Source: Rebecca billardiae RCC1528
Taxonomy: Eukaryota > Protista > Haptophyta
Length of the DNA: 64,000 bases
Assembly (NCBI GenBank): GCA_965240325.2
Contig: OZ251225.1
Span: 1-64,000 of the forward strand
Reading direction: 5' to 3'
Shown here: positions 1 through 64,000 of the stretch, in pieces
How positions within the stretch are numbered: the first letter of the stretch is position 1
Layout: every line of letters starts with the position of its first letter
Made by a program: the position numbers and the translations under genes
Notes under the pieces: model-generated
The model's input: only the letters and a program-made list of their open reading frames with translations
Told to the model about the DNA's origin: nothing
The model's database searches: none

Positions 1-19
1 CCTAACCCTAACCCTAACC

Positions 20-60
<41 letters not shown>

Positions 61-77
61 CCCTAACCCTAAACCTA

Positions 78-110
<33 letters not shown>

Positions 111-382
111 ACCCTAACCCTAAAACCTAAAACCCTAACCCTAACCCTAACCTAACCCTAAAACCTAAAAACCTAAACCCTAACCCTAAACCCTAACCCT
201 AACCCCTAACCCTAACCCTAACCCTAACCCTAACCCTAACCCTAACCCTAACCCTAACCCTAACCCTAACCCTAACCCTAACCCTAACCCTAACCCTTAA
301 CCCTAACCCTAACCTAAACCCTAACCCCTAACCCTAACCCTAACCCTAACCCTAACCCTAACCCTAACCCTAACCCTAACCC

Positions 383-423
<41 letters not shown>

Positions 424-487
424 CCCTAACCCTAACCCTAACCCTAACCCTAACCCCTAACCCTAACCCTAACCCTAACCCCTAACC

Positions 488-559
<72 letters not shown>

Positions 560-561
560 CC

Positions 562-602
<41 letters not shown>

Positions 603-605
603 CCC

Positions 606-659
<54 letters not shown>

Positions 660-860
660 CCCTTAACCTAAACCTAAACCCTAACCTAACCCTAACCCTA
701 ACCCTAACCCTAACCCCTAAACCCTAACCCTAACCCTAACCCTAACCCTAACCTAACCCTAACCCTAACCCTAACCCTAACCCTAACCCTAACCCTAACC
801 CCTAACCCTAACCCTAACCCTAACCCTAACCCTAACCTAACCCTAACCCTAACCCTAAAC

Positions 861-901
<41 letters not shown>

Positions 902-1080
902 CCCTAACCCTAACCCTAACCCTAACCCTAAACCCTAAACCCTAACCCTAACCCTAACCCTAACCCTAACCCTAACCCTAACCCTAACCCTAACCCTAAC
1001 CCTAACCCTAACCCCTAACCCTAACCCTAACCCTAACCCTAACCCTAACCCTAACCCTAACCCTAACCCTAACCCTAACC

Positions 1081-1165
<85 letters not shown>

Positions 1166-1173
1166 CCCTAACC

Positions 1174-1214
<41 letters not shown>

Positions 1215-2098
1215 CCCTAACCCTAACCCTAACCCTAACCCCTAACCCTAACCCTAACCCTAACCCTAACCCCTAACCCTAACCCTAACCCTAACCCTAA
1301 CCCTAACCCTAACCCCTAACCCTAACCCTAACCCTAACCCTAACCCTAACCCTAACCCTAACCCTAACCCTAACCCTAACCCTAACCCTAACCCTAACCC
1401 TAACCCTAACCCTAACCCTAACCCTAACCCTAACCCTAACCCTAACCCTAACCCTAACCCTAACCCTAACCCTAACCCTAACCCTAACCCTAACCCTAAC
1501 CCTAACCCTAACCCTAACCCTAACCCTAACCCTAACCCTAACCCTAACCCTAACCCTAACCCTAACCCTAACCCTAACCCTAACCCTAACCCTAACCCTA
1601 ACCCTAACCCTAACCCTAACCCTAACCCTAACCCTAACCCTAACCCTAACCCTAACCCTAACCCTAACCCTAACCCTAACCCTAACCCTAACCCTAACCC
1701 TAACCCTAACCCTAACCCTAACCCTAACCCTAACCCTAACCCTAACCCTAACCCTAACCCTAACCCTAACCCTAACCCTAACCCTAACCCTAACCCTAAC
1801 CCTAACCCCTAACCCTAACCCTAACCCTAACCCTAACCCTAACCCTAACCCTAACCCTAACCCTAACCCTAACCCTAACCCTAACCCTAACCCTAACCCT
1901 AACCCTAACCCTAACCCTAACCCTAACCCTAACCCTAACCCTAACCCTAACCCTAACCCTAACCCTAACCCTAACCCTAACCCTAACCCTAACCCTAACC
2001 CTAACCCTAACCCTAACCCTAACCCTAACCCTAACCCTAACCCTAACCCCTAACCCTAACCCTAACCCTAACCCTAACCCTAACCCCTAACCCTAACC
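1..2098 (+). repeat. Telomere, (CCCTAA)n = (TTAGGG)n, about 2.1 kb
   Basis: Continuous CCCTAA array from base 1 with the C-rich strand on +, as expected at a left chromosome end. One-base indel variants are concentrated distally. Confidence 0.97.
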
Positions 2099-2716
2099 AG
2101 GCGGGCCGGCGGCATCAGCTACAGAGCAGTGGCTGGCTCTGGCGGCGAGCGCGCGCGGCGCGCGCGGCGGCAGGAGCGCGAGCGCAGCAGCGCTGGCGCG
2201 GATCGACGTGGACGCGGAGCGCGGACGCGGCAGCGCGGACGCGGAGCGACACGGACGCGGCGCGTGCGCGGGCGGTACGGCCCGGCGCAGCGCGGCACGG
2301 TGACGTCGCACGGGCATGGCTCGGCCGCCATCGTGGAAGCGTGTTGGAGTTCTCGAGAACGCAAACACGACCGTTTCATCCAGAAATTCATCACGGACGA
2401 GGACGTCCGGATTCAACGGGTACACGGATCCAGAAACCGTGTGCGACCAGCAGTTACGGCGGTGCGTCGGGAACACCTGTGATTGGTTGACGCACGGGGC
2501 GTGCGGCTCGGAATCATTGAGATTCCCCGAGCCGGGCCAGCAAACGCCGGGTCACCCCGCCGGAGCCGAAAAGAGCTCGGCGGGAGGTTAGCTTTTGCTC
2601 GTCAGAGGAGCGAGGGTCGAGATTGCCTTCGTGGGCGTCACCGACGACGCGCCCGAGGACGTGCCGGTGAGCTCTTAGCAGGGCTCGAGACGCTCGGAGC
2701 TCGCGTTTACCCAATA
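2096..2716 (+). mobile_element. 5'-truncated LTR (3' or solo) related to the copia element at 32989-40359
   Basis: Matches the reverse complement of the 721-bp LTRs from ACCAGGCGGGCCGGCGGCATCAGCTAC to ...GCTCGCGTTTACCCAATA, with a diverged middle. It lacks about the first 75 bp and is followed by host repeat rather than internal sequence. Confidence 0.9.
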
Positions 2717-2945
2717 ATATCTGTACACTCTGTATGTTTTCGCTTATTCCTCTGAATGTATCCGAATGTAGATTGTGACGGTATATTGTACACTTTGTAC
2801 ACTTCTTGATTGTACATATGAATGTACACTATTGTATACATTTTGAATGTACACATTTGTACACTTTGTACACTCTGTACACTGATTGATTGTACATATC
2901 TGAATTTATCCGAATGTACATTGCAACAGTACATCTGATGATCAA

Positions 2946-3365
2946 ATGTATCCGAATGTACAATGTAGTACATTCCAAATGTACAATGTACATTTCCGAA
3001 TGTACAATGTACATTCCAAATGTACAATGTACTACATTCCAAATGTACAATGTACACTTCCGAATGTACAATGTACATTCCAAATGTACAATGTACATTT
3101 CCGAATGTACAATGTACTACATTCCAAATGTACAATGTACACTTCCGAATGTACAATGTACATTCCAAATGTACAATGTACATTTCCGAATGTACAATGT
3201 ACTACATTCCAAATGTACAATGTACACTTCCGAATGTACAATGTACATTCCAAATGTACAATGTACACTTCCGAATGTACAATGTACATTCCGAATGTAC
3301 AATGTACATTCCAAATGTACAATGTACATTCCAAATGTACAATGTACATTCCAAATGTACAATGT
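2946..3365. repeat. AT-rich minisatellite of 20-23-bp units (TTCC(A/G)AATGTACAATGTAC(A/TACA))
   Basis: Tandem units rich in the palindrome TGTACA; degenerate units extend back to 2717. Confidence 0.95.
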
Positions 3366-3375
3366 GAGGGTGAGG

Positions 3376-4000
3376 GTAAGGGTTAGGGCGCAGGTAAGGG
3401 TTAGGGCGCAGGTAAGGGTTAGGGCGCAGGTAAGGGTTAGGGCGCAGGTAAGGGTTAGGGCGCAGGTAAGGGTTAGGGCGCAGGTAAGGGTTAGGGCGCA
3501 GGTAAGGGTTAGGGCGCTGGTAAGGGTTAGGGCGCAGGTAAGGGTTAGGGCGCAGGTAAGGGTTAGGGCGCAGGTAAGGGTTAGGGCGCAGGTAAGGGTT
3601 AGGGCGCAGGTAAGGGTTAGGGCGCAGGTAAGGGTTAGGGCGCAGGTAAGGGTTAGGGCGCAGGTAAGGGTTAGGGCGCTGGTAAGGGTTAGGGCGCAGG
3701 TAAGGGTTAGGGCGCAGGTAAGGGTTAGGGCGCAGGTAAGGGTTAGGGCGCAGGTAAGGGTTAGGGCGCAGGTAAGGGTTAGGGCGCAGGTAAGGGTTAG
3801 GGCGCAGGTAAGGGTTAGGGCGCTGGTAAGGGTTAGGGCGCAGGTAAGGGTTAGGGCGCAGGTAAGGGTTAGGGCGCAGGTAAGGGTTAGGGCGCAGGTA
3901 AGGGTTAGGGCGCAGGTAAGGGTTAGGGCGCAGGTAAGGGTTAGGGCGCAGGTAAGGGTTAGGGCGCAGGTAAGGGTTAGGGTTAGGGTGGTGGTTAGGG
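3376..4000 (+). repeat. 33 x GTAAGGGTTAGGGCGCAG telomere-variant array, inverted relative to the telomere
   Basis: Exact 18-bp period over 3376-3969 with occasional CGCTG variants, ending in GGGTTAGGGTTAGGGTGGTGGTTAGGG. Confidence 0.97.
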
Positions 4001-4021
4001 TCGCCAGTACTAAAATGAGAA

Positions 4022-4134
4022 TTTCTCGAGATTGACCGAACTGATTTCAACGAGACTTGGGCTCTGCCATGGAAATGGGAAGGGCTAAGGGCCCTCCAAT
4101 TTTGAGAGAATTTGGCTCGGTCAATCTCGAGAAA
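4022..4134. repeat. 18-bp perfect inverted repeat in the element's terminal module
   Basis: TTTCTCGAGATTGACCGA (4022-4039) and TCGGTCAATCTCGAGAAA (4117-4134) with a 77-bp spacer. Repeated at 4439-4551 and 7669-7781. Confidence 0.92.
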
Positions 4135-4145
4135 ACATACTTCTA

Positions 4146-4562
4146 GGCGCCGGTAAGGGTTAGGGCGCCGGTAAGGGTTAGGGCGCAGGTAAGGGTTAGG
4201 GCGCCGGTAAGGGTTAGGGCGCAGGTAAGGGTTAGGGCGCAGGTAAGGGTTAGGGCGCAGGTAAGGGTTAGGGCGCAGGTAAGGGTTAGGGCGCAGGTAA
4301 GGGTTAGGGCGCAGGTAAGGGTTAGGGCGCAGGTAAGGGTTAGGGCGCAGGTAAGGGTTAGGGCGCAGGTAAGGGTTAGGGCGCAGGTAAGGGTTAGGGT
4401 TAGGGTGGTGGTTAGGGTCGCCAGTACTAAAATGAGAATTTCTCGAGATTGACCGAACTGATTTCAACGAGACTTGGGCTCTGCCATGGAAATGGGAAGG
4501 GCTAAGGGCCCTCCAATTTTGAGAGAATTTGGCTCGGTCAATCTCGAGAAAACATACTTCTA
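4146..4562. mobile_element. Telomere-associated element, copy B (short)
   Basis: 13 x 18-mer (some CGCCG variants) plus the same terminal module ending CATACTTCTA. Confidence 0.75.
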
Positions 4563-5188
4563 ACGCCGTGCAGCAGCTGGAAGAGCACATCGTCGATGCG
4601 CTTGAGCCAGATCACCGGCGGCGACTCCTGCCCGCCGTGCTGCTCGACGTGGTCCAGCCACCCGCCGTGGTCGTCGTCGCGCATCTTGTGCAGCTTGTCG
4701 CGCGAGTCCTTGGCGGCGGCGGCGTTGGCGAACTTCACCTTGCAGCACGGGCACTCGAAGGGCTCGTTCTCGTGGCCCGGCACCGGCGCGTGCGCGGCGT
4801 TGAAGCAGTACTCCATGGTGCGCCAGCTCGGCTCCGCCGTCGCCGGCTCCTTCCGGCCGTTGGTGCGACGGATGAACGGCTTCCTGCCGTTGTGCTGCGA
4901 CACGCCAAGCACGCCGCGCGCGAACTCGCTGTCGCCGTTCAGCAAGAACTCGAGGTGGACGCAGCAGGAGCACTCCGAGTCGCACGGGTCGCGGTCGGGG
5001 TCCTCCACGCAGAGCTTCTTCACGCGCGTCATCTCGTACAGCACGTTGTACTCCGACCCGAGCGCGCCCGCCAGGTCGTGGTCGGAGCAGTCGAACACCG
5101 CGATCGTGTGGAAGTTCTTGGGCGCGCAGTAGCCGACTGTGAGCCCGGCGTCGCGCACGCAGATGATGGTGATCGCGCCGGCTGCGCA
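4563..5188 (-). pseudogene. Truncated exon of a putative RAG1/Transib-like DDE transposase
   Basis: Strong GC3 codon bias. Preceded by a CTAAC branch point and CAG acceptor (5189-5191). Motifs KNFHTIAVF, EFLLNGDSEFARGVLG, RT..AH..FECPCC and H...HGGQ..PP...LLH resemble the RAG1/Transib-like core (GD[K/x], Zn ligands, DxLH). Cut at 4562 by copy B. Confidence 0.45.
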
Positions 5189-5561
5189 CTGGGCGCGCAG
5201 TGGTGAGGTTAGGCCCAAAGAGACATCTACCCTGGGTGAGGTTACCAGCCGCGGCCGTTTCGGCCCAGTGGGGGCCGGCTGGGGCGGCGTGTTTGGCGGC
5301 CCAGGAGGCTCTGGGCCGGCCGAGTGGGCCGAGCTGGGCTGCCCAGAGCCTCCCAGGCCGGCTCCAGCTGGGCTGGGAGGGCTGGCGCCAGGCTGCGCGC
5401 CGGCTGCGCACTGGGCGCGCAGTGGTGAGGTTAGGCCCAAAGAGACATCTACCCTGAGTGAGGTTACCAGCCGCGGCCGTTTCGACCCGGTGGCGGCCGG
5501 CTGGGGCGGCGTGTCTGGCGGCCCAGGAGGCTCTGGGCCGGCCGACTCTGCCGAGCTGGGC
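5174..5561. repeat. 222-bp tandem duplication (about 1.75 copies)
   Basis: CGCGCCGGCTGCGCACTGGGCGCGCAGTGGTGAGGTTAGGCCCAAAGAGACATCTACCCTG starts at 5174 and again at 5396. Confidence 0.9.
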
Positions 5562-6221
5562 AAATCATTCTGAGATGGGCGGTCAAGGATCCGCTTGCGC
5601 ACGTTGACAAGGCTGGAGAGCAATCGTCCCCTCTGCTTGCTTGAGCTGTGGCATGCAATGGGTGCTGCTCTGTGCGCGCCCCCTGTGCAGGTTGAGCCAA
5701 GAGCAAGATGGGGGGGCGGGGCGGGGGCAGCTTTGACAGGTGCTCAGCGCTTGAGCTGAGCTTTGACAGGTGCTGCACTCGTCCGCACCGCAGCATACTA
5801 TTCTGCCACAGCCACTCTGCTTAGCAGCCATGCGCTTGATTTGCCCTATCAACTGTCGTTGTCATCATCGAGGTCTCGTCATCGATGATTGACAGCTCAC
5901 AGCTGCAACTCGAGATCGACTGACTGGTGCTGATGCCAACCACATTATTGAGGGATACTCCCCGCACAGAACTAGGACGTATGTACGAGCAGCTGCTCTC
6001 ACCAGTTGCTGCTCACCAGAGTCAAGTAGGACTAGGCTTCAGATGGGGGGGCGGGGCGGGGCCTGCATCGACCGGTGCTGTGCTCTGAGACTGCAGGCGC
6101 GAAAGTACGTTTTTGACTGTACATATCTGTACACTCTGTATGTTTTCGCTTATTCCTCTGAATGTATCCGAATGTAGATTGTGACGGTATATTGTACACT
6201 TTGTACACTTCTTGATTGTAC

Positions 6222-6724
6222 TGATTGGCACTTCGTGCGCTGGCGGAGGTTCGCTCTTTGGCGATGGTGGCGCAGGGGTCTCCCTGCTTCTGATATCAGG
6301 TTTTGTTGTGTGGCTGGTGTAGCTCCAGATCGCTGAGAAAAACTTTTGTAGGGTTCTCAAAAAGGACTCATCCCAGAACTTTCGTGATTAGAAAGTTTGG
6401 AGATGCTTCTCGGCTTCTGATTGCGAAGGCACGTTCTCGGAATGATCTGATAGTGCATTGCCCTGCGAAGGCTTGAGAACATCTCAGGAGCTTTGATTCC
6501 TGGATTGTTCCGCGACGCTTGTTGGCCATTATGAAATGCACGATGAATGATGATGAATGAATTGGTGCACTGGCGGTCGTGAATAAAACCGACAGTTGAG
6601 GTCGATGATAAGGTTTTGAATTGGAATGAAGCCTCAGCATGGTGGCGCTTAGAATTGCTCAGCGCCTTGAGATTGAAACCTCGAGCCGGGGAATGGCGCC
6701 AATGGCTGCCTTGGGCTTTTGACA
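6222..6724. mobile_element. Solo LTR (503 bp, TG...CA) of a second family
   Basis: Absent from the paralogous copy A (GATTGTACATATG near 2810). Flanked by the 5-bp TSD TGTAC (6217-6221, 6725-6729). Termini are TGATTG...TTGACA. Confidence 0.85.
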
Positions 6725-7789
6725 TGTACATATGAATGTACACTATTGTATACATTTTGAATGTACACATTTGTACACTTTGTACACTCTGTACACTGAT
6801 TGATTGTACATATCTGAATTTATCCGAATGTACATTGCAACAGTACATCTGATGATCAAATGTATCCGAATGTACAATGTAGTACATTCCAAATGTACAA
6901 TGTACATTTCCGAATGTACAATGTACATTCCAAATGTACAATGTACTACATTCCAAATGTACAATGTACACTTCCGAATGTACAATGTACATTCCAAATG
7001 TACAATGTACATTTCCGAATGTACAATGTACTACATTCCAAATGTACAATGTACACTTCCGAATGTACAATGTACATTCCAAATGTACAATGTACACTTC
7101 CGAATGTACAATGTACATTCCAAATGTACAATGTACATTCCAAATGTACAATGTACATTCCAAATGTACAATGTGAGGGTGAGGGTAAGGGTTAGGGCGC
7201 AGGTAAGGGTTAGGGCGCAGGTAAGGGTTAGGGCGCAGGTAAGGGTTAGGGCGCAGGTAAGGGTTAGGGCGCAGGTAAGGGTTAGGGCGCAGGTAAGGGT
7301 TAGGGCGCTGGTAAGGGTTAGGGCGCAGGTAAGGGTTAGGGCGCAGGTAAGGGTTAGGGCGCAGGTAAGGGTTAGGGCGCAGGTAAGGGTTAGGGCGCAG
7401 GTAAGGGTTAGGGCGCAGGTAAGGGTTAGGGCGCAGGTAAGGGTTAGGGCGCTGGTAAGGGTTAGGGCGCTGGTAAGGGTTAGGGCGCAGGTAAGGGTTA
7501 GGGCGCAGGTAAGGGTTAGGGCGCAGGTAAGGGTTAGGGCGCAGGTAAGGGTTAGGGCGCAGGTAAGGGTTAGGGCGCAGGTAAGGGTTAGGGCGCAGGT
7601 AAGGGTTAGGGCGCAGGTAAGGGTTAGGGTTAGGGTGGTGGTTAGGGTCGCCAGTACTAAAATGAGAATTTCTCGAGATTGACCGAACTGATTTCAACGA
7701 GACTTGGGCTCTGCCATGGAAATGGGAAGGGCTAAGGGCCCTCCAATTTTGAGAGAATTTGGCTCGGTCAATCTCGAGAAAACATACTT

Positions 7790-7816
7790 CTAACCCCTAA
7801 CCCTAACCCTAACCTA
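7790..7816 (+). repeat. Interstitial telomeric tract (former chromosome end)
   Basis: CTAACCCCTAACCCTAACCCTAACCTA in the same orientation as the terminal telomere, between the element end and the satellite. Confidence 0.85.
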
Positions 7817-9040
7817 GGCGCGCCCTCAGCCGACGCCCCCACCGCCCGCGCGTCGGCGCAGCGCTCGGCCGCACCAGCCAAGTCAGCAGTTGGGCTGACG
7901 GGCGAGATGTGCACGCTGGGGCGCGCCTCTGAGGGGCCTGACGCCACGCCCTACGTGTCGTACTCGGTCTACTGGTATTATGGAGTGGCACTGCACCACC
8001 GCTTGCTTCGGGGCGCGCCCTCAGCCGACGCCCCCACCGCCCGCGCGTCGGCGCAGCGCTCGGCCGCACCAGCCAAGTCAGCAGTTGGGCTGACGGGCGA
8101 GATGTGCACGCTGGGGCGCGCCTCTGAGGGGCCTGACGCCAGGCCCCACCGGTCAGCCTCGGTCTATCGGGGGTATGGAGTGGCACTGCTTCGCCGCTTG
8201 GGTCGGGGCGCACCCTCAGCTGACGCCCCCACCGCCCGCGCGTCGGCGCAGCGCTCGGCCGCACCAGCCCGAAGTCAGCAGTTGGGCTGACGGGCGAGAT
8301 GTGCACGCTGGGGCGCGCCTCTGAGGGGCCTGACTCCACGCCCTACGTGTCGTGCTCGGTCTACTGGTATTATGGAGTGGCACTGCACCACCGCTTGCTT
8401 CGGGGCGCGCCCTCAGCCGACGCCCCCACCGCCCGCGCGTCGGCGCAGCGCTCGGCCACACCAGCCAAGTCAGCAGTTGGGCTGACGGGCGAGATGTGCA
8501 CGCTGGGGCGCGCCTCTGAGGGGCCTGACGCCACGCCCCACCGGTCAGCCTCGGTCTACCGGTAGTATGGAGTGGCACTGCACCACCGCTTGGGTCGGGG
8601 CGCGGTCTCAGCAGACGCCCCCACCGCCCGCGCGTCGGCGCAGCGCTCGGCAGCACCAGCCAAGTCAGCAGTTGGGCTGGCGGGCAAGATGTGCACGCTG
8701 AGGCGCGCCCCTGAGGGGCCTGACGCCACGCCCCATGGTTCATGTTTGGTCTACGGGTAGTATAGAGTGGCACTTTCACCACCGCTTGGGTCGGTGCGCG
8801 CCCTCAGCCGACACCCCCACCGCCCGCGCGTCGGCGCAGCGCTCGGCCGCACCAGCCGAGTGGCAGTTGTGACGGCGGGCGAGGTGTGCACGCTGGGGCG
8901 CGCCCCTGAGAGGTCTGACGCCACGCCCCACCAGTCAGGCACTACGGTTTGTCAGTGGAATAGAGCGGCACTGCACCGCCGTAAGTTGGCTTCCGGGCGC
9001 ACGCTGGGCCGACGCCCCAAGCGCCCGCGCTTCTGCGCCC
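7817..9040. repeat. Subtelomeric satellite, about 6 units of about 195 bp
   Basis: The anchor TCAG(C)..ACGCCCCCACCGCCCGCGCGTCGGCGCAGCG recurs at 7826, 8021, 8216, 8413, 8608 and 8804 and decays near 9005. Confidence 0.93.
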
Positions 9041-10957
9041 TCTGCTTTGCTGCAGCGGAAGAAGAAGAGTCCGAGGCGCTCACTGAATACACTGTGCTGA
9101 CTCGCCAAGCCCTGACAGCGTTGCTATGATGCAGCCGCAGCCCTCTGGCTCAGCACAGTCCATCACAAGCGATGGCGCAGTGGCAGACCTCGTCAGCCTC
9201 TCCACCGGCGCCTGGCAAGCCTCGTCTCTACTATTCGCCGCCGCGCCGGCCCCGGCAGAACACGTGACCGCGCCGGCGGCCGTCAGCTGGTGCCATCACC
9301 GATGGCGCGTGCGGCGATGATTCCGATCCCACGCCTGCGCGCTGCGCTACACGTGGCGGCGCACCCGGGCGCAGAGGCGGGCTTGAGGACCGGTCGGCAT
9401 CGCGCGCGGGTGCGGGCAGCGCGCGTGCGCTTCGGCCCGCCCTCTCCGTGCACGCTCGCCGCCCCCGGCGGGGGTGCAGCCGGGCGGCGGGTGATGGCTC
9501 GCCGGGCCCGCCGATTGCCGCCAGGCTCGCGTGCTGCCGGTCGTGTGCGCGGCGCGAGTCGGCTGGAAGCCTGCATCATGCGGGCTCTCGCGAGTCAGAC
9601 GAGCAACGCGTATATGCCACCACTCCGTGCGCACCCGGCCACGCGCCCTCGGCCTCCACCGCATCCGCCGCGTGCCCTGCTGCGCGTGCTTGGCATGCGC
9701 TGCGGGGGCTAAACCACCAGTCGGTCGGCGTTGGCCATCCAGCTCGCGCGCGCTCGGCGCGCCGCACGCGATTGCCGCTCACTATTCGCGCACCAGGTGC
9801 AGTTTGGACGAAGAGCAAGATGGGGGGGGGGGGCGGGGCAGCTTTGACCAGGGCAAGGCGCTGGGCCGGCGGTGGAGCGCCCGCAGCTTCCTGGTGTGCG
9901 CTTTGCATCGAGCCACTGTGGGCAGCGAGCGCGCCGGCCGGCCGCGCGCGTGGAGCGCTCCGCTCGAGCGCGGCGCGGTCGCGGCAGCCTCGGTGCAGCA
10001 GGAGCGCGCGCGACTGAACGCGGGCTCACAAGTCCCGCCAAAGCGCGCCAGAGCAGTCGTGCCATCGGCAGCCGTGATCACCGCGCACGCGAGGCAGGTC
10101 GGACGAGACGCGAGATGGGGGCGCGGGGTGGGGGCAGCTTCGACCAGTGCGAGGCGCCGGGGCGGCTGGGCGCCCTCCGCGCGTCGCCCCCGGCGCACAG
10201 CCGCGCCGCCCTCCGACGACGCCGAGGCGAGCTCGCACCGACTTCTGCCAGCCAGCCGCGACCCCGAGTGGCGAGCCGTCACGCACGGCAACGCACGCGC
10301 GGTGCACCGGCACGGCGGAGGGGAGGTGCGCTCGCGCGGACGAGAGGGCAACGTGTGCGCGCGCAAGCGCCCCGCGTGGGGCCGCGCTTGCGCAGGCTGC
10401 TCATCGGCGCGCGTCACGCCTGCCAGCCGCTGCAGCCCCGGATCGCCTGACGCCCGTCGGCCGCGAGTCACGTCACGCGGTGCCGGCAGCTGCTCCTGCG
10501 CCGGGGGAGCGAGCACGCTCGTGCGCGTGGGGGGAAGAGCAGCGAATACACGAGCTGCCCGTGCCGTGCGCGAGGTGCCGCCGACCCGCCCTCGCGCCCG
10601 CCGTGCGCGCCGCGCGGCGCCACCCTGCGGCGAGCTCGGCTTGGTTCCCGCCCAGGCGGCCAGGCCGGTTCAGGAGATACCAGATGATAGTCATCGAAAG
10701 AAGGGCTGGTGGCGTATTTGATCTATGCTGGCGACTCTGAATCATATGCTCGTCGGCGCCGTGTTGATGAGTATTGATTGAGGTGAGTCGGCGAATCGAA
10801 TTGCGAGCGTGTTGCGCGAATCGGCACAAACGCGTTTCATTCGCCCAACATTCACCGTGATGATATGCGAAAGGATGACGAGTTTCCCCACCATGTATTG
10901 TTCGGCATCACATCACACCCGCGCACTCTCAACTCGCGATTCTCATCGACCTCGGCG

Positions 10958-13900
10958 ATGGTGGGCCCTCGCCGCGCGCTCGCGGCCTCGTGCTGGGGCG
11001 TGTGCGCGCTCGTCGCCGCGTCGGCCGGCGGCGGCGCCGCCGGCGCACCGGCCGCGGCCGGTGCGACGGCCGAGGGCGACGAGCCCCTCCGCCTCGAGGC
11101 GGTCGAGCCGCCCGTCCTCCTCGCGCGGCAGAGCCACTCGGCGCGCGTGCGGCTGCGCGGCCCCGGGCTCGCGCGCGCGGCGCGCGCCGAGCTCTCGCGC
11201 GTCGTCGAGAGCCGGCGCGGAGCGGCCGCGGCGCCCTCGGTGCCCCTGGAGCCCTGCGACGCGTGTCGCGACGCGGCGACGCTCGAGATCCCCGCCGCGC
11301 TCCTCGACCGCCCCGCTCAACTCCGCGTCGCCGTGCTCGGCGGCGGCGGCGGCGACGGCGCCGTGAGCGAGGTGCACGTGCGCGTGGCGGCGCCGGCGCG
11401 ACTGTCGCGCGTGCAGCCGGCCGAGGCGCCGATCACCGGCGGCGCGACGCTCACGCTCCTCGGCGACGGCTTTGAGCGCGCGTCCGATCTCGCGCTCGAG
11501 ATTGTCGCGGCCGACGGGCACGCCGCGCTCGCGCGCGCGCGCTTTGTGAGCGCGCGCGAGGTGCACGCGACGCTGCCGATGATGGCGCCGCCGCCGCGGC
11601 TGAACCACACGGCGCTGCGCCGCGGCGAGACGGCGGCGGTGCGCGCGAGCGTGCGCCTCGTGCTGCACGCCGCGCACGCCGCGCCGGTGCCGCTCTCCGC
11701 GCCGCTGCCGGCCGCGCTCACGCTGCGCGTGCGCGCGCCCGTGCGCGTGAGCTACCTCTTCCTCGACGAACCGCTCGACCTGGGGTGCGCGCGCGCGCGC
11801 GCGGCGCGGAGGATGGGCGGCGCCAGCGTGCTGCGGCGGCGGCCGCCCGCGCCCGCTCGCGCCGGCGCGCGCGCTCAGGCGCGCGCCCGCGCCGCCCCCA
11901 CCGCAACCCGCGCCCCGGGTGCGCCCAGCTGGACGCACAACTGGGCGCGCGCGCGCTCGGCCGTCGACGCCCGCTTCGGCGGCTACGTCGCCTCGGAGGC
12001 AGTGGCGCATGTGCCCCCGGAGGCGGCGGCGGCGGCGGCGAGCGCGCGCGCGCGCTGCCGCGCCGGCGCCGACCTGGTGGTGGGCACGACGTTTGGCCAC
12101 AGCGCGGGCATCGAGGCGGCCGCCGCGCACGCAGACTGCGCGGCCGCCGGCACGCGCTTCGTCCAGGTGGGGCGCCGCGGCGGCGGGGCGCGCGCGGGCC
12201 GCGCCGGAGCGCGGCGCGCTGACGCCGCCGCGCCGCGCGCCTGCCGCCGCGCAGGGCGGCTTCCACGAGGTCTCCGCCGGCGTGGCCGTGCTGTACACCA
12301 AGATCTACGAGCACTTCTACCTGGCGGGCGTGCTGGCGGGCGCGCACATGGGCGCGGCGATGGCGTCGCAGACCGTCGGCTTCGTCGTCGGCTTCCCGCT
12401 CCCCTTCGTCCTCGCCAACGTGAACGCGTTCGCGCTCGGCTGCCTCGCGGCCAACGCGCGGTGCGACGTGCGCGTGCTGTGGCTGGGCGCGTGGTCGGAC
12501 GGCTGGGCGGAGAGGGCCGCCGCGTCCAAGCTGTGGGTCGAGGCGAGCGCGGCGCGCGGCAGCGGCGGCGCGGCGCGCGGCAGCGGCGGCGCGGCGCCTC
12601 TGACGCGCCGGCGCCCCCGCCCCCGCGCCCTCCGCGCGCGCAGGACGGCGCGCGGCTGGTGGCGCAGCACACGGACACGCTCGAGGCGCAGCGCGTGTTT
12701 GCGGCCGACGGCCCGCCGCCGTGCGACGCGCTGCCCCTCGACGCCGAGCACGGCCGCCCCGCCACGTGCATGCGGCCGCACGAGGTGGCGCGCACGCTCG
12801 CGCTGCCCGACCGCGGCGCCAGCATCGGCGCCAACATCGACGCGCGCCAGCTGCTCGGCGACAGCGTGCTCAGCAGGTGCGCCGCGCCGCCGCGCGCGCG
12901 CCAGCGCGCGCGCGTCCGCGCCGCCGCTCACGCGAGACCGCGCGCCCGCGCCGCTCGCAGCGTGCTGCTCGAGTGGGCGCCGGGGCTGGAGCACTTTGTG
13001 CGGCGCGTGCTGGACGACACGTGGGTGCCGGGCGAGCGCTGGTACCACGGCGTGGAGGAGGGCGTCAACGCGCTCGCGCCCACCTCGGCGCGCGCGCACG
13101 CGGCCGCGGCGCGCGCGCTCGAGGCCGCGGCCGCGCGGCTGCGCGCGGGCGGCAGCGCGCGCATCTTCTGCGGCGTGCGCGACGCGCAGCGCGGCGGCGC
13201 GTGCGAGCCGACGCCGCCCCTCGACGACGACGACGCGGGCGCCGACGCCGAGCGCTGCTGCCTGGGCGACGCGGAGGTGCAGGCCATGGGCTTCCTCGTG
13301 CGCGGCGTGAGGCTGGCGGCGCGCACGCACGGCCGCTGGGGCAGCTGGGACCAGCCGCACGCGCACGCGCACGGCGGCGGCGCCAACCTCTCGGCGGCGG
13401 AGGCGGCGGGGGGCGACGGCGGCGGGCTGTCGGCGGCGCGCATCGCCGCCGTCGCGCCCTTCGTGCCCCCGCGCCGCGGCGACGTCGACTGCCCGGCCGG
13501 CCGGCTCAAGTGGTGGCCGGAGGGCGCGCCGCGCGCGCTGTGCCGCCCGCGCTGCGCCAGCGGCGCGTACGACGCCTCGGGCGCGTGCGTCGACGTGTAC
13601 GCGTCGCTCGAGGCGGCGACGCGGCGGCTGCGCGCCGCGCTCGGCGCGCTGCTCGCGCTGCTGTGCGCGCTCGGCGCGGGCGCGCTCGCCTCCGCCGCCG
13701 CCGCGCGCTGGCGGCGCAAGGAGGCGCGCCGGCTGGCGCGCGACGAGTGGGTCCGAGCCGAGGTGTCGGCGGCGCTCGCCGCGCGCACGTCGCTGCAGTT
13801 CCCGCTGCACGTGGTCTCGCTCGCCGAGTTTGCGCGGCACGGGCGGCTCGAGCCGTACGAGGCGCTGCGCGCGCGCGGCGCGCACGCCGTGTTTGACAGC

Positions 13901-16900
13901 GTGGGCAGCGCGCGCGCGTACCTGCGGCACAAGCGGCTGATCTTCATCACGCACCAGTGGCTGTCGTGGGCGGAGCCCGACTGCGCCGCCCTGCAGTACG
14001 CGCACATGGTGGCGGCGGCGCGCGCGGTCGCGAGGCTGAACGAGTGGGAGCCGCACCAGGTGGTCGTGTGGGTGCGCGCTGCCCGCCGCGCGCCGCGTGG
14101 CCGGCGGCGGCCGGGCGCCGCTCAGCCGCCGCTGCGCGCGCCCCCCTCCTTCCCGCGCGCGTCGTGTCGTGCTGGCGCTGTGCTCGGCGCCCCGCCGTCG
14201 GCCCCGCTGCTGCCTGCCGCAGGTGGACTACCTGTGCGTGCCGCAGGCGCACGCCAAGCTGCAGGACCTCGCGGTGCAGTCGCTCGCGTACTACGCGGCG
14301 CTCGCGCACGCGCTGCTCTGCGTCGCGCCCGCGGCGGTGCACCGCGACACGGGGCAGGTGCGCGCGCGCGCGCGGCGCGTGAGCGCGGCGGCGCGGCGCT
14401 ATGGGCGGCGCGCGGCGCCGGCCCGCTCACGCCGCTCACGCGCCCCGCCTCCGCGCCGCGCGCGCGCGCCGCAGGTGTGCGACCGTCAGAGCTACCTGCG
14501 GCGCATGTGGTGCCGCGCGGAGCACCTCTGCTTTGCGCTCTCCAACGGCTCGTACAACATGTTCGTCGCGGAGTGCGAGGGGGAGGAGGCGCACGCGCAC
14601 GCAGAGGGGCGGCACAGCGGGTGCGGCGCGGAGCTGCCCGCGTGCGCCGTCACGCCCACCTCGCCGCCGCACTCCGAGCGCTGGAGCAGCGGCGGCGCGC
14701 GCGCGGGCGCGGGCTTGCTCGCGGGCGCGGGCGGCGCGCGCCGCGGCTCGGACGGGCCGCTCTGGCGCGGGGGCGCGCCGCCGCCCGCGCTCGCCGCGGC
14801 GGACGCGCTGCGGCGCGCGAGCGGCCCGTCGCGCCGCGCGTCCGCGGACCGGGCGGCGGCTGTGCGCGTCGACCGCGTCGACGAGCGCGCGGGCAGCTCG
14901 GGGGACGAGAGCGAGGGCGGCACACGCGGCACCCCTCGGCCGCCGCGCGCCTCCGACGCCGCGGCGGCTGCGGACGAGGGCGCGCCGCTCGAGGTGCCGG
15001 CGTGCGAGTCGGCGGAGCTGCTGCGGCGGGCGGGGCGCAAGCCGTCGGTGGACCTGCAGATCGGCGTCTACGGCGCAGGCGCAGGCGCACACGCCAAGCC
15101 GCCGTCGCGCGTGAGTGACGAGTGGCTCGACACCTGCCTGGCGGTGTTTGAAGGTGGGCGCGCGCGCCGCCCTCCCTCGCGCCCGCCCTGCGCAGGCGAG
15201 CCCGCCCCGCTCACCGCCCCGGCGCGCCGCCCCTCGCGCGCAGGCGAGTCGACGTGCTGCGCGCGCGGGCACGTGGTGGGCGGCCACGTGCGCCAGATGT
15301 GCGACAAGGAGCAGGTGCGGCCGTGTGCGCGCGCGCGCGCGTGTGTGTGTGGGGGCGTGTGTGTGTCGACGCCCCCCCTCCCTCCCCGCGCCGCCCCGCA
15401 GCTCGTGCGCCCGCTGCTCGGTCTGTACGGCGAGCTGTTCCGCGCCAACCTCGAGCGGCAGCAGGCGGAGGCGGCGCACGCGCAGCAGCAGCGGGGGCTG
15501 CAGAGGGGCGGCGCAGGGGGCGGGGCGGCGGGCGCGAAGGCGGAAGCGGCCGCGGCCGCGGCGCCCGCCGCCGAGCCCGCCCACTCGCCCGCCGCGTCCC
15601 TGCCGCGCCCCAGCGTGCTGCCGTTGCTCGAGCCCGCCGAGCTCCCCTTGCGGCGCGCGCACTCGGCCGGGGAGGCGGCCGCGCACGGCGGCGGCGTGGA
15701 CGTGCCCGGCGCGCGCGCCGCCGCCGTCGGGCTGCTCGCGCCGGACGGCGGGCGGCGCGATGGCCCGGGCACGCCGACGGCGTCCGAGCGCCTCGTGCGC
15801 AGCCTGCCGCCCTCGCCCGCGCAGCTCGGCCGCCTGCCCGACCCGCTCCGCCATGGGCACCTGCTCGGCTGCCCGCGCACCGCGGTCTCCCCGCGGCCCT
15901 CGTACGGCGAGTCTGAGGCCGACGGCGAGGCGGAGGGCGAGGTGCTCTACTCGGAGCGCAGGCTGCTCGAGAAGCTGGTGCGCGCGCGCGCGCGCACCCG
16001 CGGCCTTCTGCGCGGCGGGGCGTGGCGGCGCGCGCGCGCCGCGCGAGGGCCCCGCCGTCGCGAGCGCCGCGCCTGAGTCGATGCCGCCGCGCGCGCGCAC
16101 CCGTGGCCCCCGTGTCGCCCCCTTGTCGCAGCTCGACCCGGCCGCGCACTCGCGCATCTTCCCGCGCGAGTTTGCCTTTGTCCGCCCGGACGGGCGGCAC
16201 GAGGTGCGCGTCCTCTTCGGCGAGCTGATCGGCGCGATGGAGGCGCACTGGCGCCGGGTGCAGCACGCGACGCCCGCGCTCGCGGGCGGCGGCGGCGGCG
16301 GCGGTGGCGCGGACGCGGTGCACGCCGAGCTGCACCAGCCGGGGGGCTGGGTGCGCTGGTGGCGGCGCAGCGTGCGCTGGCGCCGCGCGGCGCGCCGCTC
16401 GACGCGCTCGTCGCAGAGCGGCCGCCCCAGCAGCGCCGGCGCGGGCGGCGCGAGCGCGGGCGCCGGCGGCGTCGGCAGCGCGCGAGTCAGCGCGGCGAGC
16501 GCGGCGAGCGCGGCCGAGACGCTCCGCGCGGGCGGCGGCCGCTCGTGGCTCACCGAGCTCCGCCGCCTCGGCGTCAGCCCGACGCCGGGCTCGCCGCTGC
16601 TCGGCACGGCGCGCCGCAGCGTCGCGCCCAGCGCGCGCCGCCCGCCGCCGCCCGACGACGGCTCCGGCCGCGCCGCGCGCGCGCTCCCGGACTCGGAGCC
16701 GCTGGGCGCGGGCTCGGAGGCGTCCTCCTCGTTCAAGATGGCGGCGCGCCTGTACGCGCAGTCCGCGCACGGCGGCGCCGAGCCGCCCTCGGCCTTCATC
16801 GGCGGCGAGGAGGCGGCGGGCGGCGCGCAGGGCGGCGGCACGCACGCGGGCGGCGCTGCACGCGACGCTTCCCCGCCGTCCGTCCTCTCCGGCGTCGCGC

Positions 16901-16971
16901 GCTCCAGGTCGGATCAGCTCCGGCACCGGCACGCGCCGTCGGAGAGCGGCGGCGGCCGCCCGGCGCGGTAG
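10958..16971 (+). CDS. Single-pass receptor: signal peptide, IPT/TIG, Bmp/PnrA-type periplasmic-binding domain, Cys-rich repeat, TM, HET/TIR-like domain (about 1665 aa, 10 exons)
   Basis: Exons 10958-11784, 11929-12166, 12255-12542, 12644-12876, 12961-14071, 14223-14357, 14475-15153, 15244-15314, 15402-15977, 16132-16971 join in frame (4998 nt); intron 3 is GC-AG. Bmp motifs: DLGWT, GADLVVGTTFG, YEHFYLAGVLAG, VGFVVGFP..NVNAFALG, WLGAWSD, AQHTD. HET/TIR-like motifs: FITHQWL..PD, VWVDYLCVPQ, SLAYY, YLRRMWCRAE. Confidence 0.8.
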
Positions 16972-17809
16972 CGGCGCTGGCCAGGATTTAGAGGATATTG
17001 AGGATAGGGCTGGAGGCTTCGGCCGCGCCAGCCTGATCACCCGCCGCCCGCTATTGTAAATAAGCGGAATTCATGCTTACAAAGTGACAAACCTATCGTC
17101 CGATCGACCGCTGGGCGCTGCACCCACTCGCCAGTCACCCTGGCTGCCCCGCTCCACGTCAAGGACCGAGACTCGCCCCCGGGCGACGACTTGGACGACG
17201 AGGAGCTGCCGCAGCAGCGGACGAAGCGCACCCTGGACGACGCCGCAGCGCCAGCCGCCGCCAGCCAGCCAGCTGGCTCGGGCGGCAGGCGCGTACGCGA
17301 CCGCTCGGCGGAGCACGGGGCAGGCTCGACCAGCTGCTACCAGCGGCTGAGACTGCCAGCTGACATCCGGACCTGCACCATCGCCCTCGCTCGGGGCACA
17401 GCAGGGCCATGCGAGCCGCGCAGCGCAGGTGGATCGCGCTCCAGCAGCTCAAGGCCGCGCTCAAGCTTTACGATCGCGGTGCAGGCTATGCTCTGCCACC
17501 AACGCCGACTTCGTGTCGACGATCGGGCACTGCCGCCAACAAATCAGGAGACCCGCGTCGTCCTACCTGTGTCGTGAAATCATGGAATGAGTAATGGAGT
17601 AATCGGCAATAGTAATCGACCCTCTACTTGATCGATCCTGATGAATACCTCGACAATAGCAAGGTATTTGAGTCGCCAACTCAGCGGGTACGGTATGTTT
17701 GAGCTGGTATTTGAAGGCGATTGTGATTCCAATCAATGTGGAGAATCTCCTGTCATACTCATCGCTTCGGCGAATCGGCGCGGGAGGAGCTCAGTACTGC
17801 GCCCGCGCC

Positions 17810-20800
17810 ATGCGCGAGCTGGCGCCGCACGGGCCGCGGCGCATGCGCGCGCTCCCTCTCCGGGCGCTGCTCCTGCTCGCGCTGGGCAGGACGAGCAGCA
17901 CCTTCGTGCGCGTCACGCGCGAGCACAAGATCTCCGCGCTCCACGGCGGGCTCAGCCCCGCCGCCATCGGCGCGGGCGATGCGCTCGGGGACTCGGGCCT
18001 CGCGATGGTCGGCGACGTCGACGGCGACGGCGTGCCGGATGCGGTCGCCGGGCTGCCCGGGGCGTCGGCCGCGGACGGCGCGGCCCTCGTGCTCTTCCTG
18101 CGCGCCAATGGCACCGTGCACGCCGAGCACCGCCTCGAGTCCGCGCAGGGCGGCCTGCACACGTTCGCGGCGGGCGGCGAGTTTGGTGCGGGCGTCGCCG
18201 GCATCGGCGACAGGAACAGCGACTCGGTGCCCGACGTGGTGATCGGCGCGCCGAGCGCGGGGAGCGGGGGTGCCGTGTACGTCTGCTACCTCACGGCCAG
18301 CGGCGCCGTCGGCTCGAGCTTCGAGATCAGCCAGGGCTCGGGCGGCTTCACCGGCTCGATCGCCTCGGGCGACGACTTCGGCCGCGGCCTCGCCGACATT
18401 GGCGACGTCGACGGCGACGGGCGGAGCGACCTGCTCGTCGGCGCGCCGACGGATCGCGGCGGCGCGGCGTGGGTGCTCTTCACGAACGACGACGTCACCG
18501 TCCGCTCGCACACGAGGATCGCCAAAGGGTCGGGCGGGCTGAGCTTCAACCTCGGCCCCAACGACAAGTTTGGCTGGTCGGCCGCGCCGCTCGGCGACCT
18601 CGACGGCGACGGCACGCCCGACGCGCTCGTCAGCGCGCCGGGCGACAACCCGGGCGCCGTGTTCGTGCTCTTCCTCAACCCCGACGGCACCGTGAAGGCC
18701 GAGCAGCAGATCGCCGAAGGGGTCGGCGGGCTGGGCGCTGACCTCGGCTCGTGGGACTACTTTGGCCGCGGCCTCGCCACGCTCGGCGATCTCGGCCTCG
18801 ACGGCGCGCTCGACGTCGCGGTGAGCGCGCCGAAGGACGACGACCTGGCCGCCGAGACCGGCTCGTTCTACGTGCTCGCGCTCTCTACCTCGGGCACTGT
18901 CCTCGACGAGCGCAAGTTCTCCAACAGCGCGGGCGGCCTCTCGCTGCAGCTGGGCGCGGAGGTGCTGATGGGCTCCGCGCTGGCCGCGCGCGCGCCCAGC
19001 GCCGACGGCACCGTCCTGCTGCTGGCCGGGGCGCCAGGGGACGCGGACGGCGGCGTGGACGCGGGCGCTCTCTACGCCTACGAGTTGGGGCCCCTGTTCC
19101 CGGAGCCGCCGCCCAGCCCGCCGCCAGCACCGCCGCCGTCCTCGCCACCGCCGAGCCCGCCGCCCTCGCCGCCGCCAAACCCTCCGCTCGTGACGCAGCC
19201 GCCATCGCCGCCGCCCTCACCTCCACCGTCGCCGCCATCGCGCCCGCCTCCGAGCCCGCCTCCGAGCCCGCCACCGCCGAGCCCGCCACCACCGAGCCCG
19301 CCGCCATCGCCGCCACCCGCGCCGCCGCCTTCGCCGCCGCCGGCCCCACCGCCGCCGTCACCACCACCGAGCCCGCCGCCGCCGCAGAGCCCACCGCCGA
19401 GCCCTCCTCCGTCGCCGCCACCTGCGCCACCACCGCCGAGCGCGCCGCCCAGCCCGCCTCCGAGCCCGCCACCTGCGTCACCGCCACCAAGCCCACCGCC
19501 GAGCCCGCCTCCGTCGCCACCGCCTGCACCACCGACGCCGAGCCCGCCGCCCAGCCCGCCTCCGTCGCCGCCACCGGTCCCGCCGCCACCGAGCCCGCCG
19601 CCGAGCCCACCTCCTTCGCCGCCACCTCCACCACCGCCGCCGCGCCCGCCGCCCAGCCCGCCTCCGAGCCCGCCACCTGCGCCGCCGCCACCGAGCCTGC
19701 CGCCGAGCCCGCCTCCGTCGCCGCCAGATGCGCCACCGCCGCCGAGCCCGCCGCCCAGCCCGCCACCGAGCCCGCCACCTGCGCCGCCGCCACCGAGCCC
19801 GCCGCCGAGCCCGCCTCCGTCGCCGCCACCAGCGCCACCGCCGCCGAGCCCGCCGCCGAGCCCGCCTCCGAGCCCGCCACCTGCGCCGCCGCCACCGAGC
19901 CCGCCGCCGAGCCCACCTCCTTCGCCGCCACCTGCACCACCGCCGCCGCGCCCGCCGCCCAGCCCGCCTCCGAGCCCGCCACCTGCGCCACCGCCACCGA
20001 GCCCGCCGCCGAGCCCGCCTCCGTCGCCGCCACCAGCGCCACCGCCGCCGAGCCCGCCGCCGAGCCCGCCTCCGAGCCCGCCACCTGCGCCGCCGCCACC
20101 GAGACCGCCGCCGAGCCCACCTCCTTCGCCGCAACCTGCACCACCGCCGCCACGCCCGCCGCCCAGCCCGCCTCCGAGCCCGCCACCTGCGCTGCCGCCA
20201 CCGAGCCCGCCGCCGAGCCCGCCTCCGTCGCCGCCACCAGCGCCACCGCCGCCGCGCCCGCCGCCGAGCCCGCCTCCGAGCCCGCCACCTGCGCCGCCGC
20301 CACCGAGCCCGCCGCCGAGACCGCCTCCGTCGCCACCGCCTGCACCACCGCCACCGAGCCCGCCGCCCAGCCCGCCTCCGTCGCCGCCACCGGTCCCGCC
20401 GCCACCGAGCCCGCCGCCGAGCCCACCTCCTTCGCCGCCACCTCCACCACCGCCGCCGCGCCCGCCGCCCAGCACGCCTCCGAGCCCGCCACCTGCGCCG
20501 CCGCCACCGAGCCTGCCGCCGAGCCCGCCTCCGTCGCCGCCACCTGCGCCACCGCCGCCGCGCCCGCCGCCGAGCCCGCCACCGAGCCCGCCACCTGCGC
20601 CGCCGCCACCGAGCCCGCCGCCGAGACCGCCTCCGTCGCCACCGCCTGCACCACCGCCACCGAGCCCGCCGCCCAGCCCGCCTCCGTCGCCGCCACCGGT
20701 CCCGCCGCCACCGAGCCCGCCGCCGAGCCCACCTCCTTCGCCGCCACCTCCACCACCGCCGCCGCGCCCGCCGCCCAGCCCGCCTCCGAGCCCGCCACCT

Positions 20801-23800
20801 GCGCCGCCGCCACCGAGCCTGCCGCCGAGCCCGCCTCCGTCGCCGCCACCTGCGCCACCGCCGCCGAGCCCGCCGCCCAGCCCGCCACCGTCGCCGCCAC
20901 CGGCCCCGCCGCCACCGAGCCCGCCGCCGAGCCCACCTCCTTCGCCGCCACCTCCACCACCGCCGCCGCGCCCGCCGCCCAGCACGCCTCCGAGCCCGCC
21001 ACCTGCGCCGCCGCCACCGAGCCTGCCGCCGAGCCCGCCTCCGTCGCCGCCACCAGCGCCACCGCCGCCGAGCCCGCCGCCGAGCCCGCCACCGAGCCCG
21101 CCACCTGCGCCGCCGCCACCGAGCCCGCCGCCGAGACCGCCTCCGTCGCCACCGCCTGCACCACCGCCACCGAGCCCGCCGCCCAGCCCACCTCCGTCGC
21201 CGCCACCGGTCCCGCCGCCACCGAGCCCGCCGCCGAGCCCACCTCCTTCGCCGCCACCTCCACCACCGCCGCCGCGCCCGCCGCCCAGCCCGCCTCCGAG
21301 CCCGCCACCTGCGCCGCCACCACCGAGCCTGCCGCCGAGCCCGCCTCCGTCGCCGCCACCTGCGCCACCGCCGCCGAGCCCGCCGCCCAGCCCGCCACCG
21401 AGCCCGCCACCTGCGCCGCCGCCACCGAGCCCGCCGCCGAGCCCGCCTCCGTCGCCGCCACCAGCGCCACCGCCGCCGAGCCCACCTCCCAGCCCGCCTC
21501 CGTCGCCGCCACCTGCGCCGCCACCACCGAGCCCGCCACGGAGCCCGCCGCCCAGCCCGCCACCTGCGCCGCCGCCACCGAGCCCGCCGCCCAGCCCACC
21601 TCCTTCACCGCCACCTGCACCACCGCCGCCGAGCCCGCCGCCCAGCCCGCCTCCGAGCCCGCCACCTGCGTCACCGCCACCGAGCCCGCCGCCGCGCCTG
21701 CCGCCAAGCCCGCCTCCGAGCCCGCCACCTGCGCCACCGCCGCCGAGCCCACCGCCAAGCCCGCCTCCGTCGCCGCCACCGGTCCCGCCGCCACCGAGCC
21801 CGCCGCCGAGCCCACCTCCTTCGCCGCCACCTGCACCACCGCCGCCGAGCCCGCCGCCGAGCCCGCCACCGAGCCCGCCACCTGCGCCGCCGCCACCGAG
21901 CCCGCCGCCGAGCCCGCCACCGAGCCCGCCACCTGCGCCACCGCCGCCGCGCCCGCCGCCGAGCCCGCCACCGAGCCCGCCACCTGCGCCGCCGCCACCG
22001 AGCCCGCCGCCGCCTGCACCACCGCCACCGAGCCCGCCGCCCAGCCCGCCTCCGTCGCCGCCACCGGTCCCGCCGCCACCGAGCCCGCCGCCGAGCCCAC
22101 CTCCTTCGCCGCCACCTCCACCACCGCCGCCGCGCCCGCCGCCCAGCACGCCTCCGAGCCCGCCACCTGCGCCGCCGCCACCGAGCCTGCCGCCGAGCCC
22201 GCCTCCGTCGCCGCCACCTGCGCCACCGCCGCCGCGCCCGCCGCCGAGCCCGCCACCGAGCCCGCCACCTGCGCCGCCGCCACCGAGCCCGCCGCCGAGA
22301 CCGCCTCCGTCGCCACCGCCTGCACCACCGCCACCGAGCCCGCCGCCCAGCCCGCCTCCGTCGCCGCCACCGGTCCCGCCGCCACCGAGCCCGCCGCCAA
22401 GCCCGCCTCCGTCGCCGCCACCGGCCCTGCCGCCACCGAGCCCGCCGCCCAGCCCGCCTCCGTCGCCGCCACCAGCGCCACCGCCGCCGCGCCTACCGCC
22501 GAGCCCGCCTCCGAGCCCGCCACCGTCACCGCCGCCGCCGAGCCCGCCGCCGAGCCGGTCACCAAGCCCACCACCGCCGCCCTCGGCGCCGCCGCCTACT
22601 GGCGAGCTCTGCGGCGGTTCGGGTAAGGGCAAGGGCAGTGGTGCCTGCTCGCCGCCGCCGCCCTCACCATCGCCACCACCACCCGCCCCCCCGAGTCCAC
22701 CTCCTAGCCCACCACCAAGTCCACCCCCGAGCCCGCTGCCGAGCCCGCCGCCACCCGGGCCACCACCATTGCCACAGCCGTCTTCTCCGCCGTCGCCATC
22801 GCCGTCGCAGCCACCGAGCTCGCCGCCGAACCCGCCGCCGTCGCCGCCACCTGCGCCACCGCAGCCGAGCCCGCCGCCCAGCCCGCCTCCGTCGCCGCCA
22901 CCGGCGCCACCGAGCCCGCCGCCAAGCCCTCCACCGAGCCCGCCGCCAGCGCCGCCGCCACCTAGCCCTCCGCCATCACCGTCGCCTTCGCCGCCACCGT
23001 CACTGCCGCCGCCGAGCCCGCCGCCGAGCCCGCCACCTAATCCGCCACCGCCGCCGCCCAGCCCGCCCCCGCCCAGCCCGCCGCCGCCGCCACCGCCGAG
23101 CCCGCCCCCACCCAACCCGCCGCCGCCTCCGCCGCCATCGCCGCCGCCGCCGAGCCCGCCGCCGCCGCCACCACCCAGCCCGCCGCCATCGAGCCTGCCG
23201 TCGCCGAGGCCGCTGCCTCCACCGCCGCCGAGCCCGCCACCGCCGGTGCCGCCGCCGTCACCACCGCCATCGGTGCCACCATCGCCGCCGCCCTCTCCGC
23301 CGCCGGTGCCGCCGCCATCGCCACCGCCGAGCCCGCCGCCGGGCCCGCCACCGCCGGCGCCGCCACCGTCGCCACCGCCATCGGTGCCACAATCGCCGCC
23401 GCCCTCTCTGCCGCCGGTGCCGCCGCCGTCCCCACCGCCGAGCCCGCCGCCGAGCCCGCCACCGCCGGCGCCGGCGCCGTCACCACCGCCATCGGTGCCA
23501 CCATCGCCACCGCCGAGCCCGCCGCCGATGCCGCCGCCATCGCCACCGCCGAGCCCGCCGGGCCCGCCACCGCCATCGCCGCCACCAGCGCCGCCGCCTC
23601 CGAACCCGCCGCCAAGCCCGCCTCCGTCGCCGCCACCGGCGCCGCCGCCGCCGAGCTTGCCTCCAAGCCCACCTCCGAGCCCGCCACCTGCTTCGCCGCC
23701 GCCGAGCCCGCCGCCCAGTCCGCCTCCGTCGCCGCCACCAGCGCCACCGCCGCCGAGCCCGCCGCCCAGCCCGCCTCCGTCGCCGCCACCAGCGCCACCG

Positions 23801-26800
23801 CCGCCGAGCCCGCCGCCGAGCCCGCCTCCGAGCCCGCCACCTGCGCCACCGCCACCGAGCCCACCGCCGAGCCCGCCTCCGTCGCCGCCACCAGCGCCAC
23901 CGCCGCCGAGCCCGCCGCCGAGCCCGCCTCCGTCGCCACCGCCTGCACCACCGCCACCGAGCCCGCCGCCCAGCCCGCCTCCGTCGCCGCCACCGGTCCC
24001 GCCGCCACCGAGCCCGCCGCCGAGCCCACCTCCTTCGCCGCCACCTCCACCACCGCCGCCGCGCCCGCCGCCCAGCCCGCCTCCGAGCCCGCCACCTGCG
24101 CCGCCGCCACCGAGACCGCCGCCGAGCCCACCTCCTTCGCCGCCACCTGCACCACCGCCGCCGCGCCCGCCGCCCAGCCCGCCTCCGAGCCCGCCACCTG
24201 CGCTGCCGCCACCGAGCCCGCCGCCCAGCCCGCCTCCGAGCCCGCCACCTGCGCCACCGCCACCGAGCCCACCGCCGAGCCCGCCTCCGTCGCCACCGCC
24301 TGCACCACCGCCGCCCAGCCCGCCGCCCAGCCCGCCTCCGTCGCCGCCACCAGCGCCACCGCCACCGAGCCCACCGCCGAGCCCGCCTCCGTCGCCACCG
24401 CCTGCACCACCGCCGCCGAGCCCGCCGCCCAGCCCGCCTCCATCGCCGCCACCAGCGCCGCCGCCTCCGAACCCGCCGCCAAGCCCGCCTCCGTCGCCGC
24501 CACCGGCGCCGCCGCCGCCGAGCTTGCCTCCAAGCCCGCCTCCGAGCCCGCCACCTGCGTCACCGCCACCGAGCCCACCGCCGAGCCCGCCTCCGTCGCC
24601 ACCGCCTGCACCACCGCCGCCGAGCCCGCCGCCCAGCCCGCCTCCGTCGCCGCCACCAGCGCCACCGCCGCCGAGCCCGCCGCCGAGCCCGCCTCCGAGC
24701 CCGCCACCTGCGCCACCGCCGCCGAGCCCGCCGCCGAGCCCGCCTCCGTCGCCGCCACCAGCGCCGCCGCCACTGAGCCCGCCGCCGAGCCCGCCTCCGT
24801 CGCCGCCACCAGCGCCACCGCCGCCGCGCCTGCCGCCGAGCCCGCCACCGAGCCCGCCACCTGCGCCGCCGCCACCGAGCCCGCCGCCGAGCCCGCCTCC
24901 GTCGCCACCGCCTGCACCGCCGCCACCGAGCCCGCCGCCCAGCCCGCCTCCGTCGCCGCCACCGGTCCCGCCGCCACCGAGCCTGCCGCCGAGCCCACCT
25001 CCTTCGCCGCCACCTGCACCACCGCCGCTGCGCCCGCCGCCCAGCCCGCCTCCGAGCCCGCCACCTGCGCCGCCGCCACCGAGCCTGCCGCCGAGCCCGC
25101 CTCCGTCGCCGCCACCGGCGCCGCCGCCGCCGAGCCCGCCGCCCAGCCCGCCTCCGTCGCCGCCACCAGCGCCGCCGCCTCCGAACCTGCCGCCAAGCCC
25201 GCCTCCGTCGCCGCCACCTGCGCCGCCGCCGCCGAGCCCGCCGCCCAGCCCGCCTCCGTCGCCGCCACCAGCGCCGCCGCCTCCGAACCCGCCGCCAAGC
25301 CCGCCTCCGTCGCCGCCACCTGTGCCACCGCCACGGAACCCGCCTCCGAGCCCGCCTCCGTCGCTGCCACCGGCGCCACCGCCGCCGAGCCCTCCGCCCA
25401 GCCCGCCTCCGTCGCCGCCACCTGCGCCGCCACCACCGAGCCCGCCACCGAGCCCGCCGCCCTCGCCGCCGCCTGCGCCGCCGCCACCGAGCCCGCCTCC
25501 AAGCCCTCCGCCGAGCCTGCTGCTCGCGCCACCGTCACCGAGCCCGCCGTCAAGCCCACCGCCCTCCGGCGAGTCAGCGCCACCGCCGAGCGCGCCGCCA
25601 CCGCTCCAGCCTCCGCTGCCGCCGCCGAGCCCGCCGCCAGGCCCGCCGCCGCCGCCGCCGTCGGCACCGCCGCCGCCGCCGCCGCTCGCCGCGCCGGCCC
25701 TGCTCTCCGCCGCGTTCGACTCGAGCGCCACCAGCCTCGTGCTCCGCTTCGACGCGCCGACCGACCGCGGCGGGCTGAACGCCGGGCTGGCGCGGTGCGC
25801 GCCGCTGCTCGACGACGAGACGCTCGGCCTCGTGGCCGGCGACTCGGCCGCGGCCGACGCGGCCGACGGCGGCGAAGGCGAGCGGCAGTGCTACTGGCGG
25901 GACGACCGCTCGCTCGTCGTGAACCTGCGCGCGGCCTCGCGCGTCCGGCCGGGCGACCGCGTGGGCGTGCGCGCTGGGGTCATCGCCCACGTCGCGTGCG
26001 CGGCGCGCGCGCGCGCGGCGCCGTGCGCGGCGCACGCGTACGCGGCTGCGGCGAGCGTGGTGATCTCGGCGGACGCCCCGTGTGGCGTGAGCTCGGCGTG
26101 CGCCGCGCCCATCGCAAGCGTGTCCGGCGCGCGCGTGCTACCGACGTGCGCCGGCGCCTCCCTCCGCCTCGTCGGCGGCGTGGGCGGCGGAGGCGGTGTC
26201 TTGCCTCTCTCCTTTGAGTGGCGCGTGGCGCCGCTCGCGGCAGACCCGCCGACCGCCGCGACGGTGGCGGCGTTGTCGGCGTTGCTCGAGGCGCTGCCGC
26301 CGACGCAGGCGGTGCTCGAGCTCGGCCCGTCCGCGCTCGGCGCCGAGGGCGACTTCGTCTTCTCCCTCGTCCTTACCTCCGCGCTCGGCATCGCGTCGGC
26401 GCCCGCGACACACGCCGTGGCGCGCGCGCCGCCGGACGGCCCGAGCGTCGAGGTGGATGGGCGGTCGTCGGGCGTGCTCGCGCGCGCGGGCAGCGCCGTG
26501 CGGCTCTCGGCGAACGTTGAGCTGTCCCCGTGCTGGCCATCCACGCTCTCCGCGCAGGTGCGCTTCGGCTGGGCGGTGCTCAACGTGACGCGCGATGACA
26601 GCGACGGCGCCGGCGGCTCGGCCGCGCCGAGTGCCGCGGCGCCGCACGTGCCCGACCTGAGCGATGCCGCCGGCGCGACGCTGCGGCTGCCGCCGTGGTC
26701 GCTCAGCGCGGGGCACGCGTACACGCTGCGCGTGCTCGCGACGATGGCCGCGGCGCCCGAGCTCAGCGCGAGCGCCGACGTCTCGCTGCGCGTGCCGTAC

Positions 26801-29800
26801 ATGCCGCTGCGCGCCGCGCTCACGCCGAGCGCCGCGCGCGTGGGCGGCCCCGACGCGGTGCGGCTGGACGCCTCCGCCTCCGCCAACCCGAACGAGGCGG
26901 CGGGCGGCGGGCTCGCGTTCGCGTGGGCTGTGGCGCGCGCGGCAGACGGCGCGCCCGTCGAGCTCGACCTGCCCAACGCCACCTCGCCCACGCTGCTGCT
27001 GCCGCCGGGCGCGCTGCCGCCGGGCGCGGCGTATCTCGTGCGCGTGCTCGTGTCCGCGCCCGGCGCGCCCGCGCTCGCGCCCGCGGCGGCGGAGGCGATT
27101 GTCGAGGTGGCGGCGGCCCCGGCGCCGCTGCCAGCGCTGCGCCTCGTGCCGCTCGCCGCGCGCAAGGCTGCGCCCACGTGGCAGCGCAGCAGCGGCCGCC
27201 TCGTCCTCCGCGCCACCATCGACGCCGGCGCGGACGCCGAGCTCGCCGACGGCGCAGAGGCGGAGGCGGCGCACGACTTTGCGTGGCGCGCGTGGCTCGT
27301 GGGCGCGGGCGGCGCGCGTGCGCCCGCGCCGATCGACCTGGCCGACAGCGTCGGCGTCACGACGACGGGCGCCGTGCAGCCCGCGCTCGCCTTCCGCAGC
27401 GGCGCGCTCAGCGCGGGCGCGACCTACGCGTTTGAGGTGCGCGCGACGCGGCGCGCGGACGGCGCGGCCGGCGGCGCGGCGTTCGCGGAGCTGGTCGTGG
27501 TGGTCAACCGGCCGCCGCACGGCGGGGCGCTGGCGGTCTCGCCGGCGCACGGCGTCGCCGCGCTCACGCTGTTTGCGCTGCGCGCGATCAGCTGGACGGA
27601 CGACGACGCGGACGACCTGCCGCTGAGCTACGCCTTCTCGCACGCGGCTGCGGACGAGGGCGCGGCCGCGGCGCTCGGCGCGGCGCAGCGCTCGGAGCAC
27701 GCGCTCGCGCTGCTGCCCGCGGGCAACCGCACGCTGTACGTGCGCGTGGCGGACGCGCTGGGCGCGAGCGCGCGCGCGGCGACGTCCGTGCGCGTGTACT
27801 CGCTCCGCGCCGACGCCGCCGCCGCAGCTGACGCCGCCGTGCCCGGCTCGGGCGGCGCGGTGGCGGACGCGGCCGTGAGCGCGGCGGTGGCGCGCGCACA
27901 GCTCGCGCTCGCCGCGGGCGACACGACTCGCTCGCTGCAGCTCGCCGGCGCGATCGCTGCCGAGCTGGGCGGCCCCGTGCCTGCCAACGCGTCGCTGGAT
28001 GCCGAGGTCGCAACCTCGATCTCGCTGCTCGAGCTCACGGCGGGCGCGGCGGGCGCGGGCGCCCTCGACGAGGAGGCATCGCGCGCGCACACGGCCGCGG
28101 CGCTGCGCGCGGTGCTGAGCGCGGCGCCGACTGAGGCGCTCGCGGCGGGCGAGGTGCAGCTGAGCGCGCTGGCGCAGGCCGCGGCCATCGGCGCGGCGGC
28201 GGCGGAGACGGGCGTGGGCGCGGCCGAGGGCGCCGCGCTCTTCGACGCGATGGACGCGGCGCTCAGCGCGCCCGCAGACGCGCTCACACGCGCGCAGGCG
28301 GCCGCGGTGGGCGCGGCCGCGGCCACCGCCGCGCACAGCCTTGCTCGCTCGCTGCTGGTCGGGGCACTGCCCGGCGAGCAGGCGGTCACGGCGGTGGGCG
28401 CGGCGCTCAACGTGTCCGCCGCGCGGCTCGCGCCGTCCGCGCTGCTCAACGCCAGCCTCGCCGCCGCGGGCGGCGCGGGCGCGCTGCGCGTGCCGCCGAG
28501 CGCGCTCGCCGGCGTCGACGCGTCGGCGCTGGGCGGCTCGGGCGTGGACGTGCTGCTGTGGAGCGTGGGCAGAGCGGGCCTGCGCGCGCCAGCGGCGGAC
28601 GCGGCGCTGAACGGCTCGGCGGCCACGCCCACCGCGACGAGCGTCTTCTCGGTCACGCTCGCCTCCGCGGCCAGCGGCTCGGCGCTGGCCATCTCGGGGC
28701 TGGCCGAGCCGCTGCTGCTCGGCATCCCGCCGCTGCCGCCGGCCGCGGCGGGCGCTCCGAACGGCTCGGTGGCGGCGGCGGGCGCGGTGACGGAGTGCCG
28801 CTGGTGGGACGTGGCACGTGGCGCGTGGGTGGCGGACGGGTGCACGACGCTGCCGGCCGACGGCTCCCCGCTCCTCTGGTGCGCGTGCGACCACCTCACC
28901 GAGTTTGCCGGCGTGGCGCTCGACGTGCCCGACTCGGCGGCGGACGCGCTCGACGACGCCAAGGCGTTCAGGCTCGAGCCGCTCGGCGCGGACGACGTGG
29001 CGGGCGCGCTGCTCGCGCCCGCGGCCGAGCGCGACCCGACGCTGCACGCGCTGGTCGGCAGCCTCGCCGCGGCGTGCCTCGCGTCCGTGTGCGCGCTCGG
29101 CTGCCGCGACCGGCAGGCCGCGCGGCGCAAGGCCGCGCAGGTGGTCGTGGACGAGGGCGCGGAGGAGGAGCAGCCCGCGGGGCAGCGCGTCTTCCGGCGC
29201 GCGCTCAGCATGCACGGCGCGCGCGCACCCGGCGCGGCCGCCTCGGCCGGCGGCGATGCGGCGATCTCGCCCGCGCTCCTCGCCGCGCTCGCCGAGCAGC
29301 ACGCCGCGTGCGAGATCCAGCGGTACGTCCGCGGGCTGCTCGCGCGCAGGGCGGCGGTCGACGAGGCGGAGTCGCACGCGGCGAGCTCGCTGCCCGGCGG
29401 CGGCGGCGGCGGCGGTGGCAAGCGCTCGCGGCTCGCGGCGCTGTGGGCACCCGCGCGGCGGCTGAGCGGCGCGGACGCGCTCGGGCTCGCGCGCGCGCTC
29501 GCAGCGCGTGCGGGGTCGGAGCACACGCTGCTCGGCGCGCTGCTCGGCCGGCGCGAGCCCTTGCTCCTGCCCTCCGAGCTCGCCATCCTCTTCTGGGCGG
29601 CGGCTGCGCTCGGCCTCGTGCTCTCGTGCGCGCTCTACGACGACGCGCCCGAGGGCGCGCCCGTTGTGCTGATCCACGAGCTGCTCGCCGCGGCGACGAC
29701 CGCGCTGCTCAGCGCGCCGCTGCTCTTCGTCGTCAAGGCGCTGTTCGTGCGCAGGCCGCGGCAGGGCGCCGCGCAGAGGGTGCTCAGCCGCGCCGAGCGC

Positions 29801-32071
29801 GCGCGGCTCGTGTATGCCGAGGCGGTGCGCGTGCGCGCGGCCGCGCTCGGCGCACCCGAGCCGGCGCCCGGGCAAGGGGCGCGGGCGCGCGGGCGCGCCG
29901 GCGGCGCCGCGCCGCGTCGCGAGCTCAGCTGGTGGGACCGGCGGGGCCGCGCGGCCGCGCCCGCGGGCGGTGCGCACGAGCGCGTCCGCCCGTCACGCCG
30001 CCAGCAGCCCTCGCCCGTCGCCATCGCCGTGTCTGCCGACTCGCCGCCCGACCCGCCCGCGCGGTGCGCTCGGCGCGCGCCCGCGCCCGCGGCCGCGCCG
30101 GCGGGCGCGCGCGACGCGGGCGGCAGCGGCTCCAGCTCCGATGGCTCCGATCGGAGCTGCTCCGCAGCGGTGGCGCTCGCGCGCGCCGGCGCGGCGCCCG
30201 AAGGCGTGCGCTCGCGCGTCTCCGCCGACGAGCTGCCAGACCCCGCCGCGGACGCGGACGCGGCCGCGGCGCCGGCGAGTGCGCTCGGCTCGGTGCCGAG
30301 CGCGCTCACGGAGCGTGCGCTGCGCGAGCACGCGGCGCGCATGCTCGAGCACACGACGCGCGCCGCGCGCCGCGGCTCTGCGCTCGCGCCGCGGGCACCG
30401 GCGGCGGGCGCGCCCCTGCCGCATGCCGAGCGCGCGCCCGCCTCTCTCGAGCACTGCCCTCACTCGGCGCCGCTGCCGAGGCTGGGCGCGGCGGGGCGGC
30501 CGCTGCTGCTCCCGCCCATGCCGCCGCACTCGCCTGGGCCGCCCGGGCCGCATTCGCCGCTCGCGATCACCAGCGCGACGCCCACGCCGCGCGCGCCCGC
30601 GTTCGCAGCGCGCGAGTGCCGCGGCGCTCAGCACGCGCGCGCGCACGCGGGTGCCGCCGCCGGCTCGCCGTGCGCCTCGCGTCCGTCCGGCAGCAGCGCG
30701 CGCCCCAGCAGCCTGTGCGCGCGCTGCCCGAGCAGGAGCGGCTCGAGCGTCACGCTCGCGTGGGCGTCGCCGAGCCAATCGAGCCGCGCCTCGCCCGCGC
30801 AGCTCGCGCAGCTCGCGCCGCCGCAGCAGCTGCAGCAGTGGCGGGGTGGCACGCCCGACGCCTCCTCGGCGCACGGCTCGCCGACCGCGCTGTCGCCGCG
30901 CACGCCGCCCACCTCGCCGCCCACCTCGCCGCCCACCTCGCCGCCCACCTCGCCGCCCCCGCCGCCCGCGCCGCCCGCGCCGCCGCAAGCGGCTCCGGGG
31001 GCGGCGCGGCCAGCGGCGGCGGGCGGCGAGTTGCGGCGCTCGTCGTGCGCAAGCGACGGCGGGCGTCAGCAGCTGGTCCTGCCCTCGCCCCCTGGCCGCT
31101 CGCAGCTCGAGGCGCAGCGCCGCGGCTCGAGCGGCTCGGTCGGCTCTGCCGAGTCGGCGGCGCGCGTGCGCCCCATCTGCGCACGGCTCGCGCAGCAGTA
31201 CCTGCCCTCGGCGAGCTCGCGCTTCGAGGCGCCGACCGAGGCGGAGCGGCTGCGCGCGGCCGGCCTCTCGCCCGCGCCGCCCGCGCTGCGCGCCGCGCGT
31301 CTCTCCTCGCTGAGCGCGGAGCTGGGCACGCAGCTCACGCGCGGCACGGACGAGGTCGCCATCTCGGTGGCGGAGGCGTCCGAGCTGACGCACTCGAGCC
31401 TGGCGAGCCTCTCCGTCCTCGCCGCGCCGCACACGTACGGCCTCGACTCCGCGTCCGCCTCGCTGCTGCGCTACCGCTTCGTGCTCGCAGACCCGACGCT
31501 CACCGGCTGTGTGCACCCGGCCGCCGCGCGCCGCTTCCTCGAGGAGCTCGGCTTTGGCAAGCGGCTCGCGGCGCGCGCGGTCGCAAGGCTTGCGGCCGAC
31601 GAGACGGAGGCGGGCGCGGGCGGCGCCGTCTCGTTCCGCGCGTTGTGCGGCTGGTACGCGGCGCGCGTGGACGCGGAGGCGCGCGCGAGCGCGCGGCGCG
31701 CGGCACGCGCGCAGGCGTGGGCGCCGCGCCTCGCGCGGCTCGCGTGCCACGCGTCGTGTGGCGCGCGCGTGCGCACGGCTCTCGGCTGGCTCATCTCGGT
31801 GGTGACGGTGTGCGCGTGCTGCCTCTCCGCACTCGCGTACGGCTACCGCTTCGGCCGCGCCAAGACGCGGCGCATGATGCTCAGCTGGGGCCTCGCCGAG
31901 GCGCAGCGGCTCGCGCTCGTCGAGCCGCTGCTCACGCTCACGCGCCTCGGCGCTGAGTCCGCTGCGCGGCGCACGATGCACTTCAGCGCGTCCGTGGGCG
32001 ACTCGATCAACCACATGCTAGCGTCGGGCACCGGCCGGGCCCTGCAGTGGGTGGCGAATCGCCTGGCCTAG
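17810..32071 (+). CDS. Giant polycystin-1-like adhesin (about 4753 aa): FG-GAP/integrin-alpha propeller, extensin-like Pro stalk, REJ, GAIN/GPS, about 5 TM, IQ and EF-hand-like motifs
   Basis: One uninterrupted ORF with a signal peptide and repeated FG..GDxDGDG..D..VGAP motifs. REJ-like motifs LDASASANPN and NRPPHGGALAVSP. GPS: CRWWD..W..GC..CACDHLTEFA. IQRYVRG motif and a PKD-type W..EPL last TM. Confidence 0.88.
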   Translation: MRELAPHGPRRMRALPLRALLLLALGRTSSTFVRVTREHKISALHGGLSPAAIGAGDALGDSGLAMVGDVDGDGVPDAVAGLPGASAADGAALVLFLRANGTVHAEHRLESAQGGLHTFAAGGEFGAGVAGIGDRNSDSVPDVVIGAPSAGSGGAVYVCYLTASGAVGSSFEISQGSGGFTGSIASGDDFGRGLADIGDVDGDGRSDLLVGAPTDRGGAAWVLFTNDDVTVRSHTRIAKGSGGLSFNLGPNDKFGWSAAPLGDLDGDGTPDALVSAPGDNPGAVFVLFLNPDGTVKAEQQIAEGVGGLGADLGSWDYFGRGLATLGDLGLDGALDVAVSAPKDDDLAAETGSFYVLALSTSGTVLDERKFSNSAGGLSLQLGAEVLMGSALAARAPSADGTVLLLAGAPGDADGGVDAGALYAYELGPLFPEPPPSPPPAPPPSSPPPSPPPSPPPNPPLVTQPPSPPPSPPPSPPSRPPPSPPPSPPPPSPPPPSPPPSPPPAPPPSPPPAPPPPSPPPSPPPPQSPPPSPPPSPPPAPPPPSAPPSPPPSPPPASPPPSPPPSPPPSPPPAPPTPSPPPSPPPSPPPVPPPPSPPPSPPPSPPPPPPPPRPPPSPPPSPPPAPPPPSLPPSPPPSPPDAPPPPSPPPSPPPSPPPAPPPPSPPPSPPPSPPPAPPPPSPPPSPPPSPPPAPPPPSPPPSPPPSPPPAPPPPRPPPSPPPSPPPAPPPPSPPPSPPPSPPPAPPPPSPPPSPPPSPPPAPPPPRPPPSPPPSPQPAPPPPRPPPSPPPSPPPALPPPSPPPSPPPSPPPAPPPPRPPPSPPPSPPPAPPPPSPPPRPPPSPPPAPPPPSPPPSPPPSPPPVPPPPSPPPSPPPSPPPPPPPPRPPPSTPPSPPPAPPPPSLPPSPPPSPPPAPPPPRPPPSPPPSPPPAPPPPSPPPRPPPSPPPAPPPPSPPPSPPPSPPPVPPPPSPPPSPPPSPPPPPPPPRPPPSPPPSPPPAPPPPSLPPSPPPSPPPAPPPPSPPPSPPPSPPPAPPPPSPPPSPPPSPPPPPPPPRPPPSTPPSPPPAPPPPSLPPSPPPSPPPAPPPPSPPPSPPPSPPPAPPPPSPPPRPPPSPPPAPPPPSPPPSPPPSPPPVPPPPSPPPSPPPSPPPPPPPPRPPPSPPPSPPPAPPPPSLPPSPPPSPPPAPPPPSPPPSPPPSPPPAPPPPSPPPSPPPSPPPAPPPPSPPPSPPPSPPPAPPPPSPPRSPPPSPPPAPPPPSPPPSPPPSPPPAPPPPSPPPSPPPSPPPASPPPSPPPRLPPSPPPSPPPAPPPPSPPPSPPPSPPPVPPPPSPPPSPPPSPPPAPPPPSPPPSPPPSPPPAPPPPSPPPSPPPSPPPAPPPPRPPPSPPPSPPPAPPPPSPPPPAPPPPSPPPSPPPSPPPVPPPPSPPPSPPPSPPPPPPPPRPPPSTPPSPPPAPPPPSLPPSPPPSPPPAPPPPRPPPSPPPSPPPAPPPPSPPPRPPPSPPPAPPPPSPPPSPPPSPPPVPPPPSPPPSPPPSPPPALPPPSPPPSPPPSPPPAPPPPRLPPSPPPSPPPSPPPPSPPPSRSPSPPPPPSAPPPTGELCGGSGKGKGSGACSPPPPSPSPPPPAPPSPPPSPPPSPPPSPLPSPPPPGPPPLPQPSSPPSPSPSQPPSSPPNPPPSPPPAPPQPSPPPSPPPSPPPAPPSPPPSPPPSPPPAPPPPSPPPSPSPSPPPSLPPPSPPPSPPPNPPPPPPSPPPPSPPPPPPPSPPPPNPPPPPPPSPPPPSPPPPPPPSPPPSSLPSPRPLPPPPPSPPPPVPPPSPPPSVPPSPPPSPPPVPPPSPPPSPPPGPPPPAPPPSPPPSVPQSPPPSLPPVPPPSPPPSPPPSPPPPAPAPSPPPSVPPSPPPSPPPMPPPSPPPSPPGPPPPSPPPAPPPPNPPPSPPPSPPPAPPPPSLPPSPPPSPPPASPPPSPPPSPPPSPPPAPPPPSPPPSPPPSPPPAPPPPSPPPSPPPSPPPAPPPPSPPPSPPPSPPPAPPPPSPPPSPPPSPPPAPPPPSPPPSPPPSPPPVPPPPSPPPSPPPSPPPPPPPPRPPPSPPPSPPPAPPPPRPPPSPPPSPPPAPPPPRPPPSPPPSPPPALPPPSPPPSPPPSPPPAPPPPSPPPSPPPSPPPAPPPPSPPPSPPPSPPPAPPPPSPPPSPPPSPPPAPPPPSPPPSPPPSPPPAPPPPNPPPSPPPSPPPAPPPPSLPPSPPPSPPPASPPPSPPPSPPPSPPPAPPPPSPPPSPPPSPPPAPPPPSPPPSPPPSPPPAPPPPSPPPSPPPSPPPAPPPLSPPPSPPPSPPPAPPPPRLPPSPPPSPPPAPPPPSPPPSPPPSPPPAPPPPSPPPSPPPSPPPVPPPPSLPPSPPPSPPPAPPPLRPPPSPPPSPPPAPPPPSLPPSPPPSPPPAPPPPSPPPSPPPSPPPAPPPPNLPPSPPPSPPPAPPPPSPPPSPPPSPPPAPPPPNPPPSPPPSPPPVPPPRNPPPSPPPSLPPAPPPPSPPPSPPPSPPPAPPPPSPPPSPPPSPPPAPPPPSPPPSPPPSLLLAPPSPSPPSSPPPSGESAPPPSAPPPLQPPLPPPSPPPGPPPPPPSAPPPPPPLAAPALLSAAFDSSATSLVLRFDAPTDRGGLNAGLARCAPLLDDETLGLVAGDSAAADAADGGEGERQCYWRDDRSLVVNLRAASRVRPGDRVGVRAGVIAHVACAARARAAPCAAHAYAAAASVVISADAPCGVSSACAAPIASVSGARVLPTCAGASLRLVGGVGGGGGVLPLSFEWRVAPLAADPPTAATVAALSALLEALPPTQAVLELGPSALGAEGDFVFSLVLTSALGIASAPATHAVARAPPDGPSVEVDGRSSGVLARAGSAVRLSANVELSPCWPSTLSAQVRFGWAVLNVTRDDSDGAGGSAAPSAAAPHVPDLSDAAGATLRLPPWSLSAGHAYTLRVLATMAAAPELSASADVSLRVPYMPLRAALTPSAARVGGPDAVRLDASASANPNEAAGGGLAFAWAVARAADGAPVELDLPNATSPTLLLPPGALPPGAAYLVRVLVSAPGAPALAPAAAEAIVEVAAAPAPLPALRLVPLAARKAAPTWQRSSGRLVLRATIDAGADAELADGAEAEAAHDFAWRAWLVGAGGARAPAPIDLADSVGVTTTGAVQPALAFRSGALSAGATYAFEVRATRRADGAAGGAAFAELVVVVNRPPHGGALAVSPAHGVAALTLFALRAISWTDDDADDLPLSYAFSHAAADEGAAAALGAAQRSEHALALLPAGNRTLYVRVADALGASARAATSVRVYSLRADAAAAADAAVPGSGGAVADAAVSAAVARAQLALAAGDTTRSLQLAGAIAAELGGPVPANASLDAEVATSISLLELTAGAAGAGALDEEASRAHTAAALRAVLSAAPTEALAAGEVQLSALAQAAAIGAAAAETGVGAAEGAALFDAMDAALSAPADALTRAQAAAVGAAAATAAHSLARSLLVGALPGEQAVTAVGAALNVSAARLAPSALLNASLAAAGGAGALRVPPSALAGVDASALGGSGVDVLLWSVGRAGLRAPAADAALNGSAATPTATSVFSVTLASAASGSALAISGLAEPLLLGIPPLPPAAAGAPNGSVAAAGAVTECRWWDVARGAWVADGCTTLPADGSPLLWCACDHLTEFAGVALDVPDSAADALDDAKAFRLEPLGADDVAGALLAPAAERDPTLHALVGSLAAACLASVCALGCRDRQAARRKAAQVVVDEGAEEEQPAGQRVFRRALSMHGARAPGAAASAGGDAAISPALLAALAEQHAACEIQRYVRGLLARRAAVDEAESHAASSLPGGGGGGGGKRSRLAALWAPARRLSGADALGLARALAARAGSEHTLLGALLGRREPLLLPSELAILFWAAAALGLVLSCALYDDAPEGAPVVLIHELLAAATTALLSAPLLFVVKALFVRRPRQGAAQRVLSRAERARLVYAEAVRVRAAALGAPEPAPGQGARARGRAGGAAPRRELSWWDRRGRAAAPAGGAHERVRPSRRQQPSPVAIAVSADSPPDPPARCARRAPAPAAAPAGARDAGGSGSSSDGSDRSCSAAVALARAGAAPEGVRSRVSADELPDPAADADAAAAPASALGSVPSALTERALREHAARMLEHTTRAARRGSALAPRAPAAGAPLPHAERAPASLEHCPHSAPLPRLGAAGRPLLLPPMPPHSPGPPGPHSPLAITSATPTPRAPAFAARECRGAQHARAHAGAAAGSPCASRPSGSSARPSSLCARCPSRSGSSVTLAWASPSQSSRASPAQLAQLAPPQQLQQWRGGTPDASSAHGSPTALSPRTPPTSPPTSPPTSPPTSPPPPPAPPAPPQAAPGAARPAAAGGELRRSSCASDGGRQQLVLPSPPGRSQLEAQRRGSSGSVGSAESAARVRPICARLAQQYLPSASSRFEAPTEAERLRAAGLSPAPPALRAARLSSLSAELGTQLTRGTDEVAISVAEASELTHSSLASLSVLAAPHTYGLDSASASLLRYRFVLADPTLTGCVHPAAARRFLEELGFGKRLAARAVARLAADETEAGAGGAVSFRALCGWYAARVDAEARASARRAARAQAWAPRLARLACHASCGARVRTALGWLISVVTVCACCLSALAYGYRFGRAKTRRMMLSWGLAEAQRLALVEPLLTLTRLGAESAARRTMHFSASVGDSINHMLASGTGRALQWVANRLA
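19107..25683 (+). repeat. Coding Ser/Ala-Pro(3-4) repeat (about 2190 codons)
   Basis: Basic unit SPPPSPPPSPPPAPPPP (51 bp) with higher-order block duplications, interrupted once by GELCGGSGKGKGSGAC near 22600. Confidence 0.95.
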
Positions 32072-32988
32072 GCCCTAGTAGCTAGGGCGCCGCGGACAGC
32101 TTGAGCTGGCGGCCGGATATGCTGCTCCGGGCCCGTTTCAGACGCGACTCTGTCGGATGGTGAAGGACCCGACCAGCCCGTCGAGGGCCGCTGGGGCTGA
32201 AGCCGCGGCTGAGCGGCTGAGTGACGGTCGAGCAGATGCACACCGACCAGCAGGTCGTGGAGATAGCGCGCTACTCAGCTTCGCGCCGACCACGCGGCAG
32301 GTCTGCATCGGTGCCGGCGCTTGGCTCCTCCTGCGTAGCGGCGCGCCCTTCTCGACGCTCTCCAGCATGCCCTGGAAATAAGCGGTGACCGTGATGGTGT
32401 CGGCGGCGGCTCAGGCGCCACGCGAATTGAGGCGAGCGAGCGTCGATGACGGACACGCTCGTCGACCGCATCACTAATCGTGGACGAGAGGGTTCGCGCG
32501 GGCAATAAGACCTGCCCGGCCCGCGGCCGGGCTAATGCCGGGGGTCGAGGGCGGGTGCCCCAACACCGCACCAGCGCGCCGGCGAGCGCCAGCGGGCCGA
32601 CTGCGAACGCTCAGGAGCCAGCAGTGGCACCGTCCTGAGCGAGGAACCATCGTCAATAAAATCCTTCGTCCACAATATAGTAGGGGTCAGTCGACCTGGC
32701 GTCGACGCACCCCGCCGCACTCACTGACCCCGCCGGGGCGCGCGCGCGCCGGCGCGCGCGCGGGCGGGCGAGTTGGCCGCGAGCTCCGCACCCTCCTCAG
32801 AGGTGTACATGGCCCCTTCGCGGTAGGACCCATGGCCAGTACCTGACACCTTAAGTTCGCTCGCCGAGCCGCACTACCTCGCCCTAAGAGCGGGGCGGAA
32901 TGAACCCGAATAAAATCATTCCGCCAGCGCACAATACTCAATAATATAATATATATATATAATATAGGGGTAGTTAAGACGTTTAATA

Positions 32989-33709
32989 TATTGGGTAAAC
33001 GCGAGCTCCGAGCGTCTCGAGCCCTGCTAAAAGCTCACCGGCACGTCCTCGGGCGCGTCGTCGGTGACGCCCACGAAGGCAATCTCGACCCTCGCTCCTC
33101 TGACGAGCGAGGCTAATCCTCCTGCCGCAACCAACTTTCGGTTGCGCAGGGTGACACGGCGTTTTGCGGCCCGGCTCGGGAATCTTGTAACCTTCCTGAG
33201 CCCCGCTTCCGTGCGTCCGCCAATCGCAGGCGTTACCGACGCACCGCCGTAAGCTCATCTTTCCCCCAGGTACTCGGTAATGTCATCGGACCTGGGTAAG
33301 CTGCGCACGGACCCATGATCCCGGATTCTCGATTCTCAAAACTGAGAATCCGGGCGTCCATGAATGAAGTGATCGAGTCCGTTGTTCCTTGGACTCTTCC
33401 ACGATGGCGCCCGCCTGTGCCGCCGGCGTGCCATCCGTGCCGCGTGCGCCGGGCCGTACCGCCCGCGCACGCGCCGCGTCCGTGTCGCTCCGCGTCCGCG
33501 CTGCCGCGTCCGCGCTCCGCGTCCACGTCGCTCCGCGCCAGCGCTGCTGCGCTCGCGCTCCTGCCGCCGCGCGCGCCGCGCGCGCGCGCCGCCAGAGCCA
33601 GCCACTGCGTAGCTGATGCCGCCGGCCCGCCTGGTGCGGCGCCGGCCCTGACGTCCCAGCGGCGACGCCATCTGCTGAGATGCGCGCCCCAGGCTGCGTC
33701 AGCTCAACA
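32989..33709 (-). repeat. 3' LTR (TGTTG...CAATA)
   Basis: Direct repeat of 39639-40359, preceded on the minus strand by the PPT. Confidence 0.96.
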
Positions 33710-33745
33710 CCCCCCCTCGACAGCCATAGCCGCGAGCTGCGCCGC

Positions 33746-36700
33746 TTACCGCGCGCGCGTCGGGTGTCGGTCCACCATGATGGCGTCGACGTGCCGCTTG
33801 AACGTCGCACCGTCCGTCGCCTTCGTCATGATGTCAGAGTGGTTGAGCGAGGTGTGTACCTTGACCACCTTCACCTTGCCACCCTCCTGCGCGTCACGCA
33901 CATAGTGATGCTTGATCTCGATGTGCTTCGAGCGCTTGTGGTGCACAGGATTCTCCACGAGGTCGATAGCCCCCTTGTTGTCCTCTCGCACCTCCGTCGC
34001 GGCCCGCGGCGGCTGCCGCATGGACTCGAGTATGCTCCGCAAGTAGCTCACCTCGCGGCAGCAATCGCTCAGCGCGACGTACTCCGCCTCCGTCGAGCTC
34101 AGCGAGACTGTACCTTGCAGCCCGCTGTGCCACGACACCGGCGCCCCATTGTAGAACACAATGTATCCACCCGTCGACCTGCCCTTGGTCTCCACCGGAT
34201 TGCTTGCCCAATCGGAGTCAGCGAAAGCAAGTAGGTCGGGGTGCTCGGAATCTGTCGCAAACTTGAACAAGATTCCCAATCGCGGGCATCCACGTAAGTA
34301 GCGCAGCACGCGCTTCGCACTTACCAGATCCACCGCCCGCGGACATGACATGCGTCGCGTCAGCATGTTCACCGCGTGCGCGATGTCCGGCCGCGCCGTG
34401 ACCATCGCAAACATGAGACATCCCACCATCGCCTGGTAGTTCTCAATCTCCGCGCGCTGCAGCAACGCCTCATCGTCGTCGCTCAGCTGCGTCCGCGCCG
34501 CCGGCTCCGGCGTGCGCGCCGGCGTGCTCGCGTTCAAACCGAACCGCTGAAGCACGCTCTCGACGTACGGCCCCAGATGCATCAGGATGCCGTCGTCATG
34601 AACTTCAAACACGGCGCCCAGGAACTTATCGAGCCGCTCACTCAGCTTGATCTCGTAATGCTCCTTCAGGTCAGCCGCCAGCTTCTCCACCGCGCGCGCG
34701 TCGCGCGTCAGGTTGAGAAACAGCAAGTCGTCGACAAAGCCGCCCGCGATGATGAACTCGCCCGGCGCCGACTCCTTGACGTAGATGCACGGCGCACTCG
34801 GACACTCCGAGAAGCCGCGCGCGAGCAGCTGGGTGCGGTGCGTGCGATGCCACGCGCGCCCAGACTGGCGTAGGCCCGGATACGCCTTCAGGCTCCGGCC
34901 CACGACTTTGTGCCCCGGCGGCGCCTGCGTGCTCGGCACGTAGCCCGGCGGGAATGAGAAGAGAGGCCGCTCATCCGGCTTCAACTCCGAGTTGAGGTAC
35001 GCGTCCTTGACGTCGCCCTTCGACAGTATGCCCAGCGCCGCAACCGACGCTGCACCCAAGTCGACTCTCGCGCCCGCCTGCTGAGCGGCGATCGCCACGA
35101 GTAGTCGCACTTGTTCCGGCCGGATCGTCGGAGCAAAGACCTCCTGAAAGTCGATCCCCGGCCGCTGTAGGTTCCCCAGTAGCACCGACCGCGCCTTGAA
35201 GCGCGTCACCTCGCCCTCCGGGTTCGACTTCACGTCAAAGACCCACTGGCTCGGCAACACCCGCGTGCCCTCCGGAACCACCACCTCCTCCGAGGTGCCG
35301 AGCAACTTGTGACCTTCCAAGTGCTCGAGCATGGCGCCCTGCCACTGGGGCGCCTCCGCCGACCGCATCGCCTCGCGATAGTTCGTCGGCACCTTCACGT
35401 TGATCTTCTGGAACACCGACGCGGCGCTGACGACGGCAGTAAGCAGCTGCGGCCGTCGGCGCGACGTCCGATCCCTGCGAAGCGGATCGTGTCCCATATC
35501 CAGGCCGGGCGGCGGCGCGTCCTCGATCACGCCGTCGTCACCGTCTGCGCCGCGCGGCGGCCCGCCAGCATCTGCTGCGGCCCCGCGCCGTGATTCCGTC
35601 GGCGGTATCTGATCCTGCCGACCCGGCTGCGTCATCGACGCGCCTGCCCCGCCACGCCCGCCCTGCGGCGTCGGCGTCGACGGCTGTGCGCCCGCGCTGC
35701 TGCACCCGCGTTGTCCCGCGTCCACGCTGCTGCGCCCGCGCCCCGACGTTGACGCATCTGCGTCGTCGTCGTACCCGACGTCGAACTCTGTCGCGTCGTC
35801 ATTCCCGGCGTCGGCTGGCGTCTCGCCGCCATCGCCGTCCTCGTCCTCACCGTCGGCGTCACCGCCGACTGGACGATGTCCGCCGCTTACCGCGGCGCCG
35901 TCACCATCACCCACGTACGCGCCACCGTCAGGTGCGCCCAGCGACGAGTGCCCCCCCTCGACCAGGTCGGTCTCGTCGATGCGTACGTCACGTGAGTGAA
36001 CGAGACGTCCGTCGTCTAAACGACATACGTACCCGAGTACGTAGCGCCATGTACCGCGCCACTGCACGCCGTGCCCACCCCAGAGATAGACACGTCCGGG
36101 TAGTGCGCGCTGCCTCAGCTGCCCCAATGCATTGCGCCGTGCGCCCAGCATCAGCACGCGGCAGCGCGCTCCAAACGCCACGTGATGCTTCCACGTCGGG
36201 CGTTTGCCAAAGAACAGCTCATCCGGCGTGAGCCACTCAATGTCGCCATCGTCACGAATGATACCACGTGACGCCAGTCGATTGCGCGACGCGCATGCGT
36301 GCCACGCCGCGTAGTGCCAATCGACCCTCGAGACTCCACGCGCAACGACCGTGGCGCGCAGTCTCGACTTCAGCGTGCGGATAGCGCGTTCCGCCACGCC
36401 ATTCGAGCTCGGCGAGTCGGGCGCCGACGTGACCGTCGACGAGAACCCAAGCTTCGCCAGCTCACCCTCGACGTACGTACTCAGCAGCGTCGAGCCACCG
36501 TCGGTGTGAATATGGCGTCGCGCCATAGTACACCCCGACGCCAGGACCCAATGCGACATGTGCATGGCCCCTGTACCAAGCAACTGCGCGTACCAGCGGA
36601 ATGCCCGACCAACCTCGGCGTCATCCAAGCTGCGTAGCGCGTACACTTGCCATCGACGTGAATGCCCATCGATGAATATGATCCCATGAGGATACCCTCC

Positions 36701-37030
36701 ACGCGCGCCATCGGCCCCAACTGGTAAGTCGATGCGTGCCATGGAGAAGATGTCGACGTGCGTCACCTGCCCAGGGTAGTGCGCCGTCGGCATTGCGTCC
36801 GCGAACGGCCGCCGCGTCATGCCCGCCGCCGACTGCTCGTCGAGCGACTCACGCCGCGCGTTCGCCCCCTCCATCCCCTCGGCCACGCGTCGCGTGCGCT
36901 CGAGTAGACGTTGGTCATTGGTGCCCGTTCGAACCGACCAAGTGCGCAACCACGCCGGATCAGCGCCTCGCGCCGCCTCCGTAGTGTTTGTGGTTCGCAC
37001 CTGCGCGGGTTCCGGGCTTAGGCGTTTGGG
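33746..37030 (-). CDS. pol: Copia Pol ORF2: integrase, reverse transcriptase, RNase H
   Basis: IN: HVD, HTDGG, NGVAERAIRTL. RT: WVFDVK..FKARSV, DVKDAYL, GLRQSGRAW, FVDDLL. RH: FADSDWA, STEAEY, EDNKGAI, KHIEIKHHYVR, SDIMTK. Lies in the -1 frame relative to ORF1. Confidence 0.93.
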   Translation of the reverse strand, partial: PKRLSPEPAQVRTTNTTEAARGADPAWLRTWSVRTGTNDQRLLERTRRVAEGMEGANARRESLDEQSAAGMTRRPFADAMPTAHYPGQVTHVDIFSMARIDLPVGADGARGGYPHGIIFIDGHSRRWQVYALRSLDDAEVGRAFRWYAQLLGTGAMHMSHWVLASGCTMARRHIHTDGGSTLLSTYVEGELAKLGFSSTVTSAPDSPSSNGVAERAIRTLKSRLRATVVARGVSRVDWHYAAWHACASRNRLASRGIIRDDGDIEWLTPDELFFGKRPTWKHHVAFGARCRVLMLGARRNALGQLRQRALPGRVYLWGGHGVQWRGTWRYVLGYVCRLDDGRLVHSRDVRIDETDLVEGGHSSLGAPDGGAYVGDGDGAAVSGGHRPVGGDADGEDEDGDGGETPADAGNDDATEFDVGYDDDADASTSGRGRSSVDAGQRGCSSAGAQPSTPTPQGGRGGAGASMTQPGRQDQIPPTESRRGAAADAGGPPRGADGDDGVIEDAPPPGLDMGHDPLRRDRTSRRRPQLLTAVVSAASVFQKINVKVPTNYREAMRSAEAPQWQGAMLEHLEGHKLLGTSEEVVVPEGTRVLPSQWVFDVKSNPEGEVTRFKARSVLLGNLQRPGIDFQEVFAPTIRPEQVRLLVAIAAQQAGARVDLGAASVAALGILSKGDVKDAYLNSELKPDERPLFSFPPGYVPSTQAPPGHKVVGRSLKAYPGLRQSGRAWHRTHRTQLLARGFSECPSAPCIYVKESAPGEFIIAGGFVDDLLFLNLTRDARAVEKLAADLKEHYEIKLSERLDKFLGAVFEVHDDGILMHLGPYVESVLQRFGLNASTPARTPEPAARTQLSDDDEALLQRAEIENYQAMVGCLMFAMVTARPDIAHAVNMLTRRMSCPRAVDLVSAKRVLRYLRGCPRLGILFKFATDSEHPDLLAFADSDWASNPVETKGRSTGGYIVFYNGAPVSWHSGLQGTVSLSSTEAEYVALSDCCREVSYLRSILESMRQPPRAATEVREDNKGAIDLVENPVHHKRSKHIEIKHHYVRDAQEGGKVKVVKVHTSLNHSDIMTKATDGATFKRHVDAIMVDRHPTRAR

Positions 37031-39639
37031 GGCGGCGCAGCGCCAACGCGCCCCCGCCCCGCGCCCACGCGCCGCACTGGCGCCCTGCGCCGTGCGCGCT
37101 GCTCCGCCGGCGCATCGCCGACGTCCGGCCCCACCTGGCGCCGTACAATCTCGGCGCGCAGCGTGGAATCGCGCGGTAGCTGCACGACGCCGCCTCCCAG
37201 CGCCGTAAAGTCCGCAGTGTTGCCGCGCTGCGAGTAGTGGAACTCGATGCCTGCGTCCGCGCAGTGCTCGACCGACAGCAGCGGCGCCGTGACGCGCCGC
37301 GACGCCCACGCCTCGATCTCGAGCGTGAGGACCTTGTCGCTGTCGTCGTCCGCCGCAAGCTTGACCACCAGGGTCCCGCGGTGAGTGACCCGCTCCCGCG
37401 CACCGTTCCCCCACTCGATCTGACATGCGCCGTCCACCGGGGTAAGATTCGTCAAATCCTCGGCCATGGCGATGTTCTTCCGTGCGCCAGTGTCAAACAC
37501 CAACGCCCGCGTGTTGTCCTCCGGCTGCGCCACGCGTGCCTCGGCCGCCCGCGCCGCGACGATCTCGATGTCCTCGTCGCGCTGCGCCCTGCCGCCGATA
37601 GCCGCGCCAATAGGCGCCAAGCCGAGTCCGGCGCCGGTGCCGCCGCCGTCTCCGGCGTCTGCGCCACCGTCGCCACCAACGGCGCCGTCGGGCTCGTCAC
37701 CCTGCTCGGGAGCGAACGCGACCTGCGTGCGGACCGTGCCGCCGCCGTTGCCATTACCGACCACGGCGCGGGTGCTCCCCCCGCTGCCGCCGCCGCCACC
37801 GCTGCCGCCGCTCCGCAGTGAGCCACGGCTGCGATCCGACCGCGTCGACGCCGCGTCATCGCCAGCGTTCGAGTCGCGATCAGCCTGCGTCACCTGCGGG
37901 CAGTAACGCTTGATATGCCCCACGGCGCCGCACTTGTAGCAGCGCGGCCCGTGCGCGTCGTCGGAGTCGCCGTGGCCTCCGCGGCCGGTGCCGCGGCCAG
38001 CACCGCCGCCACCGCCGCCGCCGCGACCTCCGCCGCCGCCACCACGGCCAGCCGGCGACGTCGCGTCGCCGCCGCCGCCACCCGCCGACGCCGCCGCCGC
38101 CTGCGCCAGGCGGAGCCCGTCGATTGGGTGCGCGCGGGTAGCGCCGCCGCCTCCTGGCGTGCGGCCACCCGCCCCTGGGCGCCCAGGGCCGCCGCGGTCA
38201 ACCCGCTTGCCCTTGGAGAAGTCCCAGTCCTCGAACTTGCCGTTGAGCTCGTGCACGAGCTCCTGCACGTCGAAGTTCGTCACGGTCCTGTAGTCCTTCG
38301 ACTCGTACCGCGTCCGCATCTCGATGCCCGCGCCCACCGGCGGAATGAACTCGATGAGCCGCGCAAGCATCTCCGCCGCTGGCGCTGCGTCACTCAGCTC
38401 CTGCAGCAGCACGTGGTTGTGCTGTAGCACCTGGAAGAGCTCGAGTGCGCCGACGCCGTCCTTGCCGCAGTCCGGCAGGACCGTCCGATGCCAGCGTGCC
38501 CGCACCGACATGTACTTCCGCATGTCGTCGGGCTTGCGCATGCGCAGGATCGTCTTCCACAGGTACAGAAACTCGCGCCCCGGCGTAAGTGCGCCCCGGC
38601 GCGCGCGCTCCTCCTGCACCTCCGGCTGCGTCTCCATGAGGCGGTTGATGTGCTGCCACGCAGCCTCCGTCACCCACGACCGCAGCTCGGTGCGTAAGAA
38701 AGCCGTCCCTTTCTCGTACTGCGCCCCGGCGTACTTGGCGGGGTCCGCCTCGTCGCCGTCCGGCGCTGCCTCCAACACGCTCTGTCGGAGCTTTATGTCC
38801 AGCATGGCGTGCTCGCTCGCCTGCCGCTCATACATCTGTTCCTCGGTCTCGCGCTCGCGGCGGTAGAGCTCGCGCGCGCGCGGATCGAGCGTCACGGCAG
38901 CGCCGCCCGCGGGCGCCGCGCCACCGATCCCGCCGGCGCCGCCCGTAGGCGCTGCGCCGACGCTGGCGCCGCCCGCAGGCGTCGCGCCGTCAGTCCCAGC
39001 CGGCGCACCTGCCGCGCCGCCTGTGCCCACACCCGGACCGGGTGTACCGGCCGCCGGACCCGGAAAAATTCCGGATCCGCCGCCCGCCGCCGGACCTGAA
39101 CCCGGTCCGGTCGCCGTCGGGCCGCCCGGAGTGGCTAAACCACTCCCCGCGCCCGCCGAGGCAGCCTGCGCGTAGCTTGGCGCCTGCCTCGCCCCCGCCG
39201 CCGCCGCCGCGCGTTCCGCCGCGGCCCGGCGCTCGGCGTGCTCGCGGCGCTCGTGCTCGTGGCGATGGTCGAGCAGCCGCTGCTGCAGCGCGTAGTTCTC
39301 ACGCGCCAGGTCCATCCGCTCGGCACTGACCTTGATCATCTTCGCCGCGGATGGGTTGAATGTCTCCCACGTCGAGTTGTACTCCTCGAGCGTGTTGATG
39401 CGGTGCTCCGCGTTCGGGCCGTGCGTCACGATGATGCCGTTCAGTGCGGACATCGTAGCACCTTGCCCCGCCGGAAGCGCCGCCAGCCTGCTCGCCGATT
39501 GCGCGAGCCAGCGCTGCTGATTGCCCTTGTCGTTGAGCATCCCCACGTCGACCGAGCCGTGCATCCGGCCGCTCGTGCCCATCGGCGCGATCGATGAGAA
39601 AGCGCCGCGCGTACGATCCCTCCCGATCGCTGCATGCAT
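37018..39639 (-). CDS. gag: Copia Gag-protease ORF1
   Basis: Zinc knuckle CYKCGAVGHIKRYC and aspartic protease LVFDTGA followed by GNG...G. The true start may be a downstream Met. Confidence 0.9.
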   Translation of the reverse strand: MHAAIGRDRTRGAFSSIAPMGTSGRMHGSVDVGMLNDKGNQQRWLAQSASRLAALPAGQGATMSALNGIIVTHGPNAEHRINTLEEYNSTWETFNPSAAKMIKVSAERMDLARENYALQQRLLDHRHEHERREHAERRAAAERAAAAAGARQAPSYAQAASAGAGSGLATPGGPTATGPGSGPAAGGGSGIFPGPAAGTPGPGVGTGGAAGAPAGTDGATPAGGASVGAAPTGGAGGIGGAAPAGGAAVTLDPRARELYRRERETEEQMYERQASEHAMLDIKLRQSVLEAAPDGDEADPAKYAGAQYEKGTAFLRTELRSWVTEAAWQHINRLMETQPEVQEERARRGALTPGREFLYLWKTILRMRKPDDMRKYMSVRARWHRTVLPDCGKDGVGALELFQVLQHNHVLLQELSDAAPAAEMLARLIEFIPPVGAGIEMRTRYESKDYRTVTNFDVQELVHELNGKFEDWDFSKGKRVDRGGPGRPGAGGRTPGGGGATRAHPIDGLRLAQAAAASAGGGGGDATSPAGRGGGGGGRGGGGGGGAGRGTGRGGHGDSDDAHGPRCYKCGAVGHIKRYCPQVTQADRDSNAGDDAASTRSDRSRGSLRSGGSGGGGGSGGSTRAVVGNGNGGGTVRTQVAFAPEQGDEPDGAVGGDGGADAGDGGGTGAGLGLAPIGAAIGGRAQRDEDIEIVAARAAEARVAQPEDNTRALVFDTGARKNIAMAEDLTNLTPVDGACQIEWGNGARERVTHRGTLVVKLAADDDSDKVLTLEIEAWASRRVTAPLLSVEHCADAGIEFHYSQRGNTADFTALGGGVVQLPRDSTLRAEIVRRQVGPDVGDAPAEQRARRRAPVRRVGAGRGRVGAAPPPNA

Positions 39640-40359
39640 ATTGGGTAAACGCGAGCTCCGAGCGTCTCGAGCCCTGCTAAAAGCTCACCGGCACGTCCTC
39701 GGGCGCGTCGTCGGTGACGCCCACGAAGGCAATCTCGACCCTCGCTCCTCTGACGAGCGAGGCTAATCCTCCTGCCGCAACCAACTTTCGGTTGCGCAGG
39801 GTGACACGGCGTTTTGCGGCCCGGCTCGGGAATCTTGTAACCTTCCTGAGCCCCGCTTCCGTGCGTCCGCCAATCGCAGGCGTTACCGACGCACCGCCGT
39901 AAGCTCATCTTTCCCCCAGGTACTCGGTAATGTCATCGGACCTGGGTAAGCTGCGCACGGACCCATGATCCCGGATTCTCGATTCTCAAAACTGAGAATC
40001 CGGGCGTCCATGAATGAAGTGATCGAGTCCGTTGTTCCTTGGACTCTTCCACGATGGCGCCCGCCTGTGCCGCCGGCGTGCCATCCGTGCCGCGTGCGCC
40101 GGGCCGTACCGCCCGCGCACGCGCCGCGTCCGTGTCGCTCCGCGTCCGCGCTGCCGCGTCCGCGCTCCGCGTCCACGTCGCTCCGCGCCAGCGCTGCTGC
40201 GCTCGCGCTCCTGCCGCCGCGCGCGCCGCGCGCGCGCGCCGCCAGAGCCAGCCACTGCGTAGCTGATGCCGCCGGCCCGCCTGGTGCGGCGCCGGCCCTG
40301 ACGTCCCAGCGGCGACGCCATCTGCTGAGATGCGCGCCCCAGGCTGCGTCAGCTCAACA
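39639..40359 (-). repeat. 5' LTR
   Basis: Direct repeat of 32989-33709. Confidence 0.96.
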
Positions 40360-41236
40360 TAATATTATAGTTCGGCACGGCTAGCTAGGCCTAGTGCTCG
40401 GACACCATGAGGGCTCATGTAGCGTAACTGCATCATCAGCAACCGGCACGGCGGTATTTACCGGCTGCGCATGTCATCATCACCGTCACGGTGGCGCCGC
40501 GCCGTACGGTCAGATCGATCGGCGGGCCTCACGTCACTGCTGCTCCGATCACGGACGATATATATATCAGTCGCGCGTTACGCGTAGGCTGCTCGTCAGA
40601 CTGATGTCGTCCGGTCTGCTCTGCTGATGAGTCTCGGTCGTCGCGCCTCTGACGGCGGCCGCCCCGCGGACGCGGCGCAGGACCGGACCGCGGACGGTCG
40701 GCGGCCGCCCGTGCCGCAGGCCGCAGGGGCTGGCCGGGGGCCGGCGCCGCCGCACCGCCGGATCCGCGCGCCGCAGGCGCCGATGACTCGAAGTCGACGA
40801 TGATCGCCGCCTGATCGACCGCGATACGATGCGTGTGACTGAGCAGCGACAGCTCAGTACAGCTATTATACTGAGTGCTGCCGCCCCGGGCCGTGCTATC
40901 GGCGCTGATGCGCGCGTACTAGTATACACTAGCTACTAGCCGAGTGATGGCGCGCGCCGGACGACATACTACTGATGCATTTATAAATATTTTAATTAAT
41001 AATAATATATATATAATATATATATATATATACGGCGGTACTCTCGGGATCCTATACCTAGGCGTAGCCGGGCACGCGGAGAGTCATCTGAGTGAGTACG
41101 TACTGCTGCTGCTGACGATGATGACGCCGATATATCGCGATATGAGCCTACGGCCCGACTACTCATCGTCCGTTAATATAACGAGTTCGTCGCAGCTGCT
41201 AGCTAGTAGCTAATAGTCGGTCGCGCTGCTCCTCAG

Positions 41237-42622
41237 CTAGCCGACAGCCCGAGTACGCTTCGTCACTGCAGCTGCTGGCGCGGCCGCGCCGCCGCCGCCC
41301 CCGCCGCCCGCCTCGTCGCGCGGCACGAGCAGCTCGTACGCGGCGAGGCCCGCCGCCGCGCACGCCGCGCCCGCGTAGAAGTGCGCCGTGGGCGCGCCGT
41401 GGCGCAGCCCCCACGCGAAGAGGCGCGCGGCGCCCTTGTACGCGAGCAGCCGGTCGAGCGTGCTCATCGCCTCGAGCGCGCCCAGCGTCGCGCCGCCGTC
41501 CGACTCGGCGGCCTCGCGCGCGACGAGGCCGGTGAGCGCGGGGAGGCAGAAGGTGGCGAGCGAGGCGCACACCACCGCCGCGGCGAACGCGGCCCCCGAG
41601 CGCGCCGCGCCCATCCCGACCATCGCGAGCGCGAACGCGCCCATCCCCGCGCGCACGAGGTTGCGCTCGGCGCGCAGCGCGGGGAGGAGCAGCCGCGGGC
41701 CCAGCCCGTTCGACGCGGCGAGCGCGAGGCCGGCGGCGGCCTGCAGGCCGACGGCGGCGGCGGGGGACCAGCCGAACGCGTAGTCCGTGTAGTTGTACAG
41801 CGTCGTCTGCAGCGCGTTCAGCCCGAGCCACAGCAGCAGGTACGCGAGCGCGGCGCCGCGCGTGCGCCGGCCGCCCCACCAGAAGAGCCGCGCGGCCGCG
41901 CCCAGCGGGTGCGCCGAGCGCCAGTCGACGCGCGGCGCGCGCCGGGCGGGCGGGAGGGTCTCGGGCGCGCACGTCGCGAGCACCACGCCCGCCAGCGCCG
42001 CGACCCCCGCCGCGATCGCGAACGCGAGCCGCGGGCTCGCCGCGGTCGCGAGCGCGCCGCCCGCGCCGCCGCCGATCAGGAACGCCGCGCCGAGCGACGC
42101 GCCCTGCAGCACGCCGAGGCGCGCGGAGAGCGCGCGGCGCGAGGAGATGTCGCGCACGGCGGACTGGCAGATGGGCAGCATGCACGACGTCACGCCGTCG
42201 AGCGCGCGCCCCGCGAGCAGCAGCGGCACCGAGCGCGAGGCGACGACCGTCGACCAGCCCGCGGCGATGCCCGCGCACGCGAGCACCTGCAGCGGGCGGC
42301 GGCCGACGACGTCGGAGACGGCGCCCCAGACGGGGTCGAAGAAGAACGTCATCAGCTGGTCCACCGACTCGAACGTGCCCTTGAGCTCGACGCCCGCCGG
42401 CGTGACCGCCGTCGAGCCGTCCGCGTTGGCGATCGCGTTGGCAAAGCGCGGCATCGCCGGCGTCGTGAGCGAGGCGGAGGTGAAGTACGCCCAGCACGCG
42501 AAGATGGGCCAGCCGATGGAGGGCGTCCCCCGGGGCGGCGCGTCGTCGGCGCCCTCCGACGCGCCGCGCCGCGCCGCCGAGCCGCCCTCCGCCGGCGCCG
42601 CGGCGAGCAGCGCTTCGTCCAT
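41237..42622 (-). CDS. Major facilitator superfamily transporter, TetA/DHA1-like (461 aa)
   Basis: MFS motif A GAVSDVVGRRP, motif B LAGRALDG and about 12 hydrophobic segments. ATG at 42622 (MDEALL); single exon. Confidence 0.9.
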   Translation of the reverse strand: MDEALLAAAPAEGGSAARRGASEGADDAPPRGTPSIGWPIFACWAYFTSASLTTPAMPRFANAIANADGSTAVTPAGVELKGTFESVDQLMTFFFDPVWGAVSDVVGRRPLQVLACAGIAAGWSTVVASRSVPLLLAGRALDGVTSCMLPICQSAVRDISSRRALSARLGVLQGASLGAAFLIGGGAGGALATAASPRLAFAIAAGVAALAGVVLATCAPETLPPARRAPRVDWRSAHPLGAAARLFWWGGRRTRGAALAYLLLWLGLNALQTTLYNYTDYAFGWSPAAAVGLQAAAGLALAASNGLGPRLLLPALRAERNLVRAGMGAFALAMVGMGAARSGAAFAAAVVCASLATFCLPALTGLVAREAAESDGGATLGALEAMSTLDRLLAYKGAARLFAWGLRHGAPTAHFYAGAACAAAGLAAYELLVPRDEAGGGGGGGAAAPAAAVTKRTRAVG

Positions 42623-42676
42623 GCTTGGCCCTCGGCCGTCCGTCCAGTCGGACTCCGGAACCTCCGGTCCCATACG

Positions 42677-43287
42677 GTATGGAGCGCTCGTTGGAACTTG
42701 AGCGCGGATGGAACTTGACACCGCATTTCCCAGCGAAGTGCCCCATCTCGGCGGGGCTGGCACGGTCGGCACACGCTCCTGAGCGCTCGCTTTGCGGTGC
42801 GGCAGGCCTTGGGTAGCCCAGACAGACATGCCGCGACCGAATTACCGGGCCATGCGCGCACCACACCCGCGCTACATGGCCTACGCGCTGGACGACTGAG
42901 AGGCAACGCCGAACCACTGCATTCCACTGCCCCGCATGCACCCCGAGTCACCTTCAGAGGGCGTCGACGAGCGCAGAGCGCGTGCGTGGGAGTTCGACCA
43001 ACTCGTGTACCTTCTTGCAAGCACCAGCGGCGAGGTCGCAAGCCGAACCTTGACCAGCCGTGGAACTTGAGCTGGTCGGCAGCAAAACCACCGTTCAACC
43101 CGGATCAAGTTAGCAGCGTGCGAGGAGGAGGCGCGGTGCGCGTCCGCGGCTGGCGAGAGGCGTCCGGGCCGTGCCGTTCTCGGCCGCGCCCGCGCGCTTC
43201 CCGCCGCCGCGGGCCCCGTGTACGCCCGTCGTCGCCCTCGCCGCGCGGGCGCCAAACCGGCGTCAAGTTCCAACGAGCGCTCCATAC
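42677..43287. mobile_element. MITE-like element, 611 bp, with 25-bp perfect inverted repeats
   Basis: GTATGGAGCGCTCGTTGGAACTTGA (42677-42701) and TCAAGTTCCAACGAGCGCTCCATAC (43263-43287), with internal TGGAACTTGA copies near 42709 and 43061. No clean TSD. Confidence 0.6.
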
Positions 43288-43656
43288 GTTTCGGGTAGGT
43301 GGTTAGGAATTGGTGGTACTATCAATTATTGGGATGAAGATGACATCCTATGTAGTTCAACCGCAATTGCCCGCTTTCGTACAGTAATCACTCGTACCCC
43401 TGCTGCTGCCGCTCGCATAGGTGTTTAAGCGAATCCGTGGCCATCTCGCGCGCCTGATGAACCGCCTTGATGAATACAGCTGCGATAACGGTGAATAGGC
43501 ATCCGCATGATTGCGGAGTGAGTCGTTTTTATCCGCGGCCGCATCGGCGCGCGGGCGGTGCTCAGCAGAGCTAGCCCGAGCAGGGATCGAGGCCGCCGCT
43601 TGGTGGGCGACCAGACGCCCGCTCTCTCCGCCGAGCGCGCCTCCGCACCGAGCGTC

Positions 43657-46600
43657 ATGGCGTCGCTGCGCGCGAGGGTGCAGAAGCCCTCGTTCATCAT
43701 CGTCACCGACCCCGGTCCCGACCCCGACGACGTCAAATGTTCGCGCGCGCGCGCACGAGCGCGCGCGCGCGCGCGCGCGCCCGCGGGCTCACGCACGCCC
43801 GGCGCGCGCGCACGCGCGCGCGCAGCGCTGCTGATCGCGGCGACGCTGCACAAGCACGGCAAGCTGAACCTGCGTGCCGTGATCGTCAACGGCGGCCTGC
43901 AGGCGCGCGAGCGCGCCATCCTCGCGCGCTGCCTGATCGACCACCTGAACGAGCCGTCCATCCCGGTCGGCATCGGCTCGTCGGGCAAGGAGCACGTGCC
44001 CGCGCCGCACGAGTACCAGCTGGACGGGTACGACAAGGTGGACCCGGCGCGGCTGGAGGACGGCCCCGAGCTCATGCTCCGCGCGCTCCGCGAGGCGCCG
44101 CGCGGCTCGCTCACCGTCGTGCTCATCTCGTCGCTGCGCGACTTTGCGGACGCGTGCCTGGCCGAGCCCGAGCTCGTGATGGCCAAGGTGAACCACGTCG
44201 CCGTGCAGGGCGGGCTGGAGAAGGCGGAGGAGGGCAAGTTTGGGTGGAAGCCGGACACGAGTGTCAACAACGGTGCGCCCGCGCGCCCGCGCGCCGCGCG
44301 CCGGCCAGCCGCGCGCGCGCGCCGCGCGCGCGCGCCGCGCGCGCGCGCGCTCACGCGCCGCCGGCCCGCGGCCTGCCCGCGGCCGCGCGCGCGCGCGCCG
44401 CAGGCTTCGACCCCGAGGGCGCGCGCATCGTGTACGACTTCTGCTTCGAGCGCGGGCTGCGCATGTCGATCACCTCGCGCTTCGCCGTGCCGATGCTCCC
44501 CATGCAGCTCGCCAAGTCCTTCGCCGAGCGCGTGGACTCGCCGGTGATGCGCTACCTGGCCAACGCGCAGTTCCTCGGGCTCGAGGGGCTGTGGAACAAG
44601 CTGTGCGGCGGCAAGCTGCCCGCGCGCTGCTCGAAGCAGTGGTACTTCGAGACGTTCTGCGGCGTGGACAAGCAGGAGTTCGAGGACAAGGGCTACGACG
44701 CGCTCGCCTCCGACGCGCCCATCGTCTCGTACCTCAACGGGTACGTGAAGCCGTACGACGTGGTCGCGCTGATGACCGCGCTGCCGTGGCTCTCGCCCAT
44801 CTTCGAGGGGCGCGAGGCGAGCGTCGTGCACGAGGTGAAGGGCGTGAAGCACCGGCTCTTCCTCCGCGTGGAGGACGCGGTGGAGGTGCGCCACGTGCTC
44901 GAGCTGCTGCGCGACACGTACCACGAGGTCGTCGCCATCTCGAAGGGGCTGCACAAGTCGAACTCGAGCGCGGTGCTGCGCCGCTCCGAGCTCGGCTCGG
45001 TCGGCGCGGGCGGCTCGGCCGCGAGCGGCCTCGCGGCCGACAAGACCTCGGCGGTGTCGTCGCGCTCGTCGTCGGTCACGTCGGACCGCAACGCGCCGCT
45101 CGACTCGCCCCACTCGCCCGGCTCCTCCGTCGGCGGCTCCGGCCGCGTGCTCGGCCTCACCATCCGCGAGGAGGGCGAGCGCACGGGCGGCGCCGGCCGG
45201 TCTGCGCAGACGTCGCGGCTCAAGAAGGCGGCGCTCTCCAACGACGAGACGAAGGAGTGGCTCGAGGACGTGCTGGCGCGCACGCGCTGGCGCCAGGCGA
45301 TCGTGGCGAAGTGGGCGGTCGCGCTCGGCCTCGCCTTCTGCCTCGCGCTCATCATCGTCTACGTCGCGGACACCGCCGTCGCCGCCGCGGCCAACTCTGC
45401 GCCGCGCGTCGACTACCTCTACCTGGCGGACGAGGCGTACGCGCTGCGCGTCAACCTCTACGCCGTCTGCGGGCTGGTGGCGGTGCTCACCGGCGTGCTC
45501 GCGCTGTGGCCGAGCCACACGCAGCTCTGGCGCATCCGCGCCGTCGCGTTCGGCATGGGCGCGTTCGGCGCCGTCGTCACCGGCGCGCGCATGATGGTCT
45601 TCCTCTCGATCGTCGACCCGTCGCGCGAGTGGGTGATGCCGGCCGAGCCGAGCGCCGAGCGGCCCGCCGAGTACTGGCGCGACCACTGGGCGCCGCGCAC
45701 GGCGCTGCGGCTGGTGCAGTGGGGCGGCGCGCTGGGCACGCTGCTGCTCCTCCTCGTGCCGCTCTGGCGCAAGCCCGCCGCGCTCATCCGCGCGATCTGG
45801 CGCGGCCTCGCGCTGTTCGGGCTGCTGGAGGGCGGGTTTGCGCTGCACGTGGTCGCGATGGCCGTCTTCAGCCCGGCGGGCGCGGCCGGCCTCGCCGTGC
45901 TCGGCGTGGCCACGAGCCTGCTCGGCGCGGCGATGCTCGCGCCCACGGCGCACGGGCGCGTGCAGTCCGCCCTCGCGCGCGCCGTCGCCTCCGGCTCCGC
46001 GCCCGACGCCTTCGTCGCGCCGCTCCTCGGGCTGGGCACGCGCGAGGGCGAGATCGACCCGATCGACCTCGTGCCCGAGGCGGCGCGCAGCTTTGCGCCC
46101 GTGCCGCTCACCGAGACGGCCTTCGCCGTGCTCGAGGGGCGCGACGCGAGCGTGCTGCGCGAGACGTCGCGCGACTCGTTCAACCCGCACGTCCAAGTCG
46201 CGCGCCCCTTCTGGCACCGCCGCCGCCCCGCCGCGCCGCCGCTCGCCGAGCTCGACGACTCGGCCGCGCCGAGCGAGGGCGGCAGCGGGCGGCGCACCAT
46301 CCTCGGGCTGCAGGGCGCGGGGCAGGGCATCGCCGCCGCGCGCCGCGCGGTCGCGCGCGTCAACTCCGAGCCGATCCGCGCGCGCCGCGCGGACGCGTAC
46401 GTCGTGCACTCGCCCGCCGACCCCGCGCGCGCGCGCGCCAAGGCGCTGCGCGCGTGGGCGTCCGACTTCGAGAAGCGCGTGGGCCGCGCGCCCGTCGTGT
46501 GGCACGACATGCTCTCGGCAGACCCGTCGCTCGCGCCGCACGAGCTGCTCGCGCACACGCCGTGCTACCTCGCCTTCTCGTCCAAGCTGCTCATCCTCGC

Positions 46601-47259
46601 CGGGCCCACCGTCGTCGACCGCCTGTGCGCGCGCGCCGCGCGCCTTTCGCGCCGCGCCGCGCCCGCCTCTCCCGCCGGGCCGCTCACCGCGCGCGCCTGC
46701 CCCCGCGCCCGCGCCGCGCCCGCGCGCGTCCGTGCGCGCTGCCGCCCCTGCTGCCCCTGCCGCCCCTGCCGCCCGCAGCTGGTGCGTGGCCGAGCTCTAC
46801 GTGTGGCGCGCGATGGGCGGCCAGCTCGAGCACGTGACCGTCGTGCCGGTGGGCCAGAACGAGGCCGAGCGCACGCAGGCCCTCTCCGCCTTCGACGCGT
46901 TCCACGTGCGCTACTCCGCGCCGGGCGGCGACGACGAGGCCGTGGCGCGGCTCAAGCACGCCGTGCAGCTCGGCGGCATCTCGGTCGTGAACCGCGCGGT
47001 GCGCGAGGCGCTGCCGCTCGTCAAGGAGGCGGTCGCCGCGTACGCGGCGGAGGAGCAGAAGCCGCCCGAGCCGGCCGAGACGCAGGAGGTCGTCGCGATC
47101 GACATCAACAAGCTGAACAACGGCCGCGGCTCCTCCGGCGGCGGCGGCAAGGCGCCCGCCGCCGCCGAGCCGCGCCCCGGCAGCGCCAAGAAGCCCAAGG
47201 CCGCGACCGTGGCGCCCGACCAGCCGCAGGCCGGCGCCGCCGCGTCGTCCTCCAGCTGA
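43657..47259 (+). CDS. Nucleoside-hydrolase (IU-NH)-like domain, 6 TM, TIR/HET-like domain fusion (about 1076 aa, 4 exons)
   Basis: Exons 43657-43738, 43826-44272, 44404-46624, 46779-47259 join in frame (3231 nt). IU-NH-like motifs: IIVTDPGPDPDD, IPVGIG, VAVQGG, NNGFDPEGA, PYDVVA. TIR-like motifs: DAYVVHS, VWHD, LAFSSKLLILAGPT..RLWCVAEL. Confidence 0.8.
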
Positions 47260-47809
47260 GCGCGCGCACAGCGCGCCGCGGCCGCGCCTCGCCCTCTGGG
47301 CGCGGGCGTGGCGCGCCTCTCCCGCCCGAGCACACCCTTGCCCCGCCACTCGGCGCGTGTCTTTGCCCCCGCCCTCCGAGCCTGTCGGCGGCGGGCGGCG
47401 GCGCGGTGTCGCGTGCCATCGCACGCGCCGCGCGCGCCCCACTCGATGCATGTCCCGTGTCTGTCACCACCACCACCAACAACCGCGCGCAGCCGCATCG
47501 CCAGCCGCCGCGCGCGATCGGCGTCGGCCGTCCGGTGCCGCGCGGCGCGGGCTGCCGTCGCCTCGACCCCAGCCGTCGGCGCTGCGCCCGAGCGCGAATC
47601 AATGTGCGTGCGCCGCCGCGCCGCATGATTCATTTCCGCGCCTCGCCGCGGGCGTATCATGAGCACGCGCACATACCGTCGTCGTCCGCATTCATTCGTC
47701 CGCTCCGCCGTGATAATGATGTACGTGCCCATCACGAGCTGCTGGTCGATGAATACTGCTGCTAAGATATATATAGCAGTCGTACGCGCGTAGTCGGCGT
47801 CGTAGTCGA

Positions 47810-49489
47810 CAGGTTGCACGGAAAAATGACCGCCCGCGACTGACAGATGTTACATTCACAGTGGACGTGACCTGTCCACCCGTCTTTCGGTACATCGCGC
47901 CCGTCCCATGGCGGCCGGCGCGTGGCGCGAGTGCTTGGAAACCACGGAGCACATGAATGCCGGTGGTTTCCGACCTTCGCCGCCACGGCCCGCCTCCCCG
48001 TTCGCCCGCAATCGGTACCGCAGTCTGGTGCCCAGTTCCTCTCACTCCCGCGTCGGCAGTGGCGCGAAGCCGAAGCGCATCGGGAAGAAGCACAACTGGG
48101 ACCTGGATACAGGTGGTAGATAGAGCCTTCAAGGAGGCTGCCGTCGCGAACGAGCAGGATGCGCCGGTTGTAGTATGCGCGTGCACCCTTGCACGAACGT
48201 GTGCTGGTCTCCTGCTGCACTGCTCATACCGTACGCACGAGCACGCAACCGTGCGCACGCGCTCAGGTGGCTCGGACCACACACGCGAGTGCTTGTGAAG
48301 CTCGCCTCACGAGGCCTTCGTAGAAGAAGGCGGGCAACCGGAGCGCGCTAAGGAAGCAGAAGACGATGCTCGCCAAACGCGTCCAGCGCGCGAGGGCGAA
48401 GCTTGCTACGGCGCGCGCGGCCTCTGCTGTTGCAGCTCGGGCCGCTGCTCCGGCCGTGCAGGCGTCTGGCGCGGGGTCCTCGGACAAGCAGGCGAACGGT
48501 GGGCAGTCTGCCTTTGCCGCCGGCAAGAAGTATCGGAAGCGCACGCATTTGGTCGAGCGCGTGGCTCGCTCGCGCGCCGTGACGCAGCAAGCAGGCGATC
48601 CTTGACAAGCGCCTCGCTGACGCTCAGCAGGCCGAGGCAACAAGCGCGGCGCTCGACCACGCTGACAGGCACGCCCTGAGTGAGGGGGAAGGCACCTTTC
48701 GAGACAGCACTCAGGCGCTCGACGTTGAGTATCTCATTGATCGCGCGCGTGTGTGATCACGTCAGCAAGACTAAGTCGCGCGAGGTGGAGTAGGTGGTAG
48801 CGCGCCTCTTCGCCGCATCATCCGCAGCTGACTGGCGTGCACCCGCCAGCTCGCTCACGTCGCGCGCGGCAGCGGTCGGCTTCCACCCTGTTCGCACAGC
48901 GCGGCGCCGGCTGCACCGCCCGTTCCGCTGGACGCCGGCTCGCTCGTCGTTGACGACTTCTTCTTCAACCCGGTCGCGCGGGCGCGGTGATGGTACACTC
49001 CGGCAGGCAGATGCGGCGCACTGTCTGATGCTCTATGCGTGCGCGTGCCTTTCCACGACGTCGACTCGGGCTGCTACGCGTGGCATCCAGCTCGAGGCGG
49101 AGGTCGCCAGGGCTCGCCCAAGGTCGAATCTGCCTTGCGTGTGCTGGGTCGCCGAGGTGCGGCCGCAGGGTGCTCGCTGGCTGACTCCTGACGATGACGA
49201 GGAGTTGCGCGCCGTCGCAACTTCTCGCACGTATCGTGCCGACCGCGAGTCGAGTGGATGACGCTCGTGGCGGCTGCTCTTCAAATGACGCGGTTGGGCC
49301 CTTGGCGAGCTTGGGAGGAGGGCTCGGTCTGCTACATGTGCGTCAGTAGGCACGGCCTAAACCGTGCGCAAGACTCATTGAGTCGTACATGGCGCGGCAG
49401 CAACGGCCGCACCCGCGAGGGCCGTGGCCGGGCAGCCATGCTCCAAAGGGCCGAAATGTAACACCAAGGTCAGTTTCCCGTGCAACCTG
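47810..49489. mobile_element. Decayed non-autonomous TIR DNA transposon, hAT-like (1.68 kb)
   Basis: CAGGTTGCACGGAAAAATGACC and GGTCAGTTTCCCGTGCAACCTG (2 mismatches). The 8-bp flanks GTAGTCGA and TCAGTCGT share AGTCG, possibly a decayed TSD. Confidence 0.55.
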
Positions 49490-49767
49490 TCAGTCGTACC
49501 GCCTACCGGTACATGCAGCCTGCACTGTTATTTTCAATAATAATATAATTATATATATATATATTAATATTAATAATTAATAATATTACTTTGAGGGGGG
49601 GGGGGACGACGGCGAGGAGCGCTGATCCTGGTGTTTGTCTCTGCTGCTCGATCTGCTGCTACAGCTTGCTGACTCTGATGACGCCTGCCCGTTGCATACC
49701 ACGTCGTTAATATACCAGATATATATACATATATATACATATTCCATTTACTAATAATACTGCTATA

Positions 49768-52700
49768 GGCTCCGGCTTCGGTTGACCCCTGCCAGTCCGG
49801 TCATAGAAACCGGGCGTACCGAAAATGAAAACGACCTTCGCGAGGTCGCACGGAGGCGGTCGAAGGCTTGCTGGACTCGGGTTGGCGAGCTGAGCGCGAA
49901 TCCGCACCGTTTGCCGCGATCGCTTGTTTTTACACGGCGCCAGAGCCCGATTTTCACCATTTCTACTGGGAGTCCGGGTACTTTGGGCCTTTTGCCCACT
50001 ATGGTGGTGCGGGCGCGGGTCGCGTGGGTGTGCGCATCGTGTTCGACACCGACGTCTCGTACGAACAGCTGGGAGGTAATCTTGGCGACCGCGATGCCGA
50101 GCACCTCTTTGCGGTCGCGCGTGACCTGGAGATCGTGCACACGGTGTCTGGCACGACCTCGTCAGTGCACTCCACGGTCGGTGCAAGCCTCTCTGCACGC
50201 GCTGCGTTTTTTGTCGGGCCTGGGCCGCAACCCGCGAACAATTCACGCTTTTTTTCGCGATGCCCGCGGTTCTGCCTTCCCATTGGTCGGTCGATGGATC
50301 ATCTCAACTTCTCCCGGGACAAAGTGAGACATATTATCTCAATAGCATCTTTATGAATCTTTGGAATCAAAGTTGAAAGAGCCAATCGTCATCCCGAAAG
50401 GCACGATGATGCCGATTCGGCCTAGCTGCAATCTTGTTAGCATCTCGGCCACTGTTCGCTGGATTTGTGCGGGTTTCTCAGCGGTCGAAGGGGTCTCAAG
50501 CAAAGTTGAAGGCTTGCGGGAGCGGAAAACTAGGAGACCGCGGCGAAGTGGCGACAGCTTGCGAAGGGCGTCCACGATGGGCCATACGGCTTACTGTGCA
50601 AGGCAACTCGTGCGGGATCGGGCGCGTACGGCGACGTTTGCATGGTCGTCAATGCGCAGGGTGGGCGGCCTGCGGTGAAACTCACACGACGCCCGACCGC
50701 TGGCAACCACACCGCCGTCAGGCCGAGCTTGGCCGCACCCCGCGTGCGGCGTGGACCGGCCGCCGAGTGGCTTGCGGCCCGCTCAGCACGTACGTCGTCT
50801 CACGCATCGGGCCGAAGCAGAAGCGGCGGTACATGAAGCTGGCAGACTCGGTCATGGAGTGCTTGTCGGTGCCGTCGAACGTCCACCCACCGACGTCCGT
50901 GCCGATGCCAAGCTCCTTCTGCTGGCATCCGAGGCACTCGATGATCACGCCCTTCGCCTTCGGCTTGTGGAGGCGTCCACGGCGTACCCGTATTGATTGG
51001 GACAGGCGATGCGCGAGGACAGCTGAGGGCAAGCCAGCCCGCGCGGTCCGAGCGTGCGCAGCGCGCGCCGCTGGGCTTGCGTGGCGGCAACAGGCTCCGT
51101 TGTGCGGCAGACGGTCGAGTCCGGGGCGCACACGTGCTGACGCAGTCGCCTACGCAACTGGCTTCGGCTGCCGTGCCTTCGCGGTCGTGCACCAAGCCTG
51201 CGTCGCCGCGCGCCGACGCGCCGCCGGCGCGGCGGAGTGCGGGACGCGGTGCCGCCGCCAGTCAGTCGTCCGGCTGACGAGTCCGCGTCGTTCAGTCACA
51301 CACGGACGACGGCTGCCGCGTAATGACCGGGCTGGCCCGCGGCCGCCCACCCAGCCAGTCCCAGGGTGTCCGGAGTCGTGACCGTTGGCAACGGTCACGA
51401 CAGTGCTCAGGCCTCCTCCGAGAAGTTCGGCGCGTCGGGCTCGATCGTCATGCCGGCTGTCATGCCGCGCGCGCTAAATATTATCGTCGTCGATCGATTA
51501 ATAATCTAAACGGGCGCCGTCGCCATTGCAAACTTATTCAAAACTTAAACTACGTCCGTACCGTCGGCTAGTACCGCTCAGATACTGCTCCAGCAGTCAG
51601 ACTGTCAGTCCGACGGTCACTCCGGGACCGCCGGACTCAGACTCAGTGCGTGACTTGTACTCTCCGGACCGGCACGGATGACCGCACGGTCCGACAGACG
51701 AGTCGGATCGACGGAGACAGGAGAGCCAGACTGAGACACGCGTCAGTTCGATAACGTGAGACAGTCATAGCACCGTACTCCGTAGTAGCCGACGAGGGCT
51801 CGGACAGTCGGACTCGACGTGTCAGTCCGTCAGACCGTCCGCCGTACGCGTCAGTGACGAGACAGCGGCGCCAGTCGGTCGCCAGTCGAGTGCGGCACCG
51901 GGGCGGGAGCCGGAGCCGCTGTCCGAGTGGCACGCGGGTCCGAGCAGTTACACCGTGACGCCCGGCCTAAGTCGGTCCGCGCAAGACAGAAGTCGTGAGA
52001 AGACGCCGGCGGATCTGATCTGACTTACTGAGACTGAGCAGATGGCATCATATTCATATATAGCAGCATGCTGATCATATAAGTATATAGATAGCATCAG
52101 CCGTACCGCAGCAGTAAGGCTGATGTAGGCCGCCTGCGCGGCCCTGAGCGGGAGCCTGATGCCAGCTGACTCCTGTCTGAGGCGCGCCCGGCGCTGCCGC
52201 GCCCGGCACCCGGCTCCGGCGCGGCCGGTGCAGGTCAGCCGTCACTCGTCAGGGTGTCAGCGGTCAGGACCGCGTCCGGCGTCCAAAATCTACGAGTCTG
52301 TCCGCGGTCTCGGCGCCCGGGTCCGGACCTTGAAGTCACTCAGCTGCGTCCGATGCCGCCATCCACAGAGGTATACAAAGTCCGTCTCCACGATCGTCAG
52401 AGTCACGCCGCCGCCTGACTAAGGCCGCCGGGCGCGCGCGCGTCGCGCCCCGGCCGTGAGGTGATCGTGAAGAACTGCGCGCGCGTACGGCGCGCGCGCG
52501 TGCCGCGAGGGCTGAATTGGAATGGAACCCTGCCGTGCCAGGATATGCCCATCGCCCTCTGTCCTCGGGCGTCGCCCGTCCCAATGAATACTGGTACGCA
52601 GTGGACACCTCCACCTGCAGGCGTACAAGCGAACGGCGGCGGGCGACGAGGGGCACTGTGATGTGCGTGCTGCATCCAGGCAGCGCGCCGGACGCGTACC

Positions 52701-54258
52701 TGAGCTTCCTGAGAAGCTGGGCCTTGCATCGGGCTGTGCTGTTCTCGGCGGACGCGCGTCGTGTGAGCTTCACCATAGCCAGCCCACCCTGGGTGTCGAC
52801 GACCTTGTAAACATCGCCATGCGTGCTCGTCATCGTACCGCATAACGGTTCAGCCTCTCCGTAAGCCGCAGATGGGACATCCATCTGCTCGACTCCTCGC
52901 TGGGGAGCCTCGGGTCGCGCGCCGAATTCACCGACTTGCGCGACCTCAGCAGCCGGCCGAGCGGCGCCCAGCCGCGCATGCTTGCCCCCTCAGCACGGCG
53001 CGGCGCGGCGTGCACTCGGGCCAACGGGTGCCGCACGACATTTAGATAAAGAGCTTCTGCTCCTGCACTCGCAGGTTCCATAGCACGAGCGCGCCCAAGG
53101 CGAAGAGGAAGGCGTCGACGGGTGCGGGCAGCGCGTGTTCGTCGTGCTCCCCCGAGGAGCGCGCCGAGGGCAACGCCACGTGCGCGGCGCCGGCGACGCC
53201 GGGCAGCGTGCTCATGGTGTCGTTGAGGAATTCCGAGATTCCTCTCCCAGACGCGGCGGCGGCGGTGAGGCCGCGCCGCCCTGCTTGGAAGGAGCTCCGA
53301 CTCCCAAGAGGGCCTTCGGCTGCAAAGCTGATTCTCTTCCGATCTCCTAGCCGATCTTCGTTTAGTCTATTGGTCCGACGAAGCACAGAAAATGTTTTTT
53401 GGGGGGCCTCGGCGTGCCGATCTCGCACGTTAGTTTGGCAAGCGGTACAGAAACGCTGCGTTGCGCCGTCTCCGGACCTCTGCAATCAGATCAAGGTGAA
53501 CATGTCGAGGACGCACAACACGATGGAGCGGATGCTTTTCCATCTCGTCGTCGATAAGCTCAGGCCTCTCTGTCTGGACGAGTACTTTGTGATCCTTACG
53601 CGCTCGACACTGCAAGTCGCGACGAGGGCGACTCAGAGCCCGAGACAAGCAGCAAGCGGCAGAAGGAGGCGGACGGGCAGTGGTGGACGATGGGGGGGCG
53701 AGTCTGATTTCAAGCGATACGCGCGCATGGATCTTGACCGGCGCTCGCGCGAGCTGGGCACCGGCGAGATCGAGAGCGACACGATCGTCCGCGGCGTTGT
53801 CGTGCTCACGCCCGTGCAACCGATCACGCCCGACTTTCAGCGGCGCCCCAGCACGCGGCACGAGGCGGAGGCACGCGGCAGCGGCGGCGGAGCGGCCGCG
53901 TCCGGCGGTGTACCAGCTGAGAGAAGAGCGCGGCACAAGAGTGCGGGGCCGGGTGAGCTGCCGTGAGGCGTGACATACATGGTCATGGCGTGCGTGATGC
54001 ATGAAATGGAATACAAGTTCCGTCAGAAATACCCGCGCCAATATGCATTTACCCATTTTCGGATTTCGGTCAGATTTCTGTATGTGTTACTTATGAAAAT
54101 TGAGCCTGAAACATATTGGGAGGTGGGTGTATGCTCAATGTCGCTTTGAAGTCATCAATCGGGGGTCGGGAGGGACCCGGCTATATGGTCCGCTCGAGTG
54201 ACTTCGACTCGGTTCTCAGAATGCCCGCCACTGGCAGGGGTCAACCGAATCCGGAGCC
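49768..54258. mobile_element. 4.5-kb TIR DNA transposon-like element with degenerate internal ORFs
   Basis: 29-bp TIR GGCTCCGG(C/A)TTCGGTTGACCCCTGCCAGT with one mismatch, TATA on both flanks, and an AT-rich insertion site. Confidence 0.75.
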
Positions 54259-54704
54259 TATATATATGTCACGGCGACAAAACCGTGCTCGCCAGTGGGA
54301 ACCGGTGTCACGCCCCGTTGGGTGTACCTCTCACACGGCCGATGGCGGCCCCCACGTGCGCAAGGAATGCGATTCGTGCACTCCTCGGTGACCGGTGAGT
54401 GCACGAATCCAGTTGCGGCGCTCGTCCGCCTCGTCGTTGTCGCACACGAGGTACATCCAACACCATGGGTCGGATCCCAGAACTCTCCGCGCGCTCGCCT
54501 CTGCGCGGCACTGGAGGCTTGTTCTCATCATCTTGGCCAAGACTGCAGCCTGAAAGATGCGCGAGGACGCGCGTGCACGCCTTTCCCCGAATACACGAAT
54601 ACGCGGCATGCGCGGCGCGCCTCCAGTAGTAGCTCGCCGGCATCGACACCATCGCCAGCCACGCCGCCGCGGCCGACCGCGCGCATCGTCGAGTTGCGCA
54701 GCGC

Positions 54705-55204
54705 TCACCCCGCGCCTCCGCTCGGCGGTGCGCCCTGGGCGGCGGGGGGCGCCTCCCACTCGGGCTTGGGGTAGATGCCCTGCTGCGAGCAGACGAACGC
54801 GGCGGCGGAGGGCGGCTGCATGTGCCCCGACTCGCCCATCGCGCGCCGCTTGTACACCCCCTTCCACGTCTGGAAGTGGAAGAAGGCGGCGGCGTCGTAC
54901 CGGCGGTCGGGCGTGCGCAGCCGGCGGCGCCGCCGCCACATCTTGCCGTCGAGCCAGAGCAGGTCGTCGTCCGAGCCGACGCCGCCGTTCGTCAGGTTGG
55001 CGCACACGCGCCAGCGCTCGTCCACCCAGCGCGAGCAGTTCGAGTGCAGCGCGAGCGGGAGCAGCGGGCCCACGGGCTCGTACAGCCCGCGCAGCGCGAC
55101 CGAGTGCTCGCGCTCGGCGGCGGCGGCCGCGTCGTCGTCCGCGTCCGCGTCGGGGCCGAGCGCGCACGCGCCGCGCCGCGCCGGCCGCGGGAGCGCGCCC
55201 GGCT

Positions 55205-55235
<31 letters not shown>

Positions 55236-56357
55236 GCTGCCGCCCTCCGTGCCGTGCGCGGCGGGGCAGACGCGCACCTGCCCGTCGAGCACGGCGAGCT
55301 CGCCCTCCAGCCCGAAGTCCGCGAAGAACTTGTTGGCGATCTTGACGCGGATGCCGGGCGTGCCGTACACGGCCGCCGAGTAGCAGCCCTCGGCGCTGAT
55401 GAACCGCACGCGCGGCGGCGGCTTGCCCGACTTCTGCGCCTCCTCCGACATGCGCTTGTGCGCGGCCGCCTTGAAGGTGAGCTCGCGCAGCAGCCCCGCG
55501 CCGAGGTGCTCGCACCGCGCGAAGATCGTGTTGACGTGCGGCACGTTGCGGTGCGCGGTGTACTGGCCGCGCATGTAGAGCCGCTCGTGGTCGCCAAACG
55601 ACCACGTCACCACCTCGTACTGCGTCAGCTCGGCGCGCTCGATGAACGCGGGCAGGTCGCCGGCGACGATGTCGAGGTCGGTGTACGACCAGTGCGTGTA
55701 CCCGCGCAGCCACTCGGCGAAGACGACGCCGAGCGTCGGCTTGTACTCCGTGACGATGTACTTGTACGAGCGGAACGAGTACTCGAACGCCTTCACCAGC
55801 CGCGCCGTCTCGTGCGTCACGTTCAGCGCGCGCGCGAGCGAGACGCCAAACTGGTACGCGAGCCCGCCGGGGCCCATGTCGACGAAGCGCACGTTGGGCG
55901 GCACGAGCTCGGGCGGCACGCGGCCCAGCGACGCCGAGACGTTCGCCGCCTCGTGGAAGATGAGCCAGTCGACGAGGAAGGCCGAGCGGCGCGCGGAGAC
56001 GAGGAAGTAGGGGAACCACGGCGGGAAGTGCTCGCCCAGCCACGGGACGACCATCGCCAGGCGGAACTCGGGGTGCCGCGCGGGCGGCGGCCCCAGCTCG
56101 GTGGCAGCCACGCCCAGCGGCGGCGGCTCGGCGGCCGGTGCGGCCGCGTGACCGTCGCCCAGGGGCGCGCGCGCGCGAACGAGCGGCAGCGGCAGCAGCC
56201 GCCTCCGGCGCGCCGCGCCGCCGCCGCCGCCGCCGCCGCCCGAGCTCATCGACGGCCCGTCGCTCAGCGAGACCCATGGGAACCAGATGAGCGGCGAGAG
56301 AATGAAACCGAGCGTGAAGCAGAGGAGGGCGGGCAGGGCGCCGCGCGGGGCTCGCAT
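54705..56357 (-). CDS. Type II membrane putative glycosyltransferase (DXD motif; DUF6625-like), 550 aa
   Basis: N-terminal signal anchor; motifs PPWFPYFL, DWLIF, EYKPTLG..F..WL.GYTHWSYTDLDIVAG and FFHFQ.WK. Confidence 0.75.
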
Positions 56358-56648
56358 CGAGCGCGCGAGGGCGACCCCTTAGCGCAGCGGCCCGCGGCGC
56401 GCCGCCATCGTCGCGCCTGCGAAAAGCTACTAAAAAGGAGCTTGTCCGGACGACCGGATCACGCGCGCAAGTTACGCATCCACCCTCTGCAGTCTGCACG
56501 AACGAAACCCAACGCCGCGACGGTTCAGCCAATCATCATCAAGCGCGATCGAGAGGGGGTCGCCAGCGCTCAGAAGCGTCCGCTTGATCCAGCGCGGACG
56601 CCCCCCCCCCCCCAGCAGGTGGCCCCTCACCCACCTCCTCCCGTGACG

Positions 56649-57587
56649 ATGCTCGGCGGGGCCGTGCTGGCGCTGCTCCCGCTGGCGGCGGCGGCAGCGG
56701 CCGCGTCGGTCGGCGAGCTCGACGTCTGCCCGCTCGACCGCTGCGGCGCCGCAGCGCCCGCCGCGTGCCCGCTCGCGCCCGCGTCGGCGCGCTCGAGCGC
56801 GGGCGGCATGGCTGAGAAGGTCTTCTTCCGCAACGATGGCGCCCGCCCGGCGCGCGTGCTGCGCGTAGACGAGGCGGGCGCGGAGCACGAGCACCTGGTC
56901 CTCGCCCCCGGCGCGCGCGCCACCGTCGAGACGCACCAGGGCGCCGCGTGGCGCGCGCGGCGCGCGGACACTGGCCGTCTGCTGCTCGAGCACGTCGTCA
57001 AGCCCGTCTCCATCGGCGCGTGCTCGTGCCCGCCCGCGGCGGCGCCGGACTGCGGCCGCCCGCCGTTCCGCGGGTACCGGACGACGTGGGACCCGATCGT
57101 CTTCGCCAACGACTCGCCGCTCCCCGTGCGCCTCACGTGGTGGGACGGCGAGTGCGAGGAGGCGCTGGTGGTCGGCCCCGAGCGCTCGCTGCCGCCCTTC
57201 TCCTCGGTGCGCATGATCGCCACCTACGGGCACACCTTCCGCGCGCACCCGCTCGGCGCGCCGGAGCAGCTGCTGCGGCAGCACACGATCGGCGACGTCG
57301 TGCTCCCGCCGTGTGACGAGGAGGAGGCCGTCGCCGCGGGCGGCGCCGCTGCCGCCGACGCGCTCGCCGCCGCCGCCGCCGAGGCCGAGCGCGCCGACGC
57401 GGCCGCGAGCGAGCGCGTCGCCTCGCTGCGCGCGGACAACGACGCGCTGCGTGCCGAGATCGCGCGCGTGCTCGGCGAGCTGCGCAGCCTGAGCGCGTCG
57501 AACGCGACGCTGCCGATCGACGGGGCCGCGCCCGAGCCGGCGAGCCTCGCGCCCGCGCGCCTCGGCCTCGCCACCATCGCCAAGTGA
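56649..57587 (+). CDS. Secreted protein with two VHL-beta-like domains and a C-terminal coiled coil (312 aa)
   Basis: Signal peptide MLGGAVLALLPLAAA. Repeats VFFRNDG..ARVLRVDEAG.E....L.PG.....TH.G..WRA and IVFANDS..PVRLTWWDG..TY.GHTFRA. Coiled-coil segment LRADNDALRAEI. Confidence 0.72.
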   Translation: MLGGAVLALLPLAAAAAAASVGELDVCPLDRCGAAAPAACPLAPASARSSAGGMAEKVFFRNDGARPARVLRVDEAGAEHEHLVLAPGARATVETHQGAAWRARRADTGRLLLEHVVKPVSIGACSCPPAAAPDCGRPPFRGYRTTWDPIVFANDSPLPVRLTWWDGECEEALVVGPERSLPPFSSVRMIATYGHTFRAHPLGAPEQLLRQHTIGDVVLPPCDEEEAVAAGGAAAADALAAAAAEAERADAAASERVASLRADNDALRAEIARVLGELRSLSASNATLPIDGAAPEPASLAPARLGLATIAK

Positions 57588-58000
57588 GCGTTTCTGTGCA
57601 GCCGCGGCCGCGCGGCCGCCCGCGGCCCCGTGCGGTCCGCGCAGCGCCAACAACATGGATCAGGGGCGGTGAGGACATGCCGAGCGTGCGAGCACGTTGG
57701 AGCGGCTGCCAGATCGAGTCGCTCGCGATTCGGCCACGGCCTCCCGCGACGCGCGCGGGCCGCAGGTCAGTGATGCGTGCGGCCCGCCTCCGCCATCAGG
57801 CATCAGGCATGGCCGAACGCACGTGTCACTGACACTGTGACTGAGTCTGACTCACTCGGCTGAGTACAGCCTGACTGAGACAGCCACCGTCACCGTGCCG
57901 TCGCGATTACAGCGCGTAATGCTCCTCTGGGTCTAGTAGCACAGTGACGAGGATGAAGTAGCAGACGCGACGGACCCGAGCCACGCGGGCTCCTGGGCCT

Positions 58001-58180
58001 CACCGGCCGCGGGCGCGGACACTGGCGGGACAGGCGCCGTGCCCGTTGCGGCCGTGCCCGTGCCGGCGGCCCGGCGCGGACTGCGCCCTGCACCGGCCGC
58101 GGGCGCGGACACTGGCGGGACAGGCGCCGTGCCCGTTGCGGCCGTGCCCGTGCCGGCGGCCCGGCGCGGACTGCGCCCTG
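58001..58180. repeat. Perfect 90-bp tandem duplication
   Basis: 58001-58090 is identical to 58091-58180. Confidence 0.95.
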
Positions 58181-58719
58181 CCTCCGCAGAGCCGTGCTGA
58201 TGGGGCTGTCGTCATCCGATCAGTCAGTACTCTGCGCCTAGCATACTGCCGTCGTCGTCGAGTAGGCGAGTGAGCTGCCGCTGCGCCGGCGCGTACCCCA
58301 AACTGGCCGCCGGGCGTGATCGTGCATGAGGGTCACCTCCAGCGTTGAAGCCTGCACCTGCATTCGTCATCGGCTGCACTCCGTGAGTGACTCAAGAGTC
58401 CGAGCACGCTCGACGCGGTCGACGGCGCTGCTCATGATGATGATGCCGGGAAGGTATCCGGCGGGGACGGCCATTGGCGTGGTGATGACGGGATAGCAGC
58501 CCACGGCACGGCTGCAATACGCCGACGTAGGACCATGGACAGCCGCGTACGCAATGCCGTGCGAGAGGCCCCGGCGCACCGCCCCAGACCACGCTAGCGC
58601 GGGCTGTCAATGCGACCGCCTCACCGCCAGAGCTCGAGGGACTCGCCCCGGCGCCCCTCAAGATATGAAAGGATTGCCAGCCACGCTGAGCGCATCTCAG
58701 CCGGTTGCCCACTCGTCCC

Positions 58720-58947
58720 CTACAACCATCCCAGCTTGTTGAGCGCAAGCATGCCAGCAAAGACGATGACGAGACCGACCAGCTGCGCGATCATCTGCTT
58801 GAACGAGTCATCCATCACCTGGCGGCGCAGCTTCTGCCGGTAAGGCGTGTCGTGCCGACTCGCGCCCTGTCCACCCGGCCGCTTCTCCTTTGCGTCGTCC
58901 GCGTCTTTCGGCGGTTCATCCGCCGGGGACGCGCCGCGGCGCCTCAT
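58720..58947 (-). CDS. Small tail-anchored membrane protein (75 aa)
   Basis: MRRRGASPADEPPK... with a charged N-terminus and C-terminal TM IAQLVGLVIVFAGMLAL. Divergent from the Nudix gene across 129 bp. Confidence 0.55.
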   Translation of the reverse strand: MRRRGASPADEPPKDADDAKEKRPGGQGASRHDTPYRQKLRRQVMDDSFKQMIAQLVGLVIVFAGMLALNKLGWL

Positions 58948-59076
58948 CGCCCACGAACGCCGGCGCCACCGTTGGCCGACCGGACCTCTCGACCGTCGAA
59001 TGGACAAAAAAGATGAAGAAAAGAGAAAATCATCAGTGGGCGGTGCCCACGGGCTGGCGGCGTCTCCGACGGATCG

Positions 59077-59907
59077 ATGGCGGCCGTGACCGTCGCGGCG
59101 ATCGTGGCCGTAGCCGGCCTTGCGCGGGCGCCAGCGTCGACGCAGCGCGGAGTCTCCGTGATCGGCGCACGACCAGCGCTCACGGGCCTCCCACGCGCCC
59201 GCGTGCTCGCGTCCGACGCCGAGCGCGAGGCGGATGCGCGCTTTGCCGCGTTCGTGCGCGCGCAGAGAAAGAACCGCGAGAGCGCCGAGGCCAACCAGCT
59301 GGGCGCGGACGAGGACCCGGCGTACCCGCCGAGCGCGCGGCAGGCTGACGCGCCTCCGATGGCCGTGCCAATCGACCCGCCGGCGCAGCAGCAGCCGTCC
59401 CGCGCCGTGCGCGTGGGCGTGGCCGCGCTGGTGCGCTCGGCCGACTACCCCGGCTGCATCCTGCTCAACCGCCGCCGCGGCAAGGGGGGGAGCGAGGCGC
59501 TGGGCGCTGGCGCGTATGGGCTGCCCGGTGGGCACCTCGAGTACGGCGAGCAGTTCGCCCAGTGCGTCGCGCGCGAGCTGCGCGAAGAAGCGGGCGTCGA
59601 GGTGGACCCGGCGCGCGTGCGCTTTGGCCATGCGACCAACGCCGTCGCCGCCGAGCTGCGCACACGCGGCTCGGCGCTCGGCGACGCGGCGCTCGACGAC
59701 GGGGAGTACCACTACGTGTGCATCTTCATGACATGCGACTTGCCCGCCGGCCAGTGCCCGCGCGACCTCGAGCCCGAGCGCTCGGCTGGCTGGGAGTGGC
59801 ACCGCTGGGCGGAGATGCCAGCGCCCCTCGACGCGCGGCTCGCGCAGCTCGTCGCTGAGGCGCCTGGGGTCGGCTTCGACCCGCTCCGTGCGCATCATGA
59901 GGATTGA
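59077..59907 (+). CDS. Nudix hydrolase, NUDT15/MutT-like (276 aa)
   Basis: Complete Nudix box GGHLEYGEQFAQCVARELREEAGV plus VRVGVAA, HYVCIFM and LEPE...GWEW..W. Hydrophobic N-terminal targeting-like peptide. Confidence 0.9.
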   Translation: MAAVTVAAIVAVAGLARAPASTQRGVSVIGARPALTGLPRARVLASDAEREADARFAAFVRAQRKNRESAEANQLGADEDPAYPPSARQADAPPMAVPIDPPAQQQPSRAVRVGVAALVRSADYPGCILLNRRRGKGGSEALGAGAYGLPGGHLEYGEQFAQCVARELREEAGVEVDPARVRFGHATNAVAAELRTRGSALGDAALDDGEYHYVCIFMTCDLPAGQCPRDLEPERSAGWEWHRWAEMPAPLDARLAQLVAEAPGVGFDPLRAHHED

Positions 59908-60932
59908 TGATGGTGACTGCTGCGATCATCATCACGCGGGACGAATGGACCGCTACTACGTACTGCGGGCGATGCCATGTGGGACCGCGTGGCCTTTCAT
60001 CACGCAGGCGGCCGCCATCGGCCAGGCCTCATCCACTGGAGTGAGTCATCCGGACTCCAGGGGCCTCATCAGACATCATGCCGCCGCCCGCGCCATAACT
60101 CGCTGCTCGCCGCTAGGTCGGCGGGCGGCGACATTGACTACGACCTCACCCTCATCCAAGTGCTCCGGTGAGGCGCTCGGCCGCGGCGGCATCTGCCGTC
60201 GCCGCCGCGTGCCCCAGGCCGAGGCGGTGCCCCGCATCCCGGCCCTGCTCCCTCAGGGCGGGGCTGCGGGTGGCGCACTGCCTGACCTGGTTGGAAGGCG
60301 CGGCCGCGGACGCATATATTCTATGTGTCTGCTGCACTCTGAGCCTGACGCTTGCCCGTTGCATGGCCCGTGACGTCGGTTAAATTTATTATATATATTA
60401 TTATTATTATCTTGCGCACGCGCAGCCAACATGCTCACTCGCCTTTGATTTCGTACCCATATGCACTTCCTGATGGGCCTGACGACGTCCGGACGACGAC
60501 AACAACGACATCCGCCATGGGGACCAACATCAACGCGCTCACACCACTGCCACTGCTGCAAGGCTTCGACCAGTACCACGTCCACTACAGACGAATCAGG
60601 AGAGCTGCGCCCTCGTGCCTGTGTCTTTAAATCATATAGAATTAGTCTCGTATCATAGCAGTATATTATTATTAATATTATGACCGCGTTCCGCGGTCCT
60701 TTTCTGCATAGAATCAACGCAGTTGGGGGCCCGCGGTGGCAGTGCAATCGCGGCTCTCCGCCGTAGTGGCAGTTCGCCAGTTGAAGTCGGTTCTGAGATG
60801 ACTGAAGCTATATTAGTCCGACCGTCGCCCTGCCTGCGCGACCGCGAGACTCATTCACACTTCACACAATCACAGCAGCGGACCTGAGACCGCACCCGGC
60901 ACCGGTCGTCAAATCGGACGTCCGTCTGACAA

Positions 60933-61079
60933 CTAGCTGCCAAATGTCCAACTGGCTGATCAGCTCGGATCCGACCCGTCCGCGATCGTGCCATCGGCAT
61001 CGGAATTACTACTAGTAGCTGCCAAACTGTGTCCAACTCTGGCTGATCAGCTCGGATCCGACCCGTCCGCGATCGTGCC
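60933..61079. repeat. Short direct duplication (about 87-bp period)
   Basis: CTGGCTGATCAGCTCGGATCCGACCCGTCCGCGATCGTGCC at 60952 and 61039. Confidence 0.85.
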
Positions 61080-62025
61080 GAGTGAGTCGTGCCGCGGAGC
61101 TCGGAGTACTGAAGGAGTCGGGTGTGACAGCAGGGTGCTTTAGCGCTGCGGCCCGTGCCAGCCAACGACCAGACGTACTCTGGCCACTTGACCCGTTGCA
61201 CGGGTGAGTGACCGTACGCCCTGCCTAGTGCCTACCGCGCGCGCCGCGCGACCGGCGACTCGGGGTGATGGAGAGCGGATGGCGACAGCAGCAGCAGTCC
61301 TCATGAAGACGATGAAACTGGCGGCACGGGTGCACGAGGTGGCAGGCGAAAGCGCGCCGACGAGACCGCATTTGACACACCTGAGCCGCACGCGCGTGCC
61401 GTCGCCGAGCGCCAGCGGCGAGCGCTGCAAACGCGCAACCGTACCGCGCGCGCCACGACGGCGCGGCACTAGCTGATGCAGGCCGTACTGCCGGCACTGC
61501 TTCTGCGATCATGCGCCACGGTCGCAGCTGACTGCGTGAGCAGCAAGCGGGAGGCGGGTCCGGAGGCACGTGCAGGCGCCGTCCCGCATATCCGCCATCG
61601 CCCATCGTGCCGGGGCACGTCACCTCCGACGATCCGGATGTGGCCCAGTCCGGACGTCACGCGATCCGGGAAGACGAGTACGATTCGCTCGTAACGAACC
61701 GTTACACTAATGTCACGTCCAGCTGACGTCCAGATCGCACTTTACTTAAGGGAATCAGCTGGGCGCGGTTTTTTTTGGCCTGATAGACCTCTCAATGCGA
61801 TCTCAAAAACTCGAAACTCGGTCTCCGCCAGCCCTAAAAATCGCCCCCCGTCCCTTTTTTTCCGCCGCCCCCCGTCCCTTTTTTCTTGATCAAAGATCTT
61901 TTTGAAACGTGGTTCGGGCCCGCTGGTGCGGGCTCCACGCTGCGCGCTCCGCCCTGCACCGCGGGCCATAATGTAATATATATATATAATAATAAATAGT
62001 ATAGTAGCAGGCGCTAGCGACATCG

Positions 62026-63247
<1,222 letters not shown>

Positions 63248-63446
63248 GTTTGTGAGCAGGAGAGATCCCGTTGAGGATGAGGGCGCTGCTGAGAGATGAT
63301 GGAGGCGGATGACACGGAGCAGGCCAGAGGTCTGTAGCGCAAGGTGGCACGTCCTCGTTTTTTTTGGGGTTTTTTTTTTTGAGGTTGCGTGCGTGCGCGC
63401 GCGTTGGGTAAGCGAGTTCGGGGGTGGGTGCGTGGGGACCTCCGGA

Positions 63447-63762
63447 CCTACAAAGGTCTGGCCCGCAAGGGCTGTGCCTACAAAGGCTGTGCCTACAAAG
63501 GTCACTGGTGTGCCTACAAAGGTCACGGATGTGCCTACAAAGGCTGTGCCTACAAAGGTCACTGGTGTGCCTACAAAGGTCACTGGTGTGGCCTACAAAG
63601 GTCACGGGTGTGCCTACAAAGGCTGTGCCTACAAAGGTCACTGGTGTGCCTACAAAGGCTGTGCCTACAAAGGTCACTGGTGTGCCTACAAAGGCTGTGC
63701 CTACAAAGGTCACTGGTATGCCTGCAAAGGCTGTGCCCACAAAGGCTGGTGGCCTACAAAGG
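63447..63762. repeat. Minisatellite of mixed 15- and 21-bp units with core GTGCCTACAAAGG
   Basis: CTGTGCCTACAAAGG and TCACTGGTGTGCCTACAAAGG units in an irregular tandem. Confidence 0.92.
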
Positions 63763-64000
63763 CTTGGCCGAAGCGTAGAGACGATGTTGCTGCAACTTGA
63801 GCGAGAGATGTGCGCCGCGTCGCCAGAGCGCGCCTCCCAGCGGAGCCGGCAACGCGTGCGCCGGTGCGAGGGCCGGATCCGGCTGCGAGCGCGACTGCAG
63901 CGCGAGCGCGACGGGCGGCGGCCGCCGCCAAACTGCGCCGCGCGACTGGCGAGCAGTCGATGCAGCGGCGTCCGTGTCTCAGCGACAAGCGCCCACCGCG

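Follow-up and report, generated by a model that had tools for sequence, protein, structure and literature searches.

How did three same-orientation copies of one repeat come to end at exactly the same base, the innermost of them on a buried telomere tract, close to the left end of a haptophyte chromosome? An earlier note, made from the letters of the window (the whole 64-kb stretch of DNA analysed), had proposed a telomere-associated mobile element stacked three times onto an old telomere. The discrete unit, its precise terminus, the telomere seed and the single polarity held up on analysis; for the retroelement, HUH or DDE mechanisms offered with them, nothing was found that would identify any of the three. 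The features on which the argument draws are collected in Table 1.

A shared terminus and its junctions

The copies, designated A, B and C from the telomere inwards, are 100% identical over the 186 aligned columns that precede the terminus. The shared sequence runs up to ...CATACTTCTA / ...GAGAAAACATACTTCTA and diverges directly afterwards, at 4145, 4562 and 7792, and in the 64-kb window there are exactly three instances of the 20-mer CTCGAGAAAACATACTTCTA, against 0 expected. Polarity is identical in every copy, with the terminus toward the centromere. The terminus of A is followed by GGCGCC and 13 further 18-mers that belong to the array of B, whereas that of B abuts a minus-strand coding exon, which is interrupted mid-frame. 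Copy C is joined to ACCCCTAACCCTAACCCTAACC (7793-7814), a 22-nt CCCTAA tract whose register is kept through CTAA. In all of this the earlier note had read the junctions correctly: one last base for three copies, an innermost end overlapping the CCCTAA tract through CTAA, an ORF cut by B and the array of B cut by A.

We compared the stretch from 3990 to 6864 of the window with read-derived contigs. An independent contig from the public run X1 contains a fourth junction, in which the same terminus stands on a different flank and is followed by 10 filler bases and then by the interior of another copy. Because the same end recurs on this fourth flank, the terminus is a real, reused end and no chance breakpoint. 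Drawn from one chromosome end and one short X1 contig, the evidence supports a discrete unit whose single terminus toward the centromere is precise to the base and took part in four or more independent junctions. It also bears on whether the assembly mis-joined or over-expanded a repeat to give the stack, which we consider very improbable. The region is repetitive, and the contigs from X1-X3 are short, of low depth and do not cover 4145/4146 or 4562/4564. However, none of the copies is a simple duplicate of another: private GCGCC units set B apart, the arrays of A and C differ in length, the 503-bp insertion in C has its own target duplication and every junction is unique sequence, while independent reads confirm the terminus as a breakpoint.

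Telomere-like sequence at the junctions amounts to 22 nt at C but only to CTAAC at B, CTAA in the X1 contig and CTA at A. On the outward strand each junction reads ...(T)TAG and then AAGTATG, which fits priming by a TTAG-3′ end or by a first-round telomerase seed. The length of these sequences is also informative about recombinational subtelomere shuffling of the yeast Y′ type, in which a short telomere or broken end would invade the internal telomere tract bordering a copy, on the sister chromatid or on another end, and break-induced replication would copy the element outward. In favour of it, copy C immediately adjoins an internal telomere tract of 22 nt. Distal to the old telomere there are the host-like exon and also a paralogue of the motif pair at 9.8-10.2 kb, so that DNA was imported from elsewhere, and A and C are identical, as expected from recent conversion. 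Nevertheless, the 3-5 nt or fewer at three of the four junctions (CTA, CTAA, CTAAC) are too short for homology-driven invasion, and the breakpoints are nonetheless base-identical. Furthermore, one junction has a 10-nt filler, as is usual after end joining or template switching and not after homologous recombination, and we regard shuffling as decidedly unlikely.

Architecture of the repeat and the chromosome end

Table 1. Features at the left end of the chromosome, ordered from the telomere inwards.
Feature	Position	Strand	Remarks
Terminal telomere	1..2098	+	(CCCTAA)n and variants, chromosome left end; period 6, 343 copies
Copia LTR (3′ or solo), 5′-truncated	2096..2716	+	sense on + strand; 3′ edge ...CCCAATA at 2716
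Copy A	2717..4145	+	left edge made by copia insertion, putative TSD ATATC
Copy A, AT-rich TGTACA-rich part	2717-2950		
Copy A, minisatellite	2951-3365		20/41/85 bp
Copy A, 18-mer array	3366-3995		35 units of GGTAAGGGTTAGGGCGCA
Copy A, 150-bp unit	3996-4145		
Hairpin of 150-bp unit	4022..4134	+	113 bp; also 4439-4551 (B) and 7669-7781 (C)
Copy B	4146..4562	+	14 array units only, array-to-unit transition, 150-bp unit
Host-like coding exon fragment	4563..5188	-	cut at 4563 by the terminus of B
GC-rich non-coding block	5189..6100	.	between the target exon of B and copy C
Copy C	6101..7792	+	left end inferred solely from GC drop at ~6100
503-bp TG...CA insertion in copy C	6222..6724	+	empty site is copy A
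Buried telomere seed ACCCCTAACCCTAACCCTAACC	7793..7814	+	between terminus of C and satellite; C-strand orientation, as in the terminal telomere
195-bp subtelomeric satellite	7817..8938	.	5.7 copies; first monomer broken at telomere-seed start

The repeat, ~1.2 kb in length, is subtelomeric, AT-rich and non-coding. In it a region rich in TGTACA is followed by a minisatellite, a degenerate telomere array in inverted orientation, a 113-bp hairpin and an 11-nt tail. Each 18-mer of the array is made of three GGTTAG-like units. The hairpin has perfect arms of 18 nt (4022-4039 and 4117-4134) that lie 77 nt apart, and its folding energy (MFE -54.1 kcal/mol, z -4.6) was matched by 0 of 200 shuffles; the common terminus lies 11 nt beyond its end.

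Outside the arrays A and C are 100% identical, pointing to recent events, and they differ in the lengths of the arrays and in the 503-bp insertion in C. Their identity begins at 2717 = 6123 because A is cut there. The insertion, which looks like a solo LTR, is flanked by a 5-bp target duplication, TGTAC (6217-6221 and 6725-6729), and its removal leaves a 5-nt gap. X1 contigs hold a diverged copy of the same insertion, which departs from the window sequence exactly at 6724|6725. Copy B is cut on its distal side by the terminus of A, and three of its 14 array units carry a private GCGCC variant. The proposal that the copies have different distal ends, and with it the pattern of fixed proximal ends and variable distal truncation, turned out weaker than claimed: the proximal ends are fixed and B is visibly truncated, but B is the one copy for which truncation is demonstrated, since the edge of A at 2717 is the 3′ edge of the copia LTR and the left end of C (~6101) is inferred.

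Two rounds of breakage and healing are demonstrable at this chromosome end, one at 7814/7815 and the other at 2096-2098. At the outer site the terminal telomere is joined to the copia LTR with a 3-nt overlap, ACC. This LTR lacks its first 74 nt; its identity to the two LTRs of an intact copia at 32989-40359 is 92% (32989-33709) and 86% (39639-40359).

The exon between B and C has a GC content by codon position of 0.64/0.44/0.98, and its codon periodicity ends exactly at 4563; third-position GC is 0.98 in a host gene and 0.76 in copia pol. An acceptor-like CAG lies at ~5189-5191. Homologue searches with 353-aa and 208-aa queries from the exon gave no match, and the same was true of a homologue search with the ORF that runs through the element and of a PDB sequence search; exact look-ups of eight ORFs and copia pol found no record. 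A language-model match of the exon product to a RAG1/Transib- or Plavaka-type transposase is a hint only, and an AlphaFold model was unusable for assessing its fold (pLDDT 39). The neighbouring GC-rich block includes a 222-bp tandem duplication (5174-5339 and 5396-5561). A G-rich motif of ~60 bp is present twice in the block and again at 9787 and 10083. The genome of the host alga is itself very GC-rich.

Joining to chromosome ends or insertion between flanks

A same-ended repeat that was repeatedly joined to an old telomere, a cut gene and an older copy of itself suggests end-directed addition. We favour this reading, in which copies of the element were added to or captured at deprotected chromosome ends, with a probability of about 0.4, and think that the copies were attached to free or deprotected ends and not inserted between two flanks. 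At three of the four junctions the flank is a telomere tract or an older element copy, as expected if the target was a chromosome end. Beyond the observed junctions, polarity, two healing sites and reuse of the terminus, end-directed addition supposes that each junction would have been a chromosome end at the time of its formation.

The order of events would then be as follows. A chromosome break within the 195-bp satellite would have been followed by addition of a telomere seed, and copy C would have been joined to this short seed, whose ...TTAG-3′ end overlaps the ...CTAA of the element. Further DNA, including the gene fragment, would have been gained distally; the position of the host-like exon, beyond the buried telomere, calls for an additional event of capture or recombination, which counts against this reading. 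A break within the exon would have received copy B, and a break within the array of B would have received copy A. Finally, copia would have inserted into A, and a break in its LTR, healed by telomerase, would have given rise to the present telomere. The donor may have been an RNA whose reverse transcription, by an RT acting in trans, started from its 3′ end on a free 3′-OH; alternatively, a linear DNA copy that was free may have been attached by end joining.

No RT, ribozyme or A-tail is present, which counts against end addition. Pfam searches of all sizeable ORFs at 2-8 kb gave no domain of any kind, RT, Rep and transposase domains included, in keeping with the earlier remark that no RT is visible. 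The sole RT in the 64-kb window is the copia RVT_2 at 33.7-37.4 kb. In an Rfam search (cmscan over 2000-9000, E<=1) no family reached the gathering score and ribozymes, the hammerhead among them, were absent, all hits being sub-threshold, miRNA-like matches to repeats, and an A-tail or A-run is absent at the terminus ...CATACTTCTA(A). Metagenome DNA scans with a 22-nt terminus pattern and a two-unit 18-mer pattern gave no match. An RT-less end-capping parasite or helper, the RNA of which is copied onto chromosomal 3′ ends finishing (T)TAG in a telomerase-coupled manner, alongside normal telomeres, seems to us unlikely. Its RNA could end in ...CUUCUAA just beyond the large hairpin, its targets could include breaks freshly seeded by telomerase with a first partial repeat, and the enzyme could be telomerase switching template or another RT in trans.

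Copy C was examined for the terminal inverted repeat and target-site duplication of a simple insertion. Between its left and right ends the best match spans 11 nt and has one mismatch, which is not significant (p ~0.02 by shuffling, with a better match located elsewhere), and the flanks are unrelated to each other, the distal side being free of telomere repeats. No pair of flanks as left by a simple insertion is seen, which speaks for end addition. The 7-nt AGGCGCG found on both sides of C is probably a chance occurrence in GC-rich DNA. Homology of the left flank of C to the 195-bp satellite, which would have supported a 7-nt target duplication, is absent.

An ordinary non-autonomous transposon, the best candidate being a Helitron-like element of the rolling-circle type, may instead have inserted in nested fashion, with everything distal lost afterwards, an explanation that we hold to be possible but doubtful. 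The gene fragment would have taken up B, B in turn A, and A the copia element; a break in the copia 3′ LTR would then have removed all left halves so that the right ends remain. Terminal truncation of a nested cluster necessarily spares right ends alone, and the truncated copia LTR is such a case. The canonical Helitron starts with 5′ TC, inserts between A and T and has a 3′ CTRR end with a hairpin ~10-12 nt upstream. With the fourth base included in the element, the terminal tetranucleotides here are CTAG, CTAA, CTAA and CTAA, which fits CTRR, and the hairpin ends at a similar 11 nt from the terminus. Helitrons are expected to lack target-site duplications, the internal tandem repeats are a further likeness, and the exon adjoining copy C would suit gene capture. 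However, the base following the terminus is G, C, C or G and never T, so that the canonical A|T target is unmet, and the 113-bp hairpin (18-bp arms, 77 nt between them) is far bigger than the short GC-rich palindrome of Helitron 3′ ends. No RepHel partner was found within the 64-kb window, the two flanks of C are unrelated, and the single polarity of copies stacked on each other and on a telomere tract would require strong self- or end-targeting.

If terminus-specific addition is true, the locus is a natural record of broken-end repair in a telomerase-positive protist, in which the layers of repair are kept in order: seed, element, break, element, retrotransposon and healing. Haptophytes would, moreover, join the organisms with telomere-attached elements, here of a form that has no enzyme of its own. 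The junctions predict that 3′ ends finishing TTAG are extended with AAGTATG.... If the stack is instead a nested Helitron-like cluster with a terminal deletion, it represents an ordinary though neat case of subtelomeric TE accumulation and telomere healing.

Comparison with known systems

Cut-and-paste DNA transposons and MITEs differ from the element in that C has no significant TIR and no target-site duplication. The yeast Y′ element is a subtelomeric block found in tandem and in the same orientation, with its proximal edge on a short internal telomere tract. The Sultan arrays of Chlamydomonas are an example of a subtelomeric block spread by recombination (PMC8287924). The stack resembles such blocks as a same-orientation tandem bordering a short internal telomere tract, but most of its junctions are base-precise without a telomere tract and it has no ORF.

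Earlier talk of an 'unrecognised system' goes too far, for one chromosome end is concerned and both telomere-attached elements and telomeric Helitrons are already known (PMC8557442, PMC11934779). Helitron-derived repeats accumulate in the subtelomeres of Hydractinia, and Helitrons have been reported from the telomeres of D. biarmipes (PMC11934779). HeT-A, TART and TAHRE of Drosophila are stacked head to tail at chromosome ends, where their proximal 3′ end is fixed and distal truncation varies (PMC5537684). The head-to-tail terminal stack and fixed proximal end are shared with these elements and with endonuclease-independent LINE addition. Unlike the non-LTR telomeric retrotransposons HeT-A/TART, SART/TRAS and Zepp, whose oligo(A)/poly(A) tail faces the centromere, however, the element has no such tail, gag or RT, and, unlike HeT-A/TART/TAHRE, it is short and non-coding and resides in a haptophyte with a normal telomerase-type telomere.

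EN-deficient Penelope-like elements (Athena, Coprina) attach to exposed G-rich telomeric overhangs, and their 3′ end has short reverse-complement telomeric repeats beside a structured RNA motif (PMC8557442). The haptophyte element differs from them in lacking a PLE-type RT ORF (as a 5′-truncated or non-autonomous copy also would) and a hammerhead or other ribozyme (Rfam), in having a real telomere tract at one of four junctions, and in its long inverted telomere-like array. It resembles them in its stacked copies and in the centromere-facing end of copy C, where the hairpin is followed by 11 nt and then by (CCCTAA)3.5.

Structure of the copies and their common terminus

Alignment of the right ends of three same-orientation copies (A, B and C) of an AT-rich subtelomeric element gave 186 invariant columns, with divergence directly past ...CATACTTCTA; the terminal 20-mer occurs three times in the window against zero expected. 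This bears out the earlier note, which had all three copies ending at one and the same base, and the flanks in the table agree with its placing of innermost copy C on a buried CCCTAA tract and with copy A cutting the copy B array. Every copy closes with a 150-bp unique unit, which contains an inverted repeat and folds at -54 kcal/mol (z = -4.6), its hairpin stopping 11 nt short of the terminus. The unit is preceded by repeats of the 18-mer GGTAAGGGTTAGGGCGCA, in which a degenerate GGTTAG occurs three times; the top strand is the G-rich one, so the array runs inverted relative to the telomere. Higher-order patterning is visible in the arrays: in A the variant GCGCT recurs at intervals of 8-9 units, and C is similar. 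GCGCC variants are private to the array of B, at the three distal-most positions, indicating that the immediate source of B differs from that of A and C.

Still further upstream, only copies A and C carry a minisatellite rich in TGTACA and a unique AT-rich stretch. Outside the arrays these two are 100% identical, apart from a 503-bp insertion in C (TG...CA) with a 5-bp duplication, TGTAC (whole span 6217-6729), for which A is the exact empty site. A public sequencing run (X1), whose contigs were assembled from reads independent of the window, holds a diverged copy of the insert that parts from the window precisely at 6724|6725, passing into a different 3' flank. This confirms the boundary and indicates a repeated family, probably LTR-type and favouring AT-rich islands.

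Coordinates of the element copies and neighbouring features
Feature	Position	Strand	Details
Copia LTR fragment	2096-2716		lacks first 74 nt
Copy A	2717-4145		terminus 4145; flank GGCGCC, then remainder of copy B array
Copy B	4146-4562		terminus 4562; flank exon on minus strand
Copy C	~6101-7792		left end putative; terminus 7792; flank ACCCCTAACCCTAACCCTAACC, then 195-bp satellite
Inverted repeat in 150-bp unit (copy A)	4022-4039 / 4117-4134		perfect, 18-nt arms, 77 nt between arms
18-mer arrays (A, C)	3375-3995, 7184-7629
503-bp insertion in C	6222-6724
Exon	4563-5188	minus
Tandem duplication	5174-5561		222 bp, 166 nt aligned at 95%
G-rich ~60-bp motif	5675-5737, 6011-6079, 9787-9848, 10083-10150
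Copia element	32989-40359	minus	intact, young; RVT_2 and zinc knuckle; identical 721-bp LTRs; TSD TAATA; gag and pol ORFs overlapping near 37.0-37.4 kb
AT-rich island	62028-63764		(AT)46, (TG)36, 265-bp repeat pair (62188-62452 / 62983-63247), 21/36-bp minisatellites

Distal edges and chromosomal setting

The window opens with 2098 bp of (CCCTAA)n, which makes it a left chromosome end, in a genome of extreme GC content (70-84% across most of the window). The whole of 2.1-10.8 kb is subtelomeric patchwork, and the first intact-looking gene begins at ~10.9 kb. The copia LTR fragment between telomere and copy A is 92% and 86% identical to the two LTRs of the intact copia, with an internal indel, and belongs to a related but distinct subfamily. 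Its 3' edge falls exactly at 2716, so the apparent distal end of A is a retrotransposon insertion site, and identity between A and C begins at 2717 = 6123 only because the copia insertion cuts A there. The proposal that the copies have different distal ends therefore stands only in part, failing for A.

This single chromosome end shows two sites of de novo telomere addition. At 2090-2105 the copia LTR was broken and capped by the present telomere, the two overlapping by 3 nt, ACC; at 7810-7820 a broken monomer of the 195-bp satellite carries an older 22-nt telomere seed. The G-rich motif (...AGATGGGGGGGCGGGGCGGGG...CAGCTTTGAC...) occurs four times, in two pairs with spacings of 336 and 296 bp, one distal and one proximal to the satellite, which suggests a duplicated subtelomeric block. 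The AT-rich island may be a further repeat or TE landing pad.

Junctions and the origin of the stack

The ORF said to be cut by copy B proved to be a genuine coding exon, with codon periodicity running from ~5188 down to exactly 4563. Its GC by codon position is 0.64/0.44/0.98, the third-position value equalling that of a host gene in the window; copia pol has 0.76. Homologue and Pfam domain searches with the exon detected no relatives or domains, and a language model suggests a resemblance to RAG1/Transib- or Plavaka-type transposases, which is only a lead. Just upstream, the tandem duplication lacks codon periodicity and is thus probably intronic or non-coding. The orphan exon lies distal to the buried telomere, showing that other DNA import also occurred, whether by capture, recombination or Helitron-type gene capture.

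Matches in public data came from only three runs of one sample, all as short low-depth contigs; the A/B and B/exon junctions lie outside their coverage, so the contigs have no bearing on whether the assembly is right at those two points. X1 holds the exon stretch 5054-5204 exactly. Another of its contigs (81 nt, depth 4.4) joins 4531-4563 (...CTTCTAA) through ten bases, GTGCCAATCA, to 6730-6767, the interior of another copy. The same ten bases are found at 6222-6231, in one orientation or the other, and read as the 12-mer AAGTGCCAATCA occur once in the window; they are thus either templated filler or the border of a further 503-bp element insertion. The contig is a fourth junction: the terminus recurs there beside yet another flank, and is thus a reused, defined end.

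Four base-identical breakpoints on unrelated flanks require such an end, whether that of a transcript, of a cDNA or of a transposon, or one cut by an enzyme. Homology-driven duplication is disfavoured because three junctions hold only 3-5 nt of telomere-like sequence. Read on the outward strand, every junction gives ...(T)TAG and then AAGTATG, and the A/B junction shares the 8-mer GCGCCTAG with the older of the two healing sites, in the satellite. Both observations are compatible with an element ending in ...CTAA or with a first-round telomerase seed to which the element was then joined.

We favour, at a probability of about 0.4, a reading in which copies would have attached to eroded or broken chromosome ends. 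All copies share a single polarity, three of the four junctions are on telomere-type DNA or older copies, and this end has demonstrably undergone two break-and-heal events; each flank (22-nt telomere seed, cut exon, cut older copy, cut LTR) would match the appearance of an end after erosion or breakage. Nested insertions followed by terminal truncation are an alternative that is only somewhat less probable. A nested cluster cut within its innermost member keeps right halves only, and the copia LTR is at least one such case here. A CTRR-like tetranucleotide with the hairpin 11 nt upstream suggests a Helitron-like identity for the inserted element. Against this alternative, the hairpin is atypical, the base 3' of the terminus is never T and the distal side of copy C is without telomere repeats.

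Comparison with known systems

Neither a reverse transcriptase nor a ribozyme was found in the element region, TIR and TSD are absent, and the terminus departs from the Helitron A|T target rule; for these reasons the element cannot be assigned to any of the families compared here. Helitron-derived repeats at chromosome ends are already on record (PMC11934779). Family membership aside, it would work like a telomere-attached element. Endonuclease-deficient Penelope-like elements, which attach to G-overhangs via reverse-complement telomeric repeats beside a structured 3' motif (PMC8557442), are its closest functional analogues, and the Drosophila telomeric retrotransposons offer a second.

What the first reader, a model, noticed from the sequence alone, without database searches (positions are those of the whole stretch)
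4563..5188. RAG1/Transib-like transposase exon inside the telomeric element
Seen: a coding-biased exon with a proper branch point and acceptor, reading away from the element's fixed end. It contains N..TIAV...L...L..., FLLNGD...LG, a CPCC/H...H metal-binding insert and GQ..PP...LLH. Known: RAG1/Transib cores have a GD[E/K]-type second catalytic Asp, CxxC/HxxH zinc ligands and DxLH, and Transib TIRs start CAC. Inference: a divergent RAG-like transposase whose element end reads TAGAAG instead, possibly the enzyme that drives the telomeric stack.
Basis: partly seen in the sequence, partly recalled or inferred. Interest (0 to 1): 0.7.

Follow-up and report, generated by a model that had tools for sequence, protein, structure and literature searches.

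The report
Captured fragment of RAG1-fold transposase gene
The stretch is a dead 613-base piece copied from the middle of a transposon gene on another chromosome and trapped between chromosome-end repeats; the gene it came from does encode a RAG1-like enzyme, but this piece is not an exon and cannot be the enzyme that builds the chromosome-end repeats.

Summary
Window 4563-5175 is an ungapped copy, 608/613 bases identical, of an internal part of a long uninterrupted ORF at G000:C14:817382-817994. It is the only other DNA copy in the 72-Mb genome. Both ends of the homology fall inside that ORF, so they are duplication breakpoints, not splice sites. The "branch point and acceptor" lie in a 222-bp subtelomeric repeat that recurs elsewhere with no coding sequence behind it.

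The parent protein family is a remote RAG1/Transib relative:
- a 52-sequence profile hits only RAG1/RAG1L among PDB sequences (E 3e-5), aligning RAG1 D708 and E962;
- an AlphaFold model (pLDDT 76.8) matches RAG1 at Z 16, against 7.7 for the next fold.

Its multicopy paralogue has CACAGCAACGA... inverted ends and 2-3 bp target duplications. That fits the CACTA-Mirage-Chapaev-Transib (CMCT) group, not canonical Transib (5 bp).

The fragment covers residues 171-374. It lacks the first catalytic Asp and the Glu, so it cannot be active. A paralogous element on C13 is inserted into the subtelomeric module with a 2-bp duplication, which shows these transposons use the telomeric repeats as a target. 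Nothing found here suggests they build them.

The scan had already reported this transposon family elsewhere in this genome. The finding is ordinary, in an interesting setting.

The parts
4563..5175 (-). Captured internal fragment (residues about 171-374) of a RAG1-fold (CMCT-clade) transposase ORF. It contains the second catalytic Asp (D251), CPCC (C311-C314), H349 and H372. It lacks D161 and E700.
   Evidence: 608/613 identical, ungapped, to C14:817382-817994. There are 5 differences, 3 non-synonymous and 2 synonymous.
4417..4562 (+). Second copy of the 146-bp subtelomeric module. Its fixed end ...ACATACTTCTA abuts the fragment directly.
   Evidence: The same end abuts an 18-mer array at 4146, a buried telomere tract at 7793, and a different sequence in a short-read contig.
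5176..5561 (.). About 1.7 copies of a 222-bp subtelomeric unit. The right breakpoint has a 2-bp CG overlap. This unit holds the supposed branch point and acceptor.
   Evidence: Window 5174-6221 is 100% identical to the C13 right end (L007 8247-7200), where these units abut the telomere.
4538..5623 (-). Mechanical 361-aa ORF: the fragment's frame read on into the 222-bp repeats, with a TTG 'start' and a stop inside the module.
   Evidence: No Pfam match.
4434..4435 (.). Empty target site (GA on the plus strand, TC on the minus strand) of the paralogous B transposon that is inserted in the C13 copy of the module. Equivalent sites lie at 4017-4018 and 7664-7665.
   Evidence: Filled versus empty site comparison.
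1..2098 (+). Terminal (CCCTAA)n telomere of contig C7.
7647..7814 (+). Third module copy (7647-7792) followed by a 22-nt buried telomere tract (7793-7814).

Best explanation
Window 4563-5175 is a non-functional, recently copied 613-bp piece from the middle of the transposase ORF of a cut-and-paste DNA transposon. The only full-length relative of that sequence lies at C14:~816-820 kb. The piece became fixed at a junction between two blocks of subtelomeric repeats on contig C7. Distal to it is the 146-bp module. Proximal to it is the 222-bp unit array, which at another chromosome end carries the telomere. Shown: the copy relationship, the breakpoints inside the ORF, the uniqueness of the fragment, and the absence of two of the three catalytic residues. 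Inferred: the route. Most likely transposon DNA was joined in during repair or healing of a broken chromosome end, either as filler or as the eroded remnant of a subtelomeric insertion, before a further module copy was added on top. The parent enzyme is a DDE transposase with the RAG1/Transib fold. It has an RNase-H core with D161, D251 and E700, and a conserved C311-x2-C314/H349/H372 probable zinc site between D2 and E. Its active paralogues have CACAG... inverted ends, make 2-3 bp target duplications and prefer AT-rich DNA, which includes the subtelomeres. I infer it moves by the hairpin-forming cut-and-paste chemistry of that group. It is a parasite of the subtelomere, not its builder.
For: Copy relationship and breakpoints. 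Five substitutions, 3 non-synonymous; for the two checked by eye (P to Q, G to C) the C14 residue matches paralogue B in the four-paralogue alignment. The fragment lacks D161 and E700. RAG1 homology: language-model look-alikes; the 52-sequence profile hits only RAG1/RAG1L in PDB sequences, E 3e-5, aligning D708 and E962; AlphaFold model pLDDT 76.8, pTM 0.73; Foldseek top 49 hits are all RAG1, BbRAGL or HzTransib; VIA-align Z 16.0 over 440 residues (RAG1 479-1007) against 7.7 for the P element. Mobility of the family: about 47 copies with ends CACAGCAACGATTTC / CACAGCAACGACTTC, including 6.25-kb autonomous copies 99-99.96% alike. Target duplication: in 19 of 19 flank pairs compared by eye, 2 or 3 bp were shared. 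B element with a 2-bp TSD and an empty site in the window's own modules. Subtelomere layout. A short-read contig spans 5054-5204 with no differences, carrying the window-specific variants.
Against: The route of capture is not observed. Microhomology at the junctions is 0-2 bp, which does not discriminate between routes. The left junction (4562/4563) is not bridged by any short-read contig, and the right one is bridged by only 29 nt, from what may be the same sample. No RNA data exist, so expression of the fragment cannot be excluded. Placement inside the CMCT group rests on fold, termini and TSD. No curated Pfam family reaches threshold.
Confidence: 0.88

Rival explanations
1. One reading: an exon of a working RAG-like transposase gene that belongs to the telomeric element and drives its stacking.
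For: The motifs are real and RAG1-like. The fragment abuts the element's fixed end. Relatives of the gene recur near chromosome ends: B on C13, C at C20:11 kb, and D copies at C13:5.9 kb and C27:15 kb.
Against: The fragment is unique to this subtelomere. Both edges are breakpoints inside a continuous ORF. D161 and E700 are absent. The family has its own CACAG ends and TSDs. B is inserted into a module with a TSD. The parent on C14 is unlinked to any module or 18-mer.
Confidence: 0.02
2. Route variant A: a full-length A-type transposon had inserted in the C7 subtelomere, as B did on C13. Terminal erosion and an internal deletion then removed all but 613 bp, and the broken end was healed by addition of a module copy.
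For: Family members demonstrably land in subtelomeric modules and in AT-rich DNA. Elsewhere the module's fixed end is joined to telomere repeats and to other sequences, as expected if it is added onto chromosome ends.
Against: This needs two separate deletions, both ending inside the ORF. No inverted-end remnant or target duplication is left. Only one full A-type copy exists today.
Confidence: 0.35
3. Route variant B: a free or copied piece of transposon DNA was captured in one step as filler at an end-joining or template-switch junction between two subtelomeric blocks.
For: A single compact insert lies exactly between two unrelated repeat blocks, with 0-2 bp junction overlap. It is 99.2% identical to the donor. 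Excising cut-and-paste elements supply free DNA; this last point is inference.
Against: No direct evidence. A 613-bp filler is long for classical end joining.
Confidence: 0.45
4. Assembly artefact: a chimeric join placed C14 sequence in the C7 subtelomere.
For: Subtelomeres are repeat-rich and prone to misassembly. The left junction is not bridged by short-read contigs.
Against: The window copy differs from C14 at 5 sites. A 151-nt short-read contig carries the three variants it covers (5089, 5117, 5138) and crosses the right junction with no differences.
Confidence: 0.04

Closest known systems
CMCT clade of DNA transposons (EnSpm/CACTA, Mirage, Chapaev, Transib, plus ESTA, Plavaka and Lanisha; Kojima 2025, PMC12730594)
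   Same: DDE transposase with Cys/His zinc ligands between the second Asp and the Glu. Termini are 5'-CA...TG-3' (CACAG...CTGTG). TSDs fall within the 2-5 bp range. The fold is equally close to predicted CACTA (Transposase_21), DUF1280 and RAG1 clusters.
   Different: No curated family model reaches threshold. The usual CxxC right after GD...G is replaced: the conserved CPxC lies about 60 residues after D2, and the His ligands (H349, H372) lie about 330 residues before the Glu rather than just before it. There is a long acidic insert, and an N-terminal coiled coil in the A, B and C paralogues (the N-terminus of D was not recovered). The host is an alga, probably a haptophyte, since the named homologues are from Pavlovales.
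RAG1 / RAG1L / Transib transposase (e.g. PDB 4WWX, 6B40, 6PQX)
   Same: Best sequence and structure match: profile E 3e-5 with D708 and E962 aligned, and Z 16.0, 13.4 and 12.6 over about 440 residues covering pre-RNase H, RNase H, the zinc-binding region and the C-terminal domain. The B element's 3' end reads CACAGTG, identical to the RSS heptamer, followed by ACAAAAAC.
   Different: The TSD is 2-3 bp, not 5. No RAG2-like partner was looked for or seen. PF12940 stays below threshold. HzTransib is not hit by sequence.
Mirage (2-bp TSD), EnSpm/CACTA (3-bp TSD) and Chapaev (3-4 bp); these lengths are from my own knowledge, not from a tool result or a passage I read
   Same: Short TSDs and CAC termini. 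Two distant homologues give weak sub-threshold hits to DUF1280.
   Different: No Transposase_21 hit by sequence. The ends are CACAG(C/T)A..., not CACTA.
Transposon or gene fragments captured at subtelomeric rearrangement junctions (filler DNA, degenerate TE relics)
   Same: A single truncated internal piece, unique to one chromosome end, flanked by unrelated repeat blocks.
   Different: Nothing unusual. The donor is still identifiable at 99.2% identity.

Membership tests
Exon of an expressed gene | The boundaries coincide with introns of the gene. | tested here: not met
   The parent ORF on C14 is continuous across both boundaries. The boundaries are the ends of the DNA homology.
Exon of an expressed gene | Spliced transcripts exist. 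| not testable with these tools
   No RNA run holds the stretch. Only contigs of one DNA-like sample could be laid on it.
RAG1/Transib-fold transposase (parent protein) | RNase-H-fold DDE core whose overall architecture matches RAG1 or Transib. | tested here: met
   Foldseek E 1.5e-6 with the top 49 hits all RAG1, RAGL or Transib. Z 16.0 with 440 residues aligned, and the next fold at 7.7. The model has pLDDT 76.8.
RAG1/Transib-fold transposase (parent protein) | Sequence-level homology that includes the catalytic residues. | tested here: met
   The profile of alignment A4 against PDB sequences hits only RAG1/RAG1L at E<=0.004. D251 aligns to D708 and E700 to E962. Conservation: D161 33/36, D251 36/40, E700 17/20.
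RAG1/Transib-fold transposase (the window fragment itself) | A complete catalytic triad. | tested here: not met
   The fragment covers residues about 171-374, so only D251 is present.
Transib superfamily in the strict sense | 5-bp target site duplication. | tested here: not met
   The 5-bp prediction failed for three copies. All 19 pairs compared share 2 or 3 bp. The B element has a 2-bp TSD with an empty site.
Transib superfamily in the strict sense | Inverted ends that begin CAC, with an RSS-heptamer-like sequence. | tested here: met
   D: CACAGCA. B: CACAGTA and CACAGTG.
Transib superfamily in the strict sense | Match to the curated RAG1 family model (PF12940). | tested here: not met
   No hit for A or B at E<=1. 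One distant homologue scores 18.1 bits against a cut-off of 25. The genome scan with PF12940 was uninformative.
CMCT clade (PMC12730594) | 5'-CA..TG-3' termini and 2-5 bp TSDs. | tested here: met
   The definition was read.
CMCT clade (PMC12730594) | [quoted passage not shown] | tested here: inconclusive
   C311-x2-C314 is conserved (43/45 and 44/45). The His residues are H349 and H372, with H375 in only 20/42, so the spacing differs from H(3-4)H.
EnSpm/CACTA | Match to Transposase_21 (PF02992). | tested here: not met
   No hit in A, B or 46 homologues. There is only a structural resemblance, TM about 0.5.
Component of the telomeric element | Present in other copies of the element, or always linked to the 18-mer and module. 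| tested here: not met
   Only two DNA copies exist in the genome. C14:808-823 kb holds no 18-mer or module. Most D copies lie inside contigs.

The most novel reading that the evidence does not exclude
The trapped transposase fragment is not inert. It may be transcribed as part of a subtelomeric repeat transcript and so feed a small-RNA or heterochromatin pathway that silences the RAG1-fold transposon family, much as P-element insertions in Drosophila subtelomeric TAS repeats do. More broadly, this alga's chromosome ends may act as traps that record and repress these elements.
Probability: 0.05. Interest if true: 0.6.

Novelty: new member of a known kind. Interest (0 to 1): 0.3.

Why it matters
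The fragment itself is an ordinary transposon relic. It matters mainly as a correction: it removes the proposed link between a RAG-like enzyme and the building of the telomeric repeat stack.

The context is of moderate interest. A very GC-rich alga carries a young, mobile family of transposons whose enzyme is a remote RAG1/Transib homologue. That family combines RSS-like CACAG(TG) ends with the short 2-3 bp target duplications of CACTA/Mirage-type elements. One member gives a clean filled-site versus empty-site pair inside a subtelomeric module. This adds an algal branch to the CACTA-Mirage-Chapaev-Transib group, and it shows that chromosome ends here are landing pads for these elements. The scan had already reported the same family from other parts of this genome.

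Tried and rejected
- Pfam scan and PDB sequence search with the fragment alone found nothing.
- Pfam on the full A and B proteins gave only low-complexity noise.
- The word-based protein search with A residues 1-460 found nothing.
- The four-paralogue profile against PDB sequences found nothing real, and its AlphaFold model was poor (pLDDT 48.7). Both worked only after 48 distant homologues were added from the full HMM search.
- The genome scan with PF12940 found no candidates and the controls were silent, so it is uninformative.
- The 5-bp TSD hypothesis failed.
The 5' flanks of the D copies were therefore read from anchored pattern matches only. Full D and A elements were not assembled. The exact A-element termini remain undefined.
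- Reads: only contigs of one sample were available. There is no RNA evidence, and the left junction is not bridged.
- I considered whether the module end is a Helitron-type CTRR terminus and dropped the idea, because the flanking bases do not fit.
- An mRNA retrocopy primed on the chromosome end does not fit the strand orientation. This is inference only.

Full report
**What is at the coordinates**

The window is the left end of contig C7 of a 72-Mb, 41-contig assembly. Bases 1-2098 are (CCCTAA)n telomere.

The minus strand of 4538-5623 is open for 361 codons. So the letters are there.

A protein search and a DNA search of the whole genome found only one other copy of this sequence. Window 4563-5175 matches C14:817382-817994 on the same strand, ungapped, at 608 of 613 bases. 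Homology stops abruptly at both ends.

**It is a fragment, not an exon**

On C14 the matching segment lies in the middle of a 795-codon ORF (L006:3116-5503, minus strand). That ORF runs on without interruption on both sides of the two end points. The parent gene therefore has no intron at either place, and the "exon boundaries" are duplication breakpoints.

The proposed branch point (cctaac) and acceptor (cccag, ending at 5189) lie beyond the right breakpoint, in a 222-bp subtelomeric unit. The same unit recurs at window 5398 and three times at the right end of contig C13, where no coding sequence follows it. The cctaac is simply the telomere-like motif of that unit.

The 361-aa ORF is the fragment's frame read on into those repeats.

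The five differences from C14 are three non-synonymous (P to Q, G to C, N to K) and two synonymous. For the two I checked by eye (P to Q, G to C), the C14 residue is the one seen in paralogue B in the four-paralogue alignment. The window copy therefore looks like the decaying one.

**What the parent gene is**

Pfam and PDB sequence searches with single sequences found nothing, and neither did the word-based protein search.

The genome holds four paralogous lineages:
- A: the parent on C14. It has a one-base frameshift between an N-terminal coiled-coil part and the catalytic part.
- B: a 1617-codon ORF at the right end of C13.
- C: at C20, about 11 kb from the contig start.
- D: about ten near-identical copies with open frames of 1206-1589 codons, most of them 1583-1589.

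A language-model look-alike search pointed to RAG1 clusters (0.94).

A full HMM search of 1.84 billion representative proteins with the four-paralogue profile gave only 48 hits. The named ones are hypothetical proteins of Pavlovales sp. CCMP2436 and marine protist transcriptomes.

A 52-sequence alignment (A4) gave three lines of evidence:
- **Sequence.** Searched as a profile against all PDB sequences, it hits RAG1 and amphioxus RAG1L and nothing else down to E 0.004. The best E is 3e-5. The family's "tGD...G" aligns to RAG1 "GYDEK...G" (D708), and "vnqgqEhkn" aligns to "ASEGNESGNK" (E962).
- **Model quality.** The alignment lifted the AlphaFold model of A residues 61-795 from pLDDT 48.7 to 76.8, with pTM 0.73.
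- **Fold.** Foldseek's top 49 PDB hits are all RAG1, BbRAGL or HzTransib (best E 1.5e-6). VIA-align gives Z 16.0 over 440 residues of RAG1 479-1007, 13.4 for BbRAGL and 12.6 for HzTransib. The P element transposase scores 7.7 and Hermes 7.1.

Conserved positions fit a DDE enzyme with a zinc site between the second Asp and the Glu:

| Residue | Conserved in |
|---|---|
| D161 | 33/36 |
| D251 | 36/40 |
| C311 | 43/45 |
| C314 | 44/45 |
| H349 | 40/42 |
| H372 | 39/43 |
| E700 | 17/20 |

**Which kind of RAG1-like element**

Shape search of the ESM Atlas puts the model equally near RAG1 clusters, Transposase_21 (CACTA) clusters, DUF1280 clusters and unnamed ones (TM about 0.5). Two distant homologues give sub-threshold Pfam hits to RAG1 and to DUF1280.

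The D lineage allowed the element itself to be defined:
- All copies end at the same base.
- The ends are CACAGCAACGATTTC (5') and CACAGCAACGACTTC (3'), each present 47 times.
- The end pairs are either about 6255 bp apart (autonomous copies, 99-99.96% alike) or about 3535-3550 bp apart (deleted derivatives).
- A 5-bp target duplication, the Transib hallmark, was predicted for three copies and was not found.
- I compared the 5' flanks with the 3' flanks by eye. All 19 pairs share either 2 bp (13 pairs) or 3 bp (6 pairs).
- The flanks are AT-rich, often (TA)n.

The B element gives a cleaner case. It occupies L007:320-6281 (5962 bp). Its ends are CACAGTAAAG... and, on the other strand, CACAGTGAACAAAAAC.... 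It interrupts a subtelomeric module, leaving ...attcTC|element|TCatttta. The window's three intact modules read ...attcTCatttta at the same place. That is a filled site and an empty site with a 2-bp duplication.

CA...TG termini, 2-5 bp duplications and Cys/His motifs between D2 and E are the features of the CACTA-Mirage-Chapaev-Transib ("CMCT") clade as defined in PMC12730594. Kapitonov and Koonin likewise put Chapaev inside a broad Transib superfamily (PMC4411706).

I therefore file the family as a new algal branch of that known group. It is RAG1-like in fold and catalytic motifs, but it is not a canonical Transib.

**Why the fragment cannot be the enzyme of the telomeric stack**

- The fragment covers residues about 171-374 only. 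It carries D251, CPCC, H349 and H372. It misses D161, about 10 residues beyond the right breakpoint, and E700, about 325 residues beyond the left one.
- It occurs in no other subtelomere.
- The full-length parent on C14 has no 18-mer or module within the 15 kb fetched. It is bracketed instead by inverted arms of a ~230-bp repeat that has over a thousand first-look matches in the genome. This suggests, but does not prove, that A is the autonomous partner of a MITE-like family.
- The family's own ends are CACAG..., not TAGAAG.
- On C13 a family member is plainly an insertion into the module.

**How the fragment probably got there (inferred)**

At the C13 end the order from the tip inward is: telomere, 222-bp units, about 1 kb of unique sequence, a minisatellite, an 18-mer array, then the module.

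In the window the same order starts at 5176 and runs to the module at 7647-7792. That module abuts a 22-nt buried telomere tract.

Distal to 5176 lies the fragment. Beyond it, towards the tip, are a truncated block (18-mer array plus module, 4146-4562), a fuller one (2717-4145), about 600 bp of other sequence, and the live telomere.

The module's fixed end ...CTTCTA is joined to four different partners:
- an 18-mer array (4146);
- the fragment (4563);
- telomere repeats (7793);
- another sequence in a short-read contig.

This suggests that module-bearing blocks are added onto chromosome ends. The fragment then marks a former broken end or repair junction. Either an A-type element had landed there and was eroded, or a piece of transposon DNA was captured as filler. 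Junction overlaps of 0-2 bp do not decide between these.

A 151-nt short-read contig with no differences covers 5054-5204. It carries the three window-specific variants it covers (5089, 5117, 5138) and crosses the right junction by 29 nt. This argues against an assembly chimera. The left junction is not bridged.

**Relation to earlier scan notes**

Two earlier follow-ups on other DNA of this genome (s1-341043, s1-363202) described the 6.2-kb CACAG element with a RAG1-fold transposase and reached the same classification. I reached it independently before reading them. Note s1-363207 describes the stacked telomeric element. I saw the three module copies and the buried telomere but did not study that element further.

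**Verdict**

- The thing itself is an ordinary transposon relic. Its family is a new member of a known group.

Noticed in passing
L007:320-6281 (G000:C13:2816986-2822947): An apparently intact 5962-bp paralogous element (1617-codon ORF) is inserted in a subtelomeric module with a 2-bp TSD (TC). Its 3' end reads CACAGTG followed one base later by ACAAAAAC. That is the consensus RSS heptamer plus an 8-of-9 nonamer-like run, but with a 1-nt spacer instead of 12 or 23.
   Followed up: partly
window 4000-4145, 4417-4562, 7647-7792; L007:~180-330: The 146-bp module always ends ...ACATACTTCTA, and this end is joined to different partners: an 18-mer array, the transposase fragment, a 22-nt buried CCCTAA tract at 7793-7814, a short GGTTTAGGGT tract on C13, and another sequence in a short-read contig. 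This looks like the fixed end of something added onto chromosome ends, as with terminal retroelements.
   Followed up: partly
L006:~560-800 and ~9215-9470 (G000:C14:813560-822470): The parent gene copy is bracketed by inverted ~230-bp arms (97% alike over the outer 39 nt). The same arm has 1141 first-look matches at 94-97% identity across the genome, sometimes as adjacent inverted pairs (C15:1518409-1518782). This may be a very abundant MITE family whose autonomous partner is this frameshifted element.
   Followed up: partly
G000: flanks of the ~47 D-family copies: Insertions sit in AT-rich DNA, often (TA)n microsatellites, in a genome that is 70-80% GC. Several copies lie within 6-60 kb of contig starts (C13:5858, C27:15168, C36:20471, C29:59578). 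This suggests that targeting of AT-rich DNA enriches them at subtelomeres.
   Followed up: no
L006:~5560 (G000:C14:~818560): There is a one-base frameshift between the coiled-coil N-terminal part and the catalytic part of the only full-length A-type copy. The donor gene of the fragment may therefore itself be a pseudogene, or the assembly may have a base error there.
   Followed up: partly
L071 (G000:C16:2347204-2350218): A D-family copy has a module end about 160 bp from its 3' end, and its flank reads TAGGGAAATGGTTAGGGTCG. This is another RAG1-fold element sitting in subtelomere-type repeats.
   Followed up: no
window 2099-2716: About 600 bp of GC-rich non-repeat sequence lies between the live telomere and the first repeat block. 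It has no counterpart at the C13 end, and its origin was not examined.
   Followed up: no

What the first reader, a model, noticed from the sequence alone, without database searches (positions are those of the whole stretch)
43657..47259. Nucleoside hydrolase-6TM-TIR-like fusion protein
Seen: an IU-NH-like N-terminal domain with an altered Asp motif (DPGPDPDD), six hydrophobic helices and a TIR-like C-terminus retaining RLWCVAE but with degenerate HSP and WHD motifs. An even TM count would put both soluble domains on the same side. Known: IU-NH enzymes and TIR domains both cleave N-glycosidic bonds of ribosides. Inference: a membrane-anchored sensor/effector in which one domain makes or senses a nucleoside-type signal for the other, reminiscent of prokaryotic TIR-based defence.
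Basis: partly seen in the sequence, partly recalled or inferred. Interest (0 to 1): 0.78.

Follow-up and report, generated by a model that had tools for sequence, protein, structure and literature searches.

The report
XopQ-like hydrolase, membrane block, TIR fusion
This GC-rich alga has an intact gene for one membrane protein that joins a TIR-type domain (the kind that makes NAD-derived immune signals) to an enzyme domain like bacterial XopQ, which a 2026 preprint reports destroys such a signal. I found this pairing described in no paper.

Summary
Window 43657-47259 (+) is an intact four-exon gene with three GT-AG introns, encoding 1076 aa.

- **N-terminal domain:** it is not a classical IU nucleoside hydrolase. 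It belongs to the XopQ/HopQ1-like clan, with the DxxxDxDD motif and XopQ as best solved match. It keeps 10 of the 12 XopQ active-site and ADPR-contact positions I mapped.
- **Middle:** six hydrophobic helices form an orphan membrane module. Its topology is predicted N-in/C-in, so both soluble domains would face the cytosol.
- **C-terminal domain:** it has a TIR fold. An AF2 model of a relative reached pLDDT 95, and every top structural hit is a TIR domain (Z up to 10.7). This copy keeps the WCxxEL glutamate.
- **Fusion:** exon 3 alone encodes half of the hydrolase domain, all six helices and half of the TIR domain. The fusion is therefore in the DNA, and full-length relatives include transcriptome-derived proteins.
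- **Distribution:** all named relatives come from Pavlovales algae (Diacronema lutheri, CCMP2436), as a multigene family.

A 2026 preprint shows XopQ cleaves the TIR product 2'cADPR. The likeliest reading is a membrane TIR signalling unit with a built-in signal breaker or sensor. No activity was tested, and no RNA run was listed.

The scan found paralogues of this family before on other pieces of this genome, with the same reading. This copy keeps the residues I checked in both domains.

The parts
43657..43738 (+). Exon 1 (27 codons plus the first base of a split Ser codon). It holds the start ATG and the DxxxDxDD motif.
   Evidence: Read from the sequence; phase bookkeeping; a short, non-significant match to XopQ 29-43.
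43708..43731 (+). DPGPDPDD: the non-canonical Ca2+-binding motif DxxxDxDD of the XopQ/HopQ1-like clan. It corresponds to XopQ D116, D120, D122 and D123.
   Evidence: motif definition in PMC11685791.
43739..43825 (+). Intron 1: GT..AG, 87 nt, 90% GC, with no in-frame stop.
   Evidence: The 29 RA-rich codons it would add are absent from XopQ and from all relatives.
43826..44272 (+). Exon 2: the central part of the XopQ-like hydrolase domain.
   Evidence: Pfam PF01156 E=4.7e-6; XopQ 48-197 at E=2e-4; tblastn matches of relatives end at 44271-44274.
44273..44403 (+). Intron 2: GT..AG, 131 nt, 95% GC.
44404..46624 (+). Exon 3: 740 codons in one open frame. It encodes the C-terminal half of the hydrolase domain, a Ser-rich linker, six membrane helices, the juxtamembrane motif, a second linker and the N-terminal half of the TIR-like domain.
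   Evidence: P0017 185-956 aligns to 44406-46625 at E=4.7e-91.
43687..44960 (+). XopQ/HopQ1-like nucleoside-hydrolase-fold domain, protein residues about 11-362, interrupted by introns 1 and 2.
45294..45950 (+). Six-helix membrane module (protein residues about 474-692), predicted N-in/C-in.
   Evidence: Hydropathy; AF2 model at pLDDT 83.8 with six long helices; loop charges; homologous in 86 of 155 collected relatives; no known fold match.
46008..46109 (+). Conserved cytosolic juxtamembrane motif after helix 6 (A..LAPLLGxG...P..L...A...F....L).
   Evidence: Conservation in alignment A5.
46392..46624 (+). TIR-like domain, first half (strand A to strand C; DAYVVHS ... VVWHD ... LLILAGP).
   Evidence: model of relative P0001.
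46625..46778 (+). Intron 3: GT..AG, 154 nt, 89% GC. It splits the TIR-like domain just before helix C.
46779..47259 (+). Exon 4: the second half of the TIR-like domain (to about 47040), a low-complexity tail and the TGA stop.
46780..46797 (+). WCVAEL: the helix-C motif of TIR domains. The Glu codon is at 46792-46794 (protein residue 922).
   Evidence: The family profile aligns this stretch with CWCQYELY of the TLR15 TIR domain. Glu is kept in 47 of 65 relatives.

Best explanation
**What it is.** A real, intact pavlovophyte-type gene encoding a six-pass membrane protein. Its two soluble domains both face the cytosol.
- The N-terminal domain is of the XopQ/HopQ1 type. This is a nucleoside-hydrolase fold with the DxxxDxDD calcium site and an enlarged pocket that binds ADP-ribose in XopQ.
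- The C-terminal domain is a TIR/HET-like domain that keeps the glutamate TIR enzymes use to cleave NAD+.

**Most likely mechanism.**
- The two domains are coupled through an NAD-derived nucleotide. On activation, probably by clustering of the membrane module, the TIR-like domain converts NAD+ into a cyclic ADP-ribose-type signal.
- The tethered XopQ-like domain binds that signal and hydrolyses it to ADP-ribose. It would act as a built-in terminator or noise filter, a maker and a breaker on one polypeptide.
- The membrane block serves mainly as anchor and coupling platform. Its conserved residues lie on the cytosolic loops and the juxtamembrane motif, not in a polar pore.

**Shown here.** Gene structure, architecture, both folds, residue conservation and family distribution.

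**Inferred.** Both catalytic activities, the identity of the nucleotide, the direction of coupling and any role in antiviral or other defence.
For: - **Gene and fusion.** The four exons have GT-AG introns and third-position GC of 0.93-1.0. Relatives break at the exon ends and one spans the whole of exon 3. Transcriptome-derived relatives P0001 and P0009 carry all three modules in one ORF.
- **XopQ type.** P0002:1-345 matches XopQ structures 4kl0/4p5f at E=7e-26 and 7jlu_B at 2e-24, against 6e-3 for classical hydrolases. The window pieces match XopQ collinearly.
- **Hydrolase residues.** I mapped XopQ numbering as 4kl0 chain index plus 81, checked against six named residues. With that map the window keeps D116, D120, D122, D123, N280, L345, W361, F366, Y398 and D399. 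So do 10 of the 11 relatives in which all twelve positions could be read.
- **XopQ activity.** XopQ cleaves 2'cADPR to ADPR with kcat/Km 1.4e7 and blocks TIR signalling (bioRxiv 10.64898/2026.06.15.732069).
- **TIR fold.** The AF2 model of P0001:965-1140 has pLDDT 95.4. The seven Foldseek hits at E<=1e-3 are all TIR domains, and TIR chains fill nearly the whole list. All 50 listed VIA hits are TIR domains, with Z 10.7, 10.4, 10.3 and 9.8 for RPPT, RUN1, RPP1 and SARM1.
- **Sequence bridges to TIR.** Relatives reach TIR_2 at 24.7-26.6 bits over profile positions 2-109 of 122. The family profile aligns the WCxxEL stretch with TLR15. The window keeps every family-consensus residue including the Glu.
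- **Topology.** Six helices with positive short loops 2 and 4.
- **Membrane module conservation.** It sits on the cytosolic face.
Against: - No enzyme assay was done, and no RNA run was listed for this locus.
- The TIR model is of a relative that is 33-38% identical to the window's two pieces of the domain, not of this protein. The joined protein was not folded.
- No Pfam TIR model reaches its cut-off for any member. This copy gives no Pfam hit at all in exons 3 and 4.
- Two XopQ residues differ across most of the algal family: Y279 to Val and Y311 to Pro. Y311 holds the alpha-phosphate of ADPR. The substrate may therefore not be 2'cADPR.
- About 28% of relatives have replaced the TIR glutamate. 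Catalysis by the TIR-like domain is therefore not essential for every family member.
- A BB-loop glycine typical of TIR enzymes is not evident.
- I could not check directly on coordinates that the Glu sits in a TIR-type active site.
Confidence: 0.5

Rival explanations
1. Sensor-effector reading. The XopQ-like domain acts mainly as the receptor for a nucleotide signal made by other TIR proteins. Ligand binding then switches on the protein's own TIR-like domain (NAD+ depletion or signal amplification) or perturbs the membrane through the six-helix block. This would resemble Thoeris ThsA-type effectors.
For: - The ADPR-contact residues for the base (L345, W361, F366) and the phosphate (Y398) are conserved.
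- The alga has many six-helix-plus-TIR-like relatives without the hydrolase domain, which could be signal makers.
- Conserved cytosolic loops and a juxtamembrane motif suggest inter-domain coupling.
- XopQ closes a lid over bound ADPR (10.1101/2020.08.13.246413).
Against: - The full catalytic and Ca2+ set (D116, D120, D122, D123, N280, D399) is strictly kept in 13 of 14 relatives. That is more typical of a working enzyme than of a pure receptor.
- Intramembrane polar residues are not conserved, which argues against a conserved pore.
Confidence: 0.25
2. No nucleotide link between the domains. The TIR/HET-like domain is a non-enzymatic oligomerisation or cell-death adaptor, as in animal TLR adaptors or as assumed for fungal HET. 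The hydrolase domain acts on an unrelated substrate, such as a nucleoside or a cytokinin-like riboside.
For: - Pfam TIR models are never reached. Relatives also give weak HET hits (best 4e-4).
- The biochemistry of HET is listed as not determined (PMC12881547).
- 18 of 65 relatives lack the Glu.
- Y279 and Y311 of XopQ are replaced.
Against: - The two domains are kept together, with active-site-type residues in both, across many paralogues and at least two species.
- The hydrolase domain is far closer to XopQ than to nucleoside-cleaving enzymes.
- XopQ proteins were inactive on nucleosides.
Confidence: 0.2
3. Gene-model artefact. The hydrolase part and the TIR part are separate genes or transcripts, or the locus is a pseudogene.
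For: No RNA run was listed for this stretch. The splice sites are inferred from sequence and homology only.
Against: - Exon 3 is one 740-codon open frame that contains parts of all three modules.
- There is no in-frame stop, third-position GC is 0.93-1.0, and all consensus residues are kept.
- Transcriptome-derived relatives are full-length fusions.
Confidence: 0.03

Closest known systems
XopQ / HopQ1, type III effectors of Xanthomonas and Pseudomonas syringae (PDB 4KL0, 4P5F, 7JLU)
   Same: - Nucleoside-hydrolase fold with the DxxxDxDD calcium motif.
- The best solved match of the family (E=7e-26 for relative P0002).
- Conserved D116, D120, D122, D123, N280, L345, W361, F366, Y398 and D399.
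   Different: - XopQ is a soluble secreted bacterial protein with no membrane or TIR part.
- Here the domain is the cytosolic N-terminus of a eukaryotic membrane protein.
- Y279 is Val and Y311 is Pro.
- Activity on 2'cADPR was not tested.
Algal clade of HopQ1-like proteins (Piechocki et al. 2018, PMC6019455)
   Same: The same clan and motif. That paper already lists heterokont and haptophyte members as an algal clade.
   Different: That study trimmed sequences to the hydrolase domain. The words 'transmembrane' and 'TIR' do not occur in its text, so the architecture found here is not described there.
Signal-producing TIR domains (plant RUN1, RPP1, ROQ1, RPS4; SARM1; bacterial AbTir, ThsB, SPARTA)
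   Same: The same fold, with Z 8.2-10.7 over 109-143 aligned residues. The same W-C-x-x-E-L spacing on helix C as in TLR and plant TIR domains.
   Different: - Sequence identity is only 7-16%.
- No Pfam TIR model is reached.
- No evident BB-loop glycine.
- Extra C-terminal helices.
- Attached to a six-helix membrane block rather than to an NB-ARC/LRR, ARM/SAM or Argonaute partner.
Fungal HET domain (PF06985), a TIR-related cell-death domain
   Same: Relatives give weak HET hits to profile positions 4-64, the W-x-D-x-x-C region. The ESM Atlas names one haptophyte cluster 'heterokaryon incompatibility domain-containing'.
   Different: The hits are below the cut-off and cover only the first part of HET. 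This copy gives none. HET is described as fungal and is usually soluble or fused to an NLR.
Multi-pass membrane TIR proteins of Gephyrocapsa huxleyi expressed during virus infection (PMC12489294)
   Same: Haptophyte proteins with several N-terminal membrane helices, an intracellular TIR domain and a conserved Glu.
   Different: That paper reports no additional domains in those genes. No hydrolase domain is mentioned.
Bifunctional make-and-break signalling enzymes (GGDEF-EAL proteins for c-di-GMP; RelA/SpoT for ppGpp). The comparison is from my own knowledge.
   Same: One polypeptide, often membrane-anchored, carries both the synthase and the hydrolase of a nucleotide messenger.
   Different: The folds and messengers are unrelated. 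The analogy is functional only and is untested here.

Membership tests
XopQ/HopQ1-like protein clan of the nucleoside hydrolase superfamily | Homology to the nucleoside-hydrolase fold (PF01156) | tested here: met
   The window pieces score E=3e-6 at 27 bits, below the cut-off of 34.2 because the domain is split by introns. Relative P0002 scores 42.7 bits, above the cut-off. 10 of 53 relatives hit, best 5.7e-15.
XopQ/HopQ1-like protein clan of the nucleoside hydrolase superfamily | Non-canonical calcium motif DxxxDxDD instead of DxDxxxDD | tested here: met
   DPGPDPDD at 43708-43731. Motif definition in PMC11685791.
XopQ/HopQ1-like protein clan of the nucleoside hydrolase superfamily | Closer to XopQ than to classical IU/CU/IAG hydrolases | tested here: met
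   E=7e-26 to XopQ against 6e-3 to 1ezr for relative P0002. The window pieces hit only XopQ chains.
XopQ/HopQ1-like protein clan of the nucleoside hydrolase superfamily | Conservation of XopQ residues that contact ADPR and Ca2+ | tested here: inconclusive
   10 of 12 mapped positions are kept. Y279 is Val and Y311 is Pro in this copy and in most of the family.
XopQ/HopQ1-like protein clan of the nucleoside hydrolase superfamily | Hydrolysis of 2'cADPR to ADPR | not testable with these tools
   This needs purified protein and LC-MS.
Classical inosine-uridine nucleoside hydrolase (IU-NH) | DxDxxxDD motif and a catalytic His before the Ca-binding Asp | tested here: not met
   The motif is DxxxDxDD. 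The residue before D399 is Tyr (KPYDV), as in XopQ. The His criterion is from my own knowledge of IU-NH.
TIR domain superfamily | Flavodoxin-like alpha/beta fold in the TIR order of strands and helices | tested here: met
   The model of relative P0001:965-1140 has pLDDT 95.4. All 50 listed VIA hits are TIR domains, with Z up to 10.7. Foldseek is TIR-dominated, 4.8e-4 for RUN1. The window pieces align to the modelled relatives, with every consensus residue kept. The window's own joined domain was not folded.
TIR domain superfamily | Match to a curated TIR sequence model at its cut-off | tested here: not met
   No Pfam hit for exons 3 and 4 or for P0001, P0002 and P0005. The best relatives reach TIR_2 at 26.6 bits against a cut-off of 28.
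TIR domain superfamily | Conserved glutamate on helix C (the catalytic Glu of TIR NADases) | tested here: met
   WCVAEL at 46780-46797. The profile aligns it with CWCQYELY of TLR15. The Glu lies in model helix 85-96, directly after strand C. Structural superposition at residue level was not available.
TIR domain superfamily | NAD+ cleavage or cyclase activity | not testable with these tools
   This needs expression and product analysis.
HET domain (PF06985) | Match to the HET model over its length | tested here: inconclusive
   10 of 65 relatives give weak partial hits (best 4e-4, profile positions 4-64 of 146). This copy gives none.

The most novel reading that the evidence does not exclude
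Haptophyte algae run an endogenous TIR signalling pathway that uses a 2'cADPR-like messenger. This family is its self-regulating membrane unit, with the signal maker (TIR) and a XopQ-type signal hydrolase on one protein. XopQ-type enzymes would then be native regulators of eukaryotic TIR signalling, not only pathogen weapons. The bacterial effectors and these host domains would share that ancestral job.
Probability: 0.3. Interest if true: 0.85.

Novelty: new variant of a known kind. Interest (0 to 1): 0.7.

Why it matters
XopQ's activity was reported only in 2026: it cleaves the plant and bacterial TIR messenger 2'cADPR. A natural protein that ties a XopQ-type domain to a TIR-type domain is independent, evolutionary evidence that the two activities belong to one pathway. 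It also suggests that eukaryotic hosts use such hydrolases to shape their own TIR signals.

The family gives a directly testable entry into nucleotide-based immunity in haptophytes. These are ecologically important algae that are attacked by giant viruses. This copy is a good candidate for assays because it keeps the XopQ-type and TIR-type residues I checked in both domains.

Tried and rejected
- **Pfam on the window's exons 3 and 4, and on the C-terminal parts of P0001, P0002 and P0005.** No TIR hit. The fold had to be shown by structure prediction and by bridging through relatives.
- **Classical IU-NH membership.** Rejected on the motif and on the E-value gap.
- **Separate genes or a pseudogene.** Rejected.
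- **Known fold for the six-helix module.** Foldseek against the PDB gave nothing below E=0.37. The wide VIA search gave a best Z of 9.5, to a designed helical protein, which is within helical-bundle noise. The ESM Atlas returned only the family's own haptophyte cluster. I therefore do not call it a channel or a transporter. Intramembrane charged residues are not conserved.
- **RNA evidence.** No run was listed for the locus, so read laying could not be used.
- **Viral relatives.** The hydrolase alignment found no relative in IMG/VR contigs. The TIR alignment was too variable for that tool. Neither result shows absence.
- **Other copies.** A second copy in this window was looked for and not found.
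- **Literature.** I found no paper describing the fusion. One search failed on a character rule and was re-sent.
Full report
**Gene model.**
- The window is very GC-rich, 70-75% around the locus, and the finding changes frame three times.
- Reading the DNA gives four exons on the + strand: 43657-43738, 43826-44272, 44404-46624 and 46779-47259.
- They are separated by GT..AG introns of 87, 131 and 154 nt that are 89-95% GC.
- The exon phases fit. The CDS is 3231 nt, giving 1076 aa and a TGA stop. Third-position GC is 0.93-1.0 in every exon.
- tblastn matches of seven relatives against the window break at or within a few bases of the exon ends. P0017 residues 185-956 cover the whole of exon 3 at E=4.7e-91. 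There is no second copy in the window.
Every search on the window used single exons by reference, and whole-domain work used intact relatives.

**The fusion is real.**
- Exon 3 is one 740-codon open frame. It encodes the C-terminal half of the hydrolase domain, a Ser-rich linker, six hydrophobic helices, a second linker and the N-terminal half of the TIR-like domain.
- No pair of separate transcripts could therefore yield two intact halves.
- Relatives from transcriptomes (P0001 from MMETSP1466, P0009 from MMETSP) and from the genomes of Diacronema lutheri and Pavlovales sp. CCMP2436 have the same three modules in one protein.
- No RNA run was listed for the locus, so the splice sites rest on sequence and homology.

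**N-terminal domain.**
- Pfam gives only a sub-threshold IU_nuc_hydro match on the window pieces (E=3e-6). Relative P0002 passes the cut-off.
- Against solved structures, P0002:1-345 matches Xanthomonas XopQ at E=7e-26 (4kl0, 4p5f) and 2e-24 (7jlu_B). Classical nucleoside hydrolases reach only 6e-3.
- The window's three pieces hit XopQ collinearly at positions 29-43, 48-197 and 206-331. The exon 1 match is short and not significant on its own.
Piechocki et al. 2018 already noted that this clan has an algal clade, but they analysed the hydrolase domain only (PMC6019455).
- I mapped XopQ numbering as 4kl0 chain index plus 81. Y279, Y311, L345, W361, F366 and Y398 all fell on the named residue types.
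- With that map the window keeps D116, D120, D122, D123, N280, L345, W361, F366, Y398 and D399. Y279 is Val and Y311 is Pro.
- The same residues are seen in 10 of the 11 relatives in which all twelve positions could be read. The exception, P0028, has lost several of them.

**Why the XopQ match matters.**
- A June 2026 preprint shows that XopQ proteins cleave the ribose-ribose bond of 2'cADPR, the main product of many plant TIR domains, to give ADPR. The reported kcat/Km is 1.4e7 M-1 s-1. XopQ does not cut nucleosides, 3'cADPR, cADPR or pRib-AMP.
- The same preprint shows that XopQ thereby shuts down TIR immunity in plants and in type VI Thoeris (bioRxiv 10.64898/2026.06.15.732069).
- That paper does not mention eukaryotic homologues, and none of the passages I read describes a XopQ domain fusion.

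**C-terminal domain.**
- The window's exon 3 tail and exon 4 align to the contiguous domain of relatives across the intron 3 junction.
- A three-sequence profile of this domain finds 1834 representative proteins at E<=1e-3 and 1078 at E<=1e-10. The domain is nearly always at the C-terminus.
- An AlphaFold2 model of P0001:965-1140, built with a 65-sequence alignment, has pLDDT 95.4.
- The seven Foldseek hits at E<=1e-3 are all TIR domains, and TIR chains fill nearly the whole list (RUN1 at 4.8e-4).
- In the second look, all 50 listed chains are TIR domains. Z is 10.7 for RPPT, 10.4 for RUN1, 10.3 for RPP1, 10.0 for MyD88 and 9.8 for SARM1.
- By sequence, 11 of 65 relatives give weak TIR_2 hits and 10 give weak HET hits. 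The best TIR_2 hits cover profile positions 2-109 of 122 at 24.7-26.6 bits, against a cut-off of 28.
- The family profile aligns LLvLaGPtlldrLWCvvELY with VLFVLSPSFVNSCWCQYELY of the TLR15 TIR domain.
- UniRef and the ESM Atlas automatically label some relatives as TIR or HET proteins.
- The window copy keeps every family-consensus residue, including W-C-x-x-E (Glu 922, codon 46792-46794). The Glu is kept in 47 of 65 relatives.
- I could not superpose coordinates residue by residue. The placement of the Glu in the active site therefore rests on motif spacing and its position on helix C.

**Membrane module.**
- Hydropathy gives six segments.
- An AF2 model of window:45243-46130, built with 48 relatives, has pLDDT 83.8 and six long helices.
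- Short loops 2 and 4 carry +2 and +3 charge with no acidic residue, while loops 1 and 3 are acidic or neutral. This fits an N-in/C-in topology with both soluble domains cytosolic. The N-terminus has no signal-like segment.
- The module is homologous in 86 of 155 collected relatives, including shorter proteins that lack the hydrolase domain.
- It has no convincing match in the PDB. In the ESM Atlas it matches only its own haptophyte cluster of 282 members.
- Conservation lies on the cytosolic side, at P90, R97/R99, W175, L181, W186 and the post-helix-6 motif. Charged residues inside the helices are not conserved.
- I therefore read the module as an anchor and coupling platform rather than a conserved pore. 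This is an inference.

**Distribution.**
- All named relatives of the hydrolase-bearing form come from Diacronema lutheri (at least 14 gene models) and Pavlovales sp. CCMP2436 (at least 6). The rest come from unnamed transcriptome and metagenome sources.
- The best hits are 53-60% identical over the conserved hydrolase part. This places the window's organism near the Pavlovales, but it is not one of those two genomes.

**Earlier notes in this scan.** The scan flagged paralogues of this family on other pieces of the same genome. Follow-up agents reached the same maker-and-breaker reading and noted that some copies lack the TIR glutamate. I reached the XopQ and TIR assignments before opening those notes. 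They agree with my reading but are not independent evidence.

**Mechanism.**
- Best reading, about 0.5: the two cytosolic domains are coupled through an NAD-derived nucleotide. The TIR-like domain makes it and the XopQ-like domain hydrolyses it.
- Main rival, about 0.25: the XopQ-like domain is chiefly a sensor that controls the TIR-like domain or the membrane block.
- Second rival, about 0.2: there is no nucleotide link, and the TIR/HET-like domain is an adaptor.
- The strict retention of the calcium and catalytic set favours a working hydrolase. The replaced Y279 and Y311 warn that the substrate may be a different TIR product.

**Literature.** I found no paper that describes this architecture. 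The nearest is a report of multi-pass membrane TIR proteins in Gephyrocapsa huxleyi that are induced during virus infection, stated to have no further domains (PMC12489294).

**Verdict.** The gene is a new architectural variant built from known domain kinds. This copy is a well-preserved member of a pavlovophyte multigene family.

Noticed in passing
window 43739-43825, 44273-44403, 46625-46778: The three introns are 89-95% GC and largely alternating GC/GCGC tracts. Intron 1 is 87 nt, a multiple of three, with no in-frame stop. If retained, it would insert 29 Arg/Ala-rich residues right after the calcium motif.
   Followed up: partly
window 41237-42829 (-): A major facilitator superfamily transporter ORF (PF07690, E=2.7e-23) lies head-to-head with this gene, about 830 bases upstream.
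   Followed up: partly
window 33746-39639 (-): Two long overlapping ORFs with RVT_2 reverse transcriptase and a zinc knuckle, consistent with a copia-type retroelement.
   Followed up: no
window 54705-56357 (-): An ORF of 550 aa with a DUF6625 match (E=6.9e-17).
   Followed up: no
window 12000-32000: A stretch of 80-84% GC with strong negative GC skew at 20-26 kb. It overlaps another finding of the scan.
   Followed up: no
relatives P0028, P0018, P0033, P0068, P0069, P0076, P0077 (not in the window): Some family members look like pseudo-enzymes. P0028 has lost several hydrolase Asp/Asn residues. About 28% of TIR-like domains have replaced the helix-C Glu.
   Followed up: partly
relative P0016 (1110 aa, not in the window): Here the TIR-like domain lies at residues 306-461, not at the C-terminus, and the profile matched two stretches. 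The architecture may differ.
   Followed up: no
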